Shown here in pieces: positions 1-64,000 of a stretch of 64,000 nucleotides of DNA. The stretch comes from an uncultured Eubacteriales bacterium (GTDB taxonomy: Bacteria; Bacillota; Clostridia; Christensenellales; UBA1242). The stretch lies in NCBI GenBank assembly GCA_902476355.1, contig CABSCS010000004.1:10085-74084 (forward strand), read 5' to 3'. Each line of letters opens with the position of its first letter. Within the stretch, counting starts at the first letter, position 1. Under the pieces are notes generated by a model, which worked only from the letters and a program-made list of their open reading frames with translations, was not told the origin of the DNA and made no database searches. The position numbers and the translations under genes are program-made.

Positions 1-242
1 AAAGCTTGTTTATCTTGTTTATATTGATTTATATCATATGAAAAAAACTCTTCAGGTGTTGAACCACACACTTCTATTATATCTAATAACACTGACAATG
101 ATGGTTCAAAAGTTGTTTTACTACTTTCCAACAAATGAATGTAACTTGCATTTTTCCCTATAGCCAAGCTTAGAGCTCTTGCTGACAAATTTGCTCTTGT
201 TCTAATGATTCCAATACGGTTCACAATCTCTTTAATATCCAT
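1..242 (-). CDS. XRE-family helix-turn-helix regulator (C-terminus runs off the window edge)
   Basis: Not in the ORF track because it is open at the window edge. My translation from ATG (242-240) is MDIKEIVNRIGIIRTRANLSARALSLAIGKNASYIHLLESSKTTFEPSLSVLLDIIEVCGSTPEEFF, a Cro/C1-type HTH pattern. Confidence 0.65.
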   Translation of the reverse strand, partial: MDIKEIVNRIGIIRTRANLSARALSLAIGKNASYIHLLESSKTTFEPSLSVLLDIIEVCGSTPEEFFSYDINQYKQDKQA

Positions 243-399
243 TTAAAATCTCCAACCTATATGATATATTTTAACCTTTTTTAGTATTCGAGATTATTTG
301 TGATACAATACATTTTACATATATATTAAATGAAATATATAGCACCACTAGACACAACATTAATTATATGCTATAATACACTCATAGGAGGAAGTTAAT

Positions 400-735
400 A
401 TGTGGGAATATTTATCAATGCCACTTCTAGTTGGAGGAATAGCTCTACTTTTAGTTGTTGTCATAGTCGTTTTATGGAGTAGTAGACATAAAGAATTCGT
501 TAACAGTGCTAAAGAAATTTATAGCGGAATGAGTAGAAGTGAAGTAATAAGTATTATGGGAGAACCAACATCCAAAGAATATATTGGTGATGAAGAAATT
601 TTAATATGGGAAAAAAGTCAGTGGAAAGGTATACAAAATGGTGGAACTGTAACTAGAGCCGTCAAAGTAGTACTTGTAGATGACATAGTCGTATCAGTTT
701 CTAATAAAAACCTTGACAAATCAACTTTTTGGTAA
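400..735 (+). CDS. small membrane-anchored hypothetical protein
   Basis: GGAGG RBS 8 nt upstream of the ATG. N-terminal TM helix (PLLVGGIALLLVVVIVVLW). No family recognised. Confidence 0.55.
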   Translation: MWEYLSMPLLVGGIALLLVVVIVVLWSSRHKEFVNSAKEIYSGMSRSEVISIMGEPTSKEYIGDEEILIWEKSQWKGIQNGGTVTRAVKVVLVDDIVVSVSNKNLDKSTFW

Positions 736-1108
736 ATTGAGAAAGGAACAACCGCTTAAATGATGAAGCTTTTCAACTTTGTTGAAAACGAATAAATAAA
801 GCGAGTTGTGACGCAAGGTGGGGGTCGTTTTTTACAAATAGTTATTTGCACGTCCCACTCCCTCACCTTATTGCCACAATCAATTTATAATAGATTGAGT
901 GGACTCGAACCACCTATACTCTTTACATATCATCTGCCAATGTTTTTTATTTATTTGATAAAAAAATACAACCAAATATGGTTGTATTTTTCTTTTAATC
1001 TTTTTTATCTACTCTTCCACCTTTATTTTACGATGGCAAATCACACCATTTGACAACTTATTGAAATGGTGTTATACTTTTTAAACAAATAAAACAAAGG
1101 GGAAAATT

Positions 1109-1558
1109 ATGAAAGAAAAATTTAACAAAATTTCAACCGCAAACGTTAATGAAATGGAAAAAGACCAACTTGACGAGTTTGACAAAGAATTGAATAAGTT
1201 CAAAAACAAAACAAAGTTTTTGACAAATGAACGTTTGCTTAAAATTCTTTATATGGTTTTTGGCTATGCTTTGGGAATTCCTCTTGGCATTTTGCTTGCA
1301 AAAACAGTGATGGACTTTACATATGCAAACCCTTTGAATGCTTTATATTTGATTCTTATTGGCGTTCTGGGTGTTGTTTGTATTGCTGTTGAAGTTGCAT
1401 ACAGAACAATGAAAAAGATTGGACAAAAATATTCAAAATGCATCACAGAAAAAGAAGGTCAAATCAAAAATAGATACGATTTTATCAAAATGAAAGAAGA
1501 ATTTATTGCATCAAAAGATGAGCCAGCAAAAACTAACGAAGAAAACAAAGCAGAATAA
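1109..1558 (+). CDS. hypothetical membrane protein
   Basis: RBS AAAGGGG, two central hydrophobic helices, followed by a hairpin terminator. Confidence 0.5.
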   Translation: MKEKFNKISTANVNEMEKDQLDEFDKELNKFKNKTKFLTNERLLKILYMVFGYALGIPLGILLAKTVMDFTYANPLNALYLILIGVLGVVCIAVEVAYRTMKKIGQKYSKCITEKEGQIKNRYDFIKMKEEFIASKDEPAKTNEENKAE

Positions 1559-1600
1559 CAATTGAATATGACTAAAATAAAAATCAATAGAAAAATAGAA

Positions 1601-1627
1601 AGCACCAGAATTTCTGGTGCTTTTTTG
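1601..1627 (+). terminator. intrinsic terminator
   Basis: AGCACCAGAA/TTCTGGTGCT hairpin followed by a T6 run. Confidence 0.7.
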
Positions 1628-1769
1628 TGTGATGTATTTAGTAAATTAAATTTCAGATGAGATATGCAACTATTTTTCAATTTCTGCTCTTTTGTGGTTT
1701 GAGAGTGGGGGGTTGTTGTGCTATACTTTTTATTGTGATTTATTTAGTTTGGAAAAAAAATTTAGAAAT

Positions 1770-2144
1770 ATGTTGGTGACAAAAATGGAAGAGAAGATTG
1801 AAAGAGTTTTAAGTGCTCTTGAAAAGTCAAAGTTTCGCAGTTCGTTTTGCCTTAAAAACAAAGACAAAGAATATGTTTTGCAAAAGGGAATGGAAACAAT
1901 TGCTTCGCATGCAAAAGATTTTATTGCAAAAAGGCTTGCTGACAAAAGTTTGTTTAAAGACGGCAAGCAAACTCCAATGCGTGGGCATCCAGTTTTCATT
2001 GCACAGCATGCAACAGCAACTTGTTGCAGAGAATGCCTTTTCAAATGGCACCACATTGAACAAAATCATGTTCTTTCTGAAACCGAACAGAAATATGTTG
2101 TTTCGGTTATCATGGCGTGGATTGAAAAGCAAATGAAAAAATAA
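1770..2144 (+). CDS. DUF4186-like protein
   Basis: HPVFIAQHATATCCRECLFKWH motif recalled from the DUF4186 family. I moved the start to the first ATG, because the track start at 1692 is a TTG. Confidence 0.6.
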   Translation: MLVTKMEEKIERVLSALEKSKFRSSFCLKNKDKEYVLQKGMETIASHAKDFIAKRLADKSLFKDGKQTPMRGHPVFIAQHATATCCRECLFKWHHIEQNHVLSETEQKYVVSVIMAWIEKQMKK

Positions 2145-2349
2145 AATTAGGCATGAATGATTTATTTATCATATTGGCATGCATTGTAATTTATTGTAAA
2201 AAACCGGCAATAGAATTATTATAAAATTTAGAAAAGTATGTGATTGCAAATAAAATAAAAAGCCACAACAAGGTGTTGTGACTTTTTATTTTTTCTTTCT
2301 TGCTAACTTTATTAAATTAAAATTTGCGAAATATAGTTTCATATTAAAA

Positions 2350-4275
2350 TTATTCATCGTTGCCTGGTTCTGGCTCGTCGGCAATACTTTTTGTTGTGGC
2401 TTTTCTTTCTTCAGAATCGCCAATGGTTTTATTCATAAGGCGGAGCATGCGGATTTTATAGTTCAGCATGCTGTCAAAAGTTTTGTTGTCTTTTGACAAA
2501 AGTTCTTTGAGCCATGGGTTATAGTTCAAATAGTCGGTATTAGAGGAAAGCGAGAGATTTTCAAAAACGCCCATGTCTTGATATATCCAATCAAGAATAA
2601 CAGGAACAGAAACTTGCATTGTTTCGTTTGAAGTGTCTTCATTTCGAAGTTCATATTCGGTTATGGCTTTTTTAAGGCGTGCGACAAGTTCTGGACATTC
2701 AACTTCTGGTGCTTCTTGGTCATGGGCTTCGGCTTGAATGAAAGGAAAAATATCTGTGAACAATGCGTTGATAGATGATTTTTCAAACATGCTTGCACAA
2801 ATTTGTTTTGCTTCTTTTTTAGATTTGCAAGCCGAGGCTTGCGCAACCATCATTGCTTTTTTAAGGGTTGAAACAGGAATTTCTTCGCCGAGATTTTCCT
2901 TGTATACATTTATCATTGCTTTTCCGTTTGCAATTTTAAGTTCAAAATCGCGGATAATGTTTCCAAGTTCAAGGCGGTTTTCAAGAAGATATTCAAGTGC
3001 ATCTTCTTCTTGCTTTGCAAGGAACTTTAAAATTGGGTTTGAAACATAGTCTGCTTGGTTTGTAAACTTTGGGTTGGCTTTGCGGTCGGCAAGCACTTTT
3101 GAAATGAATTTTTGTGCAGATTCAATTGGATATTTTTTAATATATTTTGAAACTTCTTGAACATTTGGCATAAGTTTTGCTTTTTTCAAAAGTTCGTCAA
3201 GATGCGCGTCGGCATTCACCATTAAACAGTCGCTGTCGTCTGGTTCAAAGCGGGAAAGGATTGCTGTTTCTGCACGATTAAATTTTCTACTGTCTGGTTC
3301 AATGTCTTCGAAATAGTCGAAAGAGTTCAATGCATAAAGAAGCGTTCCATATGGGCTTCGGTCGGTTAAAGAGTCGAAGCATGGGTCAGAGTGGAACACA
3401 CCTTTAACGCCATAGGTTTCGTCGTTAATGTAAACACGGCAGGTTTGGTGGTTTCCTGCATAGTTTCTTGACTCGTCTTCATCAAGAATTTGTTCTCTTT
3501 GAATTTCGCAAGCAATGCCAATTCTTGCGCAAAGTGCTTGAAGCAAACTTGCATAGCCAACACAGCAAATGAGTTGGTCGTTTTTGCTATAATTCAAAAT
3601 TGAAGAAATTGCACGCGAAAGGGCAGGGTTAGAACCAGTGGTTTCAAGACTATATTGTGCAAAGTTTGTAACAGTTTTATATGCCGCCATGAACTTTTCA
3701 AGTTGGGTGAGTGGTCTTCCATTGAAAGTTGCGCGGTTGATTTCGCTTGCCCAAGAAGAAAGTTTTGCGTTTGCATGAAGAACGCTTTCAACTGAATATT
3801 TGCTGTCATAGTCGGCAAAATAAATTCTGCGTCCGCTTTCGCCAAGTTTTTTTCGAATGGCATAGATTTGTTTGAGTTCGCCAATTGTGAAATTTTCGTC
3901 ATAGGCGGTTGAAATTACAATGTCACAATTTCCTATTTTTTCAAGAAATTCGTCTGAAATATCTAAAATTTCACGCTTTGAAAGCAAAACGGCGGTTGTG
4001 TCGTTTCCAAGTTTAAGGTTGTTTGATTTTGAAAAAAGTTTGGCTTTTCCTTTATATCCTTTTTCAATGCTTGCATCCATTTCAGATGCTTCAACGAAGT
4101 CGTGAAGAAAGTTTGGTTTTTTCTTTTCTTCACCAAGAAGTTCGCTTGAACCATAAACTTTTGAAACACGATAGGTTTTTCCCGCTTCATCTGGCATGTT
4201 TACAAGTTTATATTTTTTCATTTCGTCGAGTTTTTTCAAGATTTTAGTTCGGTTTTGCTTTTGGTCTTTTGCCAT
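2350..4275 (-). CDS. transglutaminase-like (Cys-His-Asp core) domain protein, 641 aa
   Basis: CCVGYASLLQALCARIGIACE ... GNHQTCRVYIND ... HSDPCFD resembles the transglutaminase-like cysteine protease core. The rest of the protein is unrecognised. Confidence 0.5.
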   Translation of the reverse strand: MAKDQKQNRTKILKKLDEMKKYKLVNMPDEAGKTYRVSKVYGSSELLGEEKKKPNFLHDFVEASEMDASIEKGYKGKAKLFSKSNNLKLGNDTTAVLLSKREILDISDEFLEKIGNCDIVISTAYDENFTIGELKQIYAIRKKLGESGRRIYFADYDSKYSVESVLHANAKLSSWASEINRATFNGRPLTQLEKFMAAYKTVTNFAQYSLETTGSNPALSRAISSILNYSKNDQLICCVGYASLLQALCARIGIACEIQREQILDEDESRNYAGNHQTCRVYINDETYGVKGVFHSDPCFDSLTDRSPYGTLLYALNSFDYFEDIEPDSRKFNRAETAILSRFEPDDSDCLMVNADAHLDELLKKAKLMPNVQEVSKYIKKYPIESAQKFISKVLADRKANPKFTNQADYVSNPILKFLAKQEEDALEYLLENRLELGNIIRDFELKIANGKAMINVYKENLGEEIPVSTLKKAMMVAQASACKSKKEAKQICASMFEKSSINALFTDIFPFIQAEAHDQEAPEVECPELVARLKKAITEYELRNEDTSNETMQVSVPVILDWIYQDMGVFENLSLSSNTDYLNYNPWLKELLSKDNKTFDSMLNYKIRMLRLMNKTIGDSEERKATTKSIADEPEPGNDE

Positions 4276-4396
4276 GTTTTGCCCCCATTTCCATATATAA
4301 ATATTATACCATAAATCATGTTCGTTGTCTAGATGCGCAAAATAAAAAGCAGTGGGGAACTGCTTTTATTTTGATTTGAGTAAGGCTTTATATTTT

Positions 4397-4828
4397 TTAG
4401 TTGTGGTCGTGAAGACATGGGCAATCGCCAGCGCAATATTTCTTTTTGTCATAGGCAATATGGTTTTTGTCGAAATAGTCTTTAACTGCTGCTTTCACTG
4501 CTTCTTCTGCAAGAACTGAGCAATGAAGTTTATATGCAGGAAGTCCGCCAAGGGCTTCAACAACTGCTTGGTTTGTAAGTTCAAGGGCTTGCTCAATTGG
4601 CTTTCCTTTGATAAGTTCGGTTGCCATTGAACTTGTTGCAATTGCGCTTCCGCAACCAAAAGTCATGAACTTTACGTCGGAAATAATTCCGTCTTTAACT
4701 TTGATATAAACACGCATAATGTCGCCACATTTTGCGTTTCCAACTTCACCAATTCCGTCGGCATCTTCAATTTCTCCAACATTTCTTGGATTGCGGAAAT
4801 GGTCCATTACTTTTTCACTATATAACAT
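4397..4828 (-). CDS. nifU: Fe-S cluster assembly scaffold NifU/IscU
   Basis: MLYSEKVMDHFRNPRNVG...GNAKCGD...FGCGSAIATSS. Start set at the ATG preceded by AAAGGAG. Overlaps the nifS stop by 11 nt. Confidence 0.9.
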   Translation of the reverse strand: MLYSEKVMDHFRNPRNVGEIEDADGIGEVGNAKCGDIMRVYIKVKDGIISDVKFMTFGCGSAIATSSMATELIKGKPIEQALELTNQAVVEALGGLPAYKLHCSVLAEEAVKAAVKDYFDKNHIAYDKKKYCAGDCPCLHDHN

Positions 4829-6002
4829 GTTTTCTTTCTCCTTTTTCAAGTTCGTCCCAAACTGGTGAAATTCTTCTTAGATATTCAACAATTTCAGGAA
4901 CTTTTTTAATTACATAATCAATTTCTTCTTCGGTTGTATATTTTGAAAGTGTAAGGCGAAGAGAGCCGTGTGCAACTTCGTGTGGACGGCCAATTGCAAG
5001 AAGAACATGTGATGGGTCAAGCGAGCCTGATGTGCAAGCGCTTCCAGAAGAAGCACAAATTCCTGCATCATCAAGCAAAAGCAAAAGGCTTTCGCCCTCG
5101 ATTCCTTCAAAGCACATGTTAAAGTTGTTCGGAACACGTTTCACTGCATCACCATTAAGTGCACTGTGTGGAATTTTTGAAAGGTTTTTGATAAGTTTGT
5201 CACGAAGAAGTGTTTCCTTTTTTGCAACTTCTTGCATTTCAGAAACTGCATCGCAAAGTGCAGTTGACAAACCAACAATACCTGCAATGTTTTCAGTTCC
5301 TGCGCGTTTTCCTTTTTCTTGTGCACCGCCTTCAATAAGGCTTGAAAGCAAAATTGTGCTTTTTGCATAAAGTGCGCCAACACCTTTTGGTCCGTGGAAC
5401 TTGTGGCCAGAAATTGAAAGCATGTCAATGTTCATTTCTTTAACGTCAACTGGAATGTGTCCAACTGCTTGAACTGCGTCGGTGTGGAAAATCACGCCAT
5501 GCTTATGACAAATTTCTCCAATTTCTTTGATTGGTTGAATGGTTCCAATTTCGTTGTTGGCAAACATAATTGTAACAAGGCAGGTGTCTGGTCTGATTGC
5601 TTTTTCAACATCTTCTGGGTGAACAATTCCGTTTTCATAAACATCAAGATAGGTGACTTCATAGCCCTGTTTTTCAAGTTTTGCAAGGGTGTGAAGAACT
5701 GCGTGGTGTTCAAATTTAGAAGTGATAATGTGTTTTTTGTTTTTTCTTGCACCAATGATAGAAGAAGACAAAATTGCTTGGTTGTCGCTTTCGCTTCCAC
5801 CAGATGTGAAATAGATTTCTCTTGGCAAGCAGTTGATGCATTTTGCAACATTCGCTCTTGCTTCTTCAAGAACTTCTTTTGCTTTTTGTCCAAGAGTGTG
5901 AAGGCTTGATGCGTTTCCATATTCTTCTGAAAAATATGGCATCATTTTTTCAAGAACATGCTGGCTTACTTTGGTTGTTCCAGCATTGTCGAGATATATC
6001 AT
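4818..6002 (-). CDS. nifS: cysteine desulfurase NifS/IscS
   Basis: IYLDNAGTTKV..., SGHKFHGPKGVG (PLP lysine), SSGSACTSG. Start set at MIYLDN, which has an AAAGGAG RBS. Confidence 0.9.
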   Translation of the reverse strand: MIYLDNAGTTKVSQHVLEKMMPYFSEEYGNASSLHTLGQKAKEVLEEARANVAKCINCLPREIYFTSGGSESDNQAILSSSIIGARKNKKHIITSKFEHHAVLHTLAKLEKQGYEVTYLDVYENGIVHPEDVEKAIRPDTCLVTIMFANNEIGTIQPIKEIGEICHKHGVIFHTDAVQAVGHIPVDVKEMNIDMLSISGHKFHGPKGVGALYAKSTILLSSLIEGGAQEKGKRAGTENIAGIVGLSTALCDAVSEMQEVAKKETLLRDKLIKNLSKIPHSALNGDAVKRVPNNFNMCFEGIEGESLLLLLDDAGICASSGSACTSGSLDPSHVLLAIGRPHEVAHGSLRLTLSKYTTEEEIDYVIKKVPEIVEYLRRISPVWDELEKGERKHVI

Positions 6003-6158
6003 GTTGTTTTCTCCTTTATGTGTATTGTTGGTAGGGAACAATATATCCTACCGATTTGGTATGATATTATTATACAATAAAATTTTGCTTTGTCAACATG
6101 ATTTTTATACATTTAAAAAAATAAAGCCACAAAAGTGGCTTTATCATATTTTTATTTG

Positions 6159-6581
6159 TTAAAATTTTAAAACAGGTTTTTTGAAATTCTTTTTCAAAAT
6201 GTCTTCAAGAGTAACATTTTCAAGATATTCGTTGATAAGTTGGTCAAGGTTTCCCCAAACACTTTGAGTGTCGCAGTTGCAGGCTCTTGGGCAATCTTTT
6301 CCGTGAAGGCAGGCAACAATTTCGGTTTGGTCGCCAGTTGCATTCAAAATTTCGCTTATCGTGTAATCTTTTGGCTCTTTAATAAGGCGATAACCACCGT
6401 CTTTTCCGCGAAGGCTTTCAAGCAGTGCATTTTTTGTGAGCATGTTTACAATTTTTTCAAGATATTTGACTGAAATGTCTTGGTTTTCAGCAATTTCTTG
6501 CACCGAGACAAATTTGCCGTCGTGTTTGGCAATTTCAATCATAATTCGAACTGCATATCTTCCTTTTGTTGTAAGTTCCAT
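6159..6581 (-). CDS. Rrf2-family transcriptional regulator (IscR/CymR-like)
   Basis: MELTTKGRYAVRIMIEIA..., three Cys (CLHGKDCPRACNC), located upstream of nifS-nifU. Confidence 0.85.
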   Translation of the reverse strand: MELTTKGRYAVRIMIEIAKHDGKFVSVQEIAENQDISVKYLEKIVNMLTKNALLESLRGKDGGYRLIKEPKDYTISEILNATGDQTEIVACLHGKDCPRACNCDTQSVWGNLDQLINEYLENVTLEDILKKNFKKPVLKF

Positions 6582-6738
6582 AAAAATATTATATCACTCT
6601 TTTTATGAGAGGCAAATATTTTTTGAAAAAAAATTAAATCTGCATTAGTTTTTTGTTTGTTTTCATGCAGAGAGGGGGGGGAGTGCTTTGCACAAAAATC
6701 TTTATATTTTATGCAATAAAAAGGCTGAAAGGAAGATT

Positions 6739-7455
6739 TTATTCTTTGTTTAGATATGCAACAATGCCTTTAAAAATGCAGTCGGCAATTTTTTGTTGAT
6801 AGGCTTTTGTAACAAGCAGTTTTTCGTCTTCTTCATTTGAAAGAAATCCGCATTCTGCAATAACCGAGGCTTGCGCGGTGCACTTTAACATATAATAGTC
6901 ACCAATTGAAATGCCTTTGTCACTTGCTGGAAGGCGCGATGCAAATTGGTCTTGAATGCAAAGCGCAAGTTGTTCACCCTCTTGGCTGTGTTTGTCAAAG
7001 AACACTTGTGCCCCGCGAAGATTGTGGCGAATGTAACTGTTCATGTGAACCGAAACAACAATGTCGGGGTTGATTGCAGAAATAATGTCTTTTCGTTTTT
7101 GCATGTCTCGCTTTTTATAGTTTTTGGTTGAAACGCCATAAAGTCCGTCACTTGTTTGTCGAGTGAGAATAGTGTTGATGCCAAAGTCGCACAGCATTTT
7201 ATAAAGATAAAGTGAAACCGCAAGATTGATTTCGCTTTCTTTTGTTTTGGTTTTATATCCAATGCTTCCTGGGTCAAGACCACCGTGCCCAGGGTCAATC
7301 ACAACCGAATATAAATGGCTTTCATGTGACGAAAGATTTGATGCCGAAACTGCATCAAGCGTAACGGCAGAAGAAAAAACAATTGCACAAACAATGCAAA
7401 AGAAAATCAGTTGACCTTTGGACAAAATTTTAAAAATAATTTTTGGCATTTTCAT
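6739..7455 (-). CDS. N-acetylmuramoyl-L-alanine amidase (Amidase_3, CwlD-like size and N-terminal anchor)
   Basis: VIDPGHGGLDPGSIG, SVHMNS, ECGFLSNEEDE motifs with an N-terminal TM segment. Confidence 0.8.
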   Translation of the reverse strand: MKMPKIIFKILSKGQLIFFCIVCAIVFSSAVTLDAVSASNLSSHESHLYSVVIDPGHGGLDPGSIGYKTKTKESEINLAVSLYLYKMLCDFGINTILTRQTSDGLYGVSTKNYKKRDMQKRKDIISAINPDIVVSVHMNSYIRHNLRGAQVFFDKHSQEGEQLALCIQDQFASRLPASDKGISIGDYYMLKCTAQASVIAECGFLSNEEDEKLLVTKAYQQKIADCIFKGIVAYLNKE

Positions 7456-7566
7456 GCTAAATTATATTTTTCGCCAAACATAAATATAACCAACCATTTT
7501 TGACATTATAATATTTGAATTTTTCATTTAAAAGATGATATAATAAAGACACAATTGGAGTGAAAC

Positions 7567-8010
7567 ATGTCAGAGTATACAATAAAAACAAAATGCCCAG
7601 TTTGTGGAAATATAATTTATATAGATTCTGTTGGTAATGGAGAAAGATGTGCTAATTGTGGATGGGATCACAGTAAAATACATGAAGATTTTCCCGATAG
7701 AGTAATGTGTCCTAACTTAATTTCCTTAAACAAGGCGAGAAAATTATATAAAGAGGGCAAGGTTTTTCTGCCTGATTTCAACGATTTTATTGATGGTTAT
7801 AATTTTTATGGCGAAATGGAATTTACTTATAAAGGCGTAACATATGGACTGATGGGGAATGCAAATGAAGGTGTTGAGTTTTGGGGAATGAATACAGATA
7901 TGTATGAGGTGTTCGATAATATTGAAGATTTTGCCCATAATGCCAAAATTGGAAATGAATATGTTAAAGATATTTGGGATAAAGTTGAAAATGCAAATTG
8001 GTTGCAGTGA
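7567..8010 (+). CDS. zinc-ribbon (CPxCG...CxxCGW) domain protein
   Basis: CPVCGNIIY...CANCGWDHS at the N-terminus. Function unknown. Confidence 0.5.
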   Translation: MSEYTIKTKCPVCGNIIYIDSVGNGERCANCGWDHSKIHEDFPDRVMCPNLISLNKARKLYKEGKVFLPDFNDFIDGYNFYGEMEFTYKGVTYGLMGNANEGVEFWGMNTDMYEVFDNIEDFAHNAKIGNEYVKDIWDKVENANWLQ

Positions 8011-8134
8011 AACTTTGCAAAAATTTTTGATATGACAAAAAATACAAATAAAAGTTCAGGCAAATTGCTTGGACTTTTTCTTTGTTTTTTATTTAATTGT
8101 TGCCTAGATGCAAATAAAATGATATAATTTGAAT

Positions 8135-8536
8135 ATGGAAAAAAATGAAATTGATATTGTGAAACAAAAAGTAAAGCAAATGCAACCTCTTGCACTTGCT
8201 TTTGTTGGTGACAGTGTTCACACTTTGTTTGTTCGTGAGCACCTTGTGAAAAGTGGCGACTTTAAAGTGAACCAACTCACTCGCATGACAAAAGAGTTTA
8301 TCAATGCGGGGTTTCAGTGCAAGGTTTTCAAAGAAATTGAACCAATGCTTTCCGAAGAAGAACACGACATTGCAATTCGTGCAAGAAACACAGCAAAGGG
8401 GCAAACCGCAAAAAACTATTCGGTTGTTGAATATAACTATGCAACCGCTTTTGAAGCACTTGTTGGCTTTTTATATTTAACTGGTCAAACCGAGCGCCTT
8501 TCACAAATTTTAAATTTATCAATATTGGAGAAATAG
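8135..8536 (+). CDS. mrnC: Mini-ribonuclease 3
   Basis: LALAFVGDSVHTLFVREHL, RARNTAKG, ATAFEALVGFLYL. Bacillus-like position upstream of rlmB and sigH. Confidence 0.85.
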   Translation: MEKNEIDIVKQKVKQMQPLALAFVGDSVHTLFVREHLVKSGDFKVNQLTRMTKEFINAGFQCKVFKEIEPMLSEEEHDIAIRARNTAKGQTAKNYSVVEYNYATAFEALVGFLYLTGQTERLSQILNLSILEK

Positions 8537-9259
8537 ATGTTAGCAGAAGGAAAAAATCCAGTTTTTGAAGCACTTAAATCTGGAACAACAATTGAAAAAA
8601 TCGTGGTTTTAGACAAAACCAACGACGCGGATATTCGCGAACAAATTAAAAAAGCAAAAGAAAAGAAAATTCGTGTTGAATTTGCACCAAAACAAGTTCT
8701 TGACAGAATGAGCAAAACTGGTCATCATCAAGGCATCATTGCGTTTACAACCGACTATAAATATTTCGAACTTGAAGATGTTTTGAAAGAACTTGAAAAC
8801 TCTGACAAAAGAAAACTTTTCATTTTGCTTGATGGTGTTGAAGACCCACACAACCTTGGAAGCATCATCAGAAGTGCCGAATGTTTGGGCTTTTCTGGCG
8901 TGATTATTCCATCTCGTCACAGCGCTCTTGTAAACGAAACAGTAATTCGTTCATCTGCTGGGGCAATCAACTATGTAAAAGTTATAAAGGTGAACAACCT
9001 TAACGATGCAATAAAGCGTCTTAAAGAGGAAAACATTTTTGTTTATAGCGCAGACATGGACGGCGAAGATATTCGAAAAACCAATCTTTCTGGCAATGTT
9101 GCAATTGTTGTTGGTTCAGAAGGTTTTGGGGTTTCAGACCTTACAAGAAAACTTTCTGACCAAATTATAAAAATTCCAATGACAGGAAACGTAAATTCAA
9201 TGAACGCAAGTGTTTCTGCCGGAATTTGCATGTATGAAACCGTGATGCAAGGAAAATAG
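8537..9259 (+). CDS. rlmB: 23S rRNA (guanosine-2'-O)-methyltransferase, SpoU/TrmH family
   Basis: LLDGVEDPHNLGSIIRSAE, IVVGSEGFGVS, IPMTGNVNSMNASVSAG. Confidence 0.85.
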   Translation: MLAEGKNPVFEALKSGTTIEKIVVLDKTNDADIREQIKKAKEKKIRVEFAPKQVLDRMSKTGHHQGIIAFTTDYKYFELEDVLKELENSDKRKLFILLDGVEDPHNLGSIIRSAECLGFSGVIIPSRHSALVNETVIRSSAGAINYVKVIKVNNLNDAIKRLKEENIFVYSADMDGEDIRKTNLSGNVAIVVGSEGFGVSDLTRKLSDQIIKIPMTGNVNSMNASVSAGICMYETVMQGK

Positions 9260-9260
9260 A

Positions 9261-9821
9261 ATGGAAAAAGAAAAAAATCAACTTGGCGAAGAACTTTTCA
9301 ACAACCTTGTCGACCAATATGCAAGCATGATTCGTGCAATTTGCCGAAAGTTCTATCTTATTGGTGGAACAAGTGAAGACCTTTATCAAGAGGGAATGAT
9401 TGGCTTTCTTGAAGCAATCAAAAATTTTGACACATCCAGGGCAGAATATGGAAGCGAGGTTTTCACAAAATATGCAATGACATGCGTGAAAAGAAAAGTT
9501 ATCGACGCAATTAAACATGCAAACGCGCAAAAGAATATGGCGCTCAACAACTCGGTTCCAATTGTTCGAACAAACAGTGAAGATGAAGAGTTCGAAATCG
9601 GCGAAATTGGTGCTGGCGACCCAGAAGAAATTTATCTTTCGCACGAAACTGCCGATGAAAGGATAGATCTTTTAATTCGCATTTTGAGCGACAAAGAAAG
9701 AAAAGTTCTTTCGCTTTATCTTGAAGGAATGACAAGTGCGCAAATTGCAAAAGAACTTGGAACAAGCGCCCGAAGCGTTACAAACACAATTCAACGAATT
9801 AAACTTAAAGTTAAAAAATAA
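9261..9821 (+). CDS. sigH: RNA polymerase sigma-70 family factor, SigH-like
   Basis: EDLYQEGMIGFLEAIKNFD (region 2) and SAQIAKELGTSARSVTNTIQRIK (region 4 HTH). Synteny with mrnC-rlmB. Confidence 0.7.
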   Translation: MEKEKNQLGEELFNNLVDQYASMIRAICRKFYLIGGTSEDLYQEGMIGFLEAIKNFDTSRAEYGSEVFTKYAMTCVKRKVIDAIKHANAQKNMALNNSVPIVRTNSEDEEFEIGEIGAGDPEEIYLSHETADERIDLLIRILSDKERKVLSLYLEGMTSAQIAKELGTSARSVTNTIQRIKLKVKK

Positions 9822-9832
9822 AGGAGAAAAAA

Positions 9833-11389
9833 ATGTATCTTGCTCTTTACAGAAAATATCGTCCACAAAATTTTGATGAAGTGATTGGTCAAGCCCACAT
9901 TATCCAAACTCTTGTAAACCAAATCAAGAATGACAAAATTGGACATGCCTATTTGTTTTGTGGAAGTCGTGGAACAGGAAAAACATCAACTGCAAAAATT
10001 TTTGCAAAAGCAATCAACTGTGAGCACCCTGTGAATGGTTCACCTTGCGGAAAGTGTGAAACATGCAAAGCGCTTGCAGGCAACAACATGGACATTTTGG
10101 AGATTGATGCTGCTTCAAACAATGGTGTTGATGAAATTCGTGATTTGCGCGAAAAGGTGAAATATCCTCCTGTTGCAGGAAAATATAAAGTTTATATCAT
10201 CGACGAGGTGCACATGCTTTCTCCAAGTGCGTTCAACGCACTTTTAAAAACATTGGAAGAGCCACCATCGCACGCTGTGTTCATTTTGGCAACAACCGAA
10301 GTTCACAAACTTCCAGCAACAATTTTGTCAAGATGTTTGCGCTTTGACTTTGGTTTGGTTTCGGTTGCAGACCTTTCAATGCTTTTGAAAAAGGTTTTCA
10401 AGAACGAGGGTATCAATGCCGAAGATTCTGCTGTCGAGGTGATTGCTCGTGCGGGTGAAGGAAGTGTTCGTGACACTCTTTCAATTGCGGATAGGTGCAT
10501 TTCATATTCGGGCGAAAACCTGACCTATAAAAGCGTTATGGAAGTTCTTGGAACAACCGAAAAAGATATGCTTTTGCAAATCTCTTCTGCGGTTTTGTCT
10601 GGAAATATGGGGCAAAGCATGATAGAACTTGACAAGGTTTTGTCGGGTGGAAAAAGTCCTCTTGTTTTGAGCAAAGATTTGATTTCATATTTCAGAGATC
10701 TCATGATCATTCAAACTCTTGGCGACAAAGCAAAAACAATGGTTGTTGCATCTCCTGAAACATTTGAAAAAATGAAAGAGCAAGCAACCGAAGAAGCATA
10801 TGCAAAAATTGTTTCACTTATCAGCAACCTCAGCGAAATTGAGGCAGAACTTCGTTATAGCATAAATCCAAGAATTGTTTTGGAAACTGCAATCATCAAA
10901 ACTCTTGCAGACGTAAGTTTGCTTGAAAAAGTAGAGAAACTTGAAAAAATGGTTTCTGGCGGTGGTTTCACAACTCTTCCTGCTAAAAATGCAGAAAACC
11001 GACCAGTTGTGACAGCAACTGCACCTCAAACCCAACAAAAAGTGCAAGAAAGCGTGCAAAAAGTTGAAAGACCAGTGCAAAACAGCGAAAATGCAAACAG
11101 TTTGCTTGGGCAATTGCTTTCATATCTTCGTGAAAACAAAGATATGGGCTTGCTTGCTGCAATCAGACAGGTTCAAAAGGTTGACCTTGAAAACAACAAT
11201 GCAACGTTCTATGTTGAAGATAAGCTTACTCTTGATTTGATTTCAAGAGAGAAAAACAAAGTTGTTCTTCGTGAGTTTTTTGACAACCTTGGGCTTTCAT
11301 ATTCTTTCAAAGTGAAAGAAGCAGTGGCAAAGGGAAATGTGAATGAACTTTCATCATATTTTGGCGGAAAACTTGAAGTTGACGAATAA
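9833..11389 (+). CDS. dnaX: DNA polymerase III subunit gamma/tau
   Basis: YRPQNFDEVIGQ, GSRGTGKTS Walker A, Zn module CGKCETC, IIDEVHMLS. Confidence 0.95.
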   Translation: MYLALYRKYRPQNFDEVIGQAHIIQTLVNQIKNDKIGHAYLFCGSRGTGKTSTAKIFAKAINCEHPVNGSPCGKCETCKALAGNNMDILEIDAASNNGVDEIRDLREKVKYPPVAGKYKVYIIDEVHMLSPSAFNALLKTLEEPPSHAVFILATTEVHKLPATILSRCLRFDFGLVSVADLSMLLKKVFKNEGINAEDSAVEVIARAGEGSVRDTLSIADRCISYSGENLTYKSVMEVLGTTEKDMLLQISSAVLSGNMGQSMIELDKVLSGGKSPLVLSKDLISYFRDLMIIQTLGDKAKTMVVASPETFEKMKEQATEEAYAKIVSLISNLSEIEAELRYSINPRIVLETAIIKTLADVSLLEKVEKLEKMVSGGGFTTLPAKNAENRPVVTATAPQTQQKVQESVQKVERPVQNSENANSLLGQLLSYLRENKDMGLLAAIRQVQKVDLENNNATFYVEDKLTLDLISREKNKVVLREFFDNLGLSYSFKVKEAVAKGNVNELSSYFGGKLEVDE

Positions 11390-11444
11390 TGTTTGACTTG
11401 AAAGAATTTTAAAATTATAATAAACAAAATTAAAGGAGAATTAT

Positions 11445-11771
11445 ATGGGAAAATTTGGTGGATTTATGGGCGGAGGAAACAACAACATGCAAGCCCTTAT
11501 GCGTCAAGCACAAAAAATGCAAGAAGAAGCAATGAGAGCAAGTCAAGAAGTTGATGAAGCCGAAGTTGAAGGTCAAGCAAGTGGTGGTCTTGTGAAAGTT
11601 ACTTTGAAAGGAAACAAAACCCCAGTTGCAGTTAGCATTGACCCTTCTGTTGTTGATCCAGACGATGTTGAAATGCTTGAAGACCTTGTTCTTGCAGCGT
11701 TCAATGATGCATCAAGCAAAGCAGATGCTTTAAAACAAGAAAAACTTGGAAGATTTGGGGGAATGATGTAG
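11445..11771 (+). CDS. ybaB: nucleoid-associated protein YbaB/EbfC
   Basis: MQALMRQAQKMQEE...GGLVKVTLKGN...D..MLEDLV..A.N, sitting between dnaX and recR. Confidence 0.9.
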   Translation: MGKFGGFMGGGNNNMQALMRQAQKMQEEAMRASQEVDEAEVEGQASGGLVKVTLKGNKTPVAVSIDPSVVDPDDVEMLEDLVLAAFNDASSKADALKQEKLGRFGGMM

Positions 11772-11772
11772 G

Positions 11773-12369
11773 ATGGAACTTTCAAACATTGAAAGCCTTG
11801 ACCGTCTTACAAACGAGTTCAGCAAACTTCCTGGGGTTGGAAAAAAGACTGCGGGAAGATATGCCTATTATATCGTTACTGGCTCAAAAGAAAATGCAGA
11901 AAGTTTTGCAAACGCAATTTTAGATGCAAAAAATCAAGTTCGTTTTTGCAAAAACTGTGGAAACTTTGCCGATTCAGACATTTGTCCAATTTGCAAAACT
12001 CGAAGCGAACAAACAATTTGCGTTGTGAAAGAACCAAAAGATGTCATGGCAATTGAAAAAGCACATTCATATAATGGTTCATATCATGTTTTGCACGGAA
12101 CAATAAACCCACTTGCAAACATTGCACCAAAAGACATTAAAATTGCAGAACTCATTGAAAGAATTGCAAAAGGAAACACCAAAGAGGTTATCCTTGCAAC
12201 CAGCCCAGACGTAGAGGGCGAGGCAACTGCAATGTACATTGCAACTCTTGTAAAGCCATATGGCGTTAAAGTTTCAAGAATTGCACAAGGTCTTTCTGCG
12301 GGAACTCAACTTGAATTTGCCGACGAAGTAACTCTTTCAAAGGCACTTCGAGAAAGACGCGAAATTTAG
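11773..12369 (+). CDS. recR: recombination protein RecR
   Basis: LPGVGKKTA, Zn finger C..CGN....C.IC, Toprim ICVVKEPKDV...ATSPDVEGEATA. Confidence 0.95.
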   Translation: MELSNIESLDRLTNEFSKLPGVGKKTAGRYAYYIVTGSKENAESFANAILDAKNQVRFCKNCGNFADSDICPICKTRSEQTICVVKEPKDVMAIEKAHSYNGSYHVLHGTINPLANIAPKDIKIAELIERIAKGNTKEVILATSPDVEGEATAMYIATLVKPYGVKVSRIAQGLSAGTQLEFADEVTLSKALRERREI

Positions 12370-12470
12370 AAAAAATCAACATCAATTTTTTATTGGTGTT
12401 GTTTTTATTTTGCTTTAAAAAAGATGCAATATTTTTTGCAGTGTGATAAAATAGTTTCGAGGTGAAAGAA

Positions 12471-13178
12471 ATGACAATTTTTTTGACAAGTATTGTTCCA
12501 TTTTATAAAAAGGGAATATTCGGAATAAAAAGACCTGCAAAACTTGACAACACAAACAATTTTTCAGACAACCTTGTTTCAAGTTTAAAAAACACAAACC
12601 GTTTTGTTATGATTGCAAACGACCCAGAGGCGTTTTTGGAAAATGACAAACGCGCAAAAATGATGAAAAAATCTTTTGCGAAAACTGGCATAAAGTTTAA
12701 AGAAACAATTGTGCTTGACAAAAGAAAACAAGACAAGGCAAAAGACATTGTTTCAGGTGCCGACCTTGTTGTTCTTTGTGGTGGAGAGTGTCTTCGCGAA
12801 CTCAAATTTTTCGAAAGCATAAATCTTGCAGAACTTCTTTCAGATTTCAAAGGCGTGATTATTGGAATTTCTGCGGGTGCCATGAATCTTGGAAAAATTG
12901 TTGCAAACTTTCCAGAAGATGAAATGGGAAAAGATGAACCAAGATGGCTTGAAGGGCTGGGGCTTTATTCGGGCATTTTGATTCCACACTTTGATGGTGT
13001 TTTTTATCAGTTTGAACTTGAATTTGATACTGTTCAAGAATATATTTTGCCAATGTCAGAGTGGCATGATTTTGTTGCCATTCCAAACCTTTCATATATT
13101 TTGATAAATGAAAATGGCGAAAAAATTTATGGCGACGCATTCAAAATTTCAAAAAGAGTTGTCACAAAAATCAACTAA
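12471..13178 (+). CDS. peptidase S51 (dipeptidase E)-like protein
   Basis: DLVVLCGGEC...GISAGAMNLG...IPHFD pattern. Start set at the ATG after the GAGGTG RBS. Confidence 0.55.
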   Translation: MTIFLTSIVPFYKKGIFGIKRPAKLDNTNNFSDNLVSSLKNTNRFVMIANDPEAFLENDKRAKMMKKSFAKTGIKFKETIVLDKRKQDKAKDIVSGADLVVLCGGECLRELKFFESINLAELLSDFKGVIIGISAGAMNLGKIVANFPEDEMGKDEPRWLEGLGLYSGILIPHFDGVFYQFELEFDTVQEYILPMSEWHDFVAIPNLSYILINENGEKIYGDAFKISKRVVTKIN

Positions 13179-13293
13179 AAAATCAAATATTGATAAATAA
13201 TATATAATATAAAATACTTTATTTATAGCGTTAAAAAAAAGACAAAAGCAAATTCTTGCAAAAGGCTTAAAGCGCAAAATCGGCGTTTTGTGG

Positions 13294-13322
13294 TTGACAG
13301 ATTTGCATTTTGATGCTATAAT
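13294..13322 (+). promoter_or_regulatory. consensus sigma-A promoter for the aspS-gatCAB leader
   Basis: TTGACA (13294-13299), 17-nt spacer, TATAAT (13317-13322). Confidence 0.65.
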
Positions 13323-13349
13323 AAAGAAAATCAAAAAAGGAGCAATATT

Positions 13350-13442
13350 ATGTTTACATTCGCAGTTCTTGCTAACAACAATAACAATAATAACGCAAAC
13401 ACATTAAACATAATGGGTTCCTTTTCTATTGTTAGAAACTAG
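13350..13442 (+). CDS. candidate Asn-rich leader peptide (30 aa)
   Basis: AAAGGAG RBS then ATG. Sequence MFTFAVLANNNNNNNANTLNIMGSFSIVRN*. 10 of 30 codons are Asn, 7 of them consecutive. Too short for the ORF track. Confidence 0.5.
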   Translation: MFTFAVLANNNNNNNANTLNIMGSFSIVRN

Positions 13443-13465
13443 TTGGCATAATAAAAATAAATGGC

Positions 13466-13502
13466 AAAGAGTGGAAAGGTTTAACCCTTCCACTCTTTTT
13501 TT
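13466..13502 (+). terminator. intrinsic terminator / candidate attenuator upstream of aspS
   Basis: AAAGAGTGGAAAGG-loop-CCCTTCCACTCTTT (11 bp, one mismatch, then 2 bp) followed by T7, located 139 nt upstream of the aspS ATG. Confidence 0.7.
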
Positions 13503-13640
13503 ATCAGGAGAAAAATCATGAAACTTTATAAATCAAAAACAAATGCCCGTTTGGGCAAATAATTTTAAACATAAAAAAATAATTTCAAACAAAATATAGT
13601 CAAATTTTAAAATATAATCAAAATTTAGGAGAAAATAAAA

Positions 13641-15374
13641 ATGTATAGAACAATAACATGCAAAGAACTTGACGAGTCTTATATTGGAAAAACCGTTCAA
13701 GTTGCAGGGTGGGTGAAGGTTGTTCGTGACCACGGCGGAATTGTATTTATCGACCTTCGCGACAAATATGGGTTTGTGCAACTTAAAACCTATGACGACA
13801 GTTTGCTTGTTTCGCTTTCAAAAGAAAGTGTAATCAGCGTTACAGGAACTGTTCAAAAACGTGATGAAGACACGATTGATGAAAAATCAAAACTTGGAAC
13901 AATTGAAATTTTAATTGAAAAAATGGAGGTTCTTTCAAGAGCAAAACACATGCTTCCTTTCGAAATTGAAGAAAGCCGAAAAACAAGCGAAGATATTCGT
14001 TTGAAATATCGCTATCTTGACCTTCGAAGCAGTGAAATGCAAAGAAAAATCAAACTTCGCAGTGATGTTCTTTATGACATGAGAACAATCATGCGTGAAA
14101 AAGGATTTGAAGAAATTCAAACTCCAATTCTGTCAGTTTCAAGCCCCGAGGGGGCAAGAGACTATTTGGTGCCAAGCAGAGTTCATAAAGGCAAATTTTA
14201 TGCACTTCCACAAGCACCACAACAATATAAACAACTTTTGATGTGTGCAGGCTTTGATAAATATTTTCAAATTGCACCATGTTTCAGAGATGAAGATGCA
14301 AGAGCCGACCGTTCTCCTGGAGAGTTTTATCAACTTGACATGGAAATGAGTTTTGCAACGCAAGAAGATGTTTTTGCGGTTTGTGAAGACCTTCTTTATC
14401 AAATCTTTTCTAAATATGGAACAAAGAAAATGCCAGACAAGCACTTTGTGAAAATTCCATATAAAGAGGCGCTAATCAAATATGGAAGCGACAAGCCAGA
14501 CCTTCGCATTAAAATTGAAATGCAAAGTTTGGACAAAATTTTCGAGAAAACCGAGTTTTCTGCTTTCCGCGGAAAAACAATTGAAGGATTTTCTGTTCAT
14601 GCTGATGGACAACCTCGTTCGTTTTATGATAAACTTACAGAAGAGATATTATCTCTTGGAGGAAAAGGTCTTGCGTGGGTTCGTGTTTTGGACGACGGCT
14701 CACTTAAAGGCCCAATTGTAAAATTCATTTCAGAAGAAGAGTGCGAAATGCTCAAAAAAGCAACAAAAGCACAAGTTGGTGACGACATTTTTGTTATTGC
14801 AGACGACAGCGCGAAAAAGTGTTTTATGCTTGCATCAACACTTCGAACAAGAGTTGGCGAAGCACTTCATCTTAAAGATGACAGCGAATATAAGTTCTGC
14901 TGGATTGTGGACTTTCCGATGTATGAAAAAGACGAAGACTCTGGTGAAATTGGATTTTGTCACAACCCTTTCAGCCTTCCACAAGGCGGGCTTAAATCAC
15001 TTGAAGAAAAAGACCCTCTTGAAATATTAGCATATCAATATGACGTTGTTGTTGATGGTGTTGAACTTTCAAGTGGTGCCGTTAGAAGCACAGACGAAAA
15101 AACAATGCTCAAAGCGTTTGAAATTGCAGGATATTCTGCCGAAGAAGTTGAAAGAAAGTTTGGTGCGCTTTACACCGCTTTCCAATATGGTGCTCCGCCA
15201 CACGCAGGAATTGCCCCTGGCGTAGACCGCATTTTGATGCTTCTTCTTGGCGAAACAAGCATCAGAGAAGTTATCGCTTTTCCAATGAGTTCAAAAGCAC
15301 AAGATTTGATGATGGGCGCTCCAAGCATCGTAACCGAAGAACAACTTCGTGAGATTCACATTAAAATTAGATAG
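13641..15374 (+). CDS. aspS: aspartate--tRNA ligase (probably non-discriminating, given the linked gatCAB)
   Basis: Class II aaRS motifs: FIDLRD, QSPQ-like LPQAPQQYKQLL, FRDED.RADR, GGLDRI-like APGVDRILM. Confidence 0.95.
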   Translation: MYRTITCKELDESYIGKTVQVAGWVKVVRDHGGIVFIDLRDKYGFVQLKTYDDSLLVSLSKESVISVTGTVQKRDEDTIDEKSKLGTIEILIEKMEVLSRAKHMLPFEIEESRKTSEDIRLKYRYLDLRSSEMQRKIKLRSDVLYDMRTIMREKGFEEIQTPILSVSSPEGARDYLVPSRVHKGKFYALPQAPQQYKQLLMCAGFDKYFQIAPCFRDEDARADRSPGEFYQLDMEMSFATQEDVFAVCEDLLYQIFSKYGTKKMPDKHFVKIPYKEALIKYGSDKPDLRIKIEMQSLDKIFEKTEFSAFRGKTIEGFSVHADGQPRSFYDKLTEEILSLGGKGLAWVRVLDDGSLKGPIVKFISEEECEMLKKATKAQVGDDIFVIADDSAKKCFMLASTLRTRVGEALHLKDDSEYKFCWIVDFPMYEKDEDSGEIGFCHNPFSLPQGGLKSLEEKDPLEILAYQYDVVVDGVELSSGAVRSTDEKTMLKAFEIAGYSAEEVERKFGALYTAFQYGAPPHAGIAPGVDRILMLLLGETSIREVIAFPMSSKAQDLMMGAPSIVTEEQLREIHIKIR

Positions 15375-15385
15375 GAGAAAAGAAA

Positions 15386-15652
15386 ATGCAAATTGACATT
15401 AAACATCTTGAAAGTTTAAGCAAACTTGAATTTGATGAGAGCAAAGAAAAACAATTTGAAAAAGACCTTGAAAAGATTTTGGATTTCGTTGATGAAATCA
15501 CAAAACTAAATCTTCCAAAAGAAGACAAGTCAAAAGCCATGTCAATCTCTGCTCTTCGTGAAGATGAACCAGCAGTGGGTGATTTTGACCCTCTTTCTAA
15601 CGCTCCGGACAAAAAGGATGGGTGCTATAAAGTGCCATTGGTGGTGGAATAA
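15386..15652 (+). CDS. gatC: Asp/Glu-tRNA amidotransferase subunit C
   Basis: 88 aa, LSKLEFDESK...LREDE, immediately upstream of gatA. Confidence 0.9.
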   Translation: MQIDIKHLESLSKLEFDESKEKQFEKDLEKILDFVDEITKLNLPKEDKSKAMSISALREDEPAVGDFDPLSNAPDKKDGCYKVPLVVE

Positions 15653-17055
15653 TGGACTTTTTAAAAATGAGCATAAAACAAATTTCAGATGGCGTGAAAA
15701 AACAAGATTTTTCAGCCGAAGAAGTTGTGAAATTTTTTATTGACAGAATTGAAAAATACAAGGAATATAATGCCATTATCGAGGTTTTTGATGATGCAGA
15801 GCAAAAGGCAAAAGCGATTGATGAAAAAATCAAAAGTGGCGAAAAACTTGGAGAGATGGCGGGCGTTCCTGTCATCTTGAAAGACAACATTTTATATTTG
15901 GGGCACAAAATGAGTGTTGCAAGTGCATTCATGAAAGATTATGTTGCTCCGTACAGTGCAACAATTGTGAAAAAACTTAAAAAAGCGGGCGCAGTTATCA
16001 TTGCTCGTGCAAACATGGACGAATTTGCAATGGGTGGAAGCACTGAAAACAGTGTTTATGGCGTAACACTGAACTCAAAAGACAAAACTCGTGTTGCGGG
16101 TGGTTCTTCTGGTGGAAGTGCGACTGCGGTTGCTTTGGGGCTTGCTCCTGTTGCAATTGGAACAGATACTGGTGGTTCTATTCGTCAACCAAGTTCTTTT
16201 AACGGCACTGTTGGAATAAAACCAACCTATGGCACTGTGTCAAGATATGGCATTGTTGCGTTTGCGTCTTCAACCGACCAAGCATCACCAATCACAAGGA
16301 CAATTGAGGATAACGAACTTGTTTTGAAAATCATGGCGGGCAAAGACCAGTTTGACCAAACATCAATTGAAAACGATTTTGGAGTGGCAAAGAAAACTTA
16401 TACCATTGGGCTTTGCAAAGAATTGATGGACAAAATCCAAAAACTTGAACAATATCCACTTTTTGAAAAGAAGATTAAAGATTTTGAAAAGGCAGGATTT
16501 ATCATTAAACAAGTCAGTGTTCCACACATTGCAAGCAGTCTTGCGTGCTACTATGTTTTAACCCCTGCCGAGGCAACAAGCAACCTTGCAAGATTTGACG
16601 GAGTGAAATATACAACTCGTGCAAAAGATGCAAAAACAATTGATGAAATTTTAATAAAAAGCCGAAGCCAAGGTTTTGGTGACGAAGTGAAAAGAAGAAT
16701 CATACTTGGAAACTTTGTTTTGTCAAGCGGATATTTTGATGCCTACTATAAAAAGGCAAAGGAACTTCAACAACTTTTGAAAAAAGAGTTTGCAAAGGCG
16801 TTTGAAGAGTGCGATGTGATCATAACTCCAACAACCCCAGACGTGGCTTTCAAAATTGGAGAAAAAAGCAAAGACCCAATCAGCATGTATCTTGAAGACT
16901 TGTTCACGGTTCCTGCATCAATTTCTGGAATACCAGCAATAAGTGTTCCATATGCAGAAAAACAGGGTTTGCCTCTTGGCATGCAAATCATTGGAAAAGA
17001 AAAGTCGGAAAGTGTTTTATATGACATTGCAAAATGTATCATGGAGGAAAAATAA
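15652..17055 (+). CDS. gatA: Asp/Glu-tRNA amidotransferase subunit A
   Basis: Amidase signature GGSSGGSATAVA...GTDTGGSIRQPSSF. Confidence 0.95.
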   Translation: MDFLKMSIKQISDGVKKQDFSAEEVVKFFIDRIEKYKEYNAIIEVFDDAEQKAKAIDEKIKSGEKLGEMAGVPVILKDNILYLGHKMSVASAFMKDYVAPYSATIVKKLKKAGAVIIARANMDEFAMGGSTENSVYGVTLNSKDKTRVAGGSSGGSATAVALGLAPVAIGTDTGGSIRQPSSFNGTVGIKPTYGTVSRYGIVAFASSTDQASPITRTIEDNELVLKIMAGKDQFDQTSIENDFGVAKKTYTIGLCKELMDKIQKLEQYPLFEKKIKDFEKAGFIIKQVSVPHIASSLACYYVLTPAEATSNLARFDGVKYTTRAKDAKTIDEILIKSRSQGFGDEVKRRIILGNFVLSSGYFDAYYKKAKELQQLLKKEFAKAFEECDVIITPTTPDVAFKIGEKSKDPISMYLEDLFTVPASISGIPAISVPYAEKQGLPLGMQIIGKEKSESVLYDIAKCIMEEK

Positions 17056-18461
17056 TGGAATTTGATGTTGTAATCGGGCTTGAAATTCATGCCGAACTTA
17101 AAACAAAAACCAAAGTTTTTTGCTCTTGTAAAAACGAATTTGGTGCAAAGCCAAACACAAACACTTGTCCAATTTGCACAGGTGCACCGGGTGCTTTGCC
17201 AATTTTAAACAAAAAAGCAGTTGAACTTTGCATCAAGGCGGGGCTTTGTTTTGGTTGTAAAATCAACAACTATGCCGTGATGGAAAGAAAAAACTATTTC
17301 TATCCAGACCTTTCAAAAGCCTATCAAATTTCGCAAATGGTTCACCCAATTTGCCTTGGTGGAAAAGTGGTTTTGGACAGCGGAAAAGAAATGCTTTTGA
17401 ACCGCATTCACCTTGAAGAAGATGCCGGAAAACTTGTTCACGTTTCAAAAGCGGTTGGAACACTTATCGACTATAACCGTGGCGGAACCCCTCTCATTGA
17501 AATTGTAACCGAACCTGTGTTTTCATGTGCAGAAGAGGTTGATGAGTTTTTGAAAAAAGTTCGTGAAACTTTGATTTTTGCAGATGTTGCAAACTGCAAA
17601 ATGGAACAAGGAGGAATGAGGTGCGATGTGAACTTGTCGCTTAAACCAAAGGGCTCAAACGTTCTTGGAACACGAACCGAAATGAAAAACCTTAACTCTT
17701 TTAAAAGTGTTTCGCGTGCCATTTTATATGAGATTGAAAGACAAAAAGATGTTCTTTCTCACGGCGGAACCATATATCAAGAAACTCGAAAATGGGATGA
17801 CTCTCTTGGTGAAAACTTCACAATGCGAACAAAAGAAGAAGCCCAAGACTATCGCTATTTTCCAGACCCAGACATTTTGCCTTTCACAATTTCAGATGAA
17901 GATGTTTCTCGCATTAAAAACGAAATTCCAGCCTTGCCACAAGCAAGAAGAGAAAAATATGTTTCAGAATATGGAATTTCTAAAATTGACAGCGAACATT
18001 TAACAGACAGTAAATATGTTTCGGACTATTTTGAAAAATGTGTTTCACTTTTTGACAAGCCAAAGAAAATCAGCAACTGGATTTTGACAGATTTGTTCCG
18101 TCTTGTGAAAGATGAAAAAAGTTTTGTTTTCCCAGTTTCAGAAGAAGAGTTGGTTTTAATTATAAAAATGGTTGAAGATGGAAAACTTACAAAAACAAAC
18201 GGGCTTGTTGTTTTGGACGAAACCATAAAAACTCACAAAAATCCAGAAGAAATTGCAAAAGAAAAGAATCTCATTTCTATTATTTCAGAAGAAGACATCA
18301 AAAAGATTTTGGAAAGATTTAAAGCCGAAAATCCAAAAGCAGTTGAAGACTTTAAAAAAGACCCAAAGGTTACGAGTTTTATTATTGGTTATGTAATGAA
18401 AAACACACAAGGCAAAGCAAACGGAACTCTTGTTCGCGATTTGATTTCAAAAATGTTTTAA
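17055..18461 (+). CDS. gatB: Asp/Glu-tRNA amidotransferase subunit B
   Basis: MEFDVVIGLEIHAEL...RKNYFYPDL...LEEDAGK. The ATG overlaps the gatA TAA (TAATG). Confidence 0.95.
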   Translation: MEFDVVIGLEIHAELKTKTKVFCSCKNEFGAKPNTNTCPICTGAPGALPILNKKAVELCIKAGLCFGCKINNYAVMERKNYFYPDLSKAYQISQMVHPICLGGKVVLDSGKEMLLNRIHLEEDAGKLVHVSKAVGTLIDYNRGGTPLIEIVTEPVFSCAEEVDEFLKKVRETLIFADVANCKMEQGGMRCDVNLSLKPKGSNVLGTRTEMKNLNSFKSVSRAILYEIERQKDVLSHGGTIYQETRKWDDSLGENFTMRTKEEAQDYRYFPDPDILPFTISDEDVSRIKNEIPALPQARREKYVSEYGISKIDSEHLTDSKYVSDYFEKCVSLFDKPKKISNWILTDLFRLVKDEKSFVFPVSEEELVLIIKMVEDGKLTKTNGLVVLDETIKTHKNPEEIAKEKNLISIISEEDIKKILERFKAENPKAVEDFKKDPKVTSFIIGYVMKNTQGKANGTLVRDLISKMF

Positions 18462-18472
18462 ACTTTCAAATA

Positions 18473-18502
18473 AAAAAATCATGCAATTTTGCATGATTTT
18501 TT
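18473..18502 (+). terminator. intrinsic terminator after gatB
   Basis: AAAAAATCATGCAA/TTGCATGATTTTTT hairpin plus T run. Confidence 0.75.
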
Positions 18503-18629
18503 CTTTGTTTATGGGTTTGTTTTATATGTTTTGCGTTTTTTAATATAGATTTATGTTTTTATGTTGATATATTGTTTTAAAAACTGCAAAAACGGTTATT
18601 TTTGTGCGGTTTTTGTGTGAAATTTTGCA

Positions 18630-19883
18630 TTATTTGTTTATAATATTGTTTAAAGCAATCATAATGCCAAGTTTGCCATATTCATAGGTCAGTCCGCCTT
18701 GCATAAATGCGAAATATGGTGGGGTCATTGGGCCGTCGCAACTAAGTTCAATTGTCGCACCAGAAATGAAACTTCCGCCAGCCATAACCTCGTCATGAGG
18801 ATAGCCGTCCATAGGGGCAGGAACAGGAGTAACAAAACTGTCAATTGGGCAACCAAATTGAATTCCTTTGCAAAATTCAACAAGATTTTCTGCGGTGTTC
18901 AATTTGATTGTTTGAATAATGTCGGTTCTTTTTTCATCAAAAGTTGGTGAGACTTCATATCCAAGTTCTTCAAGCATTGCGCTTGCGAAAACAGCGGTTT
19001 TAACAGATGATGCAACAACAGATGGTGCAACATAAAGTCCACGATAGAAATCCAAGTTTTCGTTCAGGTTTGCACCAATGTTTTTTCCAATGCATGGGGC
19101 AGAAAAGCGTTCGGCAACATCTTCAATAAGTTCTTTTTTGCCAACAACATATCCGCCAGTTCTTGCAACTCCACCGCCAAGATTTTTCATGAGAGAACCA
19201 ACCAAAATGTCGCAACCAACTTCGGTTGGTTCTTTTTCTTCAACAAGGTCGCCATAGCAGTTGTCAACCATGATGATAACTTTTTTATCAACTTCTCTAA
19301 TTGCTTTGCAAACTCTTTCAATTTTATCAATTGTCAAACTTTTGCGGTCGCTATATCCACGGCTTCTTTGAATTTCAACAAGTTTAACATCATGTTTTGA
19401 AAGTCTTTTCACAATTGCAGGAATGTCAAAATCGTTGCCATCAAGTTCGATTTGCTCATATTTTGCGCCATATTTTAGAAGTGAGTTTCTGCTGTTTCCT
19501 TCGGTTCCAATAACACTTTTAAGTGTGTCATATGGGTCGCCAGAAATTGAAATGAAAGTGTCACCAGGCTTCAAAAGTCCAAAAAAGGTGAGAGCCAAGG
19601 CGTGTGTTCCAGACATGATTTGGTTTCGAACAAGTGCGTCTTCTGCTCCGAAAATGCGAGCATAGATTCTTTCAAGTTTGTCGCGTCCTTCGTCATAGAA
19701 ACCATAGCCAGTAATTTCGTTAAAGTCGGTTGTTGTCACTCTTTCGGCTTGAAATGCTTGAAGCACTTTTGCAGAGTTTTTCATGCAAATGCGGTCAATG
19801 TTTTCAAAAATTGGTTTAATTTTCTCTTCGGTTTTTTCTGCAAGAGAAACAAGTTCTTTGCTAAAATTATAATTGTTATACAT
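18630..19883 (-). CDS. ynbB: PLP-dependent methionine gamma-lyase family protein (YnbB, aluminium-resistance family)
   Basis: N-terminal region ...VLQAFQAERVTTTDFNEITGYGFYDEGRDKLERIYARIFGAEDALVR is characteristic of this family as I recall it. Confidence 0.75.
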   Translation of the reverse strand: MYNNYNFSKELVSLAEKTEEKIKPIFENIDRICMKNSAKVLQAFQAERVTTTDFNEITGYGFYDEGRDKLERIYARIFGAEDALVRNQIMSGTHALALTFFGLLKPGDTFISISGDPYDTLKSVIGTEGNSRNSLLKYGAKYEQIELDGNDFDIPAIVKRLSKHDVKLVEIQRSRGYSDRKSLTIDKIERVCKAIREVDKKVIIMVDNCYGDLVEEKEPTEVGCDILVGSLMKNLGGGVARTGGYVVGKKELIEDVAERFSAPCIGKNIGANLNENLDFYRGLYVAPSVVASSVKTAVFASAMLEELGYEVSPTFDEKRTDIIQTIKLNTAENLVEFCKGIQFGCPIDSFVTPVPAPMDGYPHDEVMAGGSFISGATIELSCDGPMTPPYFAFMQGGLTYEYGKLGIMIALNNIINK

Positions 19884-19989
19884 TTTCTTTTCTCCAAATA
19901 TGAAAACATTTTATCACAAATCAAATGCATTTCCAAGTGAAAATAAAAAAATCAGGGAAAACCCTGATTTTGTTTTGTGTCTAAACCTA

Positions 19990-20661
19990 TTATTTTTGAA
20001 GTTCTGCAAGTTTTGCTTTGAGTTCTTCATTTTCTTGTTTAAGTCTCAAATTTTCTTTTTTGAGCATTTCAAGTTCGCTTTCTTGTTTTGTTTCTGGTTT
20101 ATCACCATCTTTTCTTTTTGATGCAATAACAGAAGAAGCAATCAAAAGTCCAGCTGTAACAATTGCGTCAATAATCAAAACTTCAAGCATACCTTTGATT
20201 TCAAGAAGGTTAAATCCACCAATAAGAATTGAAATCATAATTGCCAAAACGCCAAGAGCAACATAGGTTGGAATTTGAAGTCCAAGAAGAGACTTTTGAA
20301 GTTTAGAATAAATTGAAAGAACAGCAATGAATGCAACACTTAAAACTGCAACGATTCCGGTGATTCTGTTGAACACGTTATAGTTGAAAAGAAGTGGAGA
20401 ACAGAAAACAACAAGAGCCATTAAAACAGAAAGTGCCAAAAGTCCAAGTCCAACAAATCCAAGGATTCTTTTTCTTTCAATAATATTGATTTCGCTGATT
20501 GCAATTGCGCATGCAAGTGATGTCGTTGCAAAAATCAAAAGGAAGCGGAGCGCGATGCCGTGGAAAACATCAACCTTGAAAACCGCCAAAATAAGCATCA
20601 AACAAGAAATTGCAAGTGTTACAAGCGAAACAATCATTAAACTTTTTTTAGTTTTGTTCAT
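19990..20661 (-). CDS. multi-pass membrane protein with a C-terminal coiled-coil tail
   Basis: Start set at MNKTKK after the AAAGGAG RBS. About six hydrophobic helices, then ELEMLKKENLRLKQENEELKAKLAELQK. Confidence 0.55.
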   Translation of the reverse strand: MNKTKKSLMIVSLVTLAISCLMLILAVFKVDVFHGIALRFLLIFATTSLACAIAISEINIIERKRILGFVGLGLLALSVLMALVVFCSPLLFNYNVFNRITGIVAVLSVAFIAVLSIYSKLQKSLLGLQIPTYVALGVLAIMISILIGGFNLLEIKGMLEVLIIDAIVTAGLLIASSVIASKRKDGDKPETKQESELEMLKKENLRLKQENEELKAKLAELQK

Positions 20662-20837
20662 AGTTTTCTCCTTTAATATTGTTGTTTTTGTATTACCATA
20701 AAACACACGTGTTTGGCAAACGATTTTTGGCTTTAAACATGCTTTTTATTGTTTTTTGTGCAAAAATTGCACCTTTTTATATGTTTGTTTGCGGATTTTC
20801 TGTAAATATTATAGAATATGTGTGGGGAAAAGATAAA

Positions 20838-21061
20838 ATGAAAAAAGAAAAGTAGTCATCATTTCGGGTGCAATAAGTGGAATTTTGGTTCTTTTAAGTG
20901 TTTTGGTTTATCTTGTTTTAGGAATCGTAATAAATTGGTGGAACCCGGGTTGGGTTATCGTTGTTGCTGCTGCCATTTTAAGTGCAAAATTATCAGTTTT
21001 AACAAACATGATTATTGAACTTAAAAAAGCAGAAACCGAAGCGAAAGATAAAACCGAATAA
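20838..21061 (+). pseudogene. small (about 74 aa) two-TM membrane protein gene disrupted at an A-run
   Basis: ATG AAA AAA GAA AAG TAG. Adding one A gives MKKRKVVIISGAISGILVLLSVLVYLVLGIVINWWNPGWVIVVAAAILSAKLSVLTNMIIELKKAETEAKDKTE*. Confidence 0.4.
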
Positions 21062-21235
21062 AACAAATAACGAAGAGTCTTGATTTCAAGTCTTTTTTTT
21101 GTTTGATTATTATTATAATAAAATCCAAAGCTGAACACATTCGACAAATTTGTTTAAAACAAATTATGAAAATCATTATTATTTGGCGCGTTTCATATGA
21201 TATAATGAAGAAAATCAATAAAAAGGTGAACAAAA

Positions 21236-23596
21236 ATGCAAGACAAATTTTCAACTCCTGAATATTTTGACAAACTTAACAAATATTGGAATGCAGCAAA
21301 CTATCTTTCTGCTGCACAACTTTATCTTCTTGACAATCCTTTAATGCGTGACCATGAACTTTGCATGGCAGACATTAAAAGAAAAATTGTTGGACACTGG
21401 GGAACAGTTCCTGGGCAAAACTTTATCTATGCTCATTGCGATCGTGCAATTTGCAAATATAACCTTGACATGATTTTATTGTCGGGCCCTGGTCATGGTG
21501 GAAACTTCTTGGTTGCAAACTCATATCTTGAAGGCGTATATTCTTCTGTATATCCAAAAATCTCCGAAGACAGAGAAGGCATGAAACGCCTTTGCAAGCA
21601 GTTCTCTTTTCCGGGTGGAATTGGCTCTCACTGCGTTCCTGAAACCCCAGGCTCAATTCATGAGGGTGGTGAACTTGGCTATTCGCTTTCACACGCTTTT
21701 GGTGCGGTTCTTGACAATCCAAATTTGATTGCAACTTGCATTGTTGGTGATGGCGAGGCTGAAACTGGACCTCTTGCAACTTCTTGGTTTGGCAACAAAT
21801 TTATCAATCCAAAAACCGATGGAACTGTGCTTCCAATTTTGCACATGAACGGTTTCAAAATTTCAAACCCAACAATCTTGTCGCGTTTGTCAGACAATGA
21901 TATCATTTCTTTGTTCGATGGCTATGGCTATCGTCCATATTTCGTTTCGGGTTCCGACCCAATGGATATGCACAAGAAAATGGCGTTTGCAATGGACAGA
22001 GCAATTGAAGACATTGCGCTCATCAAGAAAACCGCAAATGCAGTTCAATCTCAAATCAAATGGCCAATGATCATTTTAAGAACACCAAAAGGATGGACTT
22101 GTCCAAAGGTTGTAGACGGCAAACAAATTGAAAACAGTTTCAGAGCACACCAAGTTCCAATTTCAATGGACAGAGCAGAACATCTTGAACTTTTAAAAGG
22201 CTGGCTTGAAAGTTACAAACCAAATGAACTTTTCGATGAAAACTATCGTTTGAAAAAAGAAATTGCAGAAATTTTGCCAAAAGGAGACAAACGTCTCACT
22301 GCGTCAAAATATGCAAATGGTGGTCTGCTTTTAAAGGAAATTAAAACTCCACCAATCGAGAACTATGCCGTTCAGTTCAAAGGTCATGGAACAGTGAAAG
22401 CGCAAGACATGCTTGAACTTAGCGGATATATTCGTGATTTGTTTGTTTTGAACCGTGAAAATAAAAACTATCGAATTTTCAGCCCAGACGAAGCAATGAG
22501 CAATCGTCTTTACAAAGTTTTTGAATATGAAAATCGTGCATTCTGCGAAAGAATCTATGCAAGCGATGAGTTTCTTTCACCTCTTGGAAGAATTCACGAT
22601 AGTTATCTTTCTGAACATCTTTGCGAGGGCATGCTTGAAGGCTATTTGCTTACTGGTCGTCATGGAATGTTTGACAGTTACGAGGCGTTTATCCGCGTTG
22701 TAGACAGCATGGTTGCTCAACACGCAAAGTGGCTTAAAGTTGCAAAAGAGATTCCTTGGAGAAAACCAATTTCTTCGCTTAACTTGATTTTGACAAGCAA
22801 TGTTTGGCAACAAGACCACAATGGTTTCACTCACCAAGACCCAGGATTTATGGATCACATTGTTGCAAAGAAAGCCGACATTGTGCGCGTTTATCTTCCT
22901 GCCGATACAAACTGCTTGCTTTCATGTTTCGATCATGCAACAAAAAGCAAAAACTATGTGAATGTGATTGTTGCTTCAAAACACCCAACATATCAATGGC
23001 TTTCAATTGATGAGGCAAAAGAACACTGTGCAAAAGGTGTTGGAGAGTGGAAATGGGCAGGAATGAACAACACCAAAAATCCAGACCTTATTGTTGCTTC
23101 TTGTGGCGACACTGCAACAATCGAGTCGCTTGCAACAATAACTCTTCTCAAAAAGTTTTTGCCAGATTTGAATGTTCGTTTTGTCAATGTTGTGGATCTC
23201 ATGAAACTCGTTCCAAACACCGACCATCCACATGGTCTCACCGACAAAGAATATGATGCTCTTTTCACAGAAGACAAACCAATTTTGTTCAATTTCCATG
23301 GATATCCAAGACTTATTCATCAACTTACATATTCAAGAAAGAATCGTAACATGGTTGTTTCGGGCTATAACGAAGAGGGAACAATCACAACTGCGTTTGA
23401 CATTCGCCAAGTAAACGGCGTTGACCGCTATCATCAACTTTTAAAAGCAATTGATAAACTTCCTTTGTCAAAACCTAAATATAAAGAAATTTATGAATTT
23501 GCAACTCGCAAACTTCAAGAAAACCATGATTATATCCGTGAATATGGTGTTGATATGCCAGAAATTGCAGATTGGAACTTTAATAAAAAGCAATAA
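21236..23596 (+). CDS. xfp: xylulose-5-phosphate/fructose-6-phosphate phosphoketolase
   Basis: YWNAANYLSAAQLYL.DNPL, HWGT.PGQNFIYAH, EGGELGYSLSHA, 786 aa. Confidence 0.9.
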   Translation: MQDKFSTPEYFDKLNKYWNAANYLSAAQLYLLDNPLMRDHELCMADIKRKIVGHWGTVPGQNFIYAHCDRAICKYNLDMILLSGPGHGGNFLVANSYLEGVYSSVYPKISEDREGMKRLCKQFSFPGGIGSHCVPETPGSIHEGGELGYSLSHAFGAVLDNPNLIATCIVGDGEAETGPLATSWFGNKFINPKTDGTVLPILHMNGFKISNPTILSRLSDNDIISLFDGYGYRPYFVSGSDPMDMHKKMAFAMDRAIEDIALIKKTANAVQSQIKWPMIILRTPKGWTCPKVVDGKQIENSFRAHQVPISMDRAEHLELLKGWLESYKPNELFDENYRLKKEIAEILPKGDKRLTASKYANGGLLLKEIKTPPIENYAVQFKGHGTVKAQDMLELSGYIRDLFVLNRENKNYRIFSPDEAMSNRLYKVFEYENRAFCERIYASDEFLSPLGRIHDSYLSEHLCEGMLEGYLLTGRHGMFDSYEAFIRVVDSMVAQHAKWLKVAKEIPWRKPISSLNLILTSNVWQQDHNGFTHQDPGFMDHIVAKKADIVRVYLPADTNCLLSCFDHATKSKNYVNVIVASKHPTYQWLSIDEAKEHCAKGVGEWKWAGMNNTKNPDLIVASCGDTATIESLATITLLKKFLPDLNVRFVNVVDLMKLVPNTDHPHGLTDKEYDALFTEDKPILFNFHGYPRLIHQLTYSRKNRNMVVSGYNEEGTITTAFDIRQVNGVDRYHQLLKAIDKLPLSKPKYKEIYEFATRKLQENHDYIREYGVDMPEIADWNFNKKQ

Positions 23597-23981
23597 ATTG
23601 TTTTGTGCAAATTAACCGAAAAATCACACTGCGTTTTTTAATGTGAAATTCTGTAATGTTGAATGTGTTTCTGATTAAAAAGCGCAAAACAGAACAAAAA
23701 TATGCGCAAATTAGTGTAAGAAAAATATAAAAACAATTATTTTAGATATGCATATAGCAAAATAATCATTATAGATTTGCTTATAACAAAACAATAATAA
23801 AAAAATGCTTATGGCAAAATTAAACAATTATAAGAAAAAAATAAAGCCACCAAATGTTTGGTGGCTTTTTATTTGTTTTGATGCATAATTATGTTTTTTT
23901 TATTCATAGTGTGTTTTGTAAGGTTTTTTATGTAAGTTTGGAAAGGAATCAAAAGAGAAGGGAAAAAGAAAATGATTTGCG

Positions 23982-24560
23982 CTATTTGATGTCTTCGTCT
24001 TGATATTTTTTCCAGCAAGAATAGCACATGCTTTCATAACTTTCGTCTCCGCCAATCACAACTTCATCACCTTTTGTGACAACTCTGTTTCCGATTATTC
24101 TTGCGTTCATTGTTGCTTTGGCTCCACACTTGCAAATGCTTTTAATTTCCATAAGACTTTCTGCAAGTTCAACAAGGCGTTTGCTTCCTTCAAAAAGTTC
24201 ACCGCGAAAGTTTTTCAAAAGTCCATAGCACAAAACAACTTTGTCATCACATGTCAATTGTTTCAGTTGGTCAATTTGCTCTGCGGTGCAAAACTGGGCT
24301 TCGTCAACAATGATAACTTTTGCGCCAAATTTGTTTGAAAGGTCATAAAGATTCTCATCTTTTGAAAAAGCAATGCATTCTCTTGAAAGTCCAATTCTTG
24401 TGTGAATCACAATTTTTCCGTCAACCATGTCTCGGGTGTCAAGTGCTGGCTTCAAAAGAAGAACATCAAATCCTTTTTGGTTATAGTTGAAAGCAGTCAT
24501 CAATGCTTGCGCGCTTTTACTGCAACCCATTGTTCCATATTTAAAGTAAAGTTTTTTCAT
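23982..24560 (-). CDS. tdk: thymidine kinase
   Basis: GTMGCSKSAQAL P-loop, VIIVDEAQF, Zn ribbon CKCGAKAT...MCYSCW. Confidence 0.95.
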   Translation of the reverse strand: MKKLYFKYGTMGCSKSAQALMTAFNYNQKGFDVLLLKPALDTRDMVDGKIVIHTRIGLSRECIAFSKDENLYDLSNKFGAKVIIVDEAQFCTAEQIDQLKQLTCDDKVVLCYGLLKNFRGELFEGSKRLVELAESLMEIKSICKCGAKATMNARIIGNRVVTKGDEVVIGGDESYESMCYSCWKKYQDEDIK

Positions 24561-24978
24561 GCGTTTTTCCTCGTTGCGAAAATTATAACATTTTTAATCT
24601 TTCTCCCCAAACAATTTACCAATCAAATTTCTTTTTGTACATTTTGTAAGAAAAAAAACAAAAACGCTAACCAATAAAAAAACAACCACCAGTTAAATGG
24701 TGGATGCATTTTAAATTAAAGTGTCCTCATCTTCATTTTTTAATTATTTCACAATTTCATCATACATTTTAAATGTTGATTTTTTGTTTTCTGTTTAATT
24801 TATCAAGATATATAACTTAACAGACAGCCGATAATTGAAGAGGGACACTTTTTTTATATTTGATTTTTTTATGTTTTTGTTTGTTTTATTTATTTTATCT
24901 GCATCTTATAAAAGTGCATGTCACCGTTTGTGTTCTCTTGACTTTTAAACAATAAAGTGTTATCTTATTTTCAGTTCC

Positions 24979-25018
24979 GACCCCGTAGTAAAATGGATAT
25001 TACAGAAACCTCCTAAGT
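24979..25018 (+). pseudogene. 5' half of a disrupted native tRNA-Arg(CCU) (acceptor, D-arm, anticodon 5' stem and loop)
   Basis: GACCCCG TA GTAA AATGGATA TTAC A GAAAC CTCCTAA GT. It stops pairing after the anticodon loop. The matching 3' half is at 39892-39935. Confidence 0.75.
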
Positions 25019-25142
25019 ACCGACTTGGACAAAATTAAAACCTCTAAACATCTCTAAAACACTGACAATTTGCAAGTAATTCAAACTCGCACAAAACCAA
25101 AGTTCACCAAAAGTTCACCCAAGCACTCAAAAAACTTAATAT

Positions 25143-25219
<77 letters not shown>

Positions 25220-25228
25220 ATTTCAAAG

Positions 25229-25258
25229 AAAAAAGACGCTATTTACGGCGTCTTTTTT
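25229..25258. terminator. bidirectional hairpin terminator
   Basis: AAAAAGACGC-loop-GCGTCTTTTTT between the tRNA 3' end and the stop of the convergent 667-aa gene. Confidence 0.65.
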
Positions 25259-27260
25259 ATAAATCTGTCAAATCAGCGTCATACATCACTTCTAATAATC
25301 GCTTAGCAGTTAGTATCATCGTTTCATAGCTCATAACATTTATTTTATTATTTTCTAATAACGTTAAATCTGCGGGACTATCATGCAGTTGTTTTAAAGC
25401 CTGCGTTCCACAGATAAAATAAGCTTTTACATCATTCGCATTATATATTTCACCCTTTAACTCTTTCATCCTTTGACAAATCGCTTTTCTATATTTAAAT
25501 ATTTGTGAGTTAACTTCATCAGCATCTGGTGCAGAGTATTGAGTCTTCCTTTCCCTTTTTAATTCTATGACTATTGGCAGTCGTTCATCTGAAACCTCTA
25601 TTATTATGTCGGTTCTAACACGATTCGGATCTGAATTATCTATACCTAAATAAGTATACCATTGTTGAGTAAGTAGTGACTTATGATTTTCCCAATGTGG
25701 ACAAATTAACCAAGGATTTTTAGCTAGCAAATTTTCAAACGCACTTTCAACTTCTTTTTTATCCATAAATTCTTTAAGTTTTGCAATTACCGCAAGCTTG
25801 CTTTTTACACTATCTCTTAATCTCAACGAATGATTTATTTCGTTTAAATTAAATATAGCAGAAAAATATTCCAATAACTTCTCATCATCAATAGATTCTT
25901 GCTCGATCAATTTTTGGAATTCTTCATTATTCACTATTTGAATTAATGCCGAAAACAAAAGGTCTGCAAGTTTTTCTTGTTTTTCTATGTTAATTCCAGG
26001 CTGATCAAAAAGGCGTTGGGCAAACTTGTTAAATCTTTTTTTCGATGACTCGTTTAAATTTTCATAATACTTTTTATTTTCTGGTTTTTCTATTACACGT
26101 GTAATGTATTCCTGTTTAGATAAATCTCTATCCGCGCGCATATCATCCCATGCACTAACTATGTTCTTTTTAATATTTTCTAGATAATCTCTCAGTTCAC
26201 TTACTTCAGGTGCATCTAAAAATAATCCCTCTCTACTACTTAATACTACATCTTCATCCAAATCGGCAAGATAATTTGCATTAACTTCCCCAATAATATA
26301 GGCGTCCGCAATTCTATCTTTTTTTGTATTTCTTAGTATATCTTCATCTACAAGTTTACCATTTACATAAATGCTTATCCCTTTTATTGCAACTTCATCG
26401 GATACTTTTAAGTCCGCAGGAATTTCAACAGAAGCCACCCACCCAGTTATACCTTTAGCGAAATCTTCTTCTTTAATTAAATATTTATCTGGTGTGTTGG
26501 GAAAGGTTTCTTTTACCAAATCTTTTTCCACGCCAAAATAGTGTACATTTTCAATTTTTTCATAAAAGAAGTGTTTTGAAAAATCAACGCTAATATTTTG
26601 CCCATCATGAATAATATTGACTTCAAAATTCCCATCATTTAATATTGTTGTTATAGAAAATCTTTGAGATAATAATTTACTTAAAGAATCTAATGTGGAT
26701 TTTGTTATATCTCTTTTTAATTTTGGGAAATAAATAATTGTCCCTGTTGTGATGTCATGGAAATCGTATTCAAATTCTTTACATAAGTCATCTAATGAAT
26801 TTACATATGTCACTGGAATATTTACTTTGGCCTCATCAATTTCTAATAATTGTTTGGCTAATACAATTTTTTTCCAAGTCTCATCAGTGTCACTTTTTGT
26901 AAATAAAACATATTCATCGGCAAGACTAAAAGCAGAAAACTTTCCAATACCTTTTTTACCCATATAAAGTCTTGCTTGCATATCATCTGGTTTTCTAATA
27001 TTAGTATCTTTAGCTTTTCCTGACGTCGCATACCTATTTTGAAATTCCTCATCATTCATTCCTATGCCATTATCTACTATCAACAATGATTTATCTGTAT
27101 AGCATAAATCACATTTTCTTGCATATGCATCCCATGAGTTTGCAACCAACTCAGCAATAGCTGGGGGATTGGTTGTGTATAAATTCCTACCAAAATGTCT
27201 AACCGCACCAAAAGCGATTTGAAATTCTAAATTTGTTAAATGTTCTTTTGAATCTTGCAT
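25257..27260 (-). CDS. GHKL/MORC-like ATPase fused to a C-terminal PD-(D/E)xK nuclease resembling Shedu DUF4263
   Basis: Bergerat-fold boxes AELVANSWDA, DNGIGM, GKKGIGKFSAF. C-terminus NPWLICPHW...RTDIIIEVSDERLPIVIELKR...QIFKYRK. The ATG directly abuts the methyltransferase stop. Confidence 0.65.
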   Translation of the reverse strand: MQDSKEHLTNLEFQIAFGAVRHFGRNLYTTNPPAIAELVANSWDAYARKCDLCYTDKSLLIVDNGIGMNDEEFQNRYATSGKAKDTNIRKPDDMQARLYMGKKGIGKFSAFSLADEYVLFTKSDTDETWKKIVLAKQLLEIDEAKVNIPVTYVNSLDDLCKEFEYDFHDITTGTIIYFPKLKRDITKSTLDSLSKLLSQRFSITTILNDGNFEVNIIHDGQNISVDFSKHFFYEKIENVHYFGVEKDLVKETFPNTPDKYLIKEEDFAKGITGWVASVEIPADLKVSDEVAIKGISIYVNGKLVDEDILRNTKKDRIADAYIIGEVNANYLADLDEDVVLSSREGLFLDAPEVSELRDYLENIKKNIVSAWDDMRADRDLSKQEYITRVIEKPENKKYYENLNESSKKRFNKFAQRLFDQPGINIEKQEKLADLLFSALIQIVNNEEFQKLIEQESIDDEKLLEYFSAIFNLNEINHSLRLRDSVKSKLAVIAKLKEFMDKKEVESAFENLLAKNPWLICPHWENHKSLLTQQWYTYLGIDNSDPNRVRTDIIIEVSDERLPIVIELKRERKTQYSAPDADEVNSQIFKYRKAICQRMKELKGEIYNANDVKAYFICGTQALKQLHDSPADLTLLENNKINVMSYETMILTAKRLLEVMYDADLTDL

Positions 27261-28238
27261 TTATAATTCTCCTTTCGTTTCTTTTAAAATTTGTTCTATG
27301 ATATATTGTAATACATCGACAACAACACTGTTACCAAATTGACAATAACAAGTGTTTATCCCTTCAGCAAGAATGAAACTATCAGGAAAACCCATTAATC
27401 TAGCACATTCTCGTGGCGTTAGTTTACGTACTACATTATTTATTAGATACATCCCGGTTTTTCCGCCAATTCCACCACCTTGAGAAGAAAGGGTTATAGC
27501 ATGTCCAAGAGGAGAATAAATTCTTTCTCCTTGTCTGCCTTTACCGATCTCTCCAATTCTATTTAATGAATTAACTTTTATTTTAACTTTGTTATCATAG
27601 ACATTGATATCTTTTCTATTTACAATATACGTATTAGTATTGGCATTTTCCAATATAGAGTTCAATTCAGTTACTATATTTGTTTTTCCTGGGAATTGAA
27701 AGTTGTTAATTTCTAAATCATTCCTAAACGCCACAAAATAAATACGCTTCCTAGCTTGTGGTATTCCAAAATCTGATGCATTTAAAACTTTACTATAAAT
27801 TTTGTATCCAATATTTTTAAAATCATTTTCTATTTGTTTTAAAGTTTTACCATCATTGTGAGTCTCTAAATTTTTTACATTTTCTAACAATATTAGTTTT
27901 GGTTTATGATACATTGCGATATTTACAACATTTTTATACAATTGACCTCTAGGATCATCTAATCCTTTTTTTTTGCCGGATATACTGAAGCTTTGACATG
28001 GGAATCCAGCACAAATAATATCGTGATTTGGAATATCTTTCGGTTCAACCTGAGTTATATCTCCAGAAACTTTTATATTAAAGTTTTTTTCATATGTATC
28101 AATCGCTTGTTTATCTATATCAGAGGCAAAAACGCATTTTGCACCATAAGATGTAAGTGCCAAATTAAATCCGCCAATACCGCAAAATAAATCTATAAAC
28201 TTATAACCCTTAAGTTTTTTATGTATAATATTTATCAT
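27261..28238 (-). CDS. DNA (cytosine-5)-methyltransferase
   Basis: FCGIGG (motif I), GFPCQSFS (IV), ENVKNL (VI), QARKRIYFV (VIII), QFGNSV (X). Confidence 0.9.
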   Translation of the reverse strand: MINIIHKKLKGYKFIDLFCGIGGFNLALTSYGAKCVFASDIDKQAIDTYEKNFNIKVSGDITQVEPKDIPNHDIICAGFPCQSFSISGKKKGLDDPRGQLYKNVVNIAMYHKPKLILLENVKNLETHNDGKTLKQIENDFKNIGYKIYSKVLNASDFGIPQARKRIYFVAFRNDLEINNFQFPGKTNIVTELNSILENANTNTYIVNRKDINVYDNKVKIKVNSLNRIGEIGKGRQGERIYSPLGHAITLSSQGGGIGGKTGMYLINNVVRKLTPRECARLMGFPDSFILAEGINTCYCQFGNSVVVDVLQYIIEQILKETKGEL

Positions 28239-28312
28239 ATTTCCTCATTTATTTAAATTGATTTAATTACATTATAACATATTTTATTCAAAATAGTATT
28301 TGTTTTTGATAT

Positions 28313-28975
28313 TTATTCAAATATTTTATTTATTACTTCACTGGCATGGATATCGCTGTTCTTTAAGAAGTGGCTGTAGAAGTCGCTAGTGGTTGAAGCT
28401 TTGCTGTGGCCAGCTCTGGCTGATACCGTTTTCATATCTACACCAGCCATTAGTTGTAAGGTTATGTTTGTGTGGCGAAGTGAGTGAAGTGTAACTATTG
28501 GTAGTCCAGCCCTTGCGAGAGATTTCTGTAGCCATACTCGAAGTAATCCTGGGCAGATATCTTTGCCATCTTCTGTGCAGAAAAGTCTATCTGTGTCGCC
28601 AAGTCTATCTCCAAGATATTTCTTTTGGTTTTTCCACCAAGCTTCATATTCATGTAAGTATTCAATGAGTTTGTCTGGCATTGAGATTGTGCGTTTTGAA
28701 TTTTCTGTCTTTGGCTCTTTGGTGATAATTCCAAACCCAACTATATCTTGAACAGATCTTGCGATAGTCATTGTCTTATTGTCAAAGTCAATATCTTTCC
28801 ATTCTAGTCCAGCAAGTTCGCCACGCCTTATTCCCATAAAGAGTGCTATTAGCAAGGCAATCTTCCATCGTGGGTTATCTAGTTTATCTAGATAACTAGC
28901 TAGTTGTTTTGCTTCTTTGTCATTAATTATCTTAACTTCTTTTTTGCTTTGTTTCTGTTTATCTTTGTATCTCTG
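28313..28975 (-). pseudogene. tyrosine recombinase/integrase, 5'-truncated (catalytic domain only)
   Basis: GIRRGELAGLEW, LHSLRHTNIT (HxxR), GHSKASTTSDFYSH (catalytic Tyr). The frame is open only back to 28975, so the N-terminal core-binding domain is missing and there is no ATG. Confidence 0.7.
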
Positions 28976-29382
28976 TTATCTTGGTCAAATTCGTACCTTC
29001 TTTGATTTTTTAGCAGTTCACTTGATAAAATTTATTCAAGTCAAGATTTATCGCCCATAAAACTTAAAATGACGGCTTATGTTTTCATAAAATTGCCGAC
29101 TGAAATATTACATATTTGAACTATTTTGATTTAAATTTGATTATTTTTGATTTTTATTTTGAAATCAAAATACGCAAAAGACTTTATTTTCCTAACTTTT
29201 TAATAAAATTTTGAAAATTTTTTTGTTTTTTCTGCCAAAATTTTACTAAGTAGGGTATATCGCTATTTGATATACCCAAAATATTTTTTAATAATTGGAG
29301 TTTTTAAATTCATCTATTTGACAACATAAAAAAGAGACACCTTTTCAAGTATCTCTAAAAAATATTGATTTTATATGCAAAG

Positions 29383-29430
29383 TGTCACACGTATCACACG
29401 TGTCACACTTGTGATACCAGTGTGTAATAC
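29383..29430. repeat. iteron-like 9-bp repeats TGTCACACG/TATCACACG/TGTCACACT followed by inverted copies
   Basis: Read directly: TGTCACACGTATCACACGTGTCACACTTGTGATACCAGTGTGTAATAC. Another GTGACAC lies near 29485. Confidence 0.6.
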
Positions 29431-29589
29431 ACCTAAACCCCTTTTACCTTACGTATTTTTGATACTTTTTTTTGAATTTTTAGATGTGACACCTTATATC
29501 TAATATTTGGTTTTATATATCAATAGAAGGTAACGTTAACACCCTCACATAAACAAAAAAGAACGGATTTTGTTCCGTTCTTATGGGTT

Positions 29590-32500
29590 TTATATAATTC
29601 CAAAGAATTTTTCGAAGAAGGCTAGAAGCTTTTCTATGATGTTTTTCTTCTTAATTTCACGATTGCCCTCGCCAAATCTTGACATTGCAGGCATAATTTT
29701 ATCTATATCAGTGCCTGTTGTTTTCATATTTCCATCTCTGAATGAATAATCTACAAACTTTCGTGTTTCAGAGTCTTTCAACCCTTCTTGAGATATTATT
29801 TGTACAAGTTCCTTTTCTTTTTGCTCAGAAACAAACTCATGCCATTCAATCATAACATCATCAACATCATTGATTCCTGCAATAAAGGTATCAATAAGTT
29901 GTTTTTTGCTTCTAAGTTGCAAACTACTATCTATTGCTTTATTAATTGAAACAAGTATTTCTTTGTCTTCGCAATGTGTGTCATGATATTTTTTAACTAG
30001 CAATAAGATGTAATCAATATTAATTTCAATTTGTTTTATAAGTTCAACTTCAAAAACAATGTCATCATTAATGTTTTCTTTATCTCCGTTATTGCGTCTG
30101 CGTTTCCATTCTTCATAAAGATCATTATATCTACCTTGATAATCCTGCAAATCTCTTTCTGTTAAGATTTCATTGCCAGCAAATTCATCAAATGAAGATA
30201 ATATATTACGCATTCTAAGTATTGCACCAAACAATCCAATAAAGTCTTTTTGTGCTTGTTCTCCATAAATTTGAGGTTCTGATAATGGATATTTATATTC
30301 AAGTTCTGCAATTAAATCCTTATATCCAGGTTTCTTATTTCCTTTTTCATCTGTATATCCTTCAAAATAGTCCTTAAAGCCTTTCATAAGGCAAATGCCA
30401 CCAGCATTTTTATCTCCAAACAAACTGATTGCATCATCAGTCCTTTTTTGTAGATTTCTAAAGCAAATTATATTTCCAAATGTCTTTATTGAATTAAGTA
30501 TTCTGTTTGTTCTTGAAAATGCTTGAATAAGTCCATGTTGTTTAAGATTTTTGTCAACCCACAAAGTATTGAGAGTAGTGGCATCAAATCCAGTTAAAAA
30601 CATATTAACAACAATCAATAAATCGATTTGTCTATTTTTCATTCTAAGTGAAACATCTTTGTAATAGTTTTGGAATCTATCACTAGATGTGTCATATTTA
30701 GTCTGAAACATCTCGTTGTAATCTTTTATTGCACCATCTAAGAAATCTCTTGAAGTATTGTCAAGTCTTGTTGTATCTTCACTGTTTTCTTCACCAAGTA
30801 TTCCATCGGATTCTTCTTCGTTTGCACCATAACTAAATATAGTTGCTATTTTAAGTTTCTTGCTTGGATTTTCTTTCATTTGCTTTTTAAATTCGTTATA
30901 GTATGCCTTTGCCGCATCAATAGAAGCAACGCAAAGCATAGAGTTAAATCCATTCAAATATAATTCATCTTTTTGTTCTTCAATTTTTTCATATCTTTTT
31001 GCACTGGCAACTTCAGTAATGTTTAATAAGCTGTTGAATGAATACATTTTTTCATTTCTATAAGTTTTGCTGTTGTAGTGATCTAAAATATAGCCTACAA
31101 TTTTACTTATTCTTTCAGGAGCCAAGAAAGCTTTTTCTCTGTCTATATCATTAACAGGCTTGTCATCAATGTCAGGCTCCTTGTCCATTGTTTTCACATA
31201 GTCAACCCTGAATGGCAAAACATTTTTGTCATTTATAGCATCTACTATTGTGTAGGTGTGTAGCATATCACCAAAAGCCTGTTCAGTAGTTCTTAATTGA
31301 ATATCTTTTCCACTGCTAGAATTTGCCGCAAAAATAGGTGTGCCAGTAAAACCAAACAAATGATAATTTTTGAATTTGCCTGTAATGGCTTTATGCATAT
31401 CGCCAAATTGTGACCTATGACATTCATCAAAGATAATTACAATATGTTTATTATAAATATCATGATCTTTATTTTTTGCAATAAATTTATCAAGTTTTTG
31501 AATTGTTGTGATAATAATTCTGCATTGGTCATTTTCTAGTTGTTTTTTAAGAATTGCAGTAGATGTGTTGCTGTTTGCCGCACCTTTTTCAAATCTGTCA
31601 TATTCTTTCATTGTTTGATAGTCAAGATCTTTTCTATCAACAACAAACAATACTTTATCTATAAAGGGCAGGTTAGTAGCAAGTTGAGCAGTCTTGAATG
31701 ATGTAAGTGTTTTACCACTGCCAGTTGTATGCCAAATATATCCACCAGCTTTGATAGTTCCATAAGTTTTATAATTGTTAGATACTTCAATTCTATTTAT
31801 AATTCTTTCAGTTGCAACAATTTGATATGGCCTCATAACTAAAAGCATATTTTCAGATGTAAAGACACAATATTTTGTTAGAATATTTAAAATAGTGTGC
31901 TTTGAGAAGAATGTTTTTGTGAAATCAACAAGGTCAGGAATAATTTTGTTGCTTCCGTCAGCCCAAAATGAAGTAAATTCAAAACTATTGCTAGTTTTAG
32001 ATTTTCTCGCTGATTGTTGTTTGTTAAAATCTTTAATATGATTCCATCTTGTTGTATTAGAGTAATACTTTGTATTTGTTCCATTAGAAATTACAAATAT
32101 TTGCACATATTCAAACAATCCACTTGATGCCCAAAAACTATCCCTTTGATATCTCTCTATTTGATTGAAAGCTTCACGAATTGCAACGCCGCGACGTTTT
32201 AATTCCACGTGAACCAGAGGAAGCCCATTAACCAAAATTGTTACATCATATCTTGTGTCATGATTACCATTTGTTTCTATGTATTGGTTTATTACTTGCA
32301 GTTTGTTGTTATGAATATTGGTTTTATCAATGAGTTTAATGTTTTTTGTTGTTCCATCATCTCTATGCAAAATTTGAATATAGTCTTCTTGAATCTTTCT
32401 TGTTTTTTCAACAATACCTTTGTTTTTACCTATTATGCATGAAGAAAGAAACTGATCCCATTCGCTATCAGAAAAATTGTATTTATTTAGTTCTTCAAGT

Positions 32501-32700
32501 TTCTTCCTTAAATTCAAAATCAAGTCATTTTCTGTGTGAATAGGTAAGTACTCATAACTTTGTGATTCAAGCAATTTAATAAACTCTTTTTCAAGTTCAG
32601 CTTCGCTTTGATACTTATCAGACTTGTTATTTGTAGGCTTATATTCAGCCATAACAGTGCTTTCACTAGATTCTGAAACTATGTTATAAAACGCCATCAT
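29590..32700 (-). CDS. hsdR: type I restriction enzyme R subunit
   Basis: 1036 aa. Nuclease region VDLVNGLPLVHVELKR-like (ILVNGLPLVHVELKRRG), helicase motifs TGSGKT, DECHRSQ, FTGTP, QAFSRTNR. Confidence 0.9.
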   Translation of the reverse strand: MMAFYNIVSESSESTVMAEYKPTNNKSDKYQSEAELEKEFIKLLESQSYEYLPIHTENDLILNLRKKLEELNKYNFSDSEWDQFLSSCIIGKNKGIVEKTRKIQEDYIQILHRDDGTTKNIKLIDKTNIHNNKLQVINQYIETNGNHDTRYDVTILVNGLPLVHVELKRRGVAIREAFNQIERYQRDSFWASSGLFEYVQIFVISNGTNTKYYSNTTRWNHIKDFNKQQSARKSKTSNSFEFTSFWADGSNKIIPDLVDFTKTFFSKHTILNILTKYCVFTSENMLLVMRPYQIVATERIINRIEVSNNYKTYGTIKAGGYIWHTTGSGKTLTSFKTAQLATNLPFIDKVLFVVDRKDLDYQTMKEYDRFEKGAANSNTSTAILKKQLENDQCRIIITTIQKLDKFIAKNKDHDIYNKHIVIIFDECHRSQFGDMHKAITGKFKNYHLFGFTGTPIFAANSSSGKDIQLRTTEQAFGDMLHTYTIVDAINDKNVLPFRVDYVKTMDKEPDIDDKPVNDIDREKAFLAPERISKIVGYILDHYNSKTYRNEKMYSFNSLLNITEVASAKRYEKIEEQKDELYLNGFNSMLCVASIDAAKAYYNEFKKQMKENPSKKLKIATIFSYGANEEESDGILGEENSEDTTRLDNTSRDFLDGAIKDYNEMFQTKYDTSSDRFQNYYKDVSLRMKNRQIDLLIVVNMFLTGFDATTLNTLWVDKNLKQHGLIQAFSRTNRILNSIKTFGNIICFRNLQKRTDDAISLFGDKNAGGICLMKGFKDYFEGYTDEKGNKKPGYKDLIAELEYKYPLSEPQIYGEQAQKDFIGLFGAILRMRNILSSFDEFAGNEILTERDLQDYQGRYNDLYEEWKRRRNNGDKENINDDIVFEVELIKQIEINIDYILLLVKKYHDTHCEDKEILVSINKAIDSSLQLRSKKQLIDTFIAGINDVDDVMIEWHEFVSEQKEKELVQIISQEGLKDSETRKFVDYSFRDGNMKTTGTDIDKIMPAMSRFGEGNREIKKKNIIEKLLAFFEKFFGII

Positions 32701-33149
32701 TTACTCCTTTATCATTTTCTGACAATACATTTTCCATTATCTTTTTCTTCTTGTTGTGATGTATCACAATAACCATAATTATGATGATAATTATGGCAAC
32801 GACCAAAACACCTAAAATCCACCATAAATAATCTCGAATAAATTTAAAAATTACAGTTAATAACATACCCACAAGTGTTGCTATAAAATTACTAAATTTT
32901 TTCTCATCATTTTTATTTGTAAAATTAAATACATTTGCAACAAGAAAAGGAACAACCCAAACAATAATTTTAACAATTAAACTAAAAAAGTTATTAAGTC
33001 CATTATCACAATATTTATAAGTAAAATACCATGTAAAAAATTCTGCAATTGCATCTGTAAACTTTCCAATAAAACCTATAAAATACAAAAAAACCAATAG
33101 CTGCAAATAATCCGACGATGCATGAAAATATTTGCTTTAATTTTCCCAT
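32684..33149 (-). pseudogene. small multi-TM membrane protein gene between hsdS and hsdR, split by a homopolymer frameshift
   Basis: ATG at 33149, 2 nt after the hsdS stop, gives MGKLKQIFSCIVGLFAAIGFF. After the T7 run (A7 at 33087-33093 on the + strand), the long ORF (track 32684-33106) continues in another frame. Removing one T fuses them. Confidence 0.5.
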
Positions 33150-33151
33150 TT

Positions 33152-34408
33152 TTATTTCTTTTCCTTAAAACTTAATAATTTGTTTCTGTAATATTCATAT
33201 TGTTTTTGTCTTGATTCAATCTCTGCTGGGAGTCCAATCCCTAAGTCCGAACATATCTTATCAAAATTATCCAAAACATTTACAATTCTTTCTTGAACTT
33301 CAATTGATGGAATTGGAAATTTTAAATCCCTAAATCTAACCATATCAACAATAGGTATTCCACCACTAAAATTTGAAACATTTTTACATTGCTTATCAAT
33401 TTCAAAACAATAATAAAATGCAAACTCTGGTGTAACCAAATTCTTATAGCTATCTTTGATACATAAATTTGTTAATTGCTGATTGCATAAAAAATCTGTT
33501 TTTATTATAGCATGCTCACCAATTGTAGCCGTAGTAGCCATTATTATTGAATTTTTCTTAAACAATCCTGATTTCTTAACAGCTAAATCTGTTACATGTT
33601 GAATTGCATCATTTAAAACTCTTCCATTTTGTCTAATATCTTCTAATCTAAACCAAGGAATTGTTCCTTTATTCCAAAATTCAGGGGTTGCTTTCGAAGG
33701 AGTATATCCACCTTTAATATCAAAAACTTCATTAAGTGTTTTCCATTCAATTTTTTCATTTTCAAATGCTAATAAATTATCTCTATAATATTCATACTGT
33801 TGTTTTCTAGCTGTAAGCTCTGCTGTAAGCTCTGCTGTAAGCTCTGCTGTAAGCTCTGTGAAATTGTCCAAAATTTGGACAATTTCTTCCTGCACCTCAA
33901 ATGGGGGCACAGGAATTTTTATTTTTTTCATTTTTTCTTTAGAAACATTAAATCTAGTAACACCACTTGCTGTTCTTCCTAACTCATAACGTAAAGTATC
34001 GCATCTAAATAAATGCTTTAGAAAATGTGGGTTAAACAATGTTTTATTATTTAATTCCCAAATGAAACAAAAACTATTTAAATAGTAATCTTCCAGTGGT
34101 TCTTCACATACAACTGATGAAATTGCACATTCATCTGGAGTTTCAGATGATCCAGTAAAAATAACGTCTAAATATTTTAACTTTCTCTGTTTTTCATTTA
34201 ATCCAATTTTTACTTTTGCTGTGTCATGTAAATCTAATGCCATATTTTTATAAACATTCATGTAGGTTATAAAATTAGCATTGCCATTAACAAAATCTTC
34301 TTTTTTCTTTCCTGTTAAACCACTATAAAATTCGCCAAGAACACCCAATTGCTCATATAAAACACCATCTGGGCAATACTTTTTAATTAGTTCTTCAATT
34401 TTGTTCAT
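33152..34408 (-). CDS. hsdS: type I restriction enzyme S (specificity) subunit
   Basis: Two target-recognition domains separated by conserved helices. Central IPVPPFEVQEEIVQILDNF...RKQQYEYYRDNLL. C-terminal IPSIEVQERIVNVLDNF...RQKQYEYYRNKLL. Confidence 0.9.
   Translation of the reverse strand: MNKIEELIKKYCPDGVLYEQLGVLGEFYSGLTGKKKEDFVNGNANFITYMNVYKNMALDLHDTAKVKIGLNEKQRKLKYLDVIFTGSSETPDECAISSVVCEEPLEDYYLNSFCFIWELNNKTLFNPHFLKHLFRCDTLRYELGRTASGVTRFNVSKEKMKKIKIPVPPFEVQEEIVQILDNFTELTAELTAELTAELTARKQQYEYYRDNLLAFENEKIEWKTLNEVFDIKGGYTPSKATPEFWNKGTIPWFRLEDIRQNGRVLNDAIQHVTDLAVKKSGLFKKNSIIMATTATIGEHAIIKTDFLCNQQLTNLCIKDSYKNLVTPEFAFYYCFEIDKQCKNVSNFSGGIPIVDMVRFRDLKFPIPSIEVQERIVNVLDNFDKICSDLGIGLPAEIESRQKQYEYYRNKLLSFKEKK
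33810..33857. repeat. four perfect tandem copies of the 12-bp unit GCTGTAAGCTCT inside hsdS (encodes ELTA/TAEL x4)
   Basis: Read directly. The protein reads FTELTAELTAELTAELTARKQQ. Confidence 0.95.
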
Positions 34409-35198
34409 TAGTTCCTCCTTCTTGATCCCAGCCTAGTGTTCCTATGGCTTCCATAATTTCTTCATCATTTTTTACCTTGTCTAATATTCCTATAATCAAT
34501 CTTTTAAGTGCGGGATATTTATTTAGTGCAACATCTTCGTTTTCAATATTGCCGTTATGAACAATATTGCTTAATTCTCTAAAAAGTAGGTACCTGTTTT
34601 GACGAAATTCATTTGGTATAATTCTATGTTTTTCATCGACTTTTTCTAGTATTTCCCTAAAAGGTTTTAAATCTCCATTGTCTTTATGAATTTCAATACC
34701 TTCTGCATTTGCAATTTGGTGTGTGATTCCTTCAAATATTTTTCTTAAATAAATCATTGCGGCAGATCCTAGTTGATTTCTAAATGAAATGTCTGCTTTT
34801 TCTAGCAGGTCTGTAAATTTGCCATAATTTCCAGTATTAAGAGATACATTTTCACTTAGTTTTTCAATTGCAAGTAGTAATCTAACATTATGATATGTTG
34901 TCTCATTAAAAGGCTTCTGACTTTCAACTAAAAACCACATGGGAATTGTTTCATCACATCCTGTACACTTTAACGTCGTTGAAATGCTTAACATTCTATT
35001 ATTTACTAATATACAGTGAATGTCATCCATTGAAACAAATGATGACGGTAAGTTGCATTTTTTACAAAAATATATCCTATTTACAGAGCCAGCATTTATT
35101 TTTCTAATTTTACCTATTTTTAATGGCGAGTTAATAAATTCCTCAATTAATTCAAAATTATCAGAAATAGGCTTAGACAAAATTTCATTAATTCTCAT
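34395..35198 (-). CDS. DUF4145-like (HEPN-like Rx6H) protein with an N-terminal Cys4 module, embedded between hsdM and hsdS
   Basis: CKKC...CTGC. C-terminal half IYLRKIFEGITHQ...FRELSNIVHNGN resembles DUF4145 as I recall it. The gene overlaps or abuts both neighbours. Confidence 0.5.
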   Translation of the reverse strand: MRINEILSKPISDNFELIEEFINSPLKIGKIRKINAGSVNRIYFCKKCNLPSSFVSMDDIHCILVNNRMLSISTTLKCTGCDETIPMWFLVESQKPFNETTYHNVRLLLAIEKLSENVSLNTGNYGKFTDLLEKADISFRNQLGSAAMIYLRKIFEGITHQIANAEGIEIHKDNGDLKPFREILEKVDEKHRIIPNEFRQNRYLLFRELSNIVHNGNIENEDVALNKYPALKRLIIGILDKVKNDEEIMEAIGTLGWDQEGGTNEQN

Positions 35199-35201
35199 TT
35201 G

Positions 35202-36785
35202 TTATTCTCCTATTTCTTTAATAATTTTATCTATAGACTCCCTTAATTTTTGTTCATGACTGACAATTTCACTTATTTTTGCATTTAATTCCTTTATATC
35301 AATCTTTTCTTTAGTATCTTCTTTTTCAACATAAGTAGAAACTGAAAGGTTATAGTTATTAGTTGCTATTTCTTCATTTGGAACAAGTTTTGCAATATTT
35401 TCAACATCTTTTCTATCTGAGAATAGTTCAAGAATTTTTTCAATATCTCCGCCTTTGCCAGTTCTTAATTTATTGTTGTTTGTAACCTTAACACAATATT
35501 TGCTTGCATCAATAAAGAGTGTAGCATTGTCTTTTTTAGACTTTTTCAAAACCATTATGCATGTTGCAATGCTTGTGCCAAAGAAAAGGTTATCTGGCAA
35601 TTGAATGATACAATCAATAAAGTTATTGTCTATTAAGTATTGTCGTATTTTTTGTTCTGCACCTCCACGATAGAATATTCCAGGGAAACATACTATTGCG
35701 GCTGTTCCGTTTGTTGCCAGCCAAGAAAGTGAGTGCATAACAAATGCAAGGTCTGCCTTGGATTTTGGAGCAAGAACACCTGCTGGTGAAAATCTTGGAT
35801 CATTTATAAGTTTAATATCATCATCACCAGGCCACTTTATTGAATATGGTGGATTTGAAACTATTGCTTCAAATGGTTCTTCGTCCCAGTGCTGTGGTGA
35901 AAGAAGTGTGTCGTCACAAGCAATGTTAAATTGATCATAATCAATATCATGCAAGAACATGTTAATTCTGCAAAGGTTGTAGGTTGTAAGATTTATTTCT
36001 TGACCAAAAAATCCTTGACGAACCTTATCCTTTCCAAGGACTTTTGCAAAGTTTAAAAGCAAAGATCCTGAGCCACATGCTGGATCGTAAACTTTATTAA
36101 CTTCCGTTTTGCCAACAAGTGTAAGCCTTGTCAATAATTCAGAAACTTCTTGTGGAGTATAGTATTCGCCACCAGATTTTCCTGCATTTGATGCATACAT
36201 GCCCATCAAAAACTCATAAGCATCACCAAAAGCATCAATCGTGTTGTCTTTATAGTTGCCAAGTTTCATTTCACCAATGTTATCTAAAATTTTAAGTAAC
36301 TTTTCATTTCTTTTAGCAACAGTAGCCCCCAGTTTATTTGAATTAACATCAATATCATCAAACAATCCTTTGAAATCATCTTCACTTTCACTACCTTTGG
36401 CAGAGTTCTCAATAGCTTGGAACACTTTTTCTAATGTTTCATTAAGATTTTCTTTATATTTTGGATATTTGTTAGCATTGGCTCTTACATTACAAAAAAG
36501 TTGGCTTGGCAAAATGAAAAACCCTTTTGTTTTTACCATGTCCTCACGAGCTTGTTCAGCTTCTGAATCACTTAATTTTGTATAATCAAAATCAGTTATT
36601 CCTGCATCATGTTCGCCTTTGTTTATATAATTTGCAATGTTTTCAGAGATGTATCTGTAAAACATAAAACCTAAAACATATTGCTTAAAATCCCAGCCAT
36701 CAACTGAGCCTCTTAAATCATTTGCAATATTCCAAATTGCTTTATGAAGTTCATCTCTTTCTTGTTCTTTAATGTTATTTGCCAT
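35202..36785 (-). CDS. hsdM: type I restriction-modification N6-adenine DNA methyltransferase subunit
   Basis: DPACGSGSLL (motif I), NPPYSIKW (motif IV), HsdM N-terminal helical domain. Confidence 0.9.
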   Translation of the reverse strand: MANNIKEQERDELHKAIWNIANDLRGSVDGWDFKQYVLGFMFYRYISENIANYINKGEHDAGITDFDYTKLSDSEAEQAREDMVKTKGFFILPSQLFCNVRANANKYPKYKENLNETLEKVFQAIENSAKGSESEDDFKGLFDDIDVNSNKLGATVAKRNEKLLKILDNIGEMKLGNYKDNTIDAFGDAYEFLMGMYASNAGKSGGEYYTPQEVSELLTRLTLVGKTEVNKVYDPACGSGSLLLNFAKVLGKDKVRQGFFGQEINLTTYNLCRINMFLHDIDYDQFNIACDDTLLSPQHWDEEPFEAIVSNPPYSIKWPGDDDIKLINDPRFSPAGVLAPKSKADLAFVMHSLSWLATNGTAAIVCFPGIFYRGGAEQKIRQYLIDNNFIDCIIQLPDNLFFGTSIATCIMVLKKSKKDNATLFIDASKYCVKVTNNNKLRTGKGGDIEKILELFSDRKDVENIAKLVPNEEIATNNYNLSVSTYVEKEDTKEKIDIKELNAKISEIVSHEQKLRESIDKIIKEIGE

Positions 36786-36801
36786 TGTTTACTCCTTGGT
36801 T

Positions 36802-37185
36802 TTAAATAAATTTTGAAATTATTGTTGCTATTAATGTTACAACTGCGATACCTGCAGAAACAAGTGCAATTATTAACATCTTTTTGTTGTATTTTTTACT
36901 TTGTTTTAATTCTTCTTTATTTTCTTCGAGTTCTTTGTTTTTTAACTCAAATAAATCATTAAGTTTTTTATAATTTGCTTCTGATTGTTTTAAGTTGCTT
37001 TGTAATATTTCAATTTGTTTGTTTTGAGTATTCAGATATTGTCTTTTTTCTTGTTCTTGTTCGTAAGCGATCGCTTGAGCTAACTTTTTATTTTTTTCAT
37101 CTTGAATATATCCCGCCTGGGCAGAATTAACAAAATTATAATTTGTTTGACTATCAATTATTTCTTTTATAGTTTCGTAGTTCAT
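36802..37185 (-). CDS. coiled-coil protein with a C-terminal TM anchor
   Basis: Heptad-rich Q/K/E sequence, then MLIIALVSAGIAVVTLIATIISKFI. 16 nt upstream of hsdM. Confidence 0.5.
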   Translation of the reverse strand: MNYETIKEIIDSQTNYNFVNSAQAGYIQDEKNKKLAQAIAYEQEQEKRQYLNTQNKQIEILQSNLKQSEANYKKLNDLFELKNKELEENKEELKQSKKYNKKMLIIALVSAGIAVVTLIATIISKFI

Positions 37186-37196
37186 GATATCTCTCT

Positions 37197-37844
37197 TTAT
37201 TTATTTTCTAATCTATCTCTTAATTCTGTTAAAACTTCACCATTGTACGAAAAATGCAGAGGTCCTTGAACTCGTGATGGTCTGCCAAGTAATTGTTGTG
37301 CTAGATTACTTAGATGATATTCTTTTCCTTCATATTCAACAAGTCTATCGTCATTAAGAACTTTAACCTTAATTGTAGGATCGTGAATATATTCTAAGAA
37401 TTCTCCAGGTTTAATTCCAAGATTTTTGAATGTAAATTTTGGACGTCTTATGGAATTTGCAAGTTCATCTTCAGTTTTATCTTTACTGCTGATTTCGTAA
37501 AGAGTCAATCTGTCTGTAGTATCAGTTAGCTCTGCAATGAGTTCTAATGCGTGGTAAGCCTTGTCTGGTTGCATCGCATAAAACTCTTTAACTCTCTTTT
37601 TGCCATTTAATTCATCGACAGCTCTTAAGTTGGCGTCGAACATATCAAGTAGTGAGTGCAACTTTTTATCTGCTAATCTATTTGGAACTTCATAAGTGGC
37701 GTAAAGTCTGAATGCAAATGGTGTGCATTCAGTTCTATTTAATTGGTTTAATCTTTTTTCTACATCATCTGCATAGCCAATTTTCACATATTCTGGAAAA
37801 GATGGGTTTGTTAAAATATAAATATATCCTGCAGTTTCTTCCAT
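37197..37844 (-). CDS. GIY-YIG (T5orf172/MUG113-type) domain protein, first gene of the RM operon
   Basis: GYIYILTNPSFPEYVKIGYADDVEKRLNQLN. Start set at the ATG after the GGAGG RBS. Confidence 0.6.
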   Translation of the reverse strand: MEETAGYIYILTNPSFPEYVKIGYADDVEKRLNQLNRTECTPFAFRLYATYEVPNRLADKKLHSLLDMFDANLRAVDELNGKKRVKEFYAMQPDKAYHALELIAELTDTTDRLTLYEISSKDKTEDELANSIRRPKFTFKNLGIKPGEFLEYIHDPTIKVKVLNDDRLVEYEGKEYHLSNLAQQLLGRPSRVQGPLHFSYNGEVLTELRDRLENK

Positions 37845-38213
37845 AAAAACCTCCAATCTACGACAATTATAACATAAAATCTCTTTATTTGTATTGTTTT
37901 TATAATAAATAATTAAAAAATATATTGTAAGGAATGAGGGAATGACTGGAATTAGCGATTTTTCTCGCGTACGCGCGCGAACACCCCCCTCCCATGAAAT
38001 TTAAACTGAGGGGGTGGGTGTCTAATTTAATAAAAACTGTGTTTTTTGTCTCATTCCACTCATTCTCTCATTACCTAACTGGCAATTTTTTGCTTATTTG
38101 CTCCAGTTAATTGAGTTTTATGCAACTATCTGGAGAGAATCGTATGTTATTTGTCAAATGACTTGCAAAAGAAATTTATTTACGGTAAAACACAAACACC
38201 TTGGAGGTGGGTT

Positions 38214-38447
38214 ATGAAAAAGATTGTTGAACTTGTAAATATGAGTTTCAAAAATTCGCAAGAGTATTTTAAGCAAAGTATTGAAATTCAACACATTAAA
38301 TCTAAGTTCATTAAAACATTGTCAGCAGAGCAAAAGCATTTGTTTGATGAATTGTTAGCAAGTATGTATAAGCTTCATAACCTGGATATTGAAGAAAACA
38401 TAATTCATACCTACAATATTTGCAAAGAGGTTTTTAAACTTAGATAG
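38214..38447 (+). CDS. small hypothetical protein (77 aa), paralog of 38821-39063
   Basis: GGAGGTGGG RBS. C-terminus IIHTYNICKEVFKL, compared with VEITYNICKKLFQP in the paralog. Confidence 0.5.
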   Translation: MKKIVELVNMSFKNSQEYFKQSIEIQHIKSKFIKTLSAEQKHLFDELLASMYKLHNLDIEENIIHTYNICKEVFKLR

Positions 38448-38498
38448 ACCTAAACCTTAGGAGGCTTGTGGTCTATCCATTTTATTCTAGGAGATGTT

Positions 38499-38900
38499 AT
38501 GAAAGCAAGATTTGTTTGCAAAATGCCTGATGCGAGACTTGTGCGCAATGCTATCGATCGCAAAGAAGGACAAATTCACGAGTATGTAGTTGAAAGGACT
38601 ATTTATCTTTCAAAGGAAAAGTTTATACACTTTAGAAGTCATTTGCTAGATGACAATGATGAACTCATTAATTACAGAAATGATATGTTTGTTGATGAAA
38701 ATAAAGTATGGCACGTCTTGATGTTTTGCTCAATGATTTCAGATATTATGCTCCTGGTATACATCGATAGTGAAGATTATACCAAATATGTTTCTATAAT
38801 TTCAAATGGAGGTGAAAAAATTGAACCACGTTTTACAATTAGTAAGAGATACACTAGAAAACGAGAAAATCAGTGCAGAAGAACAACTGCAATTAAATAA
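38499..38900 (+). CDS. hypothetical protein; 3' end uncertain because it overlaps the next gene by about 80 nt
   Basis: AGGAG RBS. The tail after ...SNGGEK is basic and low-complexity and is probably out of frame. Confidence 0.4.
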   Translation: MKARFVCKMPDARLVRNAIDRKEGQIHEYVVERTIYLSKEKFIHFRSHLLDDNDELINYRNDMFVDENKVWHVLMFCSMISDIMLLVYIDSEDYTKYVSIISNGGEKIEPRFTISKRYTRKRENQCRRTTAIK

Positions 38901-39063
38901 AATATGCGAACTTGAAGACAAATTCGTGAAAGATTTTTCAAAAGAAAAATGGCGAGAATATTTTGATTTAGACATAGAAAAAGGTCAACTTGTAAACCTA
39001 CAAATTGACCATGTTGTTGAGATTACATATAACATTTGTAAAAAGTTATTTCAGCCCCAATAA
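38821..39063 (+). CDS. small hypothetical protein (80 aa from TTG, 85 aa from ATG 38806)
   Basis: GGAGGTG lies 8 nt before the TTG. Helical sequence paralogous to 38214-38447. Confidence 0.45.
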   Translation: MNHVLQLVRDTLENEKISAEEQLQLNKICELEDKFVKDFSKEKWREYFDLDIEKGQLVNLQIDHVVEITYNICKKLFQPQ

Positions 39064-39070
39064 AATTTGG

Positions 39071-39661
39071 TTATTTTTCTTGTTTGGATCTTATATTACT
39101 TACTAACTTAGGGAAATCATCTATTAATGGCATTTGTGGCGGAGGATCTTCGTTTTCTAATTCAAAAATCTTACAAAGCATATTGTATGCAGTATCTAGC
39201 CATTTATCTATTTCATCTAAATCAGATCTCTCAATAGATGGCACTTCTTCGCCATCTTCTTTAAATGCTTTTTTATCTAAATGAGCTAACATCATATCTC
39301 TTGTTGGTCTTAATTTCTCTACAAAGGAATTTATTAATTCTAATTGTTGTTTTGCATTAAGGATAAATTTATGCAATGTGCTATTTTTCTTTTTTTGCTG
39401 TTCACATTGATTTAATAGCTTAGGTAAACTTGCAGAACTAGAATGATCAAATATTTTCAAAAACCCCACGATAACTTTATATTCAAAAGAACTTATTACT
39501 TCACTGAAAAAACTAGGGCTTATATTCATAATATCAATGTTTTCTTTTGCTGAATCAATGAAATTTTTGTATTGGAAATTCGCGCGTTTTATTGATTCTA
39601 CCTCGTATGCTATTAAAGAAACAAGTTTTAAGTATTCATCTAAATTATCCCACTCTGTCAT
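39071..39661 (-). CDS. stand-alone HEPN-like (AbiU2-like?) protein
   Basis: All-helical, 196 aa, with RPTRDMMLAHLD (R-x5-H). Last gene before the island's right end. Confidence 0.45.
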   Translation of the reverse strand: MTEWDNLDEYLKLVSLIAYEVESIKRANFQYKNFIDSAKENIDIMNISPSFFSEVISSFEYKVIVGFLKIFDHSSSASLPKLLNQCEQQKKKNSTLHKFILNAKQQLELINSFVEKLRPTRDMMLAHLDKKAFKEDGEEVPSIERSDLDEIDKWLDTAYNMLCKIFELENEDPPPQMPLIDDFPKLVSNIRSKQEK

Positions 39662-39891
39662 TACGTTACTCCTTTATACTAACTTCATTATATCATAAAA
39701 ATGTTGAAAATTCACCCAAACCATAAAATTTTGAAAAAGTACACCATTTGTGCACCGTAGATTTCAAAGGTTTTGTGTTTAGAAGGCAAAAGTTAGACAA
39801 ATTAGTGAGAATAATACACAATTTTAAGTATATTTTTCAAAATAATTGCGATTTTTGATATTAAATAGATTAAAATTATAATTTTCTATTG

Positions 39892-39935
39892 CTCCTAAGT
39901 TTCAGTTCCGTGTTCGACTCACGGCGGAGTCACCA
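39892..39935 (+). pseudogene. 3' half of the disrupted native tRNA-Arg(CCU)
   Basis: CTCCTAA GTTTC AGTT CCGTG TTCGACT CACGG CGGAGTC A CCA. Complements the 5' half at 24979-25018. Confidence 0.75.
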
Positions 39936-39973
39936 AAAAAAAATGACGACACAACTTTGTCGTCTTTTTTTTT
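39936..39973 (+). terminator. intrinsic terminator of the native tRNA-Arg gene
   Basis: A-run, GACGACACAA/TTTGTCGTC hairpin, T9. Confidence 0.75.
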
Positions 39974-40015
39974 GAAAATTGATTAAAGTTACGAATTTGA
40001 TGTCTTTTTATGATA

Positions 40016-40360
40016 TGTGCAACATGCACAAATTTTGTGTAATTTGTACATATAGTTTTATTTGATAAATGAATGGGTATTTTATCATTTATATATGCAA
40101 ATTTAAAACATCTGATTATGCACTATCTTTATTTTACGCAGAATAGATATATTGTAGGGAAGAGTAAAATATGTACAAAATGTACATATGAATTTTTGAG
40201 TAAAATAGTGATCATATATGTGCAATTTGTACATATTATAATTGGCGAAAAGACAAATAACAGAATGTTTGATTTTATGAATGTTTTTGTGCAATTTATA
40301 CATAACGATTTTAAGTGAAAATAAAAGTTGACGATGTGTGCTTTTTGTGCATGTTGTACA
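40016..40360. repeat. array of six 15-bp palindromic boxes TGTRYA-N3-TRYACA in gene-free DNA
   Basis: Boxes at 40016-40030, 40036-40050, 40172-40186, 40219-40233, 40288-40302 and 40346-40360. Confidence 0.7.
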
Positions 40361-40520
40361 TAATGTTTTTAATTAAAATGTTAAAATTTTGATAGAAACG
40401 CTAATGTCTTTTTTTATTTGGAAGTTTGTGGAAAGTGTATAAATGTTTTTTTAGCGTGTGTATTCCTTTGATTTTGCAAACGCAGTTTTGATAAAGTTGA
40501 GATATGGGGAGAGGGAGAAT

Positions 40521-40769
40521 ATGATGTTTGGAGAAGAGGTTGCAGTTGATTTTTTTGAAGAAAATATTAAAGGTAAAAGATCGAAGGAAATTGAAAAAAG
40601 TGAATATATCTATTTTGGTGGACTTATTAAAGAAGATCCAAATCTATTGATATTGGAAAAATATTTGTCAGAAAATGGATACAAACTTATAAGAATAAGC
40701 GCACCAGAAGAAAAGGAAATGTTCAGATTTAAACTTGAAAAGGTAAGAAACAATTTGGCAAAAAAATAA
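40521..40769 (+). CDS. hypothetical protein (82 aa)
   Basis: GGGAGAGGGAG RBS, then ATGATG. Confidence 0.45.
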   Translation: MMFGEEVAVDFFEENIKGKRSKEIEKSEYIYFGGLIKEDPNLLILEKYLSENGYKLIRISAPEEKEMFRFKLEKVRNNLAKK

Positions 40770-40953
40770 CAAAATTGCAGAAATTCGCAATGAAAATAAT
40801 AAAACCTATAAAATTTTGTATATTTTTTTATCTAAGTTGTGAAAATTTATATACAAACTTAAATATTTTATGTTAGTATATAACTGAACAGTTGCAAAGA
40901 CACTCAAAATTTTACTCCACTTATGCAACTAAAAAAACAAAAAGGAGAATATT

Positions 40954-42003
40954 ATGACAAAAAGAAAATCAATTTGGACATTTGTTTTGTCCTTTTGCTG
41001 TATTCTTTCTGCAATGTTTGTCTTGTCCGCTTGCGGTGGACATAAACATTCTTTTGCAAGTGAATGGTCTCATGATAACGAATACCACTGGCATGAATGC
41101 ACTGACAAGGACTGCACAGAAAAAAGCGAATACAAAAAACATGATTATTCAAACGACACCGACCCAACTTGTGACACTTGTGGCTTTGAAAGAACTTTTG
41201 CTGAAAACAATATTGTATGTGAAAATAAAATTTCAAAAACATACAATGGTAAAAGACAAGCGCTAATTAAAAATGTTGACTTTACTACCACATATGGAAC
41301 CGCTTCGGTCTCATACAAATTGAAAGATACAGAAAATGAATTTACGGCGGATGTCCCAAAGGATGCTGGCATCTATCTTGTAAAAATTCTTGTTCCAGCA
41401 ACTTCGACATATAAATCCGTTTCTAAAATTGTTGAATATACTATTGAAAAATTAGATTTGAATGAGGTTTTGAAAGATATCAATCCTTATTATAATGGAA
41501 CAAACACATTTCAAGATTATATTTTTAAAGGAGAAAATAACAGTTTAACTAGTGATAGTATTCAAGTAGAAATTACATTTGCAGACAAAAACGTTGGAAC
41601 TCAATCTTCTAGTGCTAGAATTTTTACAAATAAAAGTGATAAATCAGTTTTGGATAATTATAAATTTGATGAAAGCACTTTCAAGATTGTTAGAACAAAA
41701 AAAACAATCATTCTTGACAGCACAAAGAACAGAAAATTAAAAATCAATGACTTAAACGATGGGTTTAGTTTAATAAATCTTGATGCATATAATTTCGGAA
41801 TTATAGAAGGAGAAACAGTTTCTCTTCAAATTGAAAAAACATTTGATTGGCCAACAGATTCCGTAATTAAACTTGTTCTTGATGAAAAAGATTATGTAAA
41901 TGGCGAAAATGAAATTGTAAAACTTTCAGGTGCCGATGCTGGCAATTATAATCTTTATATCTATACAGAATATCCAGCAAGTGCAACTTATACAAAAAAC
42001 TAA
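40954..42003 (+). CDS. lipoprotein with an N-terminal His/Cys-rich module
   Basis: Signal peptide plus lipobox VLSACGG. HKHSF..W.HDNEYHWHEC..KDC...TCDTCG. Confidence 0.65.
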   Translation: MTKRKSIWTFVLSFCCILSAMFVLSACGGHKHSFASEWSHDNEYHWHECTDKDCTEKSEYKKHDYSNDTDPTCDTCGFERTFAENNIVCENKISKTYNGKRQALIKNVDFTTTYGTASVSYKLKDTENEFTADVPKDAGIYLVKILVPATSTYKSVSKIVEYTIEKLDLNEVLKDINPYYNGTNTFQDYIFKGENNSLTSDSIQVEITFADKNVGTQSSSARIFTNKSDKSVLDNYKFDESTFKIVRTKKTIILDSTKNRKLKINDLNDGFSLINLDAYNFGIIEGETVSLQIEKTFDWPTDSVIKLVLDEKDYVNGENEIVKLSGADAGNYNLYIYTEYPASATYTKN

Positions 42004-42033
42004 AATAAAAATTTATAAATTGGGAGAATCATT

Positions 42034-43548
42034 ATGTTAAAGAAAAAATTTTGCAAATTGGCGATTTTTATATTATTTGCTATTATACCAACGTTTCTGT
42101 TATTGTCAGCATGTGGGAAAAAGGCTCCAAAATATTACTATTTCACAGTTGATGCTCTTCCATCACATGTTTCAGAAGTGACAGTTCAAAATACAACTGG
42201 TGGCTATGGTTCAGATAGTAAAGGAAAATTTTTGACAGATGGCGACAGCGCTGAAATTAGATTTTTTATTGAAGAAGGATACAACCTTGGAACTTTGAAA
42301 GTTTTAAGCAATGGTGAAGAGCTCACTATTACAGAAGAAGAAGGCGAATATGCCTATAAAGCAACTTTCAAACCTACCAAAGATTTTACAATCACATTTG
42401 CTGGGGCTGTTGCACCAAAAGTTTCAAACATTCGTCTTGCAGTTGGAGATATGTCGTATCCAAGCTATCATGACAGAATCATGGTTGAAATTGACAGATA
42501 TGATTTATTTGGACTTGAAAAAGGAAAGATGAGTTTTGCAGAATTTAAAAATATTGGAAGTTCATTTGCTCAAATAAACTATGATACACCAATTACAGTT
42601 TCAATTTATACAGTTGGTGCATACGATTTTGCAATTCAAAAACAAAATAGTGTTCGCATTCATAATGCTGACGGCAATACTGGAATTGGCTATAAAGAGC
42701 AGGTTGAAAAGATTATTGATGAAGAAAACCAAAAATACGGTTATAAACACACAATCAGATTTTCACAAAATAACACAATTACAATTCATGACGAAGTTAA
42801 AGAAGAATATATGGTTGATTTTGTTCATGACTGGGATAAGGTTTCAATGAATAAAGATTTATTCACTCTTTCAGTGAATGGCGAAACTCGTGCCGAAGCT
42901 TCAGGAGATGAATATATTCAAGGTGTTATCAAGTTCTCAGATTTCACAGGAACAAATCTTCCAAAACTTAAAATTGTTTTCCTAAAATATGCAGATGAAA
43001 ATTATAAAAACTTTTATGATAAATTAACTTTTGATCTTGCTGGAACACAGGCACAAAGAAGTGCAGATGGCTCATATGTTGAGATTGAATTTGATAAATA
43101 TTATAATTATAACTTTGAACACGAATGTTATATTGTTTCAACAAACGCGCTTGAACTTTTGAAAACAATGGATAGAGTTACAGAAAAAAATTATCGAATT
43201 GTTGAGAAAATTGAAATGAATGGAGTTGAAAATTCTTCACAACATGGCTTTATTGATACTGCCAAGTTGATTCAAGACAAGTGTGTTGGAAGAGCAAACG
43301 GCGGAAACGTGTATTTCTTAAAAAATGAATATTTAACTTTCACAATTGATTTTTATAGTGAAGTTGATTATGAATTTGTTCGCTTTGGAGAAGTTGTTGT
43401 AAAAGTTGGCAGCACTTCGAACTCAGATGTTGTTGTAACAAAAGAACAATATGAATTTGATGGTGAAACAAAAGCAAGCAGATTTACAATCAAAGTGAGA
43501 GCAACTGTTCCAACTGAAAGGATAGAATTCTTCACAAATAATCCTTAA
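42034..43548 (+). CDS. lipoprotein, 504 aa
   Basis: Signal peptide plus lipobox LLSACGK. Confidence 0.65.
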   Translation: MLKKKFCKLAIFILFAIIPTFLLLSACGKKAPKYYYFTVDALPSHVSEVTVQNTTGGYGSDSKGKFLTDGDSAEIRFFIEEGYNLGTLKVLSNGEELTITEEEGEYAYKATFKPTKDFTITFAGAVAPKVSNIRLAVGDMSYPSYHDRIMVEIDRYDLFGLEKGKMSFAEFKNIGSSFAQINYDTPITVSIYTVGAYDFAIQKQNSVRIHNADGNTGIGYKEQVEKIIDEENQKYGYKHTIRFSQNNTITIHDEVKEEYMVDFVHDWDKVSMNKDLFTLSVNGETRAEASGDEYIQGVIKFSDFTGTNLPKLKIVFLKYADENYKNFYDKLTFDLAGTQAQRSADGSYVEIEFDKYYNYNFEHECYIVSTNALELLKTMDRVTEKNYRIVEKIEMNGVENSSQHGFIDTAKLIQDKCVGRANGGNVYFLKNEYLTFTIDFYSEVDYEFVRFGEVVVKVGSTSNSDVVVTKEQYEFDGETKASRFTIKVRATVPTERIEFFTNNP

Positions 43549-43811
43549 TATTATTACATCTTCATTTAATAAGTTTTTAAACTTTAAAATAAACAATAAA
43601 AAGGAAAAAATAAATATATAAAACTGAACTAATAGGCTATACACCCGAAGCAAAGAAGATGGCAAAGAAAATTGAAGACAAGTGTAACGAAATGGAAAAA
43701 GCAGGATATGTTTTAATTTCCACAACAATCACGCTTGGAGCAAAAGCTATTTTGATTTTTAAATAATAAAAATCATAGATTGACGAATTGAGGTTATATA
43801 AAAGAGAAAAT

Positions 43812-44450
43812 ATGAAAACAAAAAACAAAATTTTTAGTTTAATAATGACAGTATTGCTAATTATTCCAGCAATGTTTTTCTTGACCGCTTGTGGCGATAA
43901 TGGAAATAGTGGCCCAGGTGGAAATAGTGGCTCACACGATAGTTCTAAATGGTTTACCGAAGCCGAGTTGTCGGCAGTTGGATTATCTAATTTAACAGCG
44001 CCAACTGGTCTTAATGGAGAGATTTCTTCTAGTGATGCTTGGTTTAATGATGGTTACTCATTTTCGCAACCTTGTGATAGTGTAGACTTATTACAACAAA
44101 ATGCAGAAATCTATTTAAACTATTTTAAAACTAATTATAATGGATATTTTGGACATATCTCTGGCAATTATGGTGTAAAATATGGCGAAAATGAAACATG
44201 GTATATCTTGGAACAAAGCAACTCATTAGGCGATTATTTTGGTAATAATCCAAGTAAACTTTATAGATTTTATTATGTTACAAACCACGAAACAGACAAA
44301 GAAGGATATTTTGTTAAAAACTCGGTTTATACTTTTGAAATTAGATATGAATTTAGCACTTCGACAAATCAATATTTGTTCAAACTTTTCATAGAAAAAG
44401 CAGATACATCAACTAATGGGGTATTTTCATATTACTATAAAATGAAATAA
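43812..44450 (+). CDS. lipoprotein
   Basis: MKTKNKIFSLIMTVLLIIPAMFFLTACGD lipobox. Confidence 0.65.
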   Translation: MKTKNKIFSLIMTVLLIIPAMFFLTACGDNGNSGPGGNSGSHDSSKWFTEAELSAVGLSNLTAPTGLNGEISSSDAWFNDGYSFSQPCDSVDLLQQNAEIYLNYFKTNYNGYFGHISGNYGVKYGENETWYILEQSNSLGDYFGNNPSKLYRFYYVTNHETDKEGYFVKNSVYTFEIRYEFSTSTNQYLFKLFIEKADTSTNGVFSYYYKMK

Positions 44451-44483
44451 ACTTATTAAACATGATTTTTTTCACTTATAAGG

Positions 44484-44533
44484 GGCTGTAAAGAAATTAC
44501 GTAAAAAATAATTTCTTTACAGCCATTTTTTTT
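44484..44533 (+). terminator. intrinsic terminator
   Basis: GGCTGTAAAGAAATTA-loop-TAATTTCTTTACAGCC followed by T8. Confidence 0.8.
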
Positions 44534-44560
44534 GCAAAAATATAAATGGCGATACAATAT

Positions 44561-44708
44561 GGAAACATACGGTAAAATAAAGGTTTTCGCACCTTATTTC
44601 GTATTGAATCCGCATTTTGGTGCGCCATGGGCGATTTACCCCACCAACCATAATCCATGGCGGTTGGTTTCTCAAAAAAAATAGCGACACGCATAGTGTC
44701 GCTATTTT
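44561..44708 (+). ncRNA. candidate structured small RNA with an H-type pseudoknot (family not recognised; strand tentative)
   Basis: Bounded by two terminators. Helices GAAAC/GTTTC (44562-66 : 44667-71), CGCACC/GGTGCG (44588-93 : 44619-24), CCATGG/CCATGG (44625-30 : 44655-60), interleaved with ACCAACC/GGTTGGT (44643-49 : 44662-68). Terminator hairpin at 44682-44708. Confidence 0.35.
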
Positions 44709-44709
44709 T

Positions 44710-44786
44710 TGGTGCAACCGGAGGGATTCGAACCCCCGACCTTTCGGTTCGTAGCCGAATGCTCTATCCAGCTGAGCTACGGTTGC
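44710..44786 (-). tRNA. tRNA-Arg (anticodon ACG)
   Basis: Reverse strand: GCAACCG TA GCTC AGCTGGATA GAGC A TTCGG CTACGAA CCGAA AGGTC GGGGG TTCGAAT CCCTC CGGTTGC A CCA. Confidence 0.9.
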
Positions 44787-44971
44787 ATTTTGCTGAAAGC
44801 CATTTTAGTATAGGCTTTTTCGGTGGCTTTGTCAATATTTTTAAACAAAAGTTTTTGCCGATATTCAATTTTTTGTTTTATTGCAATTTTTTGTTTTGTA
44901 AAACTTTTCAAAACTGCTATACTATTTTCATAAAAAGGCGGACTTTGCACACAATATTAAAGGAGAGAAAT

Positions 44972-45856
44972 ATGAAAAACTTCAAACTTAAAGGTTTTCA
45001 CGACCTTGAACTCAACTGTTATATTTTCGAGCCAGAGAAAAAAGCAAAAGCATGCATTCAAATTATTCATGGAATGCAAGAGCATGGCTCACGCTATCAA
45101 GACTTTGCAGAATTTCTTTGCAAAAACGGATATGTTGTTTTTGTGAGCGACCTTCGCGGACATGGTAAATCTTTGGTATATGAAAACAAACAAGGCTATG
45201 GTGAAGAAGACATTTTCACTGAAATTTTGGAAGACCAAAAAATCATTTGTGATTATCTTGACAAAACATATCACCTTCCAATTTATGTTTTCAGTCACTC
45301 GTTTGGCTCTTTTGTGACACAAAGATTGATGCAAGTTTGCTTCACTCCAGACAAATTTGTTCTTTGCGGAACTGGTTATGGCGACAAGTTTTTGTTCAAA
45401 ATGGCAAAGTCTTTGGCAAACACAATGGTTGCATTTGGGAAAAAAGATGAAAAGGCAAAAACAATTGAAAACATGAGTTTCAAAAGTTATGGCAAAAAGT
45501 TCAAAGACGGAAACTGGCTCACTCGTGACGAAGAAATGTTCAAAAAATATCAAGAAGACCCATTCTGTGGCGAAAGTTTTCCTGTAAGTTTTTATCAAAG
45601 CATGTTCAAAAACTTTGTCAAACTCAACAAAAACATTGAAAACATTCCAAAAGACACAAAAATCTTTTTGATTGCTGGCGACAAAGACCCTGTTGGAAAC
45701 TGTGGAAAAGATGTTACAAACCTTTATAGACTTTATATCAAAAAGGGTAAAAATGCACGCATCAAACTTTATTCAGACGCAAGACACGAACTTTTAAATG
45801 AAATAAACCGTAAAGAAGTTTATGATGATGTTTTAAATTTCTTCAACGAAAAATAA
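44972..45856 (+). CDS. alpha/beta hydrolase (lysophospholipase/monoacylglycerol-lipase-like)
   Basis: IIHGMQEHGSRY, nucleophile elbow FSHSFGS. Start set at the ATG after AAAGGAGAG. The track's longer N-terminus overlaps the tRNA. Confidence 0.75.
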   Translation: MKNFKLKGFHDLELNCYIFEPEKKAKACIQIIHGMQEHGSRYQDFAEFLCKNGYVVFVSDLRGHGKSLVYENKQGYGEEDIFTEILEDQKIICDYLDKTYHLPIYVFSHSFGSFVTQRLMQVCFTPDKFVLCGTGYGDKFLFKMAKSLANTMVAFGKKDEKAKTIENMSFKSYGKKFKDGNWLTRDEEMFKKYQEDPFCGESFPVSFYQSMFKNFVKLNKNIENIPKDTKIFLIAGDKDPVGNCGKDVTNLYRLYIKKGKNARIKLYSDARHELLNEINRKEVYDDVLNFFNEK

Positions 45857-45898
45857 ACAAAGAAAAAAGAGCAGGTAAACTGCTCTTTTATTTTGCCT

Positions 45899-46603
45899 TT
45901 ATCCAAGTTGGAAGAAAAGGTATGCAACAACCATAAGTTCTCCGATATAATAAAGAATGTGGTTGATGATGCAAAGCACTTTGCTGTTTTGTTTTCCGCC
46001 AAAATACATAAGGCTGAGAACAAGGTCACTTACAAGAACAAGCAAAACGCCAACTGCAAAAATTGCAAATCCTGGAACATAGAAACTTATGAACAAACTC
46101 AAAATTCCTGCCATTGCAACAAGGGTTGAATAGACAACTGTTTGAACTTTGTATCCTTTAAAATCAAGTTTAAGTGGCTTTGCAAGCAGAAGCACAACAA
46201 CAGCGAAGAGAAGTGCAATTGCAAATGAACCAACGCATGCAAGAACAAAATTTTTAAGACCATTCCAAATTAAAATTGTTGCAACAATATACATTGCTGA
46301 ACTACAAGAAAAACTTATCATTCCTGTGTTGAGATAGGGTTTCACTTGTTCTGGATATGCAACTTTAAGGTCAAGAACAATGTCTCCAAAAAGAGCAAGA
46401 ATCAGACCGAAAACAATAAACATGTTTGCAAGTGAAAGACCAATTTTATATGTTGCATAGATTCCTGCAAAAACAAAAATAATCGAAGCAATAGATTTTA
46501 AAGCAAGTGCAAGAGGTCCTGCACCTTTTGTGCATCTTACAAACAAAAATGCACCAACCATTATCATACAAACGGTTGCAAAAATAGCAAATTCCATAGG
46601 CAT
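45899..46603 (-). CDS. YhhN/lysoplasmalogenase-family membrane protein
   Basis: About 7 TM helices with FGDIVLD and VSDLVLSL motifs. Confidence 0.55.
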   Translation of the reverse strand: MPMEFAIFATVCMIMVGAFLFVRCTKGAGPLALALKSIASIIFVFAGIYATYKIGLSLANMFIVFGLILALFGDIVLDLKVAYPEQVKPYLNTGMISFSCSSAMYIVATILIWNGLKNFVLACVGSFAIALLFAVVVLLLAKPLKLDFKGYKVQTVVYSTLVAMAGILSLFISFYVPGFAIFAVGVLLVLVSDLVLSLMYFGGKQNSKVLCIINHILYYIGELMVVAYLFFQLG

Positions 46604-46899
46604 CTCCTTATATTTCTTTAATGATATAATTTTTCAAAAACATTTGTCAAACTAAAATGCATAATCATGCCAAAATATGAATATAATCTTATTGATGGCA
46701 AAATACAAAAACAAATGTTACTGTCAAAAACCATTACGCAATTTATTGTTTTAAATTATCTTCATCATTGTTTAGATTTTTTAAAAAAATAATCTGTTTC
46801 ATGGCACTTGCTGTTTCATAAAATATTTTTTAAAAGAAAGTGTTGACAAATGTGCGTTTTGGTTGTATTATATAAACGCTTTACGAAATAAAGCCATAT

Positions 46900-46976
46900 C
46901 GCGGGATAGAGCAGTCCGGAAGCTCGTTGGGCTCATAACCCAAAGGTCGTAGGTTCAAATCCTACTCCCGCAACCA
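46900..46976 (+). tRNA. initiator tRNA-fMet (anticodon CAT)
   Basis: CGCGGGA TA GAGC AGTCCGGAA GCTC G TTGGG CTCATAA CCCAA AGGTC GTAGG TTCAAAT CCTAC TCCCGCA A CCA. C1-A72 mismatch and a GGG/CCC anticodon stem. TTGACA-17-TATTAT promoter upstream. Confidence 0.9.
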
Positions 46977-47245
46977 TAACAAAAAAAAGAACCAATTTTA
47001 TTGGTTCTTTTTTTGTTTAAGTTCGGGGTTGGATTTGAACCGATGAAAGATTGATGGGGGCCCCCGCAAAAGTTTTCGAAGAAAAGTTTTGTGGGGAAAG
47101 GAGAAAGGCATGCCAAAGATGAAGATTTTGGCAAAACCTTGCCAAAACGAATAAAGGGGTATGGCTTTCGACGCAACCATAACACAAAAAAGAGAACCAA
47201 TTTTATTGGTTCTCTTTTTGTTTAAGTTCGGGGTCGGATTTGAAC
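46969..47245. repeat. two roughly 72-bp direct repeats (period 203 bp) that start inside the tRNA-fMet 3' end
   Basis: CGCAACCATAAC + A-run + GAACCAATTTTATTGGTTC terminator + GTTTAAGTTCGGGGT(T/C)GGATTTGAAC occurs at 46969-47040 and at 47172-47245. Confidence 0.8.
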
Positions 47246-47621
47246 TGTGTGGTGATTTTTGTTTTTCATATAAAAAAGAGAATTGTGGATAATTCTCTTT
47301 TAAATTGCAGTTTGTCAATAGCGCGGGGTTGATGAAACATGGTTGTTTTTACATGTGCAAGTTGCACAATTTTTGTGCAAAATGTACAAAGCGAATTTTT
47401 TGCGTTTTGTGTGAAATTTTTGCGCGTTTGTTTTTGAATTTTTTTTAATTGGATTTGTTTTTGTTTGAAAAATCAGAAAAAACAAAGCATTGAAAGAGTT
47501 GTTTTGTCTATAAATGTTGATTACTTTTTATTGATTTTGTTTATAATTTGGTCATAAATCATTGTAATTTTTCAATTTATAATATATAATTGAATTATCA
47601 ATTTATAGGAAGGTGTTATTT

Positions 47622-49919
47622 ATGAACGCAAGTTTAATCCCTACCATAGTGCTCAGCCTTTTCTTGGTTTGCATTATTTTGGGCTTCTTGTTTGGTTGGT
47701 TCCGTGGCTTTTCTAAATCGCTTGTAAGATTTATTATTCTTTTAGCGGTTACTGTTTTGGCTTTCTTTGTGGTTCCATCAATCACCAAAGCCGTTTTAAA
47801 AATGGATATTTCAAAGTGGAATATCAATATTGATGGGGTTCAAGTTATCACACTTGGAGACCTTATCATTGACATGCTTGAAAAAATTCCTGTTGTTCAG
47901 GAGCTTATCGAGTCGAGCCCAACATTTGAAGAGGTGATTACTCTTGCACCACAAATGATTGCAAATGTTGTTTTGTTCATTGCATTCTTCTTCATTTTTA
48001 AATGGGTTTCAATGGTTATCTATTGGATTATTGCCGGAGTCTTCTTCTCAAAAAAGAAAATGGGAGACAAAGACCGTCACAAATTTATTGGTGCGGTGAT
48101 TGGAACTGTTCAAGGTTTCATGATTGCAATTGTTTTGATGGTTCCAATTTTTGGAATGGTTGAAACAACAAGACCGGTTATGCAAGCAATCCAAGCAGAA
48201 CAACAAGCAAATGCTTCTTCTGGAAGCGAAGAAACTCCTTCTGGATTTGTATATAATGTTGATGGCGAGGGTTCTGGAACCGAAGCGGGTGGCGAAGAGG
48301 CAAACGAACCAAAAGCCCCAACTCTTGGTGAAGTTTCAGATGAATCAATGAAATATATTAACGCTTTTGACAACACTTGGCTTGTAAAAGTGCTCAAGGC
48401 TGTGAAAATTTCAGACATGTCTGTTGCAATGTTCGACTCTCTCACAACTGTAAAAGACAGAGACCTTGAAATTCAACTTCGCAAAGAAATGAAAATTGTT
48501 GCCGATGCATATCCTGGACTTTCAGGACTTATTGGTGGTGATGCCAACCTTGAAGACGCAAACACCTATGACAGTTTGAAATCTGCTTTTGACAAACTTT
48601 ATGAATCACCAGTTCTTTCTGGAATTGTTTCAGAAATTGTTCCAGCGGCTGCAAGCCGTTGGAGCGACCCAACTGTTGCCGAAGAAAACAGAGTGTTCTG
48701 CGGAATTCCAAAACCAAAATTTCAAGACGCAAGCACAAACCGCGTGTTCGATGCACTTCTTCTTAACCTTTCAACACAAACCGACAAAGATGAAATCAAA
48801 AAAGATGTTGACACATCTATCGACGTTATGAAACTTTGCTGTTCATCTGGAATTGTTACAGCCGTTAAACACAATGGCGACATTATGGAAGTTCTTCTTC
48901 GTGAAAACAACCAAAACCTTGTTTCAGACATTATTGATTTGTCGCTCAAAAGCAAAACTCTTGGAGATTGCTTGCCAGACATTATCAACATGGCAATGAA
49001 TCAACTTTATAAAGCACTTGCCATTACCGATGCCCCAGAAATTACATTAAAGAGCAACGAAGTGAACTGGGAAACCGAAAAAGTTCTTCTTCAAAATGTG
49101 TTCAACAATGTTTTGAAACTTTATGACGGAATCAAGAAGGGAACCGATGCGGGAAAAGACGCACTTGACAGCATTGACTTTGCATCACTTGGAAGAGCAT
49201 TTGACGGACTTCGCTTGTCACAACTTTTGTCTGCTGGTTCACTTTCAATTATGACCAAACTTATGGATTCAGATTTCATTGTTGGTGCCGACGCTTCTGT
49301 TCTTGCAACATTCAAAGATAAAATGACTGCGGTTTGGACAGATTCAACCGTAAAAATGGAAGACACATTTGTTGCAATTCAAAACGCACTTGTTCTTGCA
49401 AAAAACCTTAAAAATGCTTCAACCGAAATTACACCAGAGAACATTGGTAACATTGTAAATGGTCTTAAAGAAAACGAAACTTTGAAAGACACCGTAAATG
49501 AACTTCTTAACAACGAAGAGACAATGAAAAATCTTGGCCTTGACCAAACAACTGCTGGCGTTGTTAAAGAGACAATTTCTTCTGTTATAAACTATGAATA
49601 TAAAGAAGGCGAGGACATTCAAAAAGATATCGACGCAATTTCAGAAGTTTATAATGTTGCAAACAAAGTTATGTCCGCTGGTGTAGATTCACAAGTTAAG
49701 CTTGACACAACTGAAACTAACAAACTTGTCGAAAAGATTGCTGAATCAACAGTTATCAAAGACAACCTTACAAAAGCAGGCAGCAAAGTTGGAAACCTTG
49801 ATTATAGCAAACTTTCTAATGAATCAAAAACCAACATTGCACAATCAATCAATGACAACCAAACTCTTTCAACAGAAGAGAAAAATGCTCTCAAAGCATT
49901 GTTTGGTATTGGTGCTTAA
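47622..49919 (+). CDS. large membrane-anchored hypothetical protein (about 4 N-terminal TM helices and a long helical extracytoplasmic or cytoplasmic domain)
   Basis: 765 aa from the ATG after the GGAAGG RBS. No family recognised. Confidence 0.55.
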   Translation: MNASLIPTIVLSLFLVCIILGFLFGWFRGFSKSLVRFIILLAVTVLAFFVVPSITKAVLKMDISKWNINIDGVQVITLGDLIIDMLEKIPVVQELIESSPTFEEVITLAPQMIANVVLFIAFFFIFKWVSMVIYWIIAGVFFSKKKMGDKDRHKFIGAVIGTVQGFMIAIVLMVPIFGMVETTRPVMQAIQAEQQANASSGSEETPSGFVYNVDGEGSGTEAGGEEANEPKAPTLGEVSDESMKYINAFDNTWLVKVLKAVKISDMSVAMFDSLTTVKDRDLEIQLRKEMKIVADAYPGLSGLIGGDANLEDANTYDSLKSAFDKLYESPVLSGIVSEIVPAAASRWSDPTVAEENRVFCGIPKPKFQDASTNRVFDALLLNLSTQTDKDEIKKDVDTSIDVMKLCCSSGIVTAVKHNGDIMEVLLRENNQNLVSDIIDLSLKSKTLGDCLPDIINMAMNQLYKALAITDAPEITLKSNEVNWETEKVLLQNVFNNVLKLYDGIKKGTDAGKDALDSIDFASLGRAFDGLRLSQLLSAGSLSIMTKLMDSDFIVGADASVLATFKDKMTAVWTDSTVKMEDTFVAIQNALVLAKNLKNASTEITPENIGNIVNGLKENETLKDTVNELLNNEETMKNLGLDQTTAGVVKETISSVINYEYKEGEDIQKDIDAISEVYNVANKVMSAGVDSQVKLDTTETNKLVEKIAESTVIKDNLTKAGSKVGNLDYSKLSNESKTNIAQSINDNQTLSTEEKNALKALFGIGA

Positions 49920-50170
49920 TAAATAAAAAATATGCAGAAATTTCTGCATATTTTTTTTATGCTTATTTTTAAAATTGCTTAAAGGAAAAATCAAAAAACA
50001 AATAGAGCCGATGTGAATTATCTTTATGATTGGTTTAATAAAAGGTGCAGTCTTGGCAGTGGATTTTATTGCTGAATATCATATCAAATAAATTGTATAA
50101 AAATGAAAATTGCTATTGAAAAAAGCGTGAGGATAGGATATAATGATTACACATTTTTACGGAGAAAGAT

Positions 50171-50842
50171 ATGAGAGAAAAATTTTATGTGTTTCTTGAT
50201 ATTGACGGAACACTTTGGGACATGAAAGACCTTCACAAAAGAAACAAGGTTGTTGTTGAACTTAATCCAGAAAGCATTCAGGCAGTTTATGCATTGATGG
50301 ATAGTTTGGAGCAAAAATATAATGCCGAACTTGTTATCACATCGCGCAGAAGAACCGATTGGTGTGAATGTTTGCGTTTCTTGCAACAAGAAGGGTTTGA
50401 TATTTTTAAATATGATTTGCACAGAACTCATCTTACAAATTGGAAAAAGCCTCGCGGGGTTAAAATTGCTGAATATATGTATAACGACCGCATTGGAAAT
50501 TCTGGCTACGAACCAAAACTCTTTTCAAGGCTTTTTGAAAAGCACATGGCAAAAAAAGAAAACCAAAAGATGAAAAACAATTTTGTTGTTATTGATGACG
50601 ACATGGCCCCACTTAAAGATTATATTTTGCCAGAAAACATTATCCAAACAAGCAGAGAAAGAAGATCTCTTGACATGGAAATGGTTGAAGAATTTTTGCG
50701 TTCAAAAGGACTTGAAAATGTGAATAAAGGTCAACATATTTTGCAGAGGAAAGAAGAAAAGCAAATTGTTGAAACAAGAAAACCAGACAAAATCAAACAA
50801 CCGGCTTCATCTTTGGAAGAAAGCGAACTTGGAGAAGAATAA
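50171..50842 (+). CDS. HAD-like hypothetical protein
   Basis: FLDIDGTLWD (HAD motif I) and VVIDDD near the C-terminal third. Confidence 0.5.
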   Translation: MREKFYVFLDIDGTLWDMKDLHKRNKVVVELNPESIQAVYALMDSLEQKYNAELVITSRRRTDWCECLRFLQQEGFDIFKYDLHRTHLTNWKKPRGVKIAEYMYNDRIGNSGYEPKLFSRLFEKHMAKKENQKMKNNFVVIDDDMAPLKDYILPENIIQTSRERRSLDMEMVEEFLRSKGLENVNKGQHILQRKEEKQIVETRKPDKIKQPASSLEESELGEE

Positions 50843-50967
50843 AAAGACCCACTTTTGTGGGTTTTTCTTTTGCATTTTTTCTGCCTTTTTAATGCAATAT
50901 TGGGGGTTGAAAAAAGGTGACAGGTGTGATATAATAAAGTTACAATTAAATATAAGGATGGTTGAAT

Positions 50968-52365
50968 ATGGATTCACAAGAAATTTTATTGTCTGAACTT
51001 TCAGACGGAGTGAAAGGTTTGAACCTTTATTTGAACAGTGACGACTCGGGAGAATGGAATCTTCGCAGAGTTAAAAAATTCATTAAAAGTTCAGATTTTG
51101 CAAAGCGCGATTTTGTGCTTAAACGCAAACTTTATATCATGTTTGACCCAAGTCAAAGAGTTTCTTCTGATGTTCTTAAAAAACAAGTTGACCTTTATGT
51201 TGACCTTTTGAATGAAGGGTTTGATGTTGCGAGCGCTTTCCCAGAGTTTGCAGGCTTTATTGAAAACATGTTCAAAACCGACATAAACAAACTCAGTAAC
51301 GACAAACTTTTTGCAATGCTCCATGCAATGGACAGACTTAAAAATGAGTGCACAACCGATGTTATAGATGAGTTTGAAACAAAAATTCCACTTCTTTACG
51401 CTCAAAATATTGATGACATGACCAATCGTCGTTTGAGCATTTTGATAAACTATATCAAAGATATGGAGTTTGACAACCTTACAATGGAGCAACAAGGCTT
51501 TGTGATTGACCTTTTCAATCGATGTGCTGTTAAAACCGAAACAAGTGACAACAACCGAAATAAACTTTCAACTTCTGATTGGTTCAAAGACAATGTTTCG
51601 AACTATTATAGCCAATTCAACAAAGCATTTTTCAATGTTGGATTCTATGAGAATTCACTTCTTGACGAGCCAACAAAAAAAATTCGTTTTAAATATCTTG
51701 TGAAATATGCAAACTTGCAGAATGCTTTCATAAAACAAATGGAAAATGAGGCGGGTTATTACAGAACAACTGTTGCAAGACATCTTTATCGCAGTTCATC
51801 GGACAAGGTTTATGAAACCGCAAGAAACTGTGCAAGAAATCTCGAAATTCCAACATTTCCAGAATATGACGAATCGTCTTCGTCTTTCAAATATTATTAT
51901 CTTCGTGAACCACGCGAATATAAAACCAGCGTAACATCAAAAATGCTTGGAATGTTCCGCTCAATGGTTCGCTATAAATTGTCAGAAGCAAGTTGGACAG
52001 GCGACATAAAGTTGTCTGCTCAAAAACTTTCAGAGTTTGTTTGCACAAACAAAATGAATCATGATGTGATGAAAATCATGGCAGAAAATCAACGTGATGA
52101 AGATTTTGTTCATGGCTACAAGCAACTTGGCGCATGGCTTGTTTCGCTTGTTCACCTTGATGAACTTTCAAGAACTCCGGTTTCTGATTTGATCCCTCCA
52201 CTGGACAAAAAATTCTTACAAAGACCTCAAATGCAAAAAGAACCAGAAAAGCAAACAAGTCCACTTGAAACAACTGTTTTAAAAAAGGTTGAAACAGGTT
52301 TTTATGTGAAAGAAAAACAAGGCCAACAACAACTTTCATTTTTTCAACCAGGCGAAGAAGAATAA
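50968..52365 (+). CDS. hypothetical protein, 465 aa
   Basis: Long ORF with a terminator after it. No family recognised. Confidence 0.5.
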   Translation: MDSQEILLSELSDGVKGLNLYLNSDDSGEWNLRRVKKFIKSSDFAKRDFVLKRKLYIMFDPSQRVSSDVLKKQVDLYVDLLNEGFDVASAFPEFAGFIENMFKTDINKLSNDKLFAMLHAMDRLKNECTTDVIDEFETKIPLLYAQNIDDMTNRRLSILINYIKDMEFDNLTMEQQGFVIDLFNRCAVKTETSDNNRNKLSTSDWFKDNVSNYYSQFNKAFFNVGFYENSLLDEPTKKIRFKYLVKYANLQNAFIKQMENEAGYYRTTVARHLYRSSSDKVYETARNCARNLEIPTFPEYDESSSSFKYYYLREPREYKTSVTSKMLGMFRSMVRYKLSEASWTGDIKLSAQKLSEFVCTNKMNHDVMKIMAENQRDEDFVHGYKQLGAWLVSLVHLDELSRTPVSDLIPPLDKKFLQRPQMQKEPEKQTSPLETTVLKKVETGFYVKEKQGQQQLSFFQPGEEE

Positions 52366-52542
52366 TTATAAACCACCAAATATTTGGTGGTTTTTTATTG
52401 CAAGATAAAGTTTTTGCACTTTTTGTGAATGTTTAAGTGCATGACAAATAAATTTGGCTTAAAATTGCAATTTAGGGCTTAAAACTGTGAAAAATAAGTG
52501 AAATTTTAGTGCAAATTTTGAAAGTTGTGTTATAATGAAAAC

Positions 52543-53457
52543 ATGAAAGAAGTTGAATTTAAACATCATGTTGAACTTGTGAATAATTCAAAAGAAAAAG
52601 ATTTGTTCGAAAAACATAAAGATTATATCCTTGAAGTTGTAAACGAATTTTTATCTAGTTTTGATTTTTCTGCAAATTTGACAATCAGAGTTGAAGACGT
52701 TTCAAATGATGCAGAGTTTGTGAACGGAGAAGTTTCAGATGCTTTTTCTGGTGTGACAAAATATGGTCATTTTATTGGGCTTTCAAGCATGCTTCTTCGT
52801 TTAGCCGAACATGACCAAGGGCTTCGACTTTGCTCGGCACTTTTTCATGAACTTGCGCATGTTTATGACCACCATCACATTTTGAAAAGTCCATATTGCA
52901 AGTTCAATCCAATGAAACTTTCACATGAAACTGTTGATGACTTGGTTTTTGCTTGTGGCTATCATTTTTGGACAGAGTTTTTTGCGTATTATAAAACATA
53001 TTGGCTGTTTGAAGAAAGCAGAGAGCAATATCCAACTTTTTTAAAAATTGTAAATGCTTATAAAAGTTTGAAAGAAAGGCACGCTGAAATTGATAAGTAT
53101 ATTTGGACAGACCGTAAACGTGTTGCAAGAAAATGCGCGGGGTTCATAGGCGATGTTGAAGCGTTTATTTATGCTCTTTCAAAGTATATGGCGGGCAATG
53201 CAAACAAACGTAAAAGTTATCAATATTGCGACAAAACCAAAAACATGAAAGAGTTTGGCGAAGTTGAAACAATTGTGCAAAGGCTATATGCAAAGATTGC
53301 TCCAATTTTCACGAATACCTATGGCAGAGGCATGACAAACAAGATTGGTTGGCTTGGAAACAGCATTATTGTGAATGTTTATAAAAAATTCAATATTTGT
53401 CCTGTGCAAGGAAAGAAAAGAGCACACTATGCTTTGTATTCGGGAGAGGAAGAATGA
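52543..53457 (+). CDS. putative zinc metalloprotease (HExxH)
   Basis: LFHELAHVYDHHH. Confidence 0.5.
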   Translation: MKEVEFKHHVELVNNSKEKDLFEKHKDYILEVVNEFLSSFDFSANLTIRVEDVSNDAEFVNGEVSDAFSGVTKYGHFIGLSSMLLRLAEHDQGLRLCSALFHELAHVYDHHHILKSPYCKFNPMKLSHETVDDLVFACGYHFWTEFFAYYKTYWLFEESREQYPTFLKIVNAYKSLKERHAEIDKYIWTDRKRVARKCAGFIGDVEAFIYALSKYMAGNANKRKSYQYCDKTKNMKEFGEVETIVQRLYAKIAPIFTNTYGRGMTNKIGWLGNSIIVNVYKKFNICPVQGKKRAHYALYSGEEE

Positions 53458-53888
53458 AGGCGATAATCCAGAAAGTTAAAAAAGCAACCCTTTACAGCGA
53501 GGGTGAAAAGTTCAGTGAAATTGGAAATGGAATGCTTGTTTTGTTTGGAGTTTCGGCAAATGATGATGCATCAAAAGTGAAAGCGTTTGCAGAGAAAATC
53601 TTGAAACTTCGCATTTTTGATGATGAAAACGGAAAAACAAACAAAAGCATTTTTGACACAAACGGCGAAATTATGGTTGTAAGCAACTTTACTCTTTATG
53701 CTTCACTAAAAGGAACAAATCGTCCAGATTTCATAAATTCTGCAAAGGCTGAAAAAGCAGAAGAAATTTATAATTTGTTTGTGAAAGAACTTTCAAAACA
53801 AATCAAAGTGAAAACCGGAGTTTTTCGAACATATATGGAGATTGAAACCGTTCTTGACGGCCCCGGAACCTATGAATATGAGGTGTAG
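53454..53888 (+). CDS. dtd: D-aminoacyl-tRNA deacylase
   Basis: MKAIIQKV..A.......I.NG.LVLFGV...D, SNFTLYA, NRPDF, DGPGT. The ATGA overlaps the upstream stop. Confidence 0.9.
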   Translation: MKAIIQKVKKATLYSEGEKFSEIGNGMLVLFGVSANDDASKVKAFAEKILKLRIFDDENGKTNKSIFDTNGEIMVVSNFTLYASLKGTNRPDFINSAKAEKAEEIYNLFVKELSKQIKVKTGVFRTYMEIETVLDGPGTYEYEV

Positions 53889-54076
53889 AGCACAAAAACA
53901 AAATTGATTTGTCAAAGAAACAAAATTTTGTTTTAAAACTATTATAATATTGATAATTGCAGATAATGTGAAAAACATTGTCTGTTTTGTTATCTTGAAT
54001 AAAAATTTTCAAACCTGTTTTTTGCGATTGAAAATATTTTGTTGCCATGATATAATTTGGCTGAAAGGAGAAAAAT

Positions 54077-55153
54077 ATGTATATAAAAGCAAGCAGAAAG
54101 TGGCAGTTTACGCTTGAAATTGCAATGATTGTTCTTGGAACAATTATAATGGGATTTGGGTTCAGTGTTTTTCTTGAACCAAACGAAATTTCAACCGGTG
54201 GATTTTCGGCACTTTCAATGGTTATCAATGTGTTGTTTGGAAAAATTGGAATAAACAAAATTCCAACATCAGTCATCTATTTGGTGCTCAACATTGGGTT
54301 ATATTTCTTGGCACTCAAAACTCTTGGAAAAAGGTTTGCTATAAAGGCGCTCATCGGCATTGTTTCATTTTCACTCAGCATGCAACTTTTTGCACTTATC
54401 AAACTTAACCTTTCTTTTGAACTTTTGGTTTCTGCAATCTATGGCGGAATCATCATGGGGCTTGGCGTTGGCCTTGTTGTTCGCTTTGGTGGCTCAACTG
54501 GCGGGTCTGATATGATTGCTTGCATCGTGAAAAAGAAAAAGCCCGAAGCAACAATTGGCACACTTATCATTTGCATTGATGCTTTCATCATTCTTTTGTC
54601 AACAATCACATTCAGCGACGGCGTTCGCCTTTTGCCATACACAATCATTGCACTTGTTTTGAGCATGCTTGTTACAGATTTTGTGAATGATGGATACAAG
54701 CAAGTTCGTGCGGTGAATATTGTAACAACAAAACCAGAAGAACTTTCAGGCGCAATCATGGATAAACTTGCAAGAGGTTGCACTTGTTTGCAGGTTAAAG
54801 GAATGCACAGCAAAAGTGACCGCTATCAACTTGTTTGCCTTGTAAGTAAATATCAAATTGGACAGTTGAAATCTATCATCAAAGAAATTGATTCAGAGGC
54901 ATTTGTATATCTTACAAAAGTATCCGAGGTTGTTGGAATTTGGAGTTCGGTTGAAGAAATTCAAAAGGAAACCGAAGGCAAAGATAAAAAAGAAAAACCA
55001 AAAAAGAAATCTAAAACAAAAGAAGGCAAAGTCCAGGTGCAAGAAACAAATAGTGCTGAAAATGTTTTGCCAGAGGAAAATCAACAAGAAACTATTTCTA
55101 GGCAAAATGAACAGGAAAATATCCCCAAAGAAAATGGTGGAGAAGATAAATAA
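54077..55153 (+). CDS. YitT-family (DUF2179) membrane protein with a Lys/Glu-rich tail
   Basis: GGFSALSMVIN, GGSTGGSDMIA, C-terminal DUF2179-like IVTTKPEELSGAIMDKLARGCT. Confidence 0.75.
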   Translation: MYIKASRKWQFTLEIAMIVLGTIIMGFGFSVFLEPNEISTGGFSALSMVINVLFGKIGINKIPTSVIYLVLNIGLYFLALKTLGKRFAIKALIGIVSFSLSMQLFALIKLNLSFELLVSAIYGGIIMGLGVGLVVRFGGSTGGSDMIACIVKKKKPEATIGTLIICIDAFIILLSTITFSDGVRLLPYTIIALVLSMLVTDFVNDGYKQVRAVNIVTTKPEELSGAIMDKLARGCTCLQVKGMHSKSDRYQLVCLVSKYQIGQLKSIIKEIDSEAFVYLTKVSEVVGIWSSVEEIQKETEGKDKKEKPKKKSKTKEGKVQVQETNSAENVLPEENQQETISRQNEQENIPKENGGEDK

Positions 55154-55336
55154 TTAAATCCAATAAATAAAGTAAAAAGGAACACTATTTTGTGTTCCTT
55201 TTGTTTTTGTTTATGATGTTTAAAGCGTTATTGATTATGATTGTCAAAGAAATAAAAAAATGTGTAAAGTTTGGAAAAAATAAAAACAAGTTTTGAAGTG
55301 TTGAATAATTTATGCAAGAAATGAAAATATGGATAT

Positions 55337-55558
55337 ATGGTATATTTTTCATATCATGGAGAAATTAGAAAATTGGTGATGAACGGAGAACTTGAAAAAG
55401 TGGTTTTTGTTGAAAGATACAAGCAAATTTCACCTGCACTTGTTTTGTTATTCAAGACGCATACACCAATGCCTGTAAGGCAACACCGGTTTAAAGAATA
55501 TAAAGAATTTCTTAAAAAATATGGTTTTGAAGTGGAAATTCCAGATAAATATATGTGA
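55337..55558 (+). CDS. hypothetical small protein (weak call, no clear RBS)
   Basis: ORF only. Confidence 0.25.
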   Translation: MVYFSYHGEIRKLVMNGELEKVVFVERYKQISPALVLLFKTHTPMPVRQHRFKEYKEFLKKYGFEVEIPDKYM

Positions 55559-55644
55559 TTTGCGTTTTTTTTGTGAACATTATTTTAATTTTTATGAATA
55601 TTTATTTTTGCTTTGGACAGAATTGTTTTTAAAGGAGAAAAAAT

Positions 55645-56067
55645 ATGAAGAAAATTTTAAATGTATTTGCACTTTTGTTTGTTGTTCTTTGTGCTGGGGC
55701 ATTTGTTGCCTGCGGAACAAACAACAAAACAAACTCGGTTTCAGAAGACTTTAAGTTCACCTATGTGAAGGGCAGTGCCGAAAAAACGACAGTAAAAGAA
55801 AACTATAACATTAAAATCAATTTGACAGTTGAAAACCAAAAAGAAGCAGAAAACACTCTTGATGCAACAAAATTTGTGCTTAAACAAGAAGACAAGAAAG
55901 TGAACACCACATCAGATTTCATGGTTGGTGAAGAAAAGAAAGTTACAATTGCTTTTAAAACGACCGAGAAACAAGAAGTGATGCTTTATCTTGTAACAGC
56001 AAAAACGCTCACTGGTGAATGCGTGCTTTATTATGGTGATGTTCAATTATTCAAAGTTGAAGTTTAA
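55645..56067 (+). CDS. lipoprotein
   Basis: AAAGGAG RBS, lipobox AFVACGT, terminator downstream. Confidence 0.65.
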   Translation: MKKILNVFALLFVVLCAGAFVACGTNNKTNSVSEDFKFTYVKGSAEKTTVKENYNIKINLTVENQKEAENTLDATKFVLKQEDKKVNTTSDFMVGEEKKVTIAFKTTEKQEVMLYLVTAKTLTGECVLYYGDVQLFKVEV

Positions 56068-56183
56068 AGCGTAAAGACAAAAAACACTATCAAATGATAG
56101 TGTTTTTTTATTGGATTTTTATGATTTTTATTTTATATTTGTAAAATTTGCAATAAATTTGTTTTGATTTATACAAATCAATT

Positions 56184-57239
56184 TTAATTTTGAATAATTT
56201 TTATGTTTTCAAAAGTTTTGTTTGTGTCTTTCAAAACGCTTGCAGTTGCACCTTGTTTTTCTATTGTTGCATTTTTCATATCTGATAAAAGAGAAATTGA
56301 ACCTTTGAGCGCAAAAACATTTTCGCCAAAGTCGGCCGGTTTGTTTCCTTCAATATAAACGGCTGTTTGCTCATAGATTGGGATTTTGTTCTCATTTTTC
56401 TCGGCTGGTTCGTTGCTATTTTTCAAAACAAAAGTTGCGTTTGATGATGATTGATTGTTGAGCAGTTTGTCAAGAAGATCTTTCGATGAACTTGTCACCA
56501 TATAGTTGATTTCATATGGTGTTTTGCTATATTTGATTGAAACAAACTGATTTCCACTTTCTGAAAAAGCAAAAGAATTTTGGCGATATAGATTTTCGTT
56601 GTTAAGATTTATGTTTTGAAAATTTTCTTTGTCGGAACTTTTCACGATAAGAGCGCCACAAATGCCGTTTTCAGAAGTTTTATAGTTCCCAAATGTGTTG
56701 CCTTTCACAATCATTGGCATTGTGTTTAGCGAGGAGATTTTTCTTGAAAGAATAATTCCGCTTGCACCATCTTCGCTTGTTTTTTCGTCTTTAAGAGAAA
56801 TGTGATTTTCTTTCACAACAAGACCACCATCAACAAGGTTTATTCCGATTTTTGTGTTGTTTTCAAGGCTGTTTTCACTTGTGCCTTGGTGAATAATGTC
56901 AAGCCCAGAAATGTTGATTGTATCGTTTTCGCCTGTGCTGTTTATTGTGAAAGAACCATAAAATTTAGGGCTTACATTGTTTTGATTTTTCATTCCAACA
57001 ATAGATAATGGTTTGTTGATAATAATGTTGCGATTTTCTGAAACATCGCTATAAACTTTAATAGTGTCGCCACTTTTTGCATTTTTCACGGCGTCGGAAA
57101 TAGAAGAATAGGAAACATCTTCAATTTTAACTTTTGCATTTTCAGAAAAAGAGTTTCGCTTTTTTGAACACGCAGGAAGCCAGACTGATGCACACATGAC
57201 AGTCAAAAGAAGAATAAAAGTTTTAAAAATTCTCTGCAT
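56184..57239 (-). CDS. lipoprotein/secreted protein
   Basis: Signal peptide with lipobox LPACSK. Confidence 0.6.
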   Translation of the reverse strand: MQRIFKTFILLLTVMCASVWLPACSKKRNSFSENAKVKIEDVSYSSISDAVKNAKSGDTIKVYSDVSENRNIIINKPLSIVGMKNQNNVSPKFYGSFTINSTGENDTINISGLDIIHQGTSENSLENNTKIGINLVDGGLVVKENHISLKDEKTSEDGASGIILSRKISSLNTMPMIVKGNTFGNYKTSENGICGALIVKSSDKENFQNINLNNENLYRQNSFAFSESGNQFVSIKYSKTPYEINYMVTSSSKDLLDKLLNNQSSSNATFVLKNSNEPAEKNENKIPIYEQTAVYIEGNKPADFGENVFALKGSISLLSDMKNATIEKQGATASVLKDTNKTFENIKIIQN

Positions 57240-57404
57240 TTTTCACCTCTTTAATATTTTGTGAAAAACAAAAGAAAATATGTGTTTTGTTGTGAAATTG
57301 CACAAGATAAATATTATTTTTAGTGTTTAGTTATTGTTTTTGCATTTTTTATTTTGTTTTGAGCAAAAAAAGAGAAGCAAATTTGCTTCTCTTTAAATTT
57401 GATT

Positions 57405-59234
57405 TTATTGACCGTTTTTCTTTCTAAAATCCATTCTTCCTCTTTGAACATGGTCAAGAACAATTTTGCGAAGACGAAGGGAAATTGGAGTTACTTCCAA
57501 AAGTTCATCTTCATCAAGAAATTCAAGGCATTCTTCAAGAGTGAGTGGTTTCACAGGTTCAAGACGAAGTGCTTCGTCTGATGCAGAAGAACGAATGTTT
57601 GTGAGTTGTTTTTTCTTGCAAACGTTCACAACAATGTCTTCATGTTTTGGGTTGATTCCAACAATCATTCCGCCATAAACGCGAGTTCCTGGGGTGATGA
57701 GAAGTTTTCCACGCTCTTGGGCATTGTAAAGACCATATTGAATTGCGTCGCCAGTTTCATAGGCAACAAGTGCACCGAAGTTGCGGTGTTGAATGTCACC
57801 TTTATATGGTTGATAACTGTCGAACACACTGCTCATTACGCCTTCACCACGAGTGTCGGTCAAGAATTGGTTTTTATATCCAAAAAGTCCACGAGCAGGA
57901 ATCAAAAATTCAAGACGGATTCGGCTTCCTATGTTTGTCATTGAAACAAGGTCGCCTTTTCTTGAACCAATTGTTCCCATAACTGCGCCAACGCTTTCTT
58001 CTGGAACGTCGATAGTAAGGCGGTCGATTGGCTCGCATTTCACGCCGTCAATTTCCTTATAGATAACTTTTGGCATTGAAACTTGAAATTCAAGACCATC
58101 ACGGCGCATGTTTTCAATCAAAATTGAAATGTGCATTTCTCCACGACCAAGAACACGGAAAGTGTCGGCACTGCTAGTTTCGAAAACTTTGAGTGAAAGG
58201 TCTTTAACGGCTTCTTTCATAAGGCGGTCGCGAAGATGACGGCTGGTTGAATATTTGCCTTCGGTTCCTGCAAATGGGCTGTTGTTTACAGAAAATTCCA
58301 TTTCAACACTTGGTTCACTGATTTTTACGAACTCAACAGCAACTGGATTTTCTTTTTCGGTGATTGTGTCTCCAATTGTAATTTGGTCGGAACCAGACAA
58401 GCACACAATGTCTCCAATTGTTGCAGAGGTGTATGGAACTCTTTTAAGTCCTTCATGTTGGAAAAGGTTTGTGATTCTGAATTGGAATCTGCGAGCAGGG
58501 TCGAAATAGTTTACAACTGTAACAGTGTCGCCAACTTTAACAGTTCCTTGTTCAATTTTTCCGACAGCAAGTTTTCCAAGAAAGTCGTTTTGTTCGCAAG
58601 ATGAAACAAGCATCTGGAAGGGTTTAGATTCGTCACCTTGTGGGGCAGGAATGTGTTCTACAATTGTTTCGAAAAGTGGTTTAAGGTCGGTTCCTTGTTT
58701 GTCTGGGTCAAGCGATGCAATTCCAAGACGAGCAGAACAGAACACAAATGGGCTGTCAAGTTGTTCGTCTGATGCACCAAGATCCATCAAAAGTTCCAAA
58801 ACCTCATCAACAACTTCTTTAACTCTTGCGTCTTTACGGTCGATTTTGTTTACAACAACAACAACTTTCAAATTAAGGTCAAGTGCTTTTGACAAAACAA
58901 AACGAGTTTGAGGCATTGTTCCTTCAAATGCGTCAACAACGAGCAAAACGCCATCTACCATTTTCAAAACACGTTCAACCTCTCCGCCAAAGTCTGCGTG
59001 ACCTGGGGTGTCGATAACGTTGATTTTAACATCGTTATACATGCAAGCAGCGTTCTTTGAAAGAATTGTGATTCCACGTTCACGTTCAAGAGCGTTCGAG
59101 TCCATTACGCGGTCTTCAACTTGTTGGTTTTCACGGAAAACCCCGCCTTGTTTCAACATTTCGTTGACAAGAGATGTTTTGCCGTGGTCAACATGGGCAA
59201 TGATAGCAACATTTCGGATTTTATTATTTATCAT
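57405..59234 (-). CDS. typA: translational GTPase TypA/BipA
   Basis: IRNVAIIAHVDHGKTSL, DTPGHADFGGEVER, NKIDR, 609 aa. Confidence 0.95.
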   Translation of the reverse strand: MINNKIRNVAIIAHVDHGKTSLVNEMLKQGGVFRENQQVEDRVMDSNALERERGITILSKNAACMYNDVKINVIDTPGHADFGGEVERVLKMVDGVLLVVDAFEGTMPQTRFVLSKALDLNLKVVVVVNKIDRKDARVKEVVDEVLELLMDLGASDEQLDSPFVFCSARLGIASLDPDKQGTDLKPLFETIVEHIPAPQGDESKPFQMLVSSCEQNDFLGKLAVGKIEQGTVKVGDTVTVVNYFDPARRFQFRITNLFQHEGLKRVPYTSATIGDIVCLSGSDQITIGDTITEKENPVAVEFVKISEPSVEMEFSVNNSPFAGTEGKYSTSRHLRDRLMKEAVKDLSLKVFETSSADTFRVLGRGEMHISILIENMRRDGLEFQVSMPKVIYKEIDGVKCEPIDRLTIDVPEESVGAVMGTIGSRKGDLVSMTNIGSRIRLEFLIPARGLFGYKNQFLTDTRGEGVMSSVFDSYQPYKGDIQHRNFGALVAYETGDAIQYGLYNAQERGKLLITPGTRVYGGMIVGINPKHEDIVVNVCKKKQLTNIRSSASDEALRLEPVKPLTLEECLEFLDEDELLEVTPISLRLRKIVLDHVQRGRMDFRKKNGQ

Positions 59235-59382
59235 ATTTTTTCACCTGTGAATTTAGATTTTATTATAATATTTATTATATATTATTTTACAATACGAGTC
59301 AAAAGTATAATTTATTTTGTAAAAAAGTCAATAGAAAAAGTGGATTTTTGATCCACTTTTCATATTTTTTTGATTTTCAGAT

Positions 59383-60795
59383 TTAGTTTTCTTCGGTTGA
59401 AGATTCATCTTTTTTGTTTTCAATTGGCTCGCCATTGGTTCCGCGAGTAACGTCAAGTTCAAGTTCAACAATTCTTCTTTCGTCCATTTTGGTAATGGTG
59501 AAGTTGAGAACAGTGATTGTTTGAACATAGTCGTTGTGTTCGTTTAAAATGTCATCAATTGCGGTTACGGTATATTTTGCACCAACCTCTGGAAGAGTTT
59601 CTGAAAGTTCATAGAGCATTCCTCCAACAGAAGAATAGTTGGTTTCTGGAAGGTGCTCAATTTCAAGATAGTCATAAAGGTCTTCAACGCTGGTTTCAGG
59701 GTCGACGATATATTTGTTTTCGTCAATTTTTGTGATTGGAGTTTTTGTTGGCTCTTCGTCGTCGTGTTCATCATAAATTTCACCAACAACTTCTTCAATT
59801 GCGTCTTCCATTGAAACAATTCCGCTTGTTCCGCCATATTCGTCAAGAACAATAAGAAGATGTTTTTTCTCTTTTTGCATCAAACGGATAACATCGTCAA
59901 CCTTCATGGTTTCAGTAACGAAACATGGGGTTGTCATAATGTCTCTGATAACAATTTCCTCGTTTTTGAGATATTTTATCATGAAGTCTTTTTGGTTCAA
60001 AACACCAATAATGTTGTCTTTATCATTTTCATAAACAGGTATTCTTGAATATTGGTGTTCAATGAAAAGTTCTTTCACAGTGTCAAGCGAATCGCTTACA
60101 GAAACGGCAATCATGTCTACCCTTGGGGTCATGATGTCATAAACTGTCATGGTTTTAATGTCGATTGCGCCTTGCAAAATGTCGGCTTCGTCATTATCAA
60201 TAACGCCTTCTTCGTTCATTGTGTCGATGATGCTTTCAAGTTCATCTTCTGTGACGGTTGGGGCGTCATTTTTTTGTTTTCTTGTTGCAAGTTTTTGAAG
60301 TCCACCAAAAACAAAAGTGATTGGTGTTAAAACTTTCATGAGGAAATATAAAAATCCACTGAATGTTAAAGCAACTTTGTCTGGGTTTGCTTTTGAAATA
60401 GATTTTGGCAAAATTTCACCAAAAATAAGAATTATAATTGTCATTATAACAGTGTTCAAAAAGTTTGAAAGAGTAGGGTTCAAAATAAATTTTGAGAACA
60501 AGTATGCACAAATTGTTGTTGAAGCAATGTTCACAAGGTTGTTTCCAACCAAAATTGTTGAAAGTGCTTTGTCTGAATGTTCACAAACATAAATTGCTCT
60601 TCTTGCACCTTTTTTCTTTTCGTCGGCATATGAACGAAGACGAAGCATGTTGGCTTTTGTGAAAGCGGTTTCACTTGCCGAAAAGAATGCTGAAAAAACA
60701 ATCAGAATGATAACGCCAACAATGGCAAGTGCATCTGGCCAACCAAAAGATGGAGTCGCAGATGAAATTAAAAAGAATATACCCGAGGGGTCCAT
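59383..60795 (-). CDS. CNNM/HlyC-CorC family transporter (DUF21 + CBS pair + CorC_HlyC)
   Basis: N-terminal 4-TM DUF21, CBS pair region, C-terminal transporter-associated domain. Confidence 0.85.
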
Positions 60796-60953
60796 TTATT
60801 TTTTTACTCCTTAAATGAATAGTATGGGTATTATAGCATATGTTTTTGGTTTTGTAAATAGTTTAACACATATGTGTACGGTTGAAAAAATTTGAAATGT
60901 TTGCATTTTGCAATTTTGTTGCACTTTTAAGGCATGTGTGATAAAATCAAATC

Positions 60954-62309
60954 ATGAAAAATTTTCCAGAACAATTTGAAGAAAACATGAAGGCTTTGCT
61001 TGGCAAAGATTTTGAAAAATATGAGCAAAGCATGCAAATGCCAGCAAAGCGTGGCTTGCGCGCAAATAAAAATTATATTGATGCAAAAACCTTTTGCAAT
61101 CTTTTTCCATATGATGCAAAAAACATTCTTGGCGAAGACAATTTGTTTTGTCTTGAATCTGACGAGAAAATTGGAAACACGGTTTTCCACCATGCGGGGA
61201 TGATATATTTGCAAGAGCCTTCAAGCATGCTTGCAGTTTTGGCACTTGAACCACAAGATGGCGAAAACATTCTTGACCTTTGTTCTGCTCCTGGTGGAAA
61301 AACGGGACAGATTTTGGAAAAAGACAAAACAGGCATTGTTATTTCAAACGAAATTGTTCGCCCAAGAGCAAATGTTTTGCTTTCAAACATTGAAAGACAA
61401 GGTTTCAAAAATAGCATGGTTACAAGTCTTGCACCCGAAACACTTTCTGGGCTTTTGCCAAACTTTTTTGATAAGATTTTGGTTGATGCTCCTTGTTCGG
61501 GAGAGGGAATGTTCAGAAAAGAACCTGAAACAGTTTCAGAGTGGAACGCAGGGCTTCCACAGTTCAACCACGAGCGTCAAATGCAAATTTTGAAAGACGC
61601 TGACAAAATGCTCAAAGAAAACGGAACTCTTGTCTATTCAACTTGCACTTTCAACACAAAAGAAGATGAAGAAACAGCATCACTGTTTGCAAAACAATAT
61701 GGCTATGAAATTGTTTCGCTTCCTGAAAATGTGCAAAGTGTTACAATGCCAGCAAAAGATATGAATGGCGAAAAAACTTCACTTGCAAGAAAGTGTTTAC
61801 CTTTTGGAAATTTTGGAGAAGGGCAGTTTGTTTGCAAAATGATAAAACGCTCAAAGAACAATGCAGAACCAGTAAGACAAAACAAGGTTCAAGGCATAAG
61901 CAAAAGCGAAACTGAACTTGCAAAACAACTTTTGAAAAGCACAATTGGTGACGATGATTTCTATTTTTATAAATTTGGCGAAAATGTGTATATAAGCAAG
62001 GTTCCACTTCGTGTTCTTCCTTTTGGTGTTGTTTCAATTGGTGTTTGCCTTGGCGAACTGAAAAAAGGAAGAATTGAGCCTGCTCATCAATTTTTCAAAG
62101 CATATGGAAACCAGTTTAAAAACAAAATCAATCTTGAAATTGACAGCCCTCTTCTTTCACGATATTTGCTTGGAAACGAGATTGATTGTGACAAGGAAAA
62201 TGGCTATGTTTGCATTTTGTGCACTGGTGTTCCAGTTGGCGGGGGAAAGGTTGTTTCTGGCAAAGTGAAAAACTATTATCCAAAAGGATTGAGAGGTTCA
62301 GTCCGTTAG
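60954..62309 (+). CDS. RsmB/RsmF-family rRNA (cytosine-C5)-methyltransferase
   Basis: DLCSAPGGKT, DAPCSGEGMFRK, YSTCTF. Confidence 0.85.
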   Translation: MKNFPEQFEENMKALLGKDFEKYEQSMQMPAKRGLRANKNYIDAKTFCNLFPYDAKNILGEDNLFCLESDEKIGNTVFHHAGMIYLQEPSSMLAVLALEPQDGENILDLCSAPGGKTGQILEKDKTGIVISNEIVRPRANVLLSNIERQGFKNSMVTSLAPETLSGLLPNFFDKILVDAPCSGEGMFRKEPETVSEWNAGLPQFNHERQMQILKDADKMLKENGTLVYSTCTFNTKEDEETASLFAKQYGYEIVSLPENVQSVTMPAKDMNGEKTSLARKCLPFGNFGEGQFVCKMIKRSKNNAEPVRQNKVQGISKSETELAKQLLKSTIGDDDFYFYKFGENVYISKVPLRVLPFGVVSIGVCLGELKKGRIEPAHQFFKAYGNQFKNKINLEIDSPLLSRYLLGNEIDCDKENGYVCILCTGVPVGGGKVVSGKVKNYYPKGLRGSVR

Positions 62310-62389
62310 ATGTTTAAAATGGAAAATTAAATCATATTATATATAAATCAATAAAATAAAAAACTGTTGAAAGAAAATTGCCAAAAATG

Positions 62390-62574
62390 TTGACAAAAAT
62401 GTTTTTTGGTGTATAATTACTTTCGTAAATAAAAAATTCGTGCCAAAGACAGTAAGTGGCGAACGCCTTAATTTCTTACCGAGGAACAGAAAAAAGAGAT
62501 TGCTATCCCTTGTGTTGTTCCCAGCGCAAGGGTTTTTTATTTCCACTTCACACGAAAATAGAGGAGGAAATATA
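62390..62574 (+). promoter_or_regulatory. rplJ promoter plus L10-leader-type 5' UTR with a terminator/attenuator hairpin
   Basis: TTGACA (62390-95) and TATAAT (62412-17). CCCTTG...CAAGGG hairpin plus T6 at 62507-62538, ahead of the rplJ RBS GAGGAGG. Confidence 0.6.
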
Positions 62575-63066
62575 ATGTCAGCTAATTTTGAAAGTAAGAA
62601 AGTTGTTGTTGAAGAAATCAAGAATCTTGCAAAAGATGCTTCATCAATCGTTCTTGTTGATTATAAAGGCTTGACAGTTGCTCAAGTTTCTGAACTCAGA
62701 AGAGCATTCAGAGACGCTGGTGCAACCTATAAAGTTTACAAGAACAGACTCATGAAAATTGCATTTGAAGAACTTGGCATCAAATTTGATGATAATCTTC
62801 TTGAAGGCACAACTGCTGTTGCGTTCCATAATTCAGACCCTATTGCTCCTGCTAAAATTGCGGTTGATGGAGAGAAAAAGTATAAAGTTTTGAAAGTTAA
62901 GGCTGCATGGTTCGAAGGAAAACAACTTCTTGCAGACGAAACAAAGAAACTTGCTGCTATCCCATCAAAGGAAGTTTTGGTGGCTCAATTGCTTGGAATG
63001 CTTACAATGCCTATGCGTGGGCTTGCTGTTGCTTTGAAGCAAATCGCAGAAAAAAACGCACAATAA
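62575..63066 (+). CDS. rplJ: 50S ribosomal protein L10
   Basis: Start set at MSANFESKKVVVEEIK after GAGGAGG. LTVAQVSELRR. Confidence 0.95.
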   Translation: MSANFESKKVVVEEIKNLAKDASSIVLVDYKGLTVAQVSELRRAFRDAGATYKVYKNRLMKIAFEELGIKFDDNLLEGTTAVAFHNSDPIAPAKIAVDGEKKYKVLKVKAAWFEGKQLLADETKKLAAIPSKEVLVAQLLGMLTMPMRGLAVALKQIAEKNAQ

Positions 63067-63111
63067 TTTAAAAAAAAGAAAAATTCATTTTATTTAAGGA
63101 GAAAAATTAAA

Positions 63112-63489
63112 ATGGCAGATATCAAAAAATTTATCGAAGAAATCAAAGGTCTTTCAGTTGTTGAACTTAACGACCTTGTAAAAGCTCTTGAAGAAGAGTT
63201 TGGTGTTAGCGCTGCTGCAATGGCAGTTGCTGCTCCTGCTGCAGGTGCTGGTGCTGATGCTCCTGCTGCTGAAGAAAAAACAGAATTTGACGTTATTTTG
63301 AAAGACGTTGGTGCTAACAAAATTAACGTTATCAAAGTTGTTAGAGAGATCACAGGTCTTGGACTTTCAGAATCTAAGGCTTTGGTTGAAACTCCAAACG
63401 CTAAAATTAAAGAAAACGTTGCAAAAGACGCTGCTAATGAAATGGTTGAAAAATTCAAAGCTGCTGGTGCAACTGCAGAATTGAAATAA
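63112..63489 (+). CDS. rplL: 50S ribosomal protein L7/L12
   Basis: Ala-rich hinge [47 protein letters not shown]. Confidence 0.95.
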
Positions 63490-63527
63490 TCTATCAAAAC
63501 TGTAAAATCGCTTATGTGTGAAGGAAT

Positions 63528-63557
63528 CAGGAAAGAGCAATCTTTCCTGTTTTTTTT
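63528..63557 (+). terminator. intrinsic terminator after rplL
   Basis: CAGGAAAGA-GCAA-TCTTTCCTG followed by T8. Confidence 0.8.
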
Positions 63558-63661
63558 ATGCAATTTTTGCAGCCACGTGATAAATTGCCTCAAAAAAAAT
63601 CAATATTGCAAAATTTGACAAGGTGTGGTATAATATAATCATAAATATGGAGGAAAAATCA

Positions 63662-64000
63662 ATGGGAGAATGGCTTACTCTTCAAACTGACATGTCGCCA
63701 TATCGCTGTGACAAAGAAAAGGTGAGTGACAGTTTGCAACAAATTGATGATAAACTTAAAAAATTTTATGATTATTGCGAAATTCATCCTCGCTTTAAAG
63801 AAGAAATGTTTTCAAAGCAGGCACAAGAACGTCGTTCGCGTGAAACAGCAATGGCTTTTCTTGGAATTGAAAAACCAATCACTCTTGATCCAACCTCTTC
63901 TTTCACAAAGAGCGAAGCAGAACAAGAAATTGAAAAACTCAAAATCCGTAAACTTTTGGCATATGCTGATGCCAGCCAATATATGAAAGACATTTTGCAT
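63662..64000 (+). CDS. hypothetical protein, 3'-partial at the window edge
   Basis: GGAGGAAAAATCA then ATG. My translation MGEWLTLQTDMSPYRCDKEKVSDSLQQIDDKLKKFYDYCEIHPRFKEEMF... stays open to the end of the window. Confidence 0.45.
   Translation, partial: MGEWLTLQTDMSPYRCDKEKVSDSLQQIDDKLKKFYDYCEIHPRFKEEMFSKQAQERRSRETAMAFLGIEKPITLDPTSSFTKSEAEQEIEKLKIRKLLAYADASQYMKDILH

Follow-up and report, generated by a model that had tools for sequence, protein, structure and literature searches.

Upstream of aspS-gatCAB in the 64-kb stretch of DNA that we analysed as a whole (hereafter the window), which comes from an uncultured gut bacterium, lies a short leader ORF with seven consecutive Asn codons followed by an intrinsic terminator, and we put at roughly 85% the probability that this element attenuates transcription of the operon by means of a ribosome on the leader peptide, with Asn-tRNA(Asn) as the sensed molecule. 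The first-pass annotation, made from the letters alone, had proposed an attenuator of this kind; the proposal is now supported by conservation in relatives, by folding with the ribosome at defined positions, and by an AspS tree together with the T-boxes of a sister clade, while the antiterminator is marginal in the single sequence of the window. We describe below the anatomy, conservation and positional logic of the element, the Asn-specifier T-box that it replaces, and the energetic feasibility of its alternative pairings.

Anatomy of the leader and its operon

The features of the locus are collected in Table 1. The promoter, Shine-Dalgarno sequence (SD), start codon, 30-codon ORF and Asn run all lie where the first-pass annotation had placed them, and the strong terminator that it reported is also present, starting 23 nt rather than 24 nt after the leader stop codon. 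The promoter is the top promoter-like site across positions 12400-19000, and an equivalent TTGACA-17-TAnAAT site occurs at the matching position in the related loci L081, L001, L083, L084 and L177. The leader SD stands 7 nt ahead of the ATG, and the leader ORF (ORF1), which has no Pfam match, contains 10 Asn codons, the seven consecutive ones being a mixture of AAC and AAT. As in known leader-peptide attenuators, the promoter is followed, ahead of the first structural gene, by a ribosome-binding site, start codon and short ORF; codons of the amino acid tied to the regulated genes are clustered in this ORF, and an intrinsic terminator separates it from the structural gene.

Table 1. Features of the leader and of the aspS-gatCAB operon, in window coordinates.
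Feature	Position	Strand	Evidence or remark
Sigma-70-type promoter: TTGACA (13294-13299), 17-nt spacer, TG-extended TATAAT (13317-13322)	13294..13322	+	score 12/12
Leader SD AAAGGAG; doubles as 5′ strand (segment 1) of the predicted SD:anti-SD helix	13336..13342	+	
Leader ORF (ORF1), 30 codons plus stop, MFTFAVLANNNNNNNANTLNIMGSFSIVRN*	13350..13442	+	orthologous leaders in relatives
Putative regulatory codons, 7 consecutive Asn: AAC AAC AAT AAC AAT AAT AAC	13374..13394	+	
Small hairpin AAC.CAUUA-AACA-UAAUG.GUU, directly 3′ of the putative stall site	13398..13419	+	present in stalled-ribosome folds
Segment 2, GGGUUCCUUUUCUAUUGUUA: predicted anti-SD and antiterminator 5′ strand, with CCTTTTC at 13420-13426	13415..13434	+	pairs with leader SD/AUG or with terminator 5′ arm
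Intrinsic terminator (segments 3:4): 5′ arm 13466-13480 (GGAAAGG at 13473-13479), loop 13481-13483, 3′ arm 13484-13498, U-tract to 13502	13466..13502	+	hairpin AAAGAGTGGAAAGG-TTTAA-CCCTTCCACTCTTT (13466-13498), folding ΔG -17.2 kcal/mol
ORF2, MKLYKSKTNARLGK*, with SD AGGAG (13506-13510)	13518..13562	+	in all six type A leaders
5-bp GC hairpin UGCCC-GUUU-GGGCA within ORF2	13544..13557	+	conserved in type A leaders
aspS, bacterial-type aspartyl-tRNA synthetase, 577 aa	13641..15374	+	HMM/Pfam
gatC	15386..15652	+	Pfam
gatA	15652..17055	+	Pfam
gatB (longest ORF)	17034..18461	+	Pfam
Terminator-like hairpin closing the operon	18473..18502	+	

The Asn run is no chance feature; it is the sole run of five or more AAY triplets in the 64-kb window, both strands counted, and a run of seven appeared in 0/200 windows simulated with a first-order Markov model. 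None of the other SD-preceded small ORFs in sense orientation in the window has more than 6/7 identical residues. A CCCC small ORF at 20935, considered as a Cys leader, was dismissed because it proved to be an alternative reading frame within a small ORF that precedes phosphoketolase.

Pfam matches to AspS, GatC, GatA and GatB bear out the earlier reading of the downstream genes. The true start of gatB is probably near 17055, judging by the 468-aa product in L081. The HMMs place AspS as a 'bacterial-type AspRS' and are blind to the division into discriminating and non-discriminating enzymes; the AspRS here is presumably non-discriminating. No class IIb paralogue occurs within the window. The regulatory logic can dispense with an absence of AsnRS, because a T-box able to bind tRNAAsn (and tRNAGlu) is found on the transamidation operon of Clostridium acetobutylicum (PMC4052509). 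The Asn-specifier T-boxes found upstream of aspS orthologues (see below) support a role for aspS/gatCAB in the charging of tRNA(Asn).

Conservation of the Asn-run leader

The recurrence in relatives of an Asn-run ORF and terminator had been set beforehand as the decisive check, and the leader passed it: such a short ORF followed by a terminator is found upstream of aspS or gatC in 12/12 distinct relatives whose relevant upstream region is covered and whose AspS is 58-90% identical to that of the window (L081/82 at 90%; L001, L083, L177 and L084 at 77-79%; L176/178 and L086/87 at 75-76%; L088/89 at 72%; L172 at 69%; L174 at 65%; and L002 at 58%), L085 being a weak case with 4 Asn and a TTG start. 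In most relatives the run has 6-7 Asn codons or a mixture of Asn and Asp codons, interruption by Asp being common. The leaders track aspS or gatC over three gene orders, namely aspS-gatCAB, (dtd-)gatCAB-aspS and a lone aspS, and L176 and L178 each have two such attenuators in a single dtd-gatCAB-aspS operon. In an AspS tree the loci that have a leader group together in a single clade. The closest relative with a name is Candidatus Onthoplasma (Christensenellales). About 150 control loci had no Asn-run ORF upstream of aspS. A metagenome scan with AspS supplied control loci and T-box loci; among the matches listed, all of them relatives of at most 57% identity, there was no leader-bearing locus.

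Asn-specifier T-boxes in the neighbouring clade

The first-pass annotation had seen no T-box at the locus, and we likewise obtained no covariance-model match to the T-box family (RF00230) in window positions 13100-13750 even at E≤10, and found neither a Stem I nor a specifier loop there. The T-box core motif AGGGUGGNACCGCG is absent from the whole window and from 22/22 leader-bearing loci. Searches of the window and the leader region against Rfam matched no family, the region being searched at E≤10, and none of the leader families (His_leader, Phe_leader, Thr_leader, Trp_leader, Leu_leader, the leu/phe leader and others) reached its gathering threshold, the best scores being 24.4 bits for L20_leader (threshold 58.7) and 20.4 bits for Phe_leader (threshold 55). 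We rejected the weak L20_leader, Termite-leu and Phe_leader matches, which represent the terminator alone.

The neighbouring AspS clade presented a different picture, with a T-box upstream of aspS in 9/9 loci tested with the covariance model (57-88 bits, E-values of 1e-10 to 1e-17). These scores lie below the Rfam gathering cut-off of 93 bits, at which 19 relatives gave no T-box. Of the 97 loci searched, 42 have the core motif ahead of aspS, and none of these 42 belongs to the clade with leaders; the sister-clade T-box loci have conserved CGUCCCU terminator arms. The specifier could be read as AAC (Asn) in 25 or more loci, and no readable one was GAC; the two clades would therefore share one signal and differ in the sensing device. 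From these comparisons, an Asn-specifier T-box and a leader peptide appear to have been swapped between neighbouring clades with the signal unchanged.

Alternative pairings of the leader RNA

Under the attenuator model, transcription would begin at the promoter in Table 1 and a ribosome would start on the 30-codon leader. With Asn-tRNA(Asn) plentiful, this ribosome would pass the seven Asn codons, cover segment 2 and stop at 13440, whereupon the terminator would fold and transcription would end ahead of aspS. With Asn-tRNA(Asn) scarce, we infer that the ribosome would stall on the Asn run and leave segment 2 free to pair with the emerging 5′ arm of the terminator; this antiterminator would permit read-through by RNA polymerase into aspS-gatCAB, whose products would form Asp-tRNA(Asn) and amidate it to Asn-tRNA(Asn). 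If the leader were untranslated, segment 2 would pair with the leader's SD and AUG and the terminator would form, so that the default state would be off. In relatives whose runs also contain Asp codons, the leader would respond in addition to Asp-tRNA(Asp), which AspRS makes as well.

Folding agrees with the positional part of this scheme. All 12/12 leaders folded have a terminator (ΔG -8 to -21 kcal/mol) that starts 15-45 nt past the leader stop codon, at an equivalent position in every relative, although the terminator sequences are unrelated between leader groups. When the ribosome was placed on the Asn run, the 5′ arm of the terminator paired upstream over 8-12 nt in 8/10 leaders folded in this way, and with the ribosome at the stop codon this pairing dropped to 0-3 nt in 8/10; in other words, the antiterminator is free on a predicted stall and blocked at the stop codon, the behaviour that is characteristic of leader-peptide attenuators. 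Duplexes between segments 2 and 3 had energies of -13 to -20 kcal/mol in 9/12 leaders. In the window the pairing of CCUUUUC with GGAAAGG, predicted by the first-pass annotation, was recovered, and the predicted antiterminator extends to ~17 pairs (GGGUU.CCUUUUCUAUU.GU with the 5′ arm, loop and AACC; ΔG -13.4). In L172, under the ribosome footprint that we assumed, the antiterminator is uncovered with the ribosome at the stop codon. The small hairpin that follows the Asn run forms in the stalled-ribosome folds of the window, L081, L001, L083 and L084, its sequence is kept in the alignment across all type A leaders (n=6, the window and its five closest relatives), and it may serve for pausing or as a spacer.

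Compared with shuffled sequences, the antiterminators gave p values of 0.000-0.25 (combined Fisher p of 1e-4); taken singly the window (p=0.06), L081 (0.17) and L083 (0.25) are marginal, and L002 is no better than shuffles (p of 0.63). The Escherichia coli hisL leader, our positive control, gave p=0.08 in the identical test. Statistical support for the antiterminator is modest in each sequence and stronger in combination, and it comes from recurrence across lineages. At equilibrium the terminator state of the window is the more stable (about -25 versus -13 kcal/mol for the antiterminator state), and the model therefore depends on co-transcriptional kinetics, as in classic attenuators.

To the antiterminator and terminator proposed in the first-pass annotation a further pairing has to be added. 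The CCUUUUC segment doubles as an anti-SD, which pairs with the SD and AUG of the leader itself (ΔG -20.8), and there are therefore three alternative states, not two. This SD:anti-SD helix, the most stable element of the leader, is compatible with 6/6 type A leaders (84% of cells paired versus 42-65% in slid controls) and includes one compensatory pair, A-U to G-C, the covariation being thin because the type A relatives are closely related. Its stability, along with the weak single-sequence statistics of the antiterminator, lends something to the idea that the attenuator is real but reads general translation capacity, or acts mainly through SD:anti-SD pairing on leader translation, or yields a terminated transcript that serves as a small RNA, with the Asn run a mere slow patch; for trpL of Sinorhizobium, terminated attenuator RNAs and leader peptides are active in trans (PMC7968998, PMC7298713). 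We consider this improbable, given that the run of Asn (plus Asp) codons is the sole feature found in all leader types while the remaining peptide and RNA differ, that the sister-clade T-box in the equivalent place has an Asn specifier and so points to tRNA(Asn) as the signal, and that the controlled genes are exactly those that make Asn-tRNA(Asn).

Codons, RNA and peptide in the conserved leader

Within the type A leaders the peptides have NTL..M..FSIV in common. In L084, a 1-nt insertion shifts the peptide frame and alters the C-terminal peptide, with the CCCUUUUCUAUUGU RNA kept; in the 3′ half of the leader, conservation is of the RNA rather than of the peptide. This conservation, that of the hairpin in ORF2, and the T-boxes that relatives have at this locus would all suit a leader RNA that works as a switch by binding a ligand, a tRNA or a protein (for example as a degenerate T-box, as a riboswitch or as an operator for AspRS/GatCAB) with an incidental Asn-run ORF. 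We regard such a switch as very improbable: besides the failure of the Rfam and core-motif searches above, the short leaders of L086, L172, L174 and L002 have no RNA sequence in common with the window and share with it only an SD, start codon, Asn run, stop codon and terminator, and in every leader the frame through the Asn run is open with a start codon ahead. Least likely of all is a functional small peptide, whether ORF1 itself (a signal peptide, bacteriocin or membrane peptide) or the antisense poly-Leu, toxin-like peptide MFNVFALLLLLLLARTANVNIILLLF (from 13411, minus strand), placed next to aspS by coincidence; both ORFs have SD-like sequences ahead of them and type A peptides share the residues noted above, but the L084 frameshift spares the RNA and not the peptide, leaders range from 13 to 30 aa with the Asn run alone common to all, ORF1 lacks a Pfam match, the linkage to aspS/gatC survives gene rearrangements, and the antisense ORF, which we rejected as a candidate for lack of conservation, is missing in the 90%-identical L081 and most others.

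A conserved ORF and hairpin past the terminator

The second mini-ORF with a good ribosome-binding site that the first-pass annotation noticed past the terminator is present (ORF2), and its hairpin has a closing pair of U-A, U-G or C-G, the remaining four pairs being invariant. The codon immediately 5′ of the hairpin stem is conserved as Asn, with a change to Asp in one relative. Conserved as they are, ORF2 and its hairpin have no role in the attenuator model. We considered and rejected several explanations for them. ORF2 is not recognizable as a remnant of the 5′ end of dtd, which follows the attenuator in L176/L178, as alignment scores were no better than those of shuffles. The hairpin loops are 4 nt long and variable (GUUU, GUCG, AGUU, CAAG and UUUG), and mimicry of an anticodon arm is therefore unsupported. 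A terminator on the plus strand was rejected, there being no U-tract. One speculative reading, to which we would give low odds, is that the type A leader is a two-stage device, in which the Asn-codon attenuator, with its anti-SD-like segment switching between the leader's ribosome-binding site and the terminator, is followed by ORF2 and the GC hairpin as an independent second checkpoint on read-through transcripts, perhaps an operator for AspRS/GatCAB or a second ribosome-dependent switch, and that the lineage may also have swapped T-boxes for leader peptides more widely. If so, aspS-gatCAB expression would combine tRNA charging with a further input.

Comparison with known systems

Attenuation by leader peptides is a textbook mechanism, with cases that respond to Trp, His, Phe, Leu, Thr and Ile/Val. 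Our literature searches for an Asn leader peptide found no earlier description, either for asparagine or for aspS-gatCAB, in line with the first-pass annotation, which knew of none for this operon.

The closest likeness in form is to hisL of E. coli and Salmonella (Rfam His_leader), in which a short ORF contains seven codons of the sensed amino acid in a row and is followed by alternative hairpins and an intrinsic terminator, with the ribosome position choosing between terminator and antiterminator; hisL also behaved as the window did in our folding test. However, hisL senses His, controls biosynthetic genes and belongs to Proteobacteria, and the window element has no sequence or covariance-model similarity to it. 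The his leader is a cascade of three hairpin pairs, whereas segment 1 in the window is the leader's SD and AUG and not the regulatory codons.

In its target the element resembles the pheST leader of E. coli (pheM) and the His leader of Bacilli upstream of a hisS paralogue/hisZ, which are also attenuators of an aminoacyl-tRNA synthetase gene; the latter has been presented as a case of 'regular' leader peptides used in place of T-boxes in Firmicutes (PMC2965389). Those leaders sense Phe or His, whereas the window's would sense Asn and its target also includes the amidotransferase; the regulated enzymes therefore produce, on the tRNA, the very molecule that would be sensed.

With the Asn-specifier T-boxes of C. 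acetobutylicum and of the sister-clade gut Clostridia MAGs the element shares its regulated genes, the inferred signal of tRNA(Asn) charging, a terminator/antiterminator output and an orthologous place ahead of aspS (PMC4052509). A T-box is a structured RNA of ~200 nt to which uncharged tRNA binds directly; the window element, in contrast, lacks Stem I, specifier loop and T-box sequence and would read charging through the translating ribosome. Finally, the polycysteine leaderless short ORFs of mycobacteria, more recently reported to be Cys-responsive attenuators of operonic gene expression (bioRxiv 10.1101/834739), are similar in having a run of codons for a single amino acid in a short ORF, and differ in amino acid, phylum and target genes.

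Implications

If our interpretation of the leader as an attenuator is correct, Asn would join the amino acids served by leader-peptide attenuation, the control principle itself being classic. The controlled enzymes form the tRNA-dependent route to Asn-tRNA(Asn), and the molecule sensed would therefore be their direct product, making for a very short feedback loop. The occurrence of a T-box and of a seven-Asn leader on orthologous aspS genes of neighbouring gut Clostridia provides a useful case for the replacement of regulatory RNAs in evolution. The T-boxes of these AT-rich genomes fall under the Rfam gathering score and the leader ORFs are unannotated or mis-called, and both are therefore missed by metagenome annotation. 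As regards physiology, the findings are indirect evidence that the uncultured gut bacteria studied here rely on the indirect pathway to Asn-tRNA(Asn).

Anatomy of the leader upstream of aspS-gatCAB

The first-pass annotation had proposed that aspS and gatCAB are controlled by an Asn-sensing leader-peptide attenuator, and each part of the anatomy it described could be recovered. A promoter consisting of TTGACA (13294-13299), a 17-nt spacer and TATAAT (13317-13322), the latter preceded by TG, was the sole 12/12 match when 12400-19000 was scanned. Reading of 12900-13900 placed AAAGGAG (13336-13342) 7 nt from the ATG at 13350, which opens a 30-codon ORF (ORF1, 13350-13442; MFTFAVLANNNNNNNANTLNIMGSFSIVRN and stop) that contains ten Asn codons, including an uninterrupted stretch of seven (13374-13394, mixed AAC/AAT). 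Beyond it lie the terminator (13466-13502), a GC-containing hairpin with a U-tract (dG -17.2 kcal/mol), a second mini-ORF with its own AGGAG (ORF2, 13518-13562; MKLYKSKTNARLGK and stop), and the genes for AspS (PF00152, PF01336, PF02938; bacterial-type by NCBIfam), GatC, GatA and GatB. Apart from the seven-triplet leader run, neither strand of the 64 kb has five or more AAY triplets in a row, and a seven-AAY run occurred in 0/200 Markov-simulated windows. Rfam at gathering score identified no family covering the element in the window; the reported absence of a T-box upstream of aspS held for 13100-13750 even at E<=10, where the weak matches fell on the terminator only.

Between ORF2 and aspS there is a possible weak internal promoter (TTCAAA-18-TAAAAT, 9/12; 13584-13613), with possible counterparts in two relatives, L001 (about 2935-2965) and L083 (about 2425-2460), that could provide basal, attenuator-independent aspS expression; a AAAAATTTATATTA block is conserved in this region of the relatives L001, L177, L083 and L084. 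Opposite the leader, an antisense poly-Leu ORF with an SD-like sequence (MFNVFALLLLLLLARTANVNIILLLF, 13411-13331, minus strand) is a by-product of the Asn run, and was rejected as functional since L081 and most other relatives lack it. Elsewhere the window carries an L10 ribosomal-protein leader (62425-62547, 82 bits) and three tRNA genes: Arg-CCT (25143-25219), Arg-ACG (44710-44786, minus strand) and Met (46900-46976).

Features of the leader-bearing operons and of neighbouring-clade T-box loci (L numbers are relatives' aspS loci; identities are of AspS to that of the window)
Locus	Feature	Position	Strand	Detail
Window	Leader promoter TTGACA-17-TATAAT	13294-13322	+	12/12 match
Window	Terminator-like hairpin, end of operon	18473-18502		Follows gatB
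L081/L082	Leader MFKIFANNNNNNNANTLNIMGSFSIVIK	Upstream of aspS		90%
L001	Leader MIRVCLINNNNNNNDNNTLYLMRPFSIVC	Upstream of aspS		78%
L083	Leader MIRVCLINNNNNNDNNTLYLMRPFSIVC	Upstream of aspS		79%
L177	Leader MIRVCLINNDNNNDDNTLYLMRPFSIVC	Upstream of aspS		78%
L084	Leader MIKVCLINNNNNNENTLYLMGSLFYCLLK	Upstream of aspS		77%
L088/L089	Leader MFRLFDNNNNDDNLNAFNMGFIFVVEK	Lone aspS		72%
L172	Leader MLYMANNNDNNNY	Upstream of gatC		69%
L174	Leader MLIKFLNNNNNNNLNHI	Upstream of gatC		65%
L002	Leader MVKVILVNNNNNNNFNVTQ	Upstream of aspS		58%
L176	Attenuators	2826-2965 and 6346-6470		dtd-gatCAB-aspS operon
L178	Attenuators	1057-1195 and 4847-4970		dtd-gatCAB-aspS operon
L001	Extra ORF2-aspS hairpins	2925-2950 and 2975-2995		
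L084	Extra ORF2-aspS hairpins	2405-2440 and 2470-2492		
L083	Extra ORF2-aspS hairpins	2417-2432 and 2478-2492		
L004, L005, L007, L008, L009, L012, L013, L016, L024	T-box leaders	About 60-450 nt upstream of aspS		

Conservation among relatives

Relatives were fetched with AspS from representative genomes, and via AspS homologues from assemblies; the tally covers distinct relatives of the same AspS clade with the relevant upstream region, the gatC-upstream region of L090 being left out. An Asn-run ORF with a terminator, the pattern to be expected in related genomes on the first-pass proposal, was present in every distinct clade relative examined, in L085 (AspS 76%) only as a weak version with four Asn and a TTG start. 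L176 and L178 (AspS 75-76%) have two attenuators per operon, in the order promoter, leader MFRLINNNNNNDNLNAFNMGFIFVVEKN, terminator, dtd-gatC-gatA-gatB, leader MKKMLLDNLNNNNNNT, second terminator, aspS; the gatB stop is directly abutted by the ATG of the second leader (TAA-ATG), which suggests that this leader is translated by reinitiating ribosomes. The same leader MKKMLLDNLNNNNNNT is present in the gatB-aspS spacer of L086 and L087. As judged from these positions, the element tracks aspS or gatC across three gene orders. In about 150 other loci (AspS <=59%), which were also searched under relaxed criteria, small ORFs with at least four consecutive Asn gave three matches, none of which was a sense-oriented one upstream of aspS. 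The residue most commonly interrupting the runs is Asp (L001, L083, L177, L088, L176, L172), the second amino acid served by AspRS; residues A, E, L and F likewise turn up within or beside them. Among named relatives, Candidatus Onthoplasma (Christensenellales) is the closest, and the GC content of the window is 34%.

Several of these loci had other features. The public 53-aa gene call in L083 (2180-2341) begins at the leader ATG and runs through the leader TGA stop; it looks like an artefact of genetic-code-4 gene calling, and the AspS and Gat genes of L083 are intact under code 11. Just 3' of aspS in L178 (7895-11317) are an integrase and then SLATT_4 and SMODS/AGS_C genes (a CBASS-like defence island), and L174 (9075-11336) has a Fic-domain gene followed by a reverse-transcriptase (RVT_1) gene. 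In the AT-rich DNA of L176 a GC-rich segment (about 2400-2570) stands out; folding predicts structure for it (dG -64 kcal/mol, z = -2.05), and it had no Rfam match even at E<=0.1.

Alternative pairings of the leader RNA

All 12 leaders folded have a terminator (dG -8 to -21 kcal/mol) beginning 15-45 nt past the leader stop codon, with sequences unrelated between leader groups. For ribosome-position folding the footprint was assumed to extend 12 nt past the first A-site base, and the nascent RNA was folded as far as the position preceding the terminator 3' arm. In most of these predicted folds the mutually exclusive pairings anticipated in the first-pass annotation appeared: an upstream segment takes the terminator 5' arm under a stall and frees it once the stop codon is reached. 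For a ribosome positioned on the Asn run, 8-12 nt of that arm paired upstream in the window, L081, L001, L083, L084, L086, L172 and L174, the nascent folds having a total dG of -9 to -19 kcal/mol; for a ribosome at the stop codon, such pairing was 0-3 nt in the window, L081, L001, L083, L084, L086, L088 and L174, and the arm was still paired in L172. L002 was weak in this analysis.

In the window the antiterminator joins GGGUU.CCUUUUCUAUU.GU (13415-13434) to the 5' arm, loop and first 3'-arm bases (13466-13486; dG -13.4), the proposed CCUUUUC:GGAAAGG pairing forming its core. In L001, L177, L083 and L084 the same segment, conserved as CCCUUUUCUAUU, finds its partner in another terminator arm, AAUGGAAUAGGG or, in L177, AAUGGAAGAGGG (dG -15 to -19). 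The homologous stretch of L088 and L176, GGGUUUC...UGUUGA, joins UCAACA...GAAAC(U/C)C (dG -16 to -20), a G-U pair of L088 being G-C in L176. In short leaders the antiterminator strand is at or just past the stop codon, pairing as UGUGCUUC:GGAGCACA in L086 and as UAUGCGGaCC:GGCCGCAUA in L174. Relative to dinucleotide-shuffled upstream segments, the energy gain was modest in each sequence (p = 0.06 in the window, 0.07 in L001, 0.08 in L084, 0.16 in L088, <0.004 in L086, 0.04 in L172, 0.02 in L174 and 0.63 in L002); the Fisher-combined p of 1e-4 is only approximate, as the lineages are not fully independent. E. coli hisL, an experimentally established attenuator, gave p = 0.08 by the identical procedure; the test has low power, and the window behaves in it as a true attenuator does.

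When 13328-13510 is folded without constraints, the MFE structure (dG -38.6, z = -3.5) joins the leader SD and AUG (13335-13356) to 13405-13425 (duplex dG -20.8). This SD:anti-SD helix is compatible with all six type A leaders, i.e., those of the window and its five closest relatives, L081, L001, L083, L084 and L177 (dG -14 to -21), in which 84% of its cells are paired vs 42-65% with the partner slid. There is one A-U to G-C compensatory pair, in the SD, covariation being thin because the type A sequences are close relatives. The folding models would thus give the arrangement 1 (SD/AUG) : 2 (anti-SD) : 3 : 4, with 3 and 4 the terminator arms. Segment 2 (13415-13434 in the window) is kept as RNA, not as peptide; a 1-nt insertion puts the end of the L084 leader into another frame (...MGSLFYCLLK), yet CCCUUUUCUAUUGU is retained. 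The terminator state is favoured over the antiterminator state by about 12 kcal/mol at equilibrium, so that the choice between them must be kinetic; the classic trp attenuator has a similar imbalance.

ORF2 and its hairpin

In 6/6 type A leaders an SD and AUG 8-25 nt past the U-tract open an ORF of 14-34 codons, of which only (A/G)A(U/C)-GCCC-NNNN-GGGC-(A/G) is conserved; it forms a hairpin of 5 bp, four of them invariant G-C pairs and the closing one U-A, U-G or C-G. Directly 5' of the stem stands an Asn codon in five leaders and an Asp codon in L177. The motif has no second copy in the window and a single match elsewhere in 180 loci, in a Streptomyces locus, which we take as chance. The hairpin was rejected as a plus-strand terminator and as an anticodon-arm mimic, and ORF2 as a dtd remnant; candidate roles for the hairpin are those of a second checkpoint, a protein operator and a stabilising element. 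Extra hairpins between ORF2 and aspS, one of them directly upstream of the aspS SD, occur in the 77-79% relatives L001, L084 and L083, and are absent from the window and L081.

T-boxes in the neighbouring clade

Rfam at gathering score identified no T-box in 19 relatives outside the leader clade, whose terminators upstream of aspS have a CGUCCCU arm in common. An E-value-based covariance search found T-box leaders in 9/9 loci tested (57-88 bits, E 1e-10 to 1e-17); default annotation misses all of these because the scores lie under the 93-bit cut-off of Rfam 15. T-boxes upstream of aspS were also seen in about 33 further neighbouring-clade loci, and the core motif was found <=700 nt upstream of aspS in 42/97 loci. 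The specifier, taken from the cmscan alignment as the three bases before the conserved purine preceding the closing stem, is AAC (Asn) in at least 25 loci (...GA AAC A CAUUGGAGC) and GAC in none that was readable. The core motif is absent from 22/22 leader-bearing loci and from the whole 64-kb window. In a neighbour-joining AspS tree the leader-bearing loci form one clade, with L002 (leader) plus L003 (neither leader nor T-box) as sister and the T-box loci as the neighbouring clade; the simplest reading would be that an Asn-codon leader peptide took the place of an Asn-specifier T-box once.

In C. acetobutylicum the transamidation operon is under a T-box binding tRNAAsn and tRNAGlu, according to the summary of Saad et al. 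2013 in PMC4052509. Like the window leader, this T-box is linked to transamidation-pathway genes, and it lends independent support both to tRNA(Asn) charging as the signal and to a role of the window AspRS in charging tRNA(Asn).

Proposed mechanism and alternatives

On the observed anatomy, conservation and feasible pairings of the attenuator, we infer stalling and read-through as follows. With ample Asn-tRNA(Asn) the ribosome would cover segment 2, the terminator would fold and transcription would stop; with scarce Asn-tRNA(Asn) it would stall on the Asn run, and 2:3 pairing would allow read-through into aspS-gatCAB, whose AspRS is presumably non-discriminating. Were the leader untranslated, 1:2 and 3:4 would pair and transcription would terminate, leaving the operon off. 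The element may instead sense general translation, or the leader RNA may act in trans, but each of these leaves the Asn specificity and the T-box parallel unexplained. Two facts contradict a functional ORF1 peptide: the L084 frameshift, and leaders whose 13-30 aa have only the run in common. A riboswitch or T-box is excluded: no T-box was found at E<=10 in 13100-13750, the leader-bearing loci have no core motif, and no RNA sequence is common to the leader types.

Leader-peptide attenuation is a textbook class of mechanism; the first-pass annotation was aware of no Asn leader peptide described for this operon, and literature searches including look-ups within two attenuation papers gave no Asn leader peptide. 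Naville and Gautheret (PMC2965389) flagged as notable 'regular' leader peptides in place of T-boxes in Firmicutes, their case being a His leader upstream of a hisS paralogue. That case resembles the window in having a leader peptide where a T-box is expected, and differs in that the amino acid is His, not Asn. Three things are new here: the amino acid that the leader is proposed to sense (Asn, with Asp), the control of the tRNA-dependent Asn pathway as its target, and the occurrence in a lineage of uncultured low-GC gut Clostridia.

Follow-up and report, generated by a model that had tools for sequence, protein, structure and literature searches.

A C5 methyltransferase gene coupled to a predicted HgiDII/BbrUII-type restriction enzyme with a Shedu-like nuclease domain in an uncultured Eubacteriales bacterium

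HgiDII was first described as a conventional enzyme of type IIP that cuts G^TCGAC, so ATP may not be needed for cleavage in vitro. An N-terminal GHKL domain of R.HgiDII was described in 2008 (PMC2441816), and a cell-free methylation study found that M.BbrUII alone gave no rise in transformation. A comparable domain order is known from paraMORC3 proteins, in which a GHKL domain and an S5-like middle domain precede a C-terminal nuclease of the RE fold with an E-D-ExK motif, and which have a predicted role in restriction-modification; those that bear the nuclease occur mainly as stand-alone genes, in Proteobacteria and Bacteroidetes (PMC2292703). Motifs I–IV of the Shedu nucleases were defined by Gu et al., in whose scheme GHKL-Shedu fusions constitute type I-D. 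For VcSduA, a GHKL-DUF4263 protein of Vibrio cholerae, the substitutions E27A and K557A show that ATPase and nuclease are both required for phage defence (Adams et al. 2025, PMC12137116). Among the papers that could be searched, none connects HgiDII-type restriction enzymes with Shedu.

We analysed a stretch of 64,000 nucleotides (hereafter the window) from an uncultured Eubacteriales bacterium, for which an earlier note, made from the sequence alone, had proposed a methyltransferase coupled to a GHKL ATPase fused to a Shedu-like nuclease. Both ORFs were found on the minus strand at the positions claimed, encoding proteins of 325 aa (M) and 667 aa (R). The locus contains the following features.

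25143..25219 (+): tRNA-Arg(CCT), found by ARAGORN; flank marker of the defence island, outside the system
25229..25258 (-): intrinsic terminator, a hairpin followed by a U-run, from a folding statistic; ends the M-R operon
25257..27260 (-): R, putative restriction endonuclease, 667 aa (NF050001, PADLOC REase_II, AF2 pLDDT 81)
25281..25760 (-): Shedu/NucS-like PD-(D/E)xK nuclease domain, R residues about 501-660 (AF2, Foldseek, PF14082 in relatives)
25761..26210 (-): long helical linker, R residues about 351-500 (AF2 secondary structure)
26211..26855 (-): middle (transducer/clamp-like) domain, R residues about 136-350, candidate DNA-sequence reader (Foldseek, phylogeny)
26856..27233 (-): GHKL (Bergerat-fold) ATPase domain, R residues about 10-135 (PF13589, invariant motifs, Foldseek)
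27261..28238 (-): M, HhaI-like C5 cytosine DNA methyltransferase, 325 aa (PF00145, TIGR00675, M.HhaI alignment)
27269..27272 (-): GGAG ribosome-binding site for R within the 3' end of M, 8 nt before the ATG at 27260
28242..28246 (-): GAGGA ribosome-binding site for M, 3 nt before the ATG at 28238, read by eye
28271..28279 (-): candidate extended -10 element (TGTTATAAT) upstream of M, read by eye and weakly indicated
28313..28855 (-): C-terminal remnant of a tyrosine recombinase, 180 aa, context (PF00589, E 1.4e-17)

The M stop codon TAA (27263-27261) immediately adjoins the R start codon ATG (27260-27258), and both this junction and the GGAG inside the 3' end of M agree with the earlier description. 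The candidate -10 element was not listed by a consensus promoter scan because it has no -35 match. Downstream, the terminator hairpin begins inside the R stop codon and has a dG of -12.5 kcal/mol (z -4.84), with 0 of 200 shuffles folding equally well; a pattern scan for terminators had missed it. The M-R pair therefore looks like a self-contained operon. It lies in a defence island together with a type I R-M system, a T5orf172 protein and AbiU2, and the gene content beside it differs between strains. The recombinase remnant matches PF00589 in the catalytic domain only, and the same gene, encoding 174 aa, adjoins M-R in loci L001-L004, indicating that it travels with the cassette in other strains.

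M matched Pfam PF00145 with an E-value of 2.8e-96 over profile positions 1-324 of 324 (323 bits, cut-off 22) and NCBIfam TIGR00675 with 2e-88 (297 bits against a curated cut-off of 100.65). FCGIGG, PCQSFS, ENV, QARKR and GNSV are all present in the translation, and motifs I, IV, VI, VIII, IX and X place M among the C5 cytosine DNA methyltransferases defined by these two profiles. PADLOC reported it as MTase_II (E 1.8e-105). In the alignment with M.HhaI (E 2.8e-105), 314 aa show 52% identity and 70% similarity, interrupted by one gap of 1 aa, and M keeps all ten motifs as well as the two recognition loops: loop 1 reads GKGRQGERIYS in M and GKGGQGERIYS in M.HhaI, and loop 2 reads ITLSSQGGG and ITLSAYGGG, respectively. 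Both target-recognition loops align without gaps, as expected of homologous TRDs. Given this identity and the conserved loops, the specificity of M is most probably GCGC; this stays a prediction, as several recognition-loop residues differ from those of M.HhaI, for example Y254, which is Q in M. GCGC was not depleted in the window: base composition predicts 54 sites, and 75 were observed. M.HhaI itself is paired with R.HhaI, a small and unrelated enzyme.

R begins with a GHKL ATPase, which is followed by an Hsp90/MORC-like middle domain and a helical linker, and ends in a PD-(D/E)xK nuclease. The peptides on which the earlier note relied (AELVANSWDA, DNGIGM, GKKGIGKFSAF, NPWLICPHW, RTDIIIEVSDERLPIVIELKR and QIFKYRK) all occur in its translation. 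The GHKL claim was borne out by a match to PF13589 (HATPase_c_3; E 8e-16, residues 33-134) and by Foldseek, in which the N-terminal part of R matched Hsp90, TRAP1 and MORC2 at E-values around 1e-12; human MORC2 (9cdh) scored 1.4e-12, and Hsp90 and TRAP1 were equally good. Motifs I (ExxxN), II (DxGxG), III (GxxGxG) and IV (T) are present together with the fold, and the N-terminal-plus-middle alignments with Hsp90 and MORC2 cover about 450 columns. ATP dependence and dimerisation of R are predicted. In the AF2 model, the linker forms helices at residues 351-376, 384-418, 425-452 and 459-500. Residues 480-667 were modelled with a pLDDT of 82.7, and the nuclease motifs were assigned as E505 (I), D551 (II), E566-x-K568 (III) and Q586...Y590 (IV). 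All 115 full-length R homologues with 40-85% identity have the same residues at E37, N41, D63, G65, G67, G101, G104, G106, K107 and T121 of the ATPase, and at E505, D551, E566, K568, Q586 and Y590 of the nuclease.

This conservation bears on the possibility that M-R is a decaying remnant, in which M would be active and R functionally dead, carried along with a broken integrase. In favour of this, the adjacent integrase is truncated and the window shows no avoidance of GCGC. On the other hand, R is a full-length ORF in which every catalytic residue is intact, an identical protein is present on 12 contigs from different samples, homologues at 70-85% identity have the same length and motifs, and the ribosome-binding site, the translational coupling and the terminator are all intact. 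We consider decay extremely unlikely.

R aligned with the NCBIfam profile NF050001, "BbrUII/HgiDII family restriction enzyme", at an E-value of 4.4e-84 from residue 12 to 655, covering profile positions 2-637 of 659 and thus amounting to full-length homology. PADLOC assigned R to REase_II (E 7e-39) and the pair to type II REase plus MTase. R shares with R.HgiDII and R.BbrUII the GHKL, middle, linker and nuclease architecture and the gene order with a C5 methyltransferase directly upstream, and the adjacent m5C methyltransferase typical of the BbrUII/HgiDII family is present at the window pair. However, R scored 283 bits against an equivalog cut-off of 550, and its Firmicute clade 299-316 bits, whereas the distant loci L016, L017, L034, L045 and L058 reached 690-804 bits; R is only 25-27% identical to the loci above the cut-off. 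The HgiDII/BbrUII activity therefore cannot simply be transferred to R. In addition, M is in a different methyltransferase subfamily, with 25-30% identity to the type of 347-356 aa found beside most sampled relatives, so a target other than the GTCGAC of HgiDII and BbrUII is expected. By these comparisons, R is a predicted divergent sister-clade relative of R.HgiDII and R.BbrUII, and the M-R pair adds to this known family and is no new kind of defence. A match to a characterised type II or IV system, which the earlier note had named as counting against its proposal, thus exists at the level of the family and not at the level of the equivalog. Its statement that no characterised member was known is not supported in view of the NF050001 homology, the GHKL domain of R.HgiDII, paraMORC3, type I-D Shedu and VcSduA.

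Foldseek searches of the PDB with the R nuclease returned the B. cereus Shedu nuclease first (8ti9_B, E 1.7e-5, TM 0.53/0.54), and chains B and C of 8ti9 were the only matches at E <= 1e-3. PF14082 (SduA_C) gave no match at E <= 1 to full R or to its C-terminus alone, and the PADLOC Shedu models none to R at E <= 0.1. Among diverse C-termini of the R family, PF14082 matched 38 of 70 (best E 2.4e-6), above any other Pfam family, and it matched 9 of 50 close R homologues. Together with the structural match, these results uphold the earlier claim of a Shedu-like nuclease. The motif order is that of B. cereus SduA (PDB 8ti8/8ti9; PF14082), and the spacings I-II and II-III are 46 and 15 residues in R and 45 and 15 in SduA (E204, D249, E264). 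The Shedu nuclease fold and motifs I–IV (E, D, ExK, Q) are therefore present in R, but single-gene defence without a modification enzyme is not what the locus encodes, as R is translationally coupled to M. B. cereus Shedu differs further in its sPC4/Whirly-like N-terminal sensor, its tetramers and octamers and its stand-alone gene. VcSduA resembles R by its published description: a GHKL ATPase and a DUF4263-type PD-(D/E)xK nuclease share one polypeptide of about 650 aa as in R, and E27 and K557 are 530 residues apart, compared with 531 between E37 and K568. In contrast to R, VcSduA is encoded by a single gene without a methyltransferase and is thought to be ATPase-gated. R also has the architecture of paraMORC3, a match by architecture only; the window clade differs from paraMORC3 in coming from Firmicutes and being methyltransferase-linked.

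R could alternatively be viewed as a stand-alone type I-D Shedu immune nuclease, whose GHKL domain would sense an infection cue and whose action would be directed by neither sequence nor methylation, while M is an independent or orphan neighbour in the same island. Shedu being the best structural match of the nuclease is in line with this, as is defence by VcSduA, with the same architecture and near-equal spacing, without a methyltransferase. Against it stands the linkage of the two genes. The survey covered 80 loci, drawn from one archaeon and a wide range of bacterial phyla. In 58 (78%) of the 74 that could be assessed, R was directly preceded on its own strand by a C5 methyltransferase, across distant phyla and with start/stop overlap, typically of 4-11 nt. 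A further 12 of the 74 had one elsewhere within 6 kb, and four had none within 6 kb. Of nine additional metagenomic loci, eight had the same methyltransferase-R arrangement, and in P0042 the two proteins are naturally fused into a single chain of 990 aa. Solitary intact homologues do exist: P0027 (locus L093) has no C5 methyltransferase within 2.5 kb. Such homologues and VcSduA show that the fold does not strictly need the partner. Two further results likewise disagree with a stand-alone nuclease: methyltransferase type and the R middle domain co-vary (see below), and NCBIfam and PADLOC score R as a type II restriction enzyme, with no PADLOC Shedu match. We regard this explanation as unlikely.

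The conserved, tightly packed methyltransferase partner instead supports the restriction-modification reading of the earlier note, and we think it probable that M and R form a Type II-like restriction-modification operon, with M protecting and R restricting, inside a defence island next to the tRNA-Arg gene. M would methylate GCGC and so protect host DNA, and R, translationally coupled to M, would be the restriction enzyme that cuts unmethylated DNA. Upon ATP binding, the GHKL ATPase and the Hsp90/MORC-like middle domain may dimerise and clamp DNA. The middle domain might then recognise the unmethylated target sequence, and target reading could, via the long helical linker, license the two C-terminal Shedu/NucS-like nuclease domains to cut.

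Besides the methyltransferase, the only recurrent partner gene found in 65 loci was a separate Vsr gene downstream of R, present in five of them. This concerns the alternative that R is a repair enzyme, with a MutL-like ATPase and a NucS/EndoMS-like endonuclease for T:G arising from 5-methylcytosine deamination, modelled on the Vsr-MutL pair beside dcm in E. coli. The R GHKL domain is MutL-related, with a weak TIGR00585 match; the nuclease profile aligns weakly with NucS (E 0.57), and NucS_C matches 10 of 70 family members. Furthermore, the gene overlap with a Dcm-type methyltransferase resembles dcm-vsr, and the MutL/Vsr analogy is also made by Iyer et al. (PMC2292703). Yet the Vsr genes, canonical and third in order where they occur, coexist with R, which makes R unlikely as a Vsr substitute, and the R family is patchy, mobile and found in defence islands. 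The strain with hgiDIIM shows HgiDII restriction activity of matching specificity, and an R-type ORF is the only ORF known beside hgiDIIM, which also argues against repair. VcSduA, in addition, gives direct phage defence (PMC12137116). We judge a repair function to be very unlikely.

In domain-wise trees, the methyltransferase type tracked the GHKL-plus-middle module with 100% bootstrap but did not track the nuclease. For R residues 136-370, proteins partnered with HhaI-like methyltransferases were monophyletic with 100% bootstrap, whereas for residues 371-667 the HhaI-type-partnered proteins were not (0% bootstrap), and the window lineage grouped with R proteins of the other methyltransferase type (83% bootstrap). 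The middle domain is the part of R with the most variation, and three predictions made from it alone were correct. Since the methyltransferase type follows the GHKL-plus-middle module and not the nuclease, these results suggest that the middle domain reads DNA sequence. Physical linkage alone could also explain why methyltransferase type goes with the N-terminal half of R, because M adjoins the 5' end of R. The window lineage might be a natural domain-swap recombinant that took GHKL and middle domains from an HhaI-methyltransferase lineage and linker and nuclease from a lineage with a different methyltransferase. We raise only as a tentative idea, itself rather doubtful, that HgiDII, BbrUII, the window clade and type I-D Shedu are one ATP-gated modular family in which the middle domain reads sequence, the nuclease is an exchangeable cassette and the window lineage arose by such a domain swap. 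If this is true, stand-alone members such as VcSduA could read sequence or modification and not sense misfolded protein.

The domain-wise phylogeny yields the testable idea that target specificity resides in the middle domain and that the nuclease is exchangeable, which bears on DNA engagement by GHKL-type Shedu and, more distantly, by MORC ATPases. The M-R pair is a tractable case for the role of GHKL ATPases in restriction enzymes, because its natural protecting methyltransferase has a predictable specificity, and it is another probable GCGC-linked barrier to host transformation. The R family comprises 494 clusters at 50% identity with E <= 1e-30, and relatives of R occur in at least 558 species-representative genomes; several hundred annotations would be corrected if its members were named as HgiDII-type restriction enzymes that carry a Shedu-type nuclease. 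Public records almost always label its members merely as "ATP-binding protein".

The methyltransferase gene (M) and the gene of the GHKL ATPase with a C-terminal nuclease (R) adjoin each other on the reverse strand, next to a tRNA gene:

27261..28238, reverse strand: M, C5 methyltransferase, 325 aa
25257..27260, reverse strand: R, GHKL ATPase and nuclease protein, 667 aa
25143-25219: tRNA-Arg(CCT)

The stop codon TAA of M (27263-27261) directly abuts the start ATG of R at 27260, the junction reading ...AAAGGAGAATTATAA followed without a gap by ATGCAAG..., and GGAG is located 8 nt 5' of this ATG. M, the first gene, is preceded by GAGGA, and direct folding of the region revealed a hairpin and U-run that starts within the R stop codon (dG -12.5 kcal/mol, z -4.8) and ends just before the tRNA. 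A pattern scan for promoters and terminators missed this hairpin and returned no convincing promoter. Given the abutting codons, the GGAG and GAGGA, and the hairpin with its U-run, the M-R pair appears to form a compact operon of two genes. The ORF list and the junction sequence confirmed both ORFs, the abutment and the GGAG claimed by an earlier note made from the sequence alone, and all peptide motifs quoted there were found in the translations.

Pfam detected only the GHKL domain in R (PF13589, residues 33-134). The NCBIfam profile NF050001, "BbrUII/HgiDII family restriction enzyme", matched R full-length (E 4.4e-84, residues 12-655) with 283 bits, the curated cut-off being 550, and PADLOC assigned R to type II REases (E 7e-39), with no Shedu model matched. 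With 50 homologues as input, AlphaFold2 gave a model (pLDDT 81) of four parts: the GHKL domain, a beta-rich middle region (about residues 136-350), long helices over about 150 residues, and a compact C-terminal domain of alpha/beta type. When this model was searched whole, Foldseek retrieved Hsp90, TRAP1, GRP94 and human MORC2 (E about 1e-12), in alignments covering the N-terminal and middle regions, and nothing on the C-terminus; residues 480-667 therefore had to be modelled separately (pLDDT 82.7, pTM 0.82). The top match of this second model was the nuclease domain of Bacillus cereus Shedu (8ti9_B, E 1.7e-5, TM 0.53/0.54); just two 8ti9 chains, B and C, reached E <= 1e-3, and the PD-(D/E)xK enzymes MspJI, Kpn2I, XisH, AspBHI and FokI came next. 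PF14082 was matched by 38 of 70 diverse family C-termini (best E 2.4e-6), with PDDEXK_4, HSDR_N and NucS_C next in order, and was not reached by the C-terminus of the window R itself. Searching PDB sequences with a profile of the C-terminal domain gave non-significant matches only (Shedu 8ps4, E 0.33; NucS, 0.57; BpuSI, 0.84), which fit the assigned nuclease fold but are no proof by themselves. Residues E505, D551, E566-x-K568 and Q586 are conserved and correspond to motifs I-IV of the Shedu scheme of Gu et al., and the I-II and II-III spacings are almost equal in R and B. cereus Shedu. Taken together, the 8ti9 match, the PF14082 matches within the family and the Shedu-type motifs show that the earlier note was right to describe a GHKL ATPase fused to a Shedu-like nuclease, with a GHKL N-terminus and a Shedu-like C-terminus of the PD-(D/E)xK type. 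Every ATPase and nuclease motif residue was kept in all 115 full-length homologues at 40-85% identity; that the M-R pair is a decaying remnant is scarcely credible.

The same note knew of no characterised member with this fusion, and here the literature overtakes it. Iyer et al. 2008 defined paraMORC3 as GHKL, S5 and a RecB-like RE-fold nuclease (PMC2292703). Gu et al. (bioRxiv 10.1101/2023.08.10.552793) placed HATPase_c_3 with a middle domain among the N-terminal domains of Shedu type 1D and suggested it as a possible misfolded-protein sensor. VcSduA, a GHKL-DUF4263 protein of Vibrio cholerae, acts in direct phage defence, which E27A and K557A each abolish and in which no methyltransferase is involved (Adams et al. 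2025; PMC12137116). These reports mean that the fusion is known and that one member is experimentally characterised; the anatomy and the restriction-modification logic of the earlier note stand, and its novelty does not. For R.HgiDII, a GHKL N-terminus and a C-terminal domain "unassigned to any known fold" were described (Orlowski and Bujnicki 2008; PMC2441816), and in the literature searched we found no explicit statement of a Shedu-type nuclease in HgiDII-type restriction enzymes. Published statements on M.BbrUII conflict, calling it an N6-adenine methyltransferase or a 5mC methyltransferase homologous to M.HgiDII (PMC5829577 versus PMC5867850).

At least 558 relatives of R turned up when one genome per species was scanned. 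In a search of 1.84 billion cluster representatives with a profile, 494 clusters matched at E <= 1e-30, almost all of them 640-700 aa long and matched over the full length. We examined 80 loci from Firmicutes, Proteobacteria, Actinobacteria, Chloroflexi, Acidobacteria, Bacteroidota and one haloarchaeon. In 58 of the 74 assessable loci the gene immediately upstream, on the same strand, encoded a C5 methyltransferase; in 12 more such a gene lay elsewhere within 6 kb, and in four (L038, L039, L043, L052) none was found within 6 kb. The two genes typically overlap by 4-11 nt, and a cluster representative on a 13-kb metagenomic contig (P0042) is a natural 990-aa fusion of an HhaI-like methyltransferase with a GHKL-nuclease R. 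Plasmid-borne relatives are labelled merely "ATP-binding protein", often beside "DNA cytosine methyltransferase". In view of this linkage, it is unlikely that R is a Shedu sensor nuclease acting alone beside an unrelated methyltransferase. Genes downstream of R relatives are otherwise unrelated, save six further C5 methyltransferases and five Vsr endonucleases. Since R and a separate Vsr gene are found together at these loci, we down-weighted R as a Vsr substitute, and a MutL/NucS-like role in repairing 5-methylcytosine deamination is very improbable. In locus L089, a HaeIII-like pair (C5 methyltransferase and RE_HaeIII; 1-1863) directly precedes the genes of the methyltransferase and the GHKL-nuclease protein, so two m5C systems are stacked there.

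A strictly classical restriction-modification picture has to be weighed against several points. HgiDII was reportedly first described as an ordinary type II enzyme (G^TCGAC). Solitary intact homologues exist (L093, and the 4 of 74 loci); VcSduA is active without a methyltransferase (PMC12137116). The R homologue of L093, a Clostridia MAG locus (GCA_017501345.1, gene 2501-4495), is 53% identical to the window R and retains all catalytic residues; there is no methyltransferase within 2.5 kb, and the upstream gene encodes peptide deformylase. This protein (P0027) occurs on 18 contigs.

M matched PF00145 end to end (E 2.8e-96) and also TIGR00675. Among solved structures M.HhaI was by far the best match (E 2.8e-105); in a BLASTP alignment of 314 residues, broken by a single gap of one residue, the two proteins are 52% identical and 70% similar. 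The glycine-rich recognition loops of M.HhaI are both conserved in M (GKGRQGERIYS and ITLSSQGGG in M; GKGGQGERIYS and ITLSAYGGG in M.HhaI). From this identity and the conserved loops, M is predicted with moderate confidence to recognise GCGC. Palindromes were counted across the 64-kb window with the aim of guessing the target site. GCGC was not depleted there (75 occurrences, against 103 expected under a Markov model and 54 from base composition), counts that speak neither for nor against this specificity. Strongly under-represented in the whole window were GATC (48 observed, 136 expected), AGCT (57, 137), GGCC (20, 68) and GGWCC (6, 36 by base composition). This shortage cannot be tied to the M-R system; it suggests present or past restriction systems with such targets elsewhere in the genome.

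The true equivalogs of NF050001 (L016, L017, L034, L045 and L058) score 690-804 bits and are just 25-27% identical to the window R, which scores 283-316 bits together with its Firmicute relatives P0013, P0043, P0075, P0117 and L005. This score gap indicates that the window clade is a sister group of the BbrUII/HgiDII equivalogs, with a shared architecture. Closely related R proteins pair with either of two C5 methyltransferase types, which are 25-30% identical to each other:

Type A, HhaI-like, 325-335 aa; partners: window R, L005, P0043, the P0042 fusion, P0006, P0015
Type B, 347-356 aa; partners: P0013, P0045, P0051, P0056, P0075, L006, L008, L010, L014, L034

Overall identity to the window R failed to predict the partner type (P0013, 55%, type B; L005, 53%, type A), and a domain-wise analysis was therefore undertaken. 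In a sliding-window comparison, the window R was nearer to type-A-partnered proteins over residues about 178-370 and much nearer to P0013, with up to 87% identity, over residues about 371-600. In domain-wise neighbour-joining trees (200 bootstraps), type-A-partnered R proteins were monophyletic for residues 1-135 (87.5%) and 136-370 (100%) and not for residues 371-667 (0%), where the window lineage grouped with P0013 and P0045 (83%). The middle domain alone correctly predicted the partner type in three of three previously unexamined loci (P0006 and P0015, type A; P0045, type B). On the simplest reading, the window R lineage would be a recombinant in which target specificity goes with the GHKL-plus-middle module, the nuclease being a specificity-neutral cassette. 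Physical joining of M to the 5' end of R could by itself yield this co-variation with the N-terminal half; the functional argument for a specificity module is that a recombinant whose specificities did not match would be lethal to its host. As a new lead, the domain-wise co-variation is small but testable; the M-R pair is a sister-clade member of a known family with a swapped methyltransferase partner and probable GCGC specificity.

To the observed architecture, motif conservation, methyltransferase linkage and domain co-variation we add a proposed mechanism. M would be translated first and methylate its putative target, GCGC. R, translated by coupling, would bind ATP and dimerise via its GHKL domains, its middle domains enclosing DNA and reading an unmethylated site. 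The helical linker may then position or release the two nuclease domains, leading to presumed cleavage.

To the right of tRNA-Arg(CCT), 25220-39700 forms a defence island of the M-R pair, an integrase remnant, a type I restriction-modification system, and T5orf172/MUG113 and AbiU2 proteins. A search for an att-like island boundary, in the form of a direct repeat of the 3' end of tRNA-Arg, found none. Features beyond the M-R pair include:

32684..33106, reverse strand: 140-aa predicted membrane protein, between hsdS and hsdR
33152..34408, reverse strand: hsdS, type I specificity subunit
34395..35198, reverse strand: 267-aa ORF with no family match, between hsdM and hsdS, kept in L002
37197..37856: T5orf172/MUG113 protein
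39071..39661: AbiU2 HEPN protein

In other samples the integrase remnant and the M-R cassette are kept (loci L001-L004), and a HinfI-like type II system, which brings two more methyltransferases, stands in place of the type I system. A small DUF6809 protein occurs both in the window island (38151..38447, forward strand) and just downstream of the solitary R homologue of L093 (4902-5183), which may be coincidence. Both the 267-aa and the 140-aa ORFs sit inside the type I operon. The central region of hsdS (33810-33857) carries about four copies of the 12-nt tandem repeat GCTGTAAGCTCT, encoding TAELTAELTAELTA. EcoR124-type (type IC) enzymes contain a TAEL repeat whose copy number determines how long the spacer in the recognition site is, and by this analogy the hsdS repeat could be a site for specificity switching.
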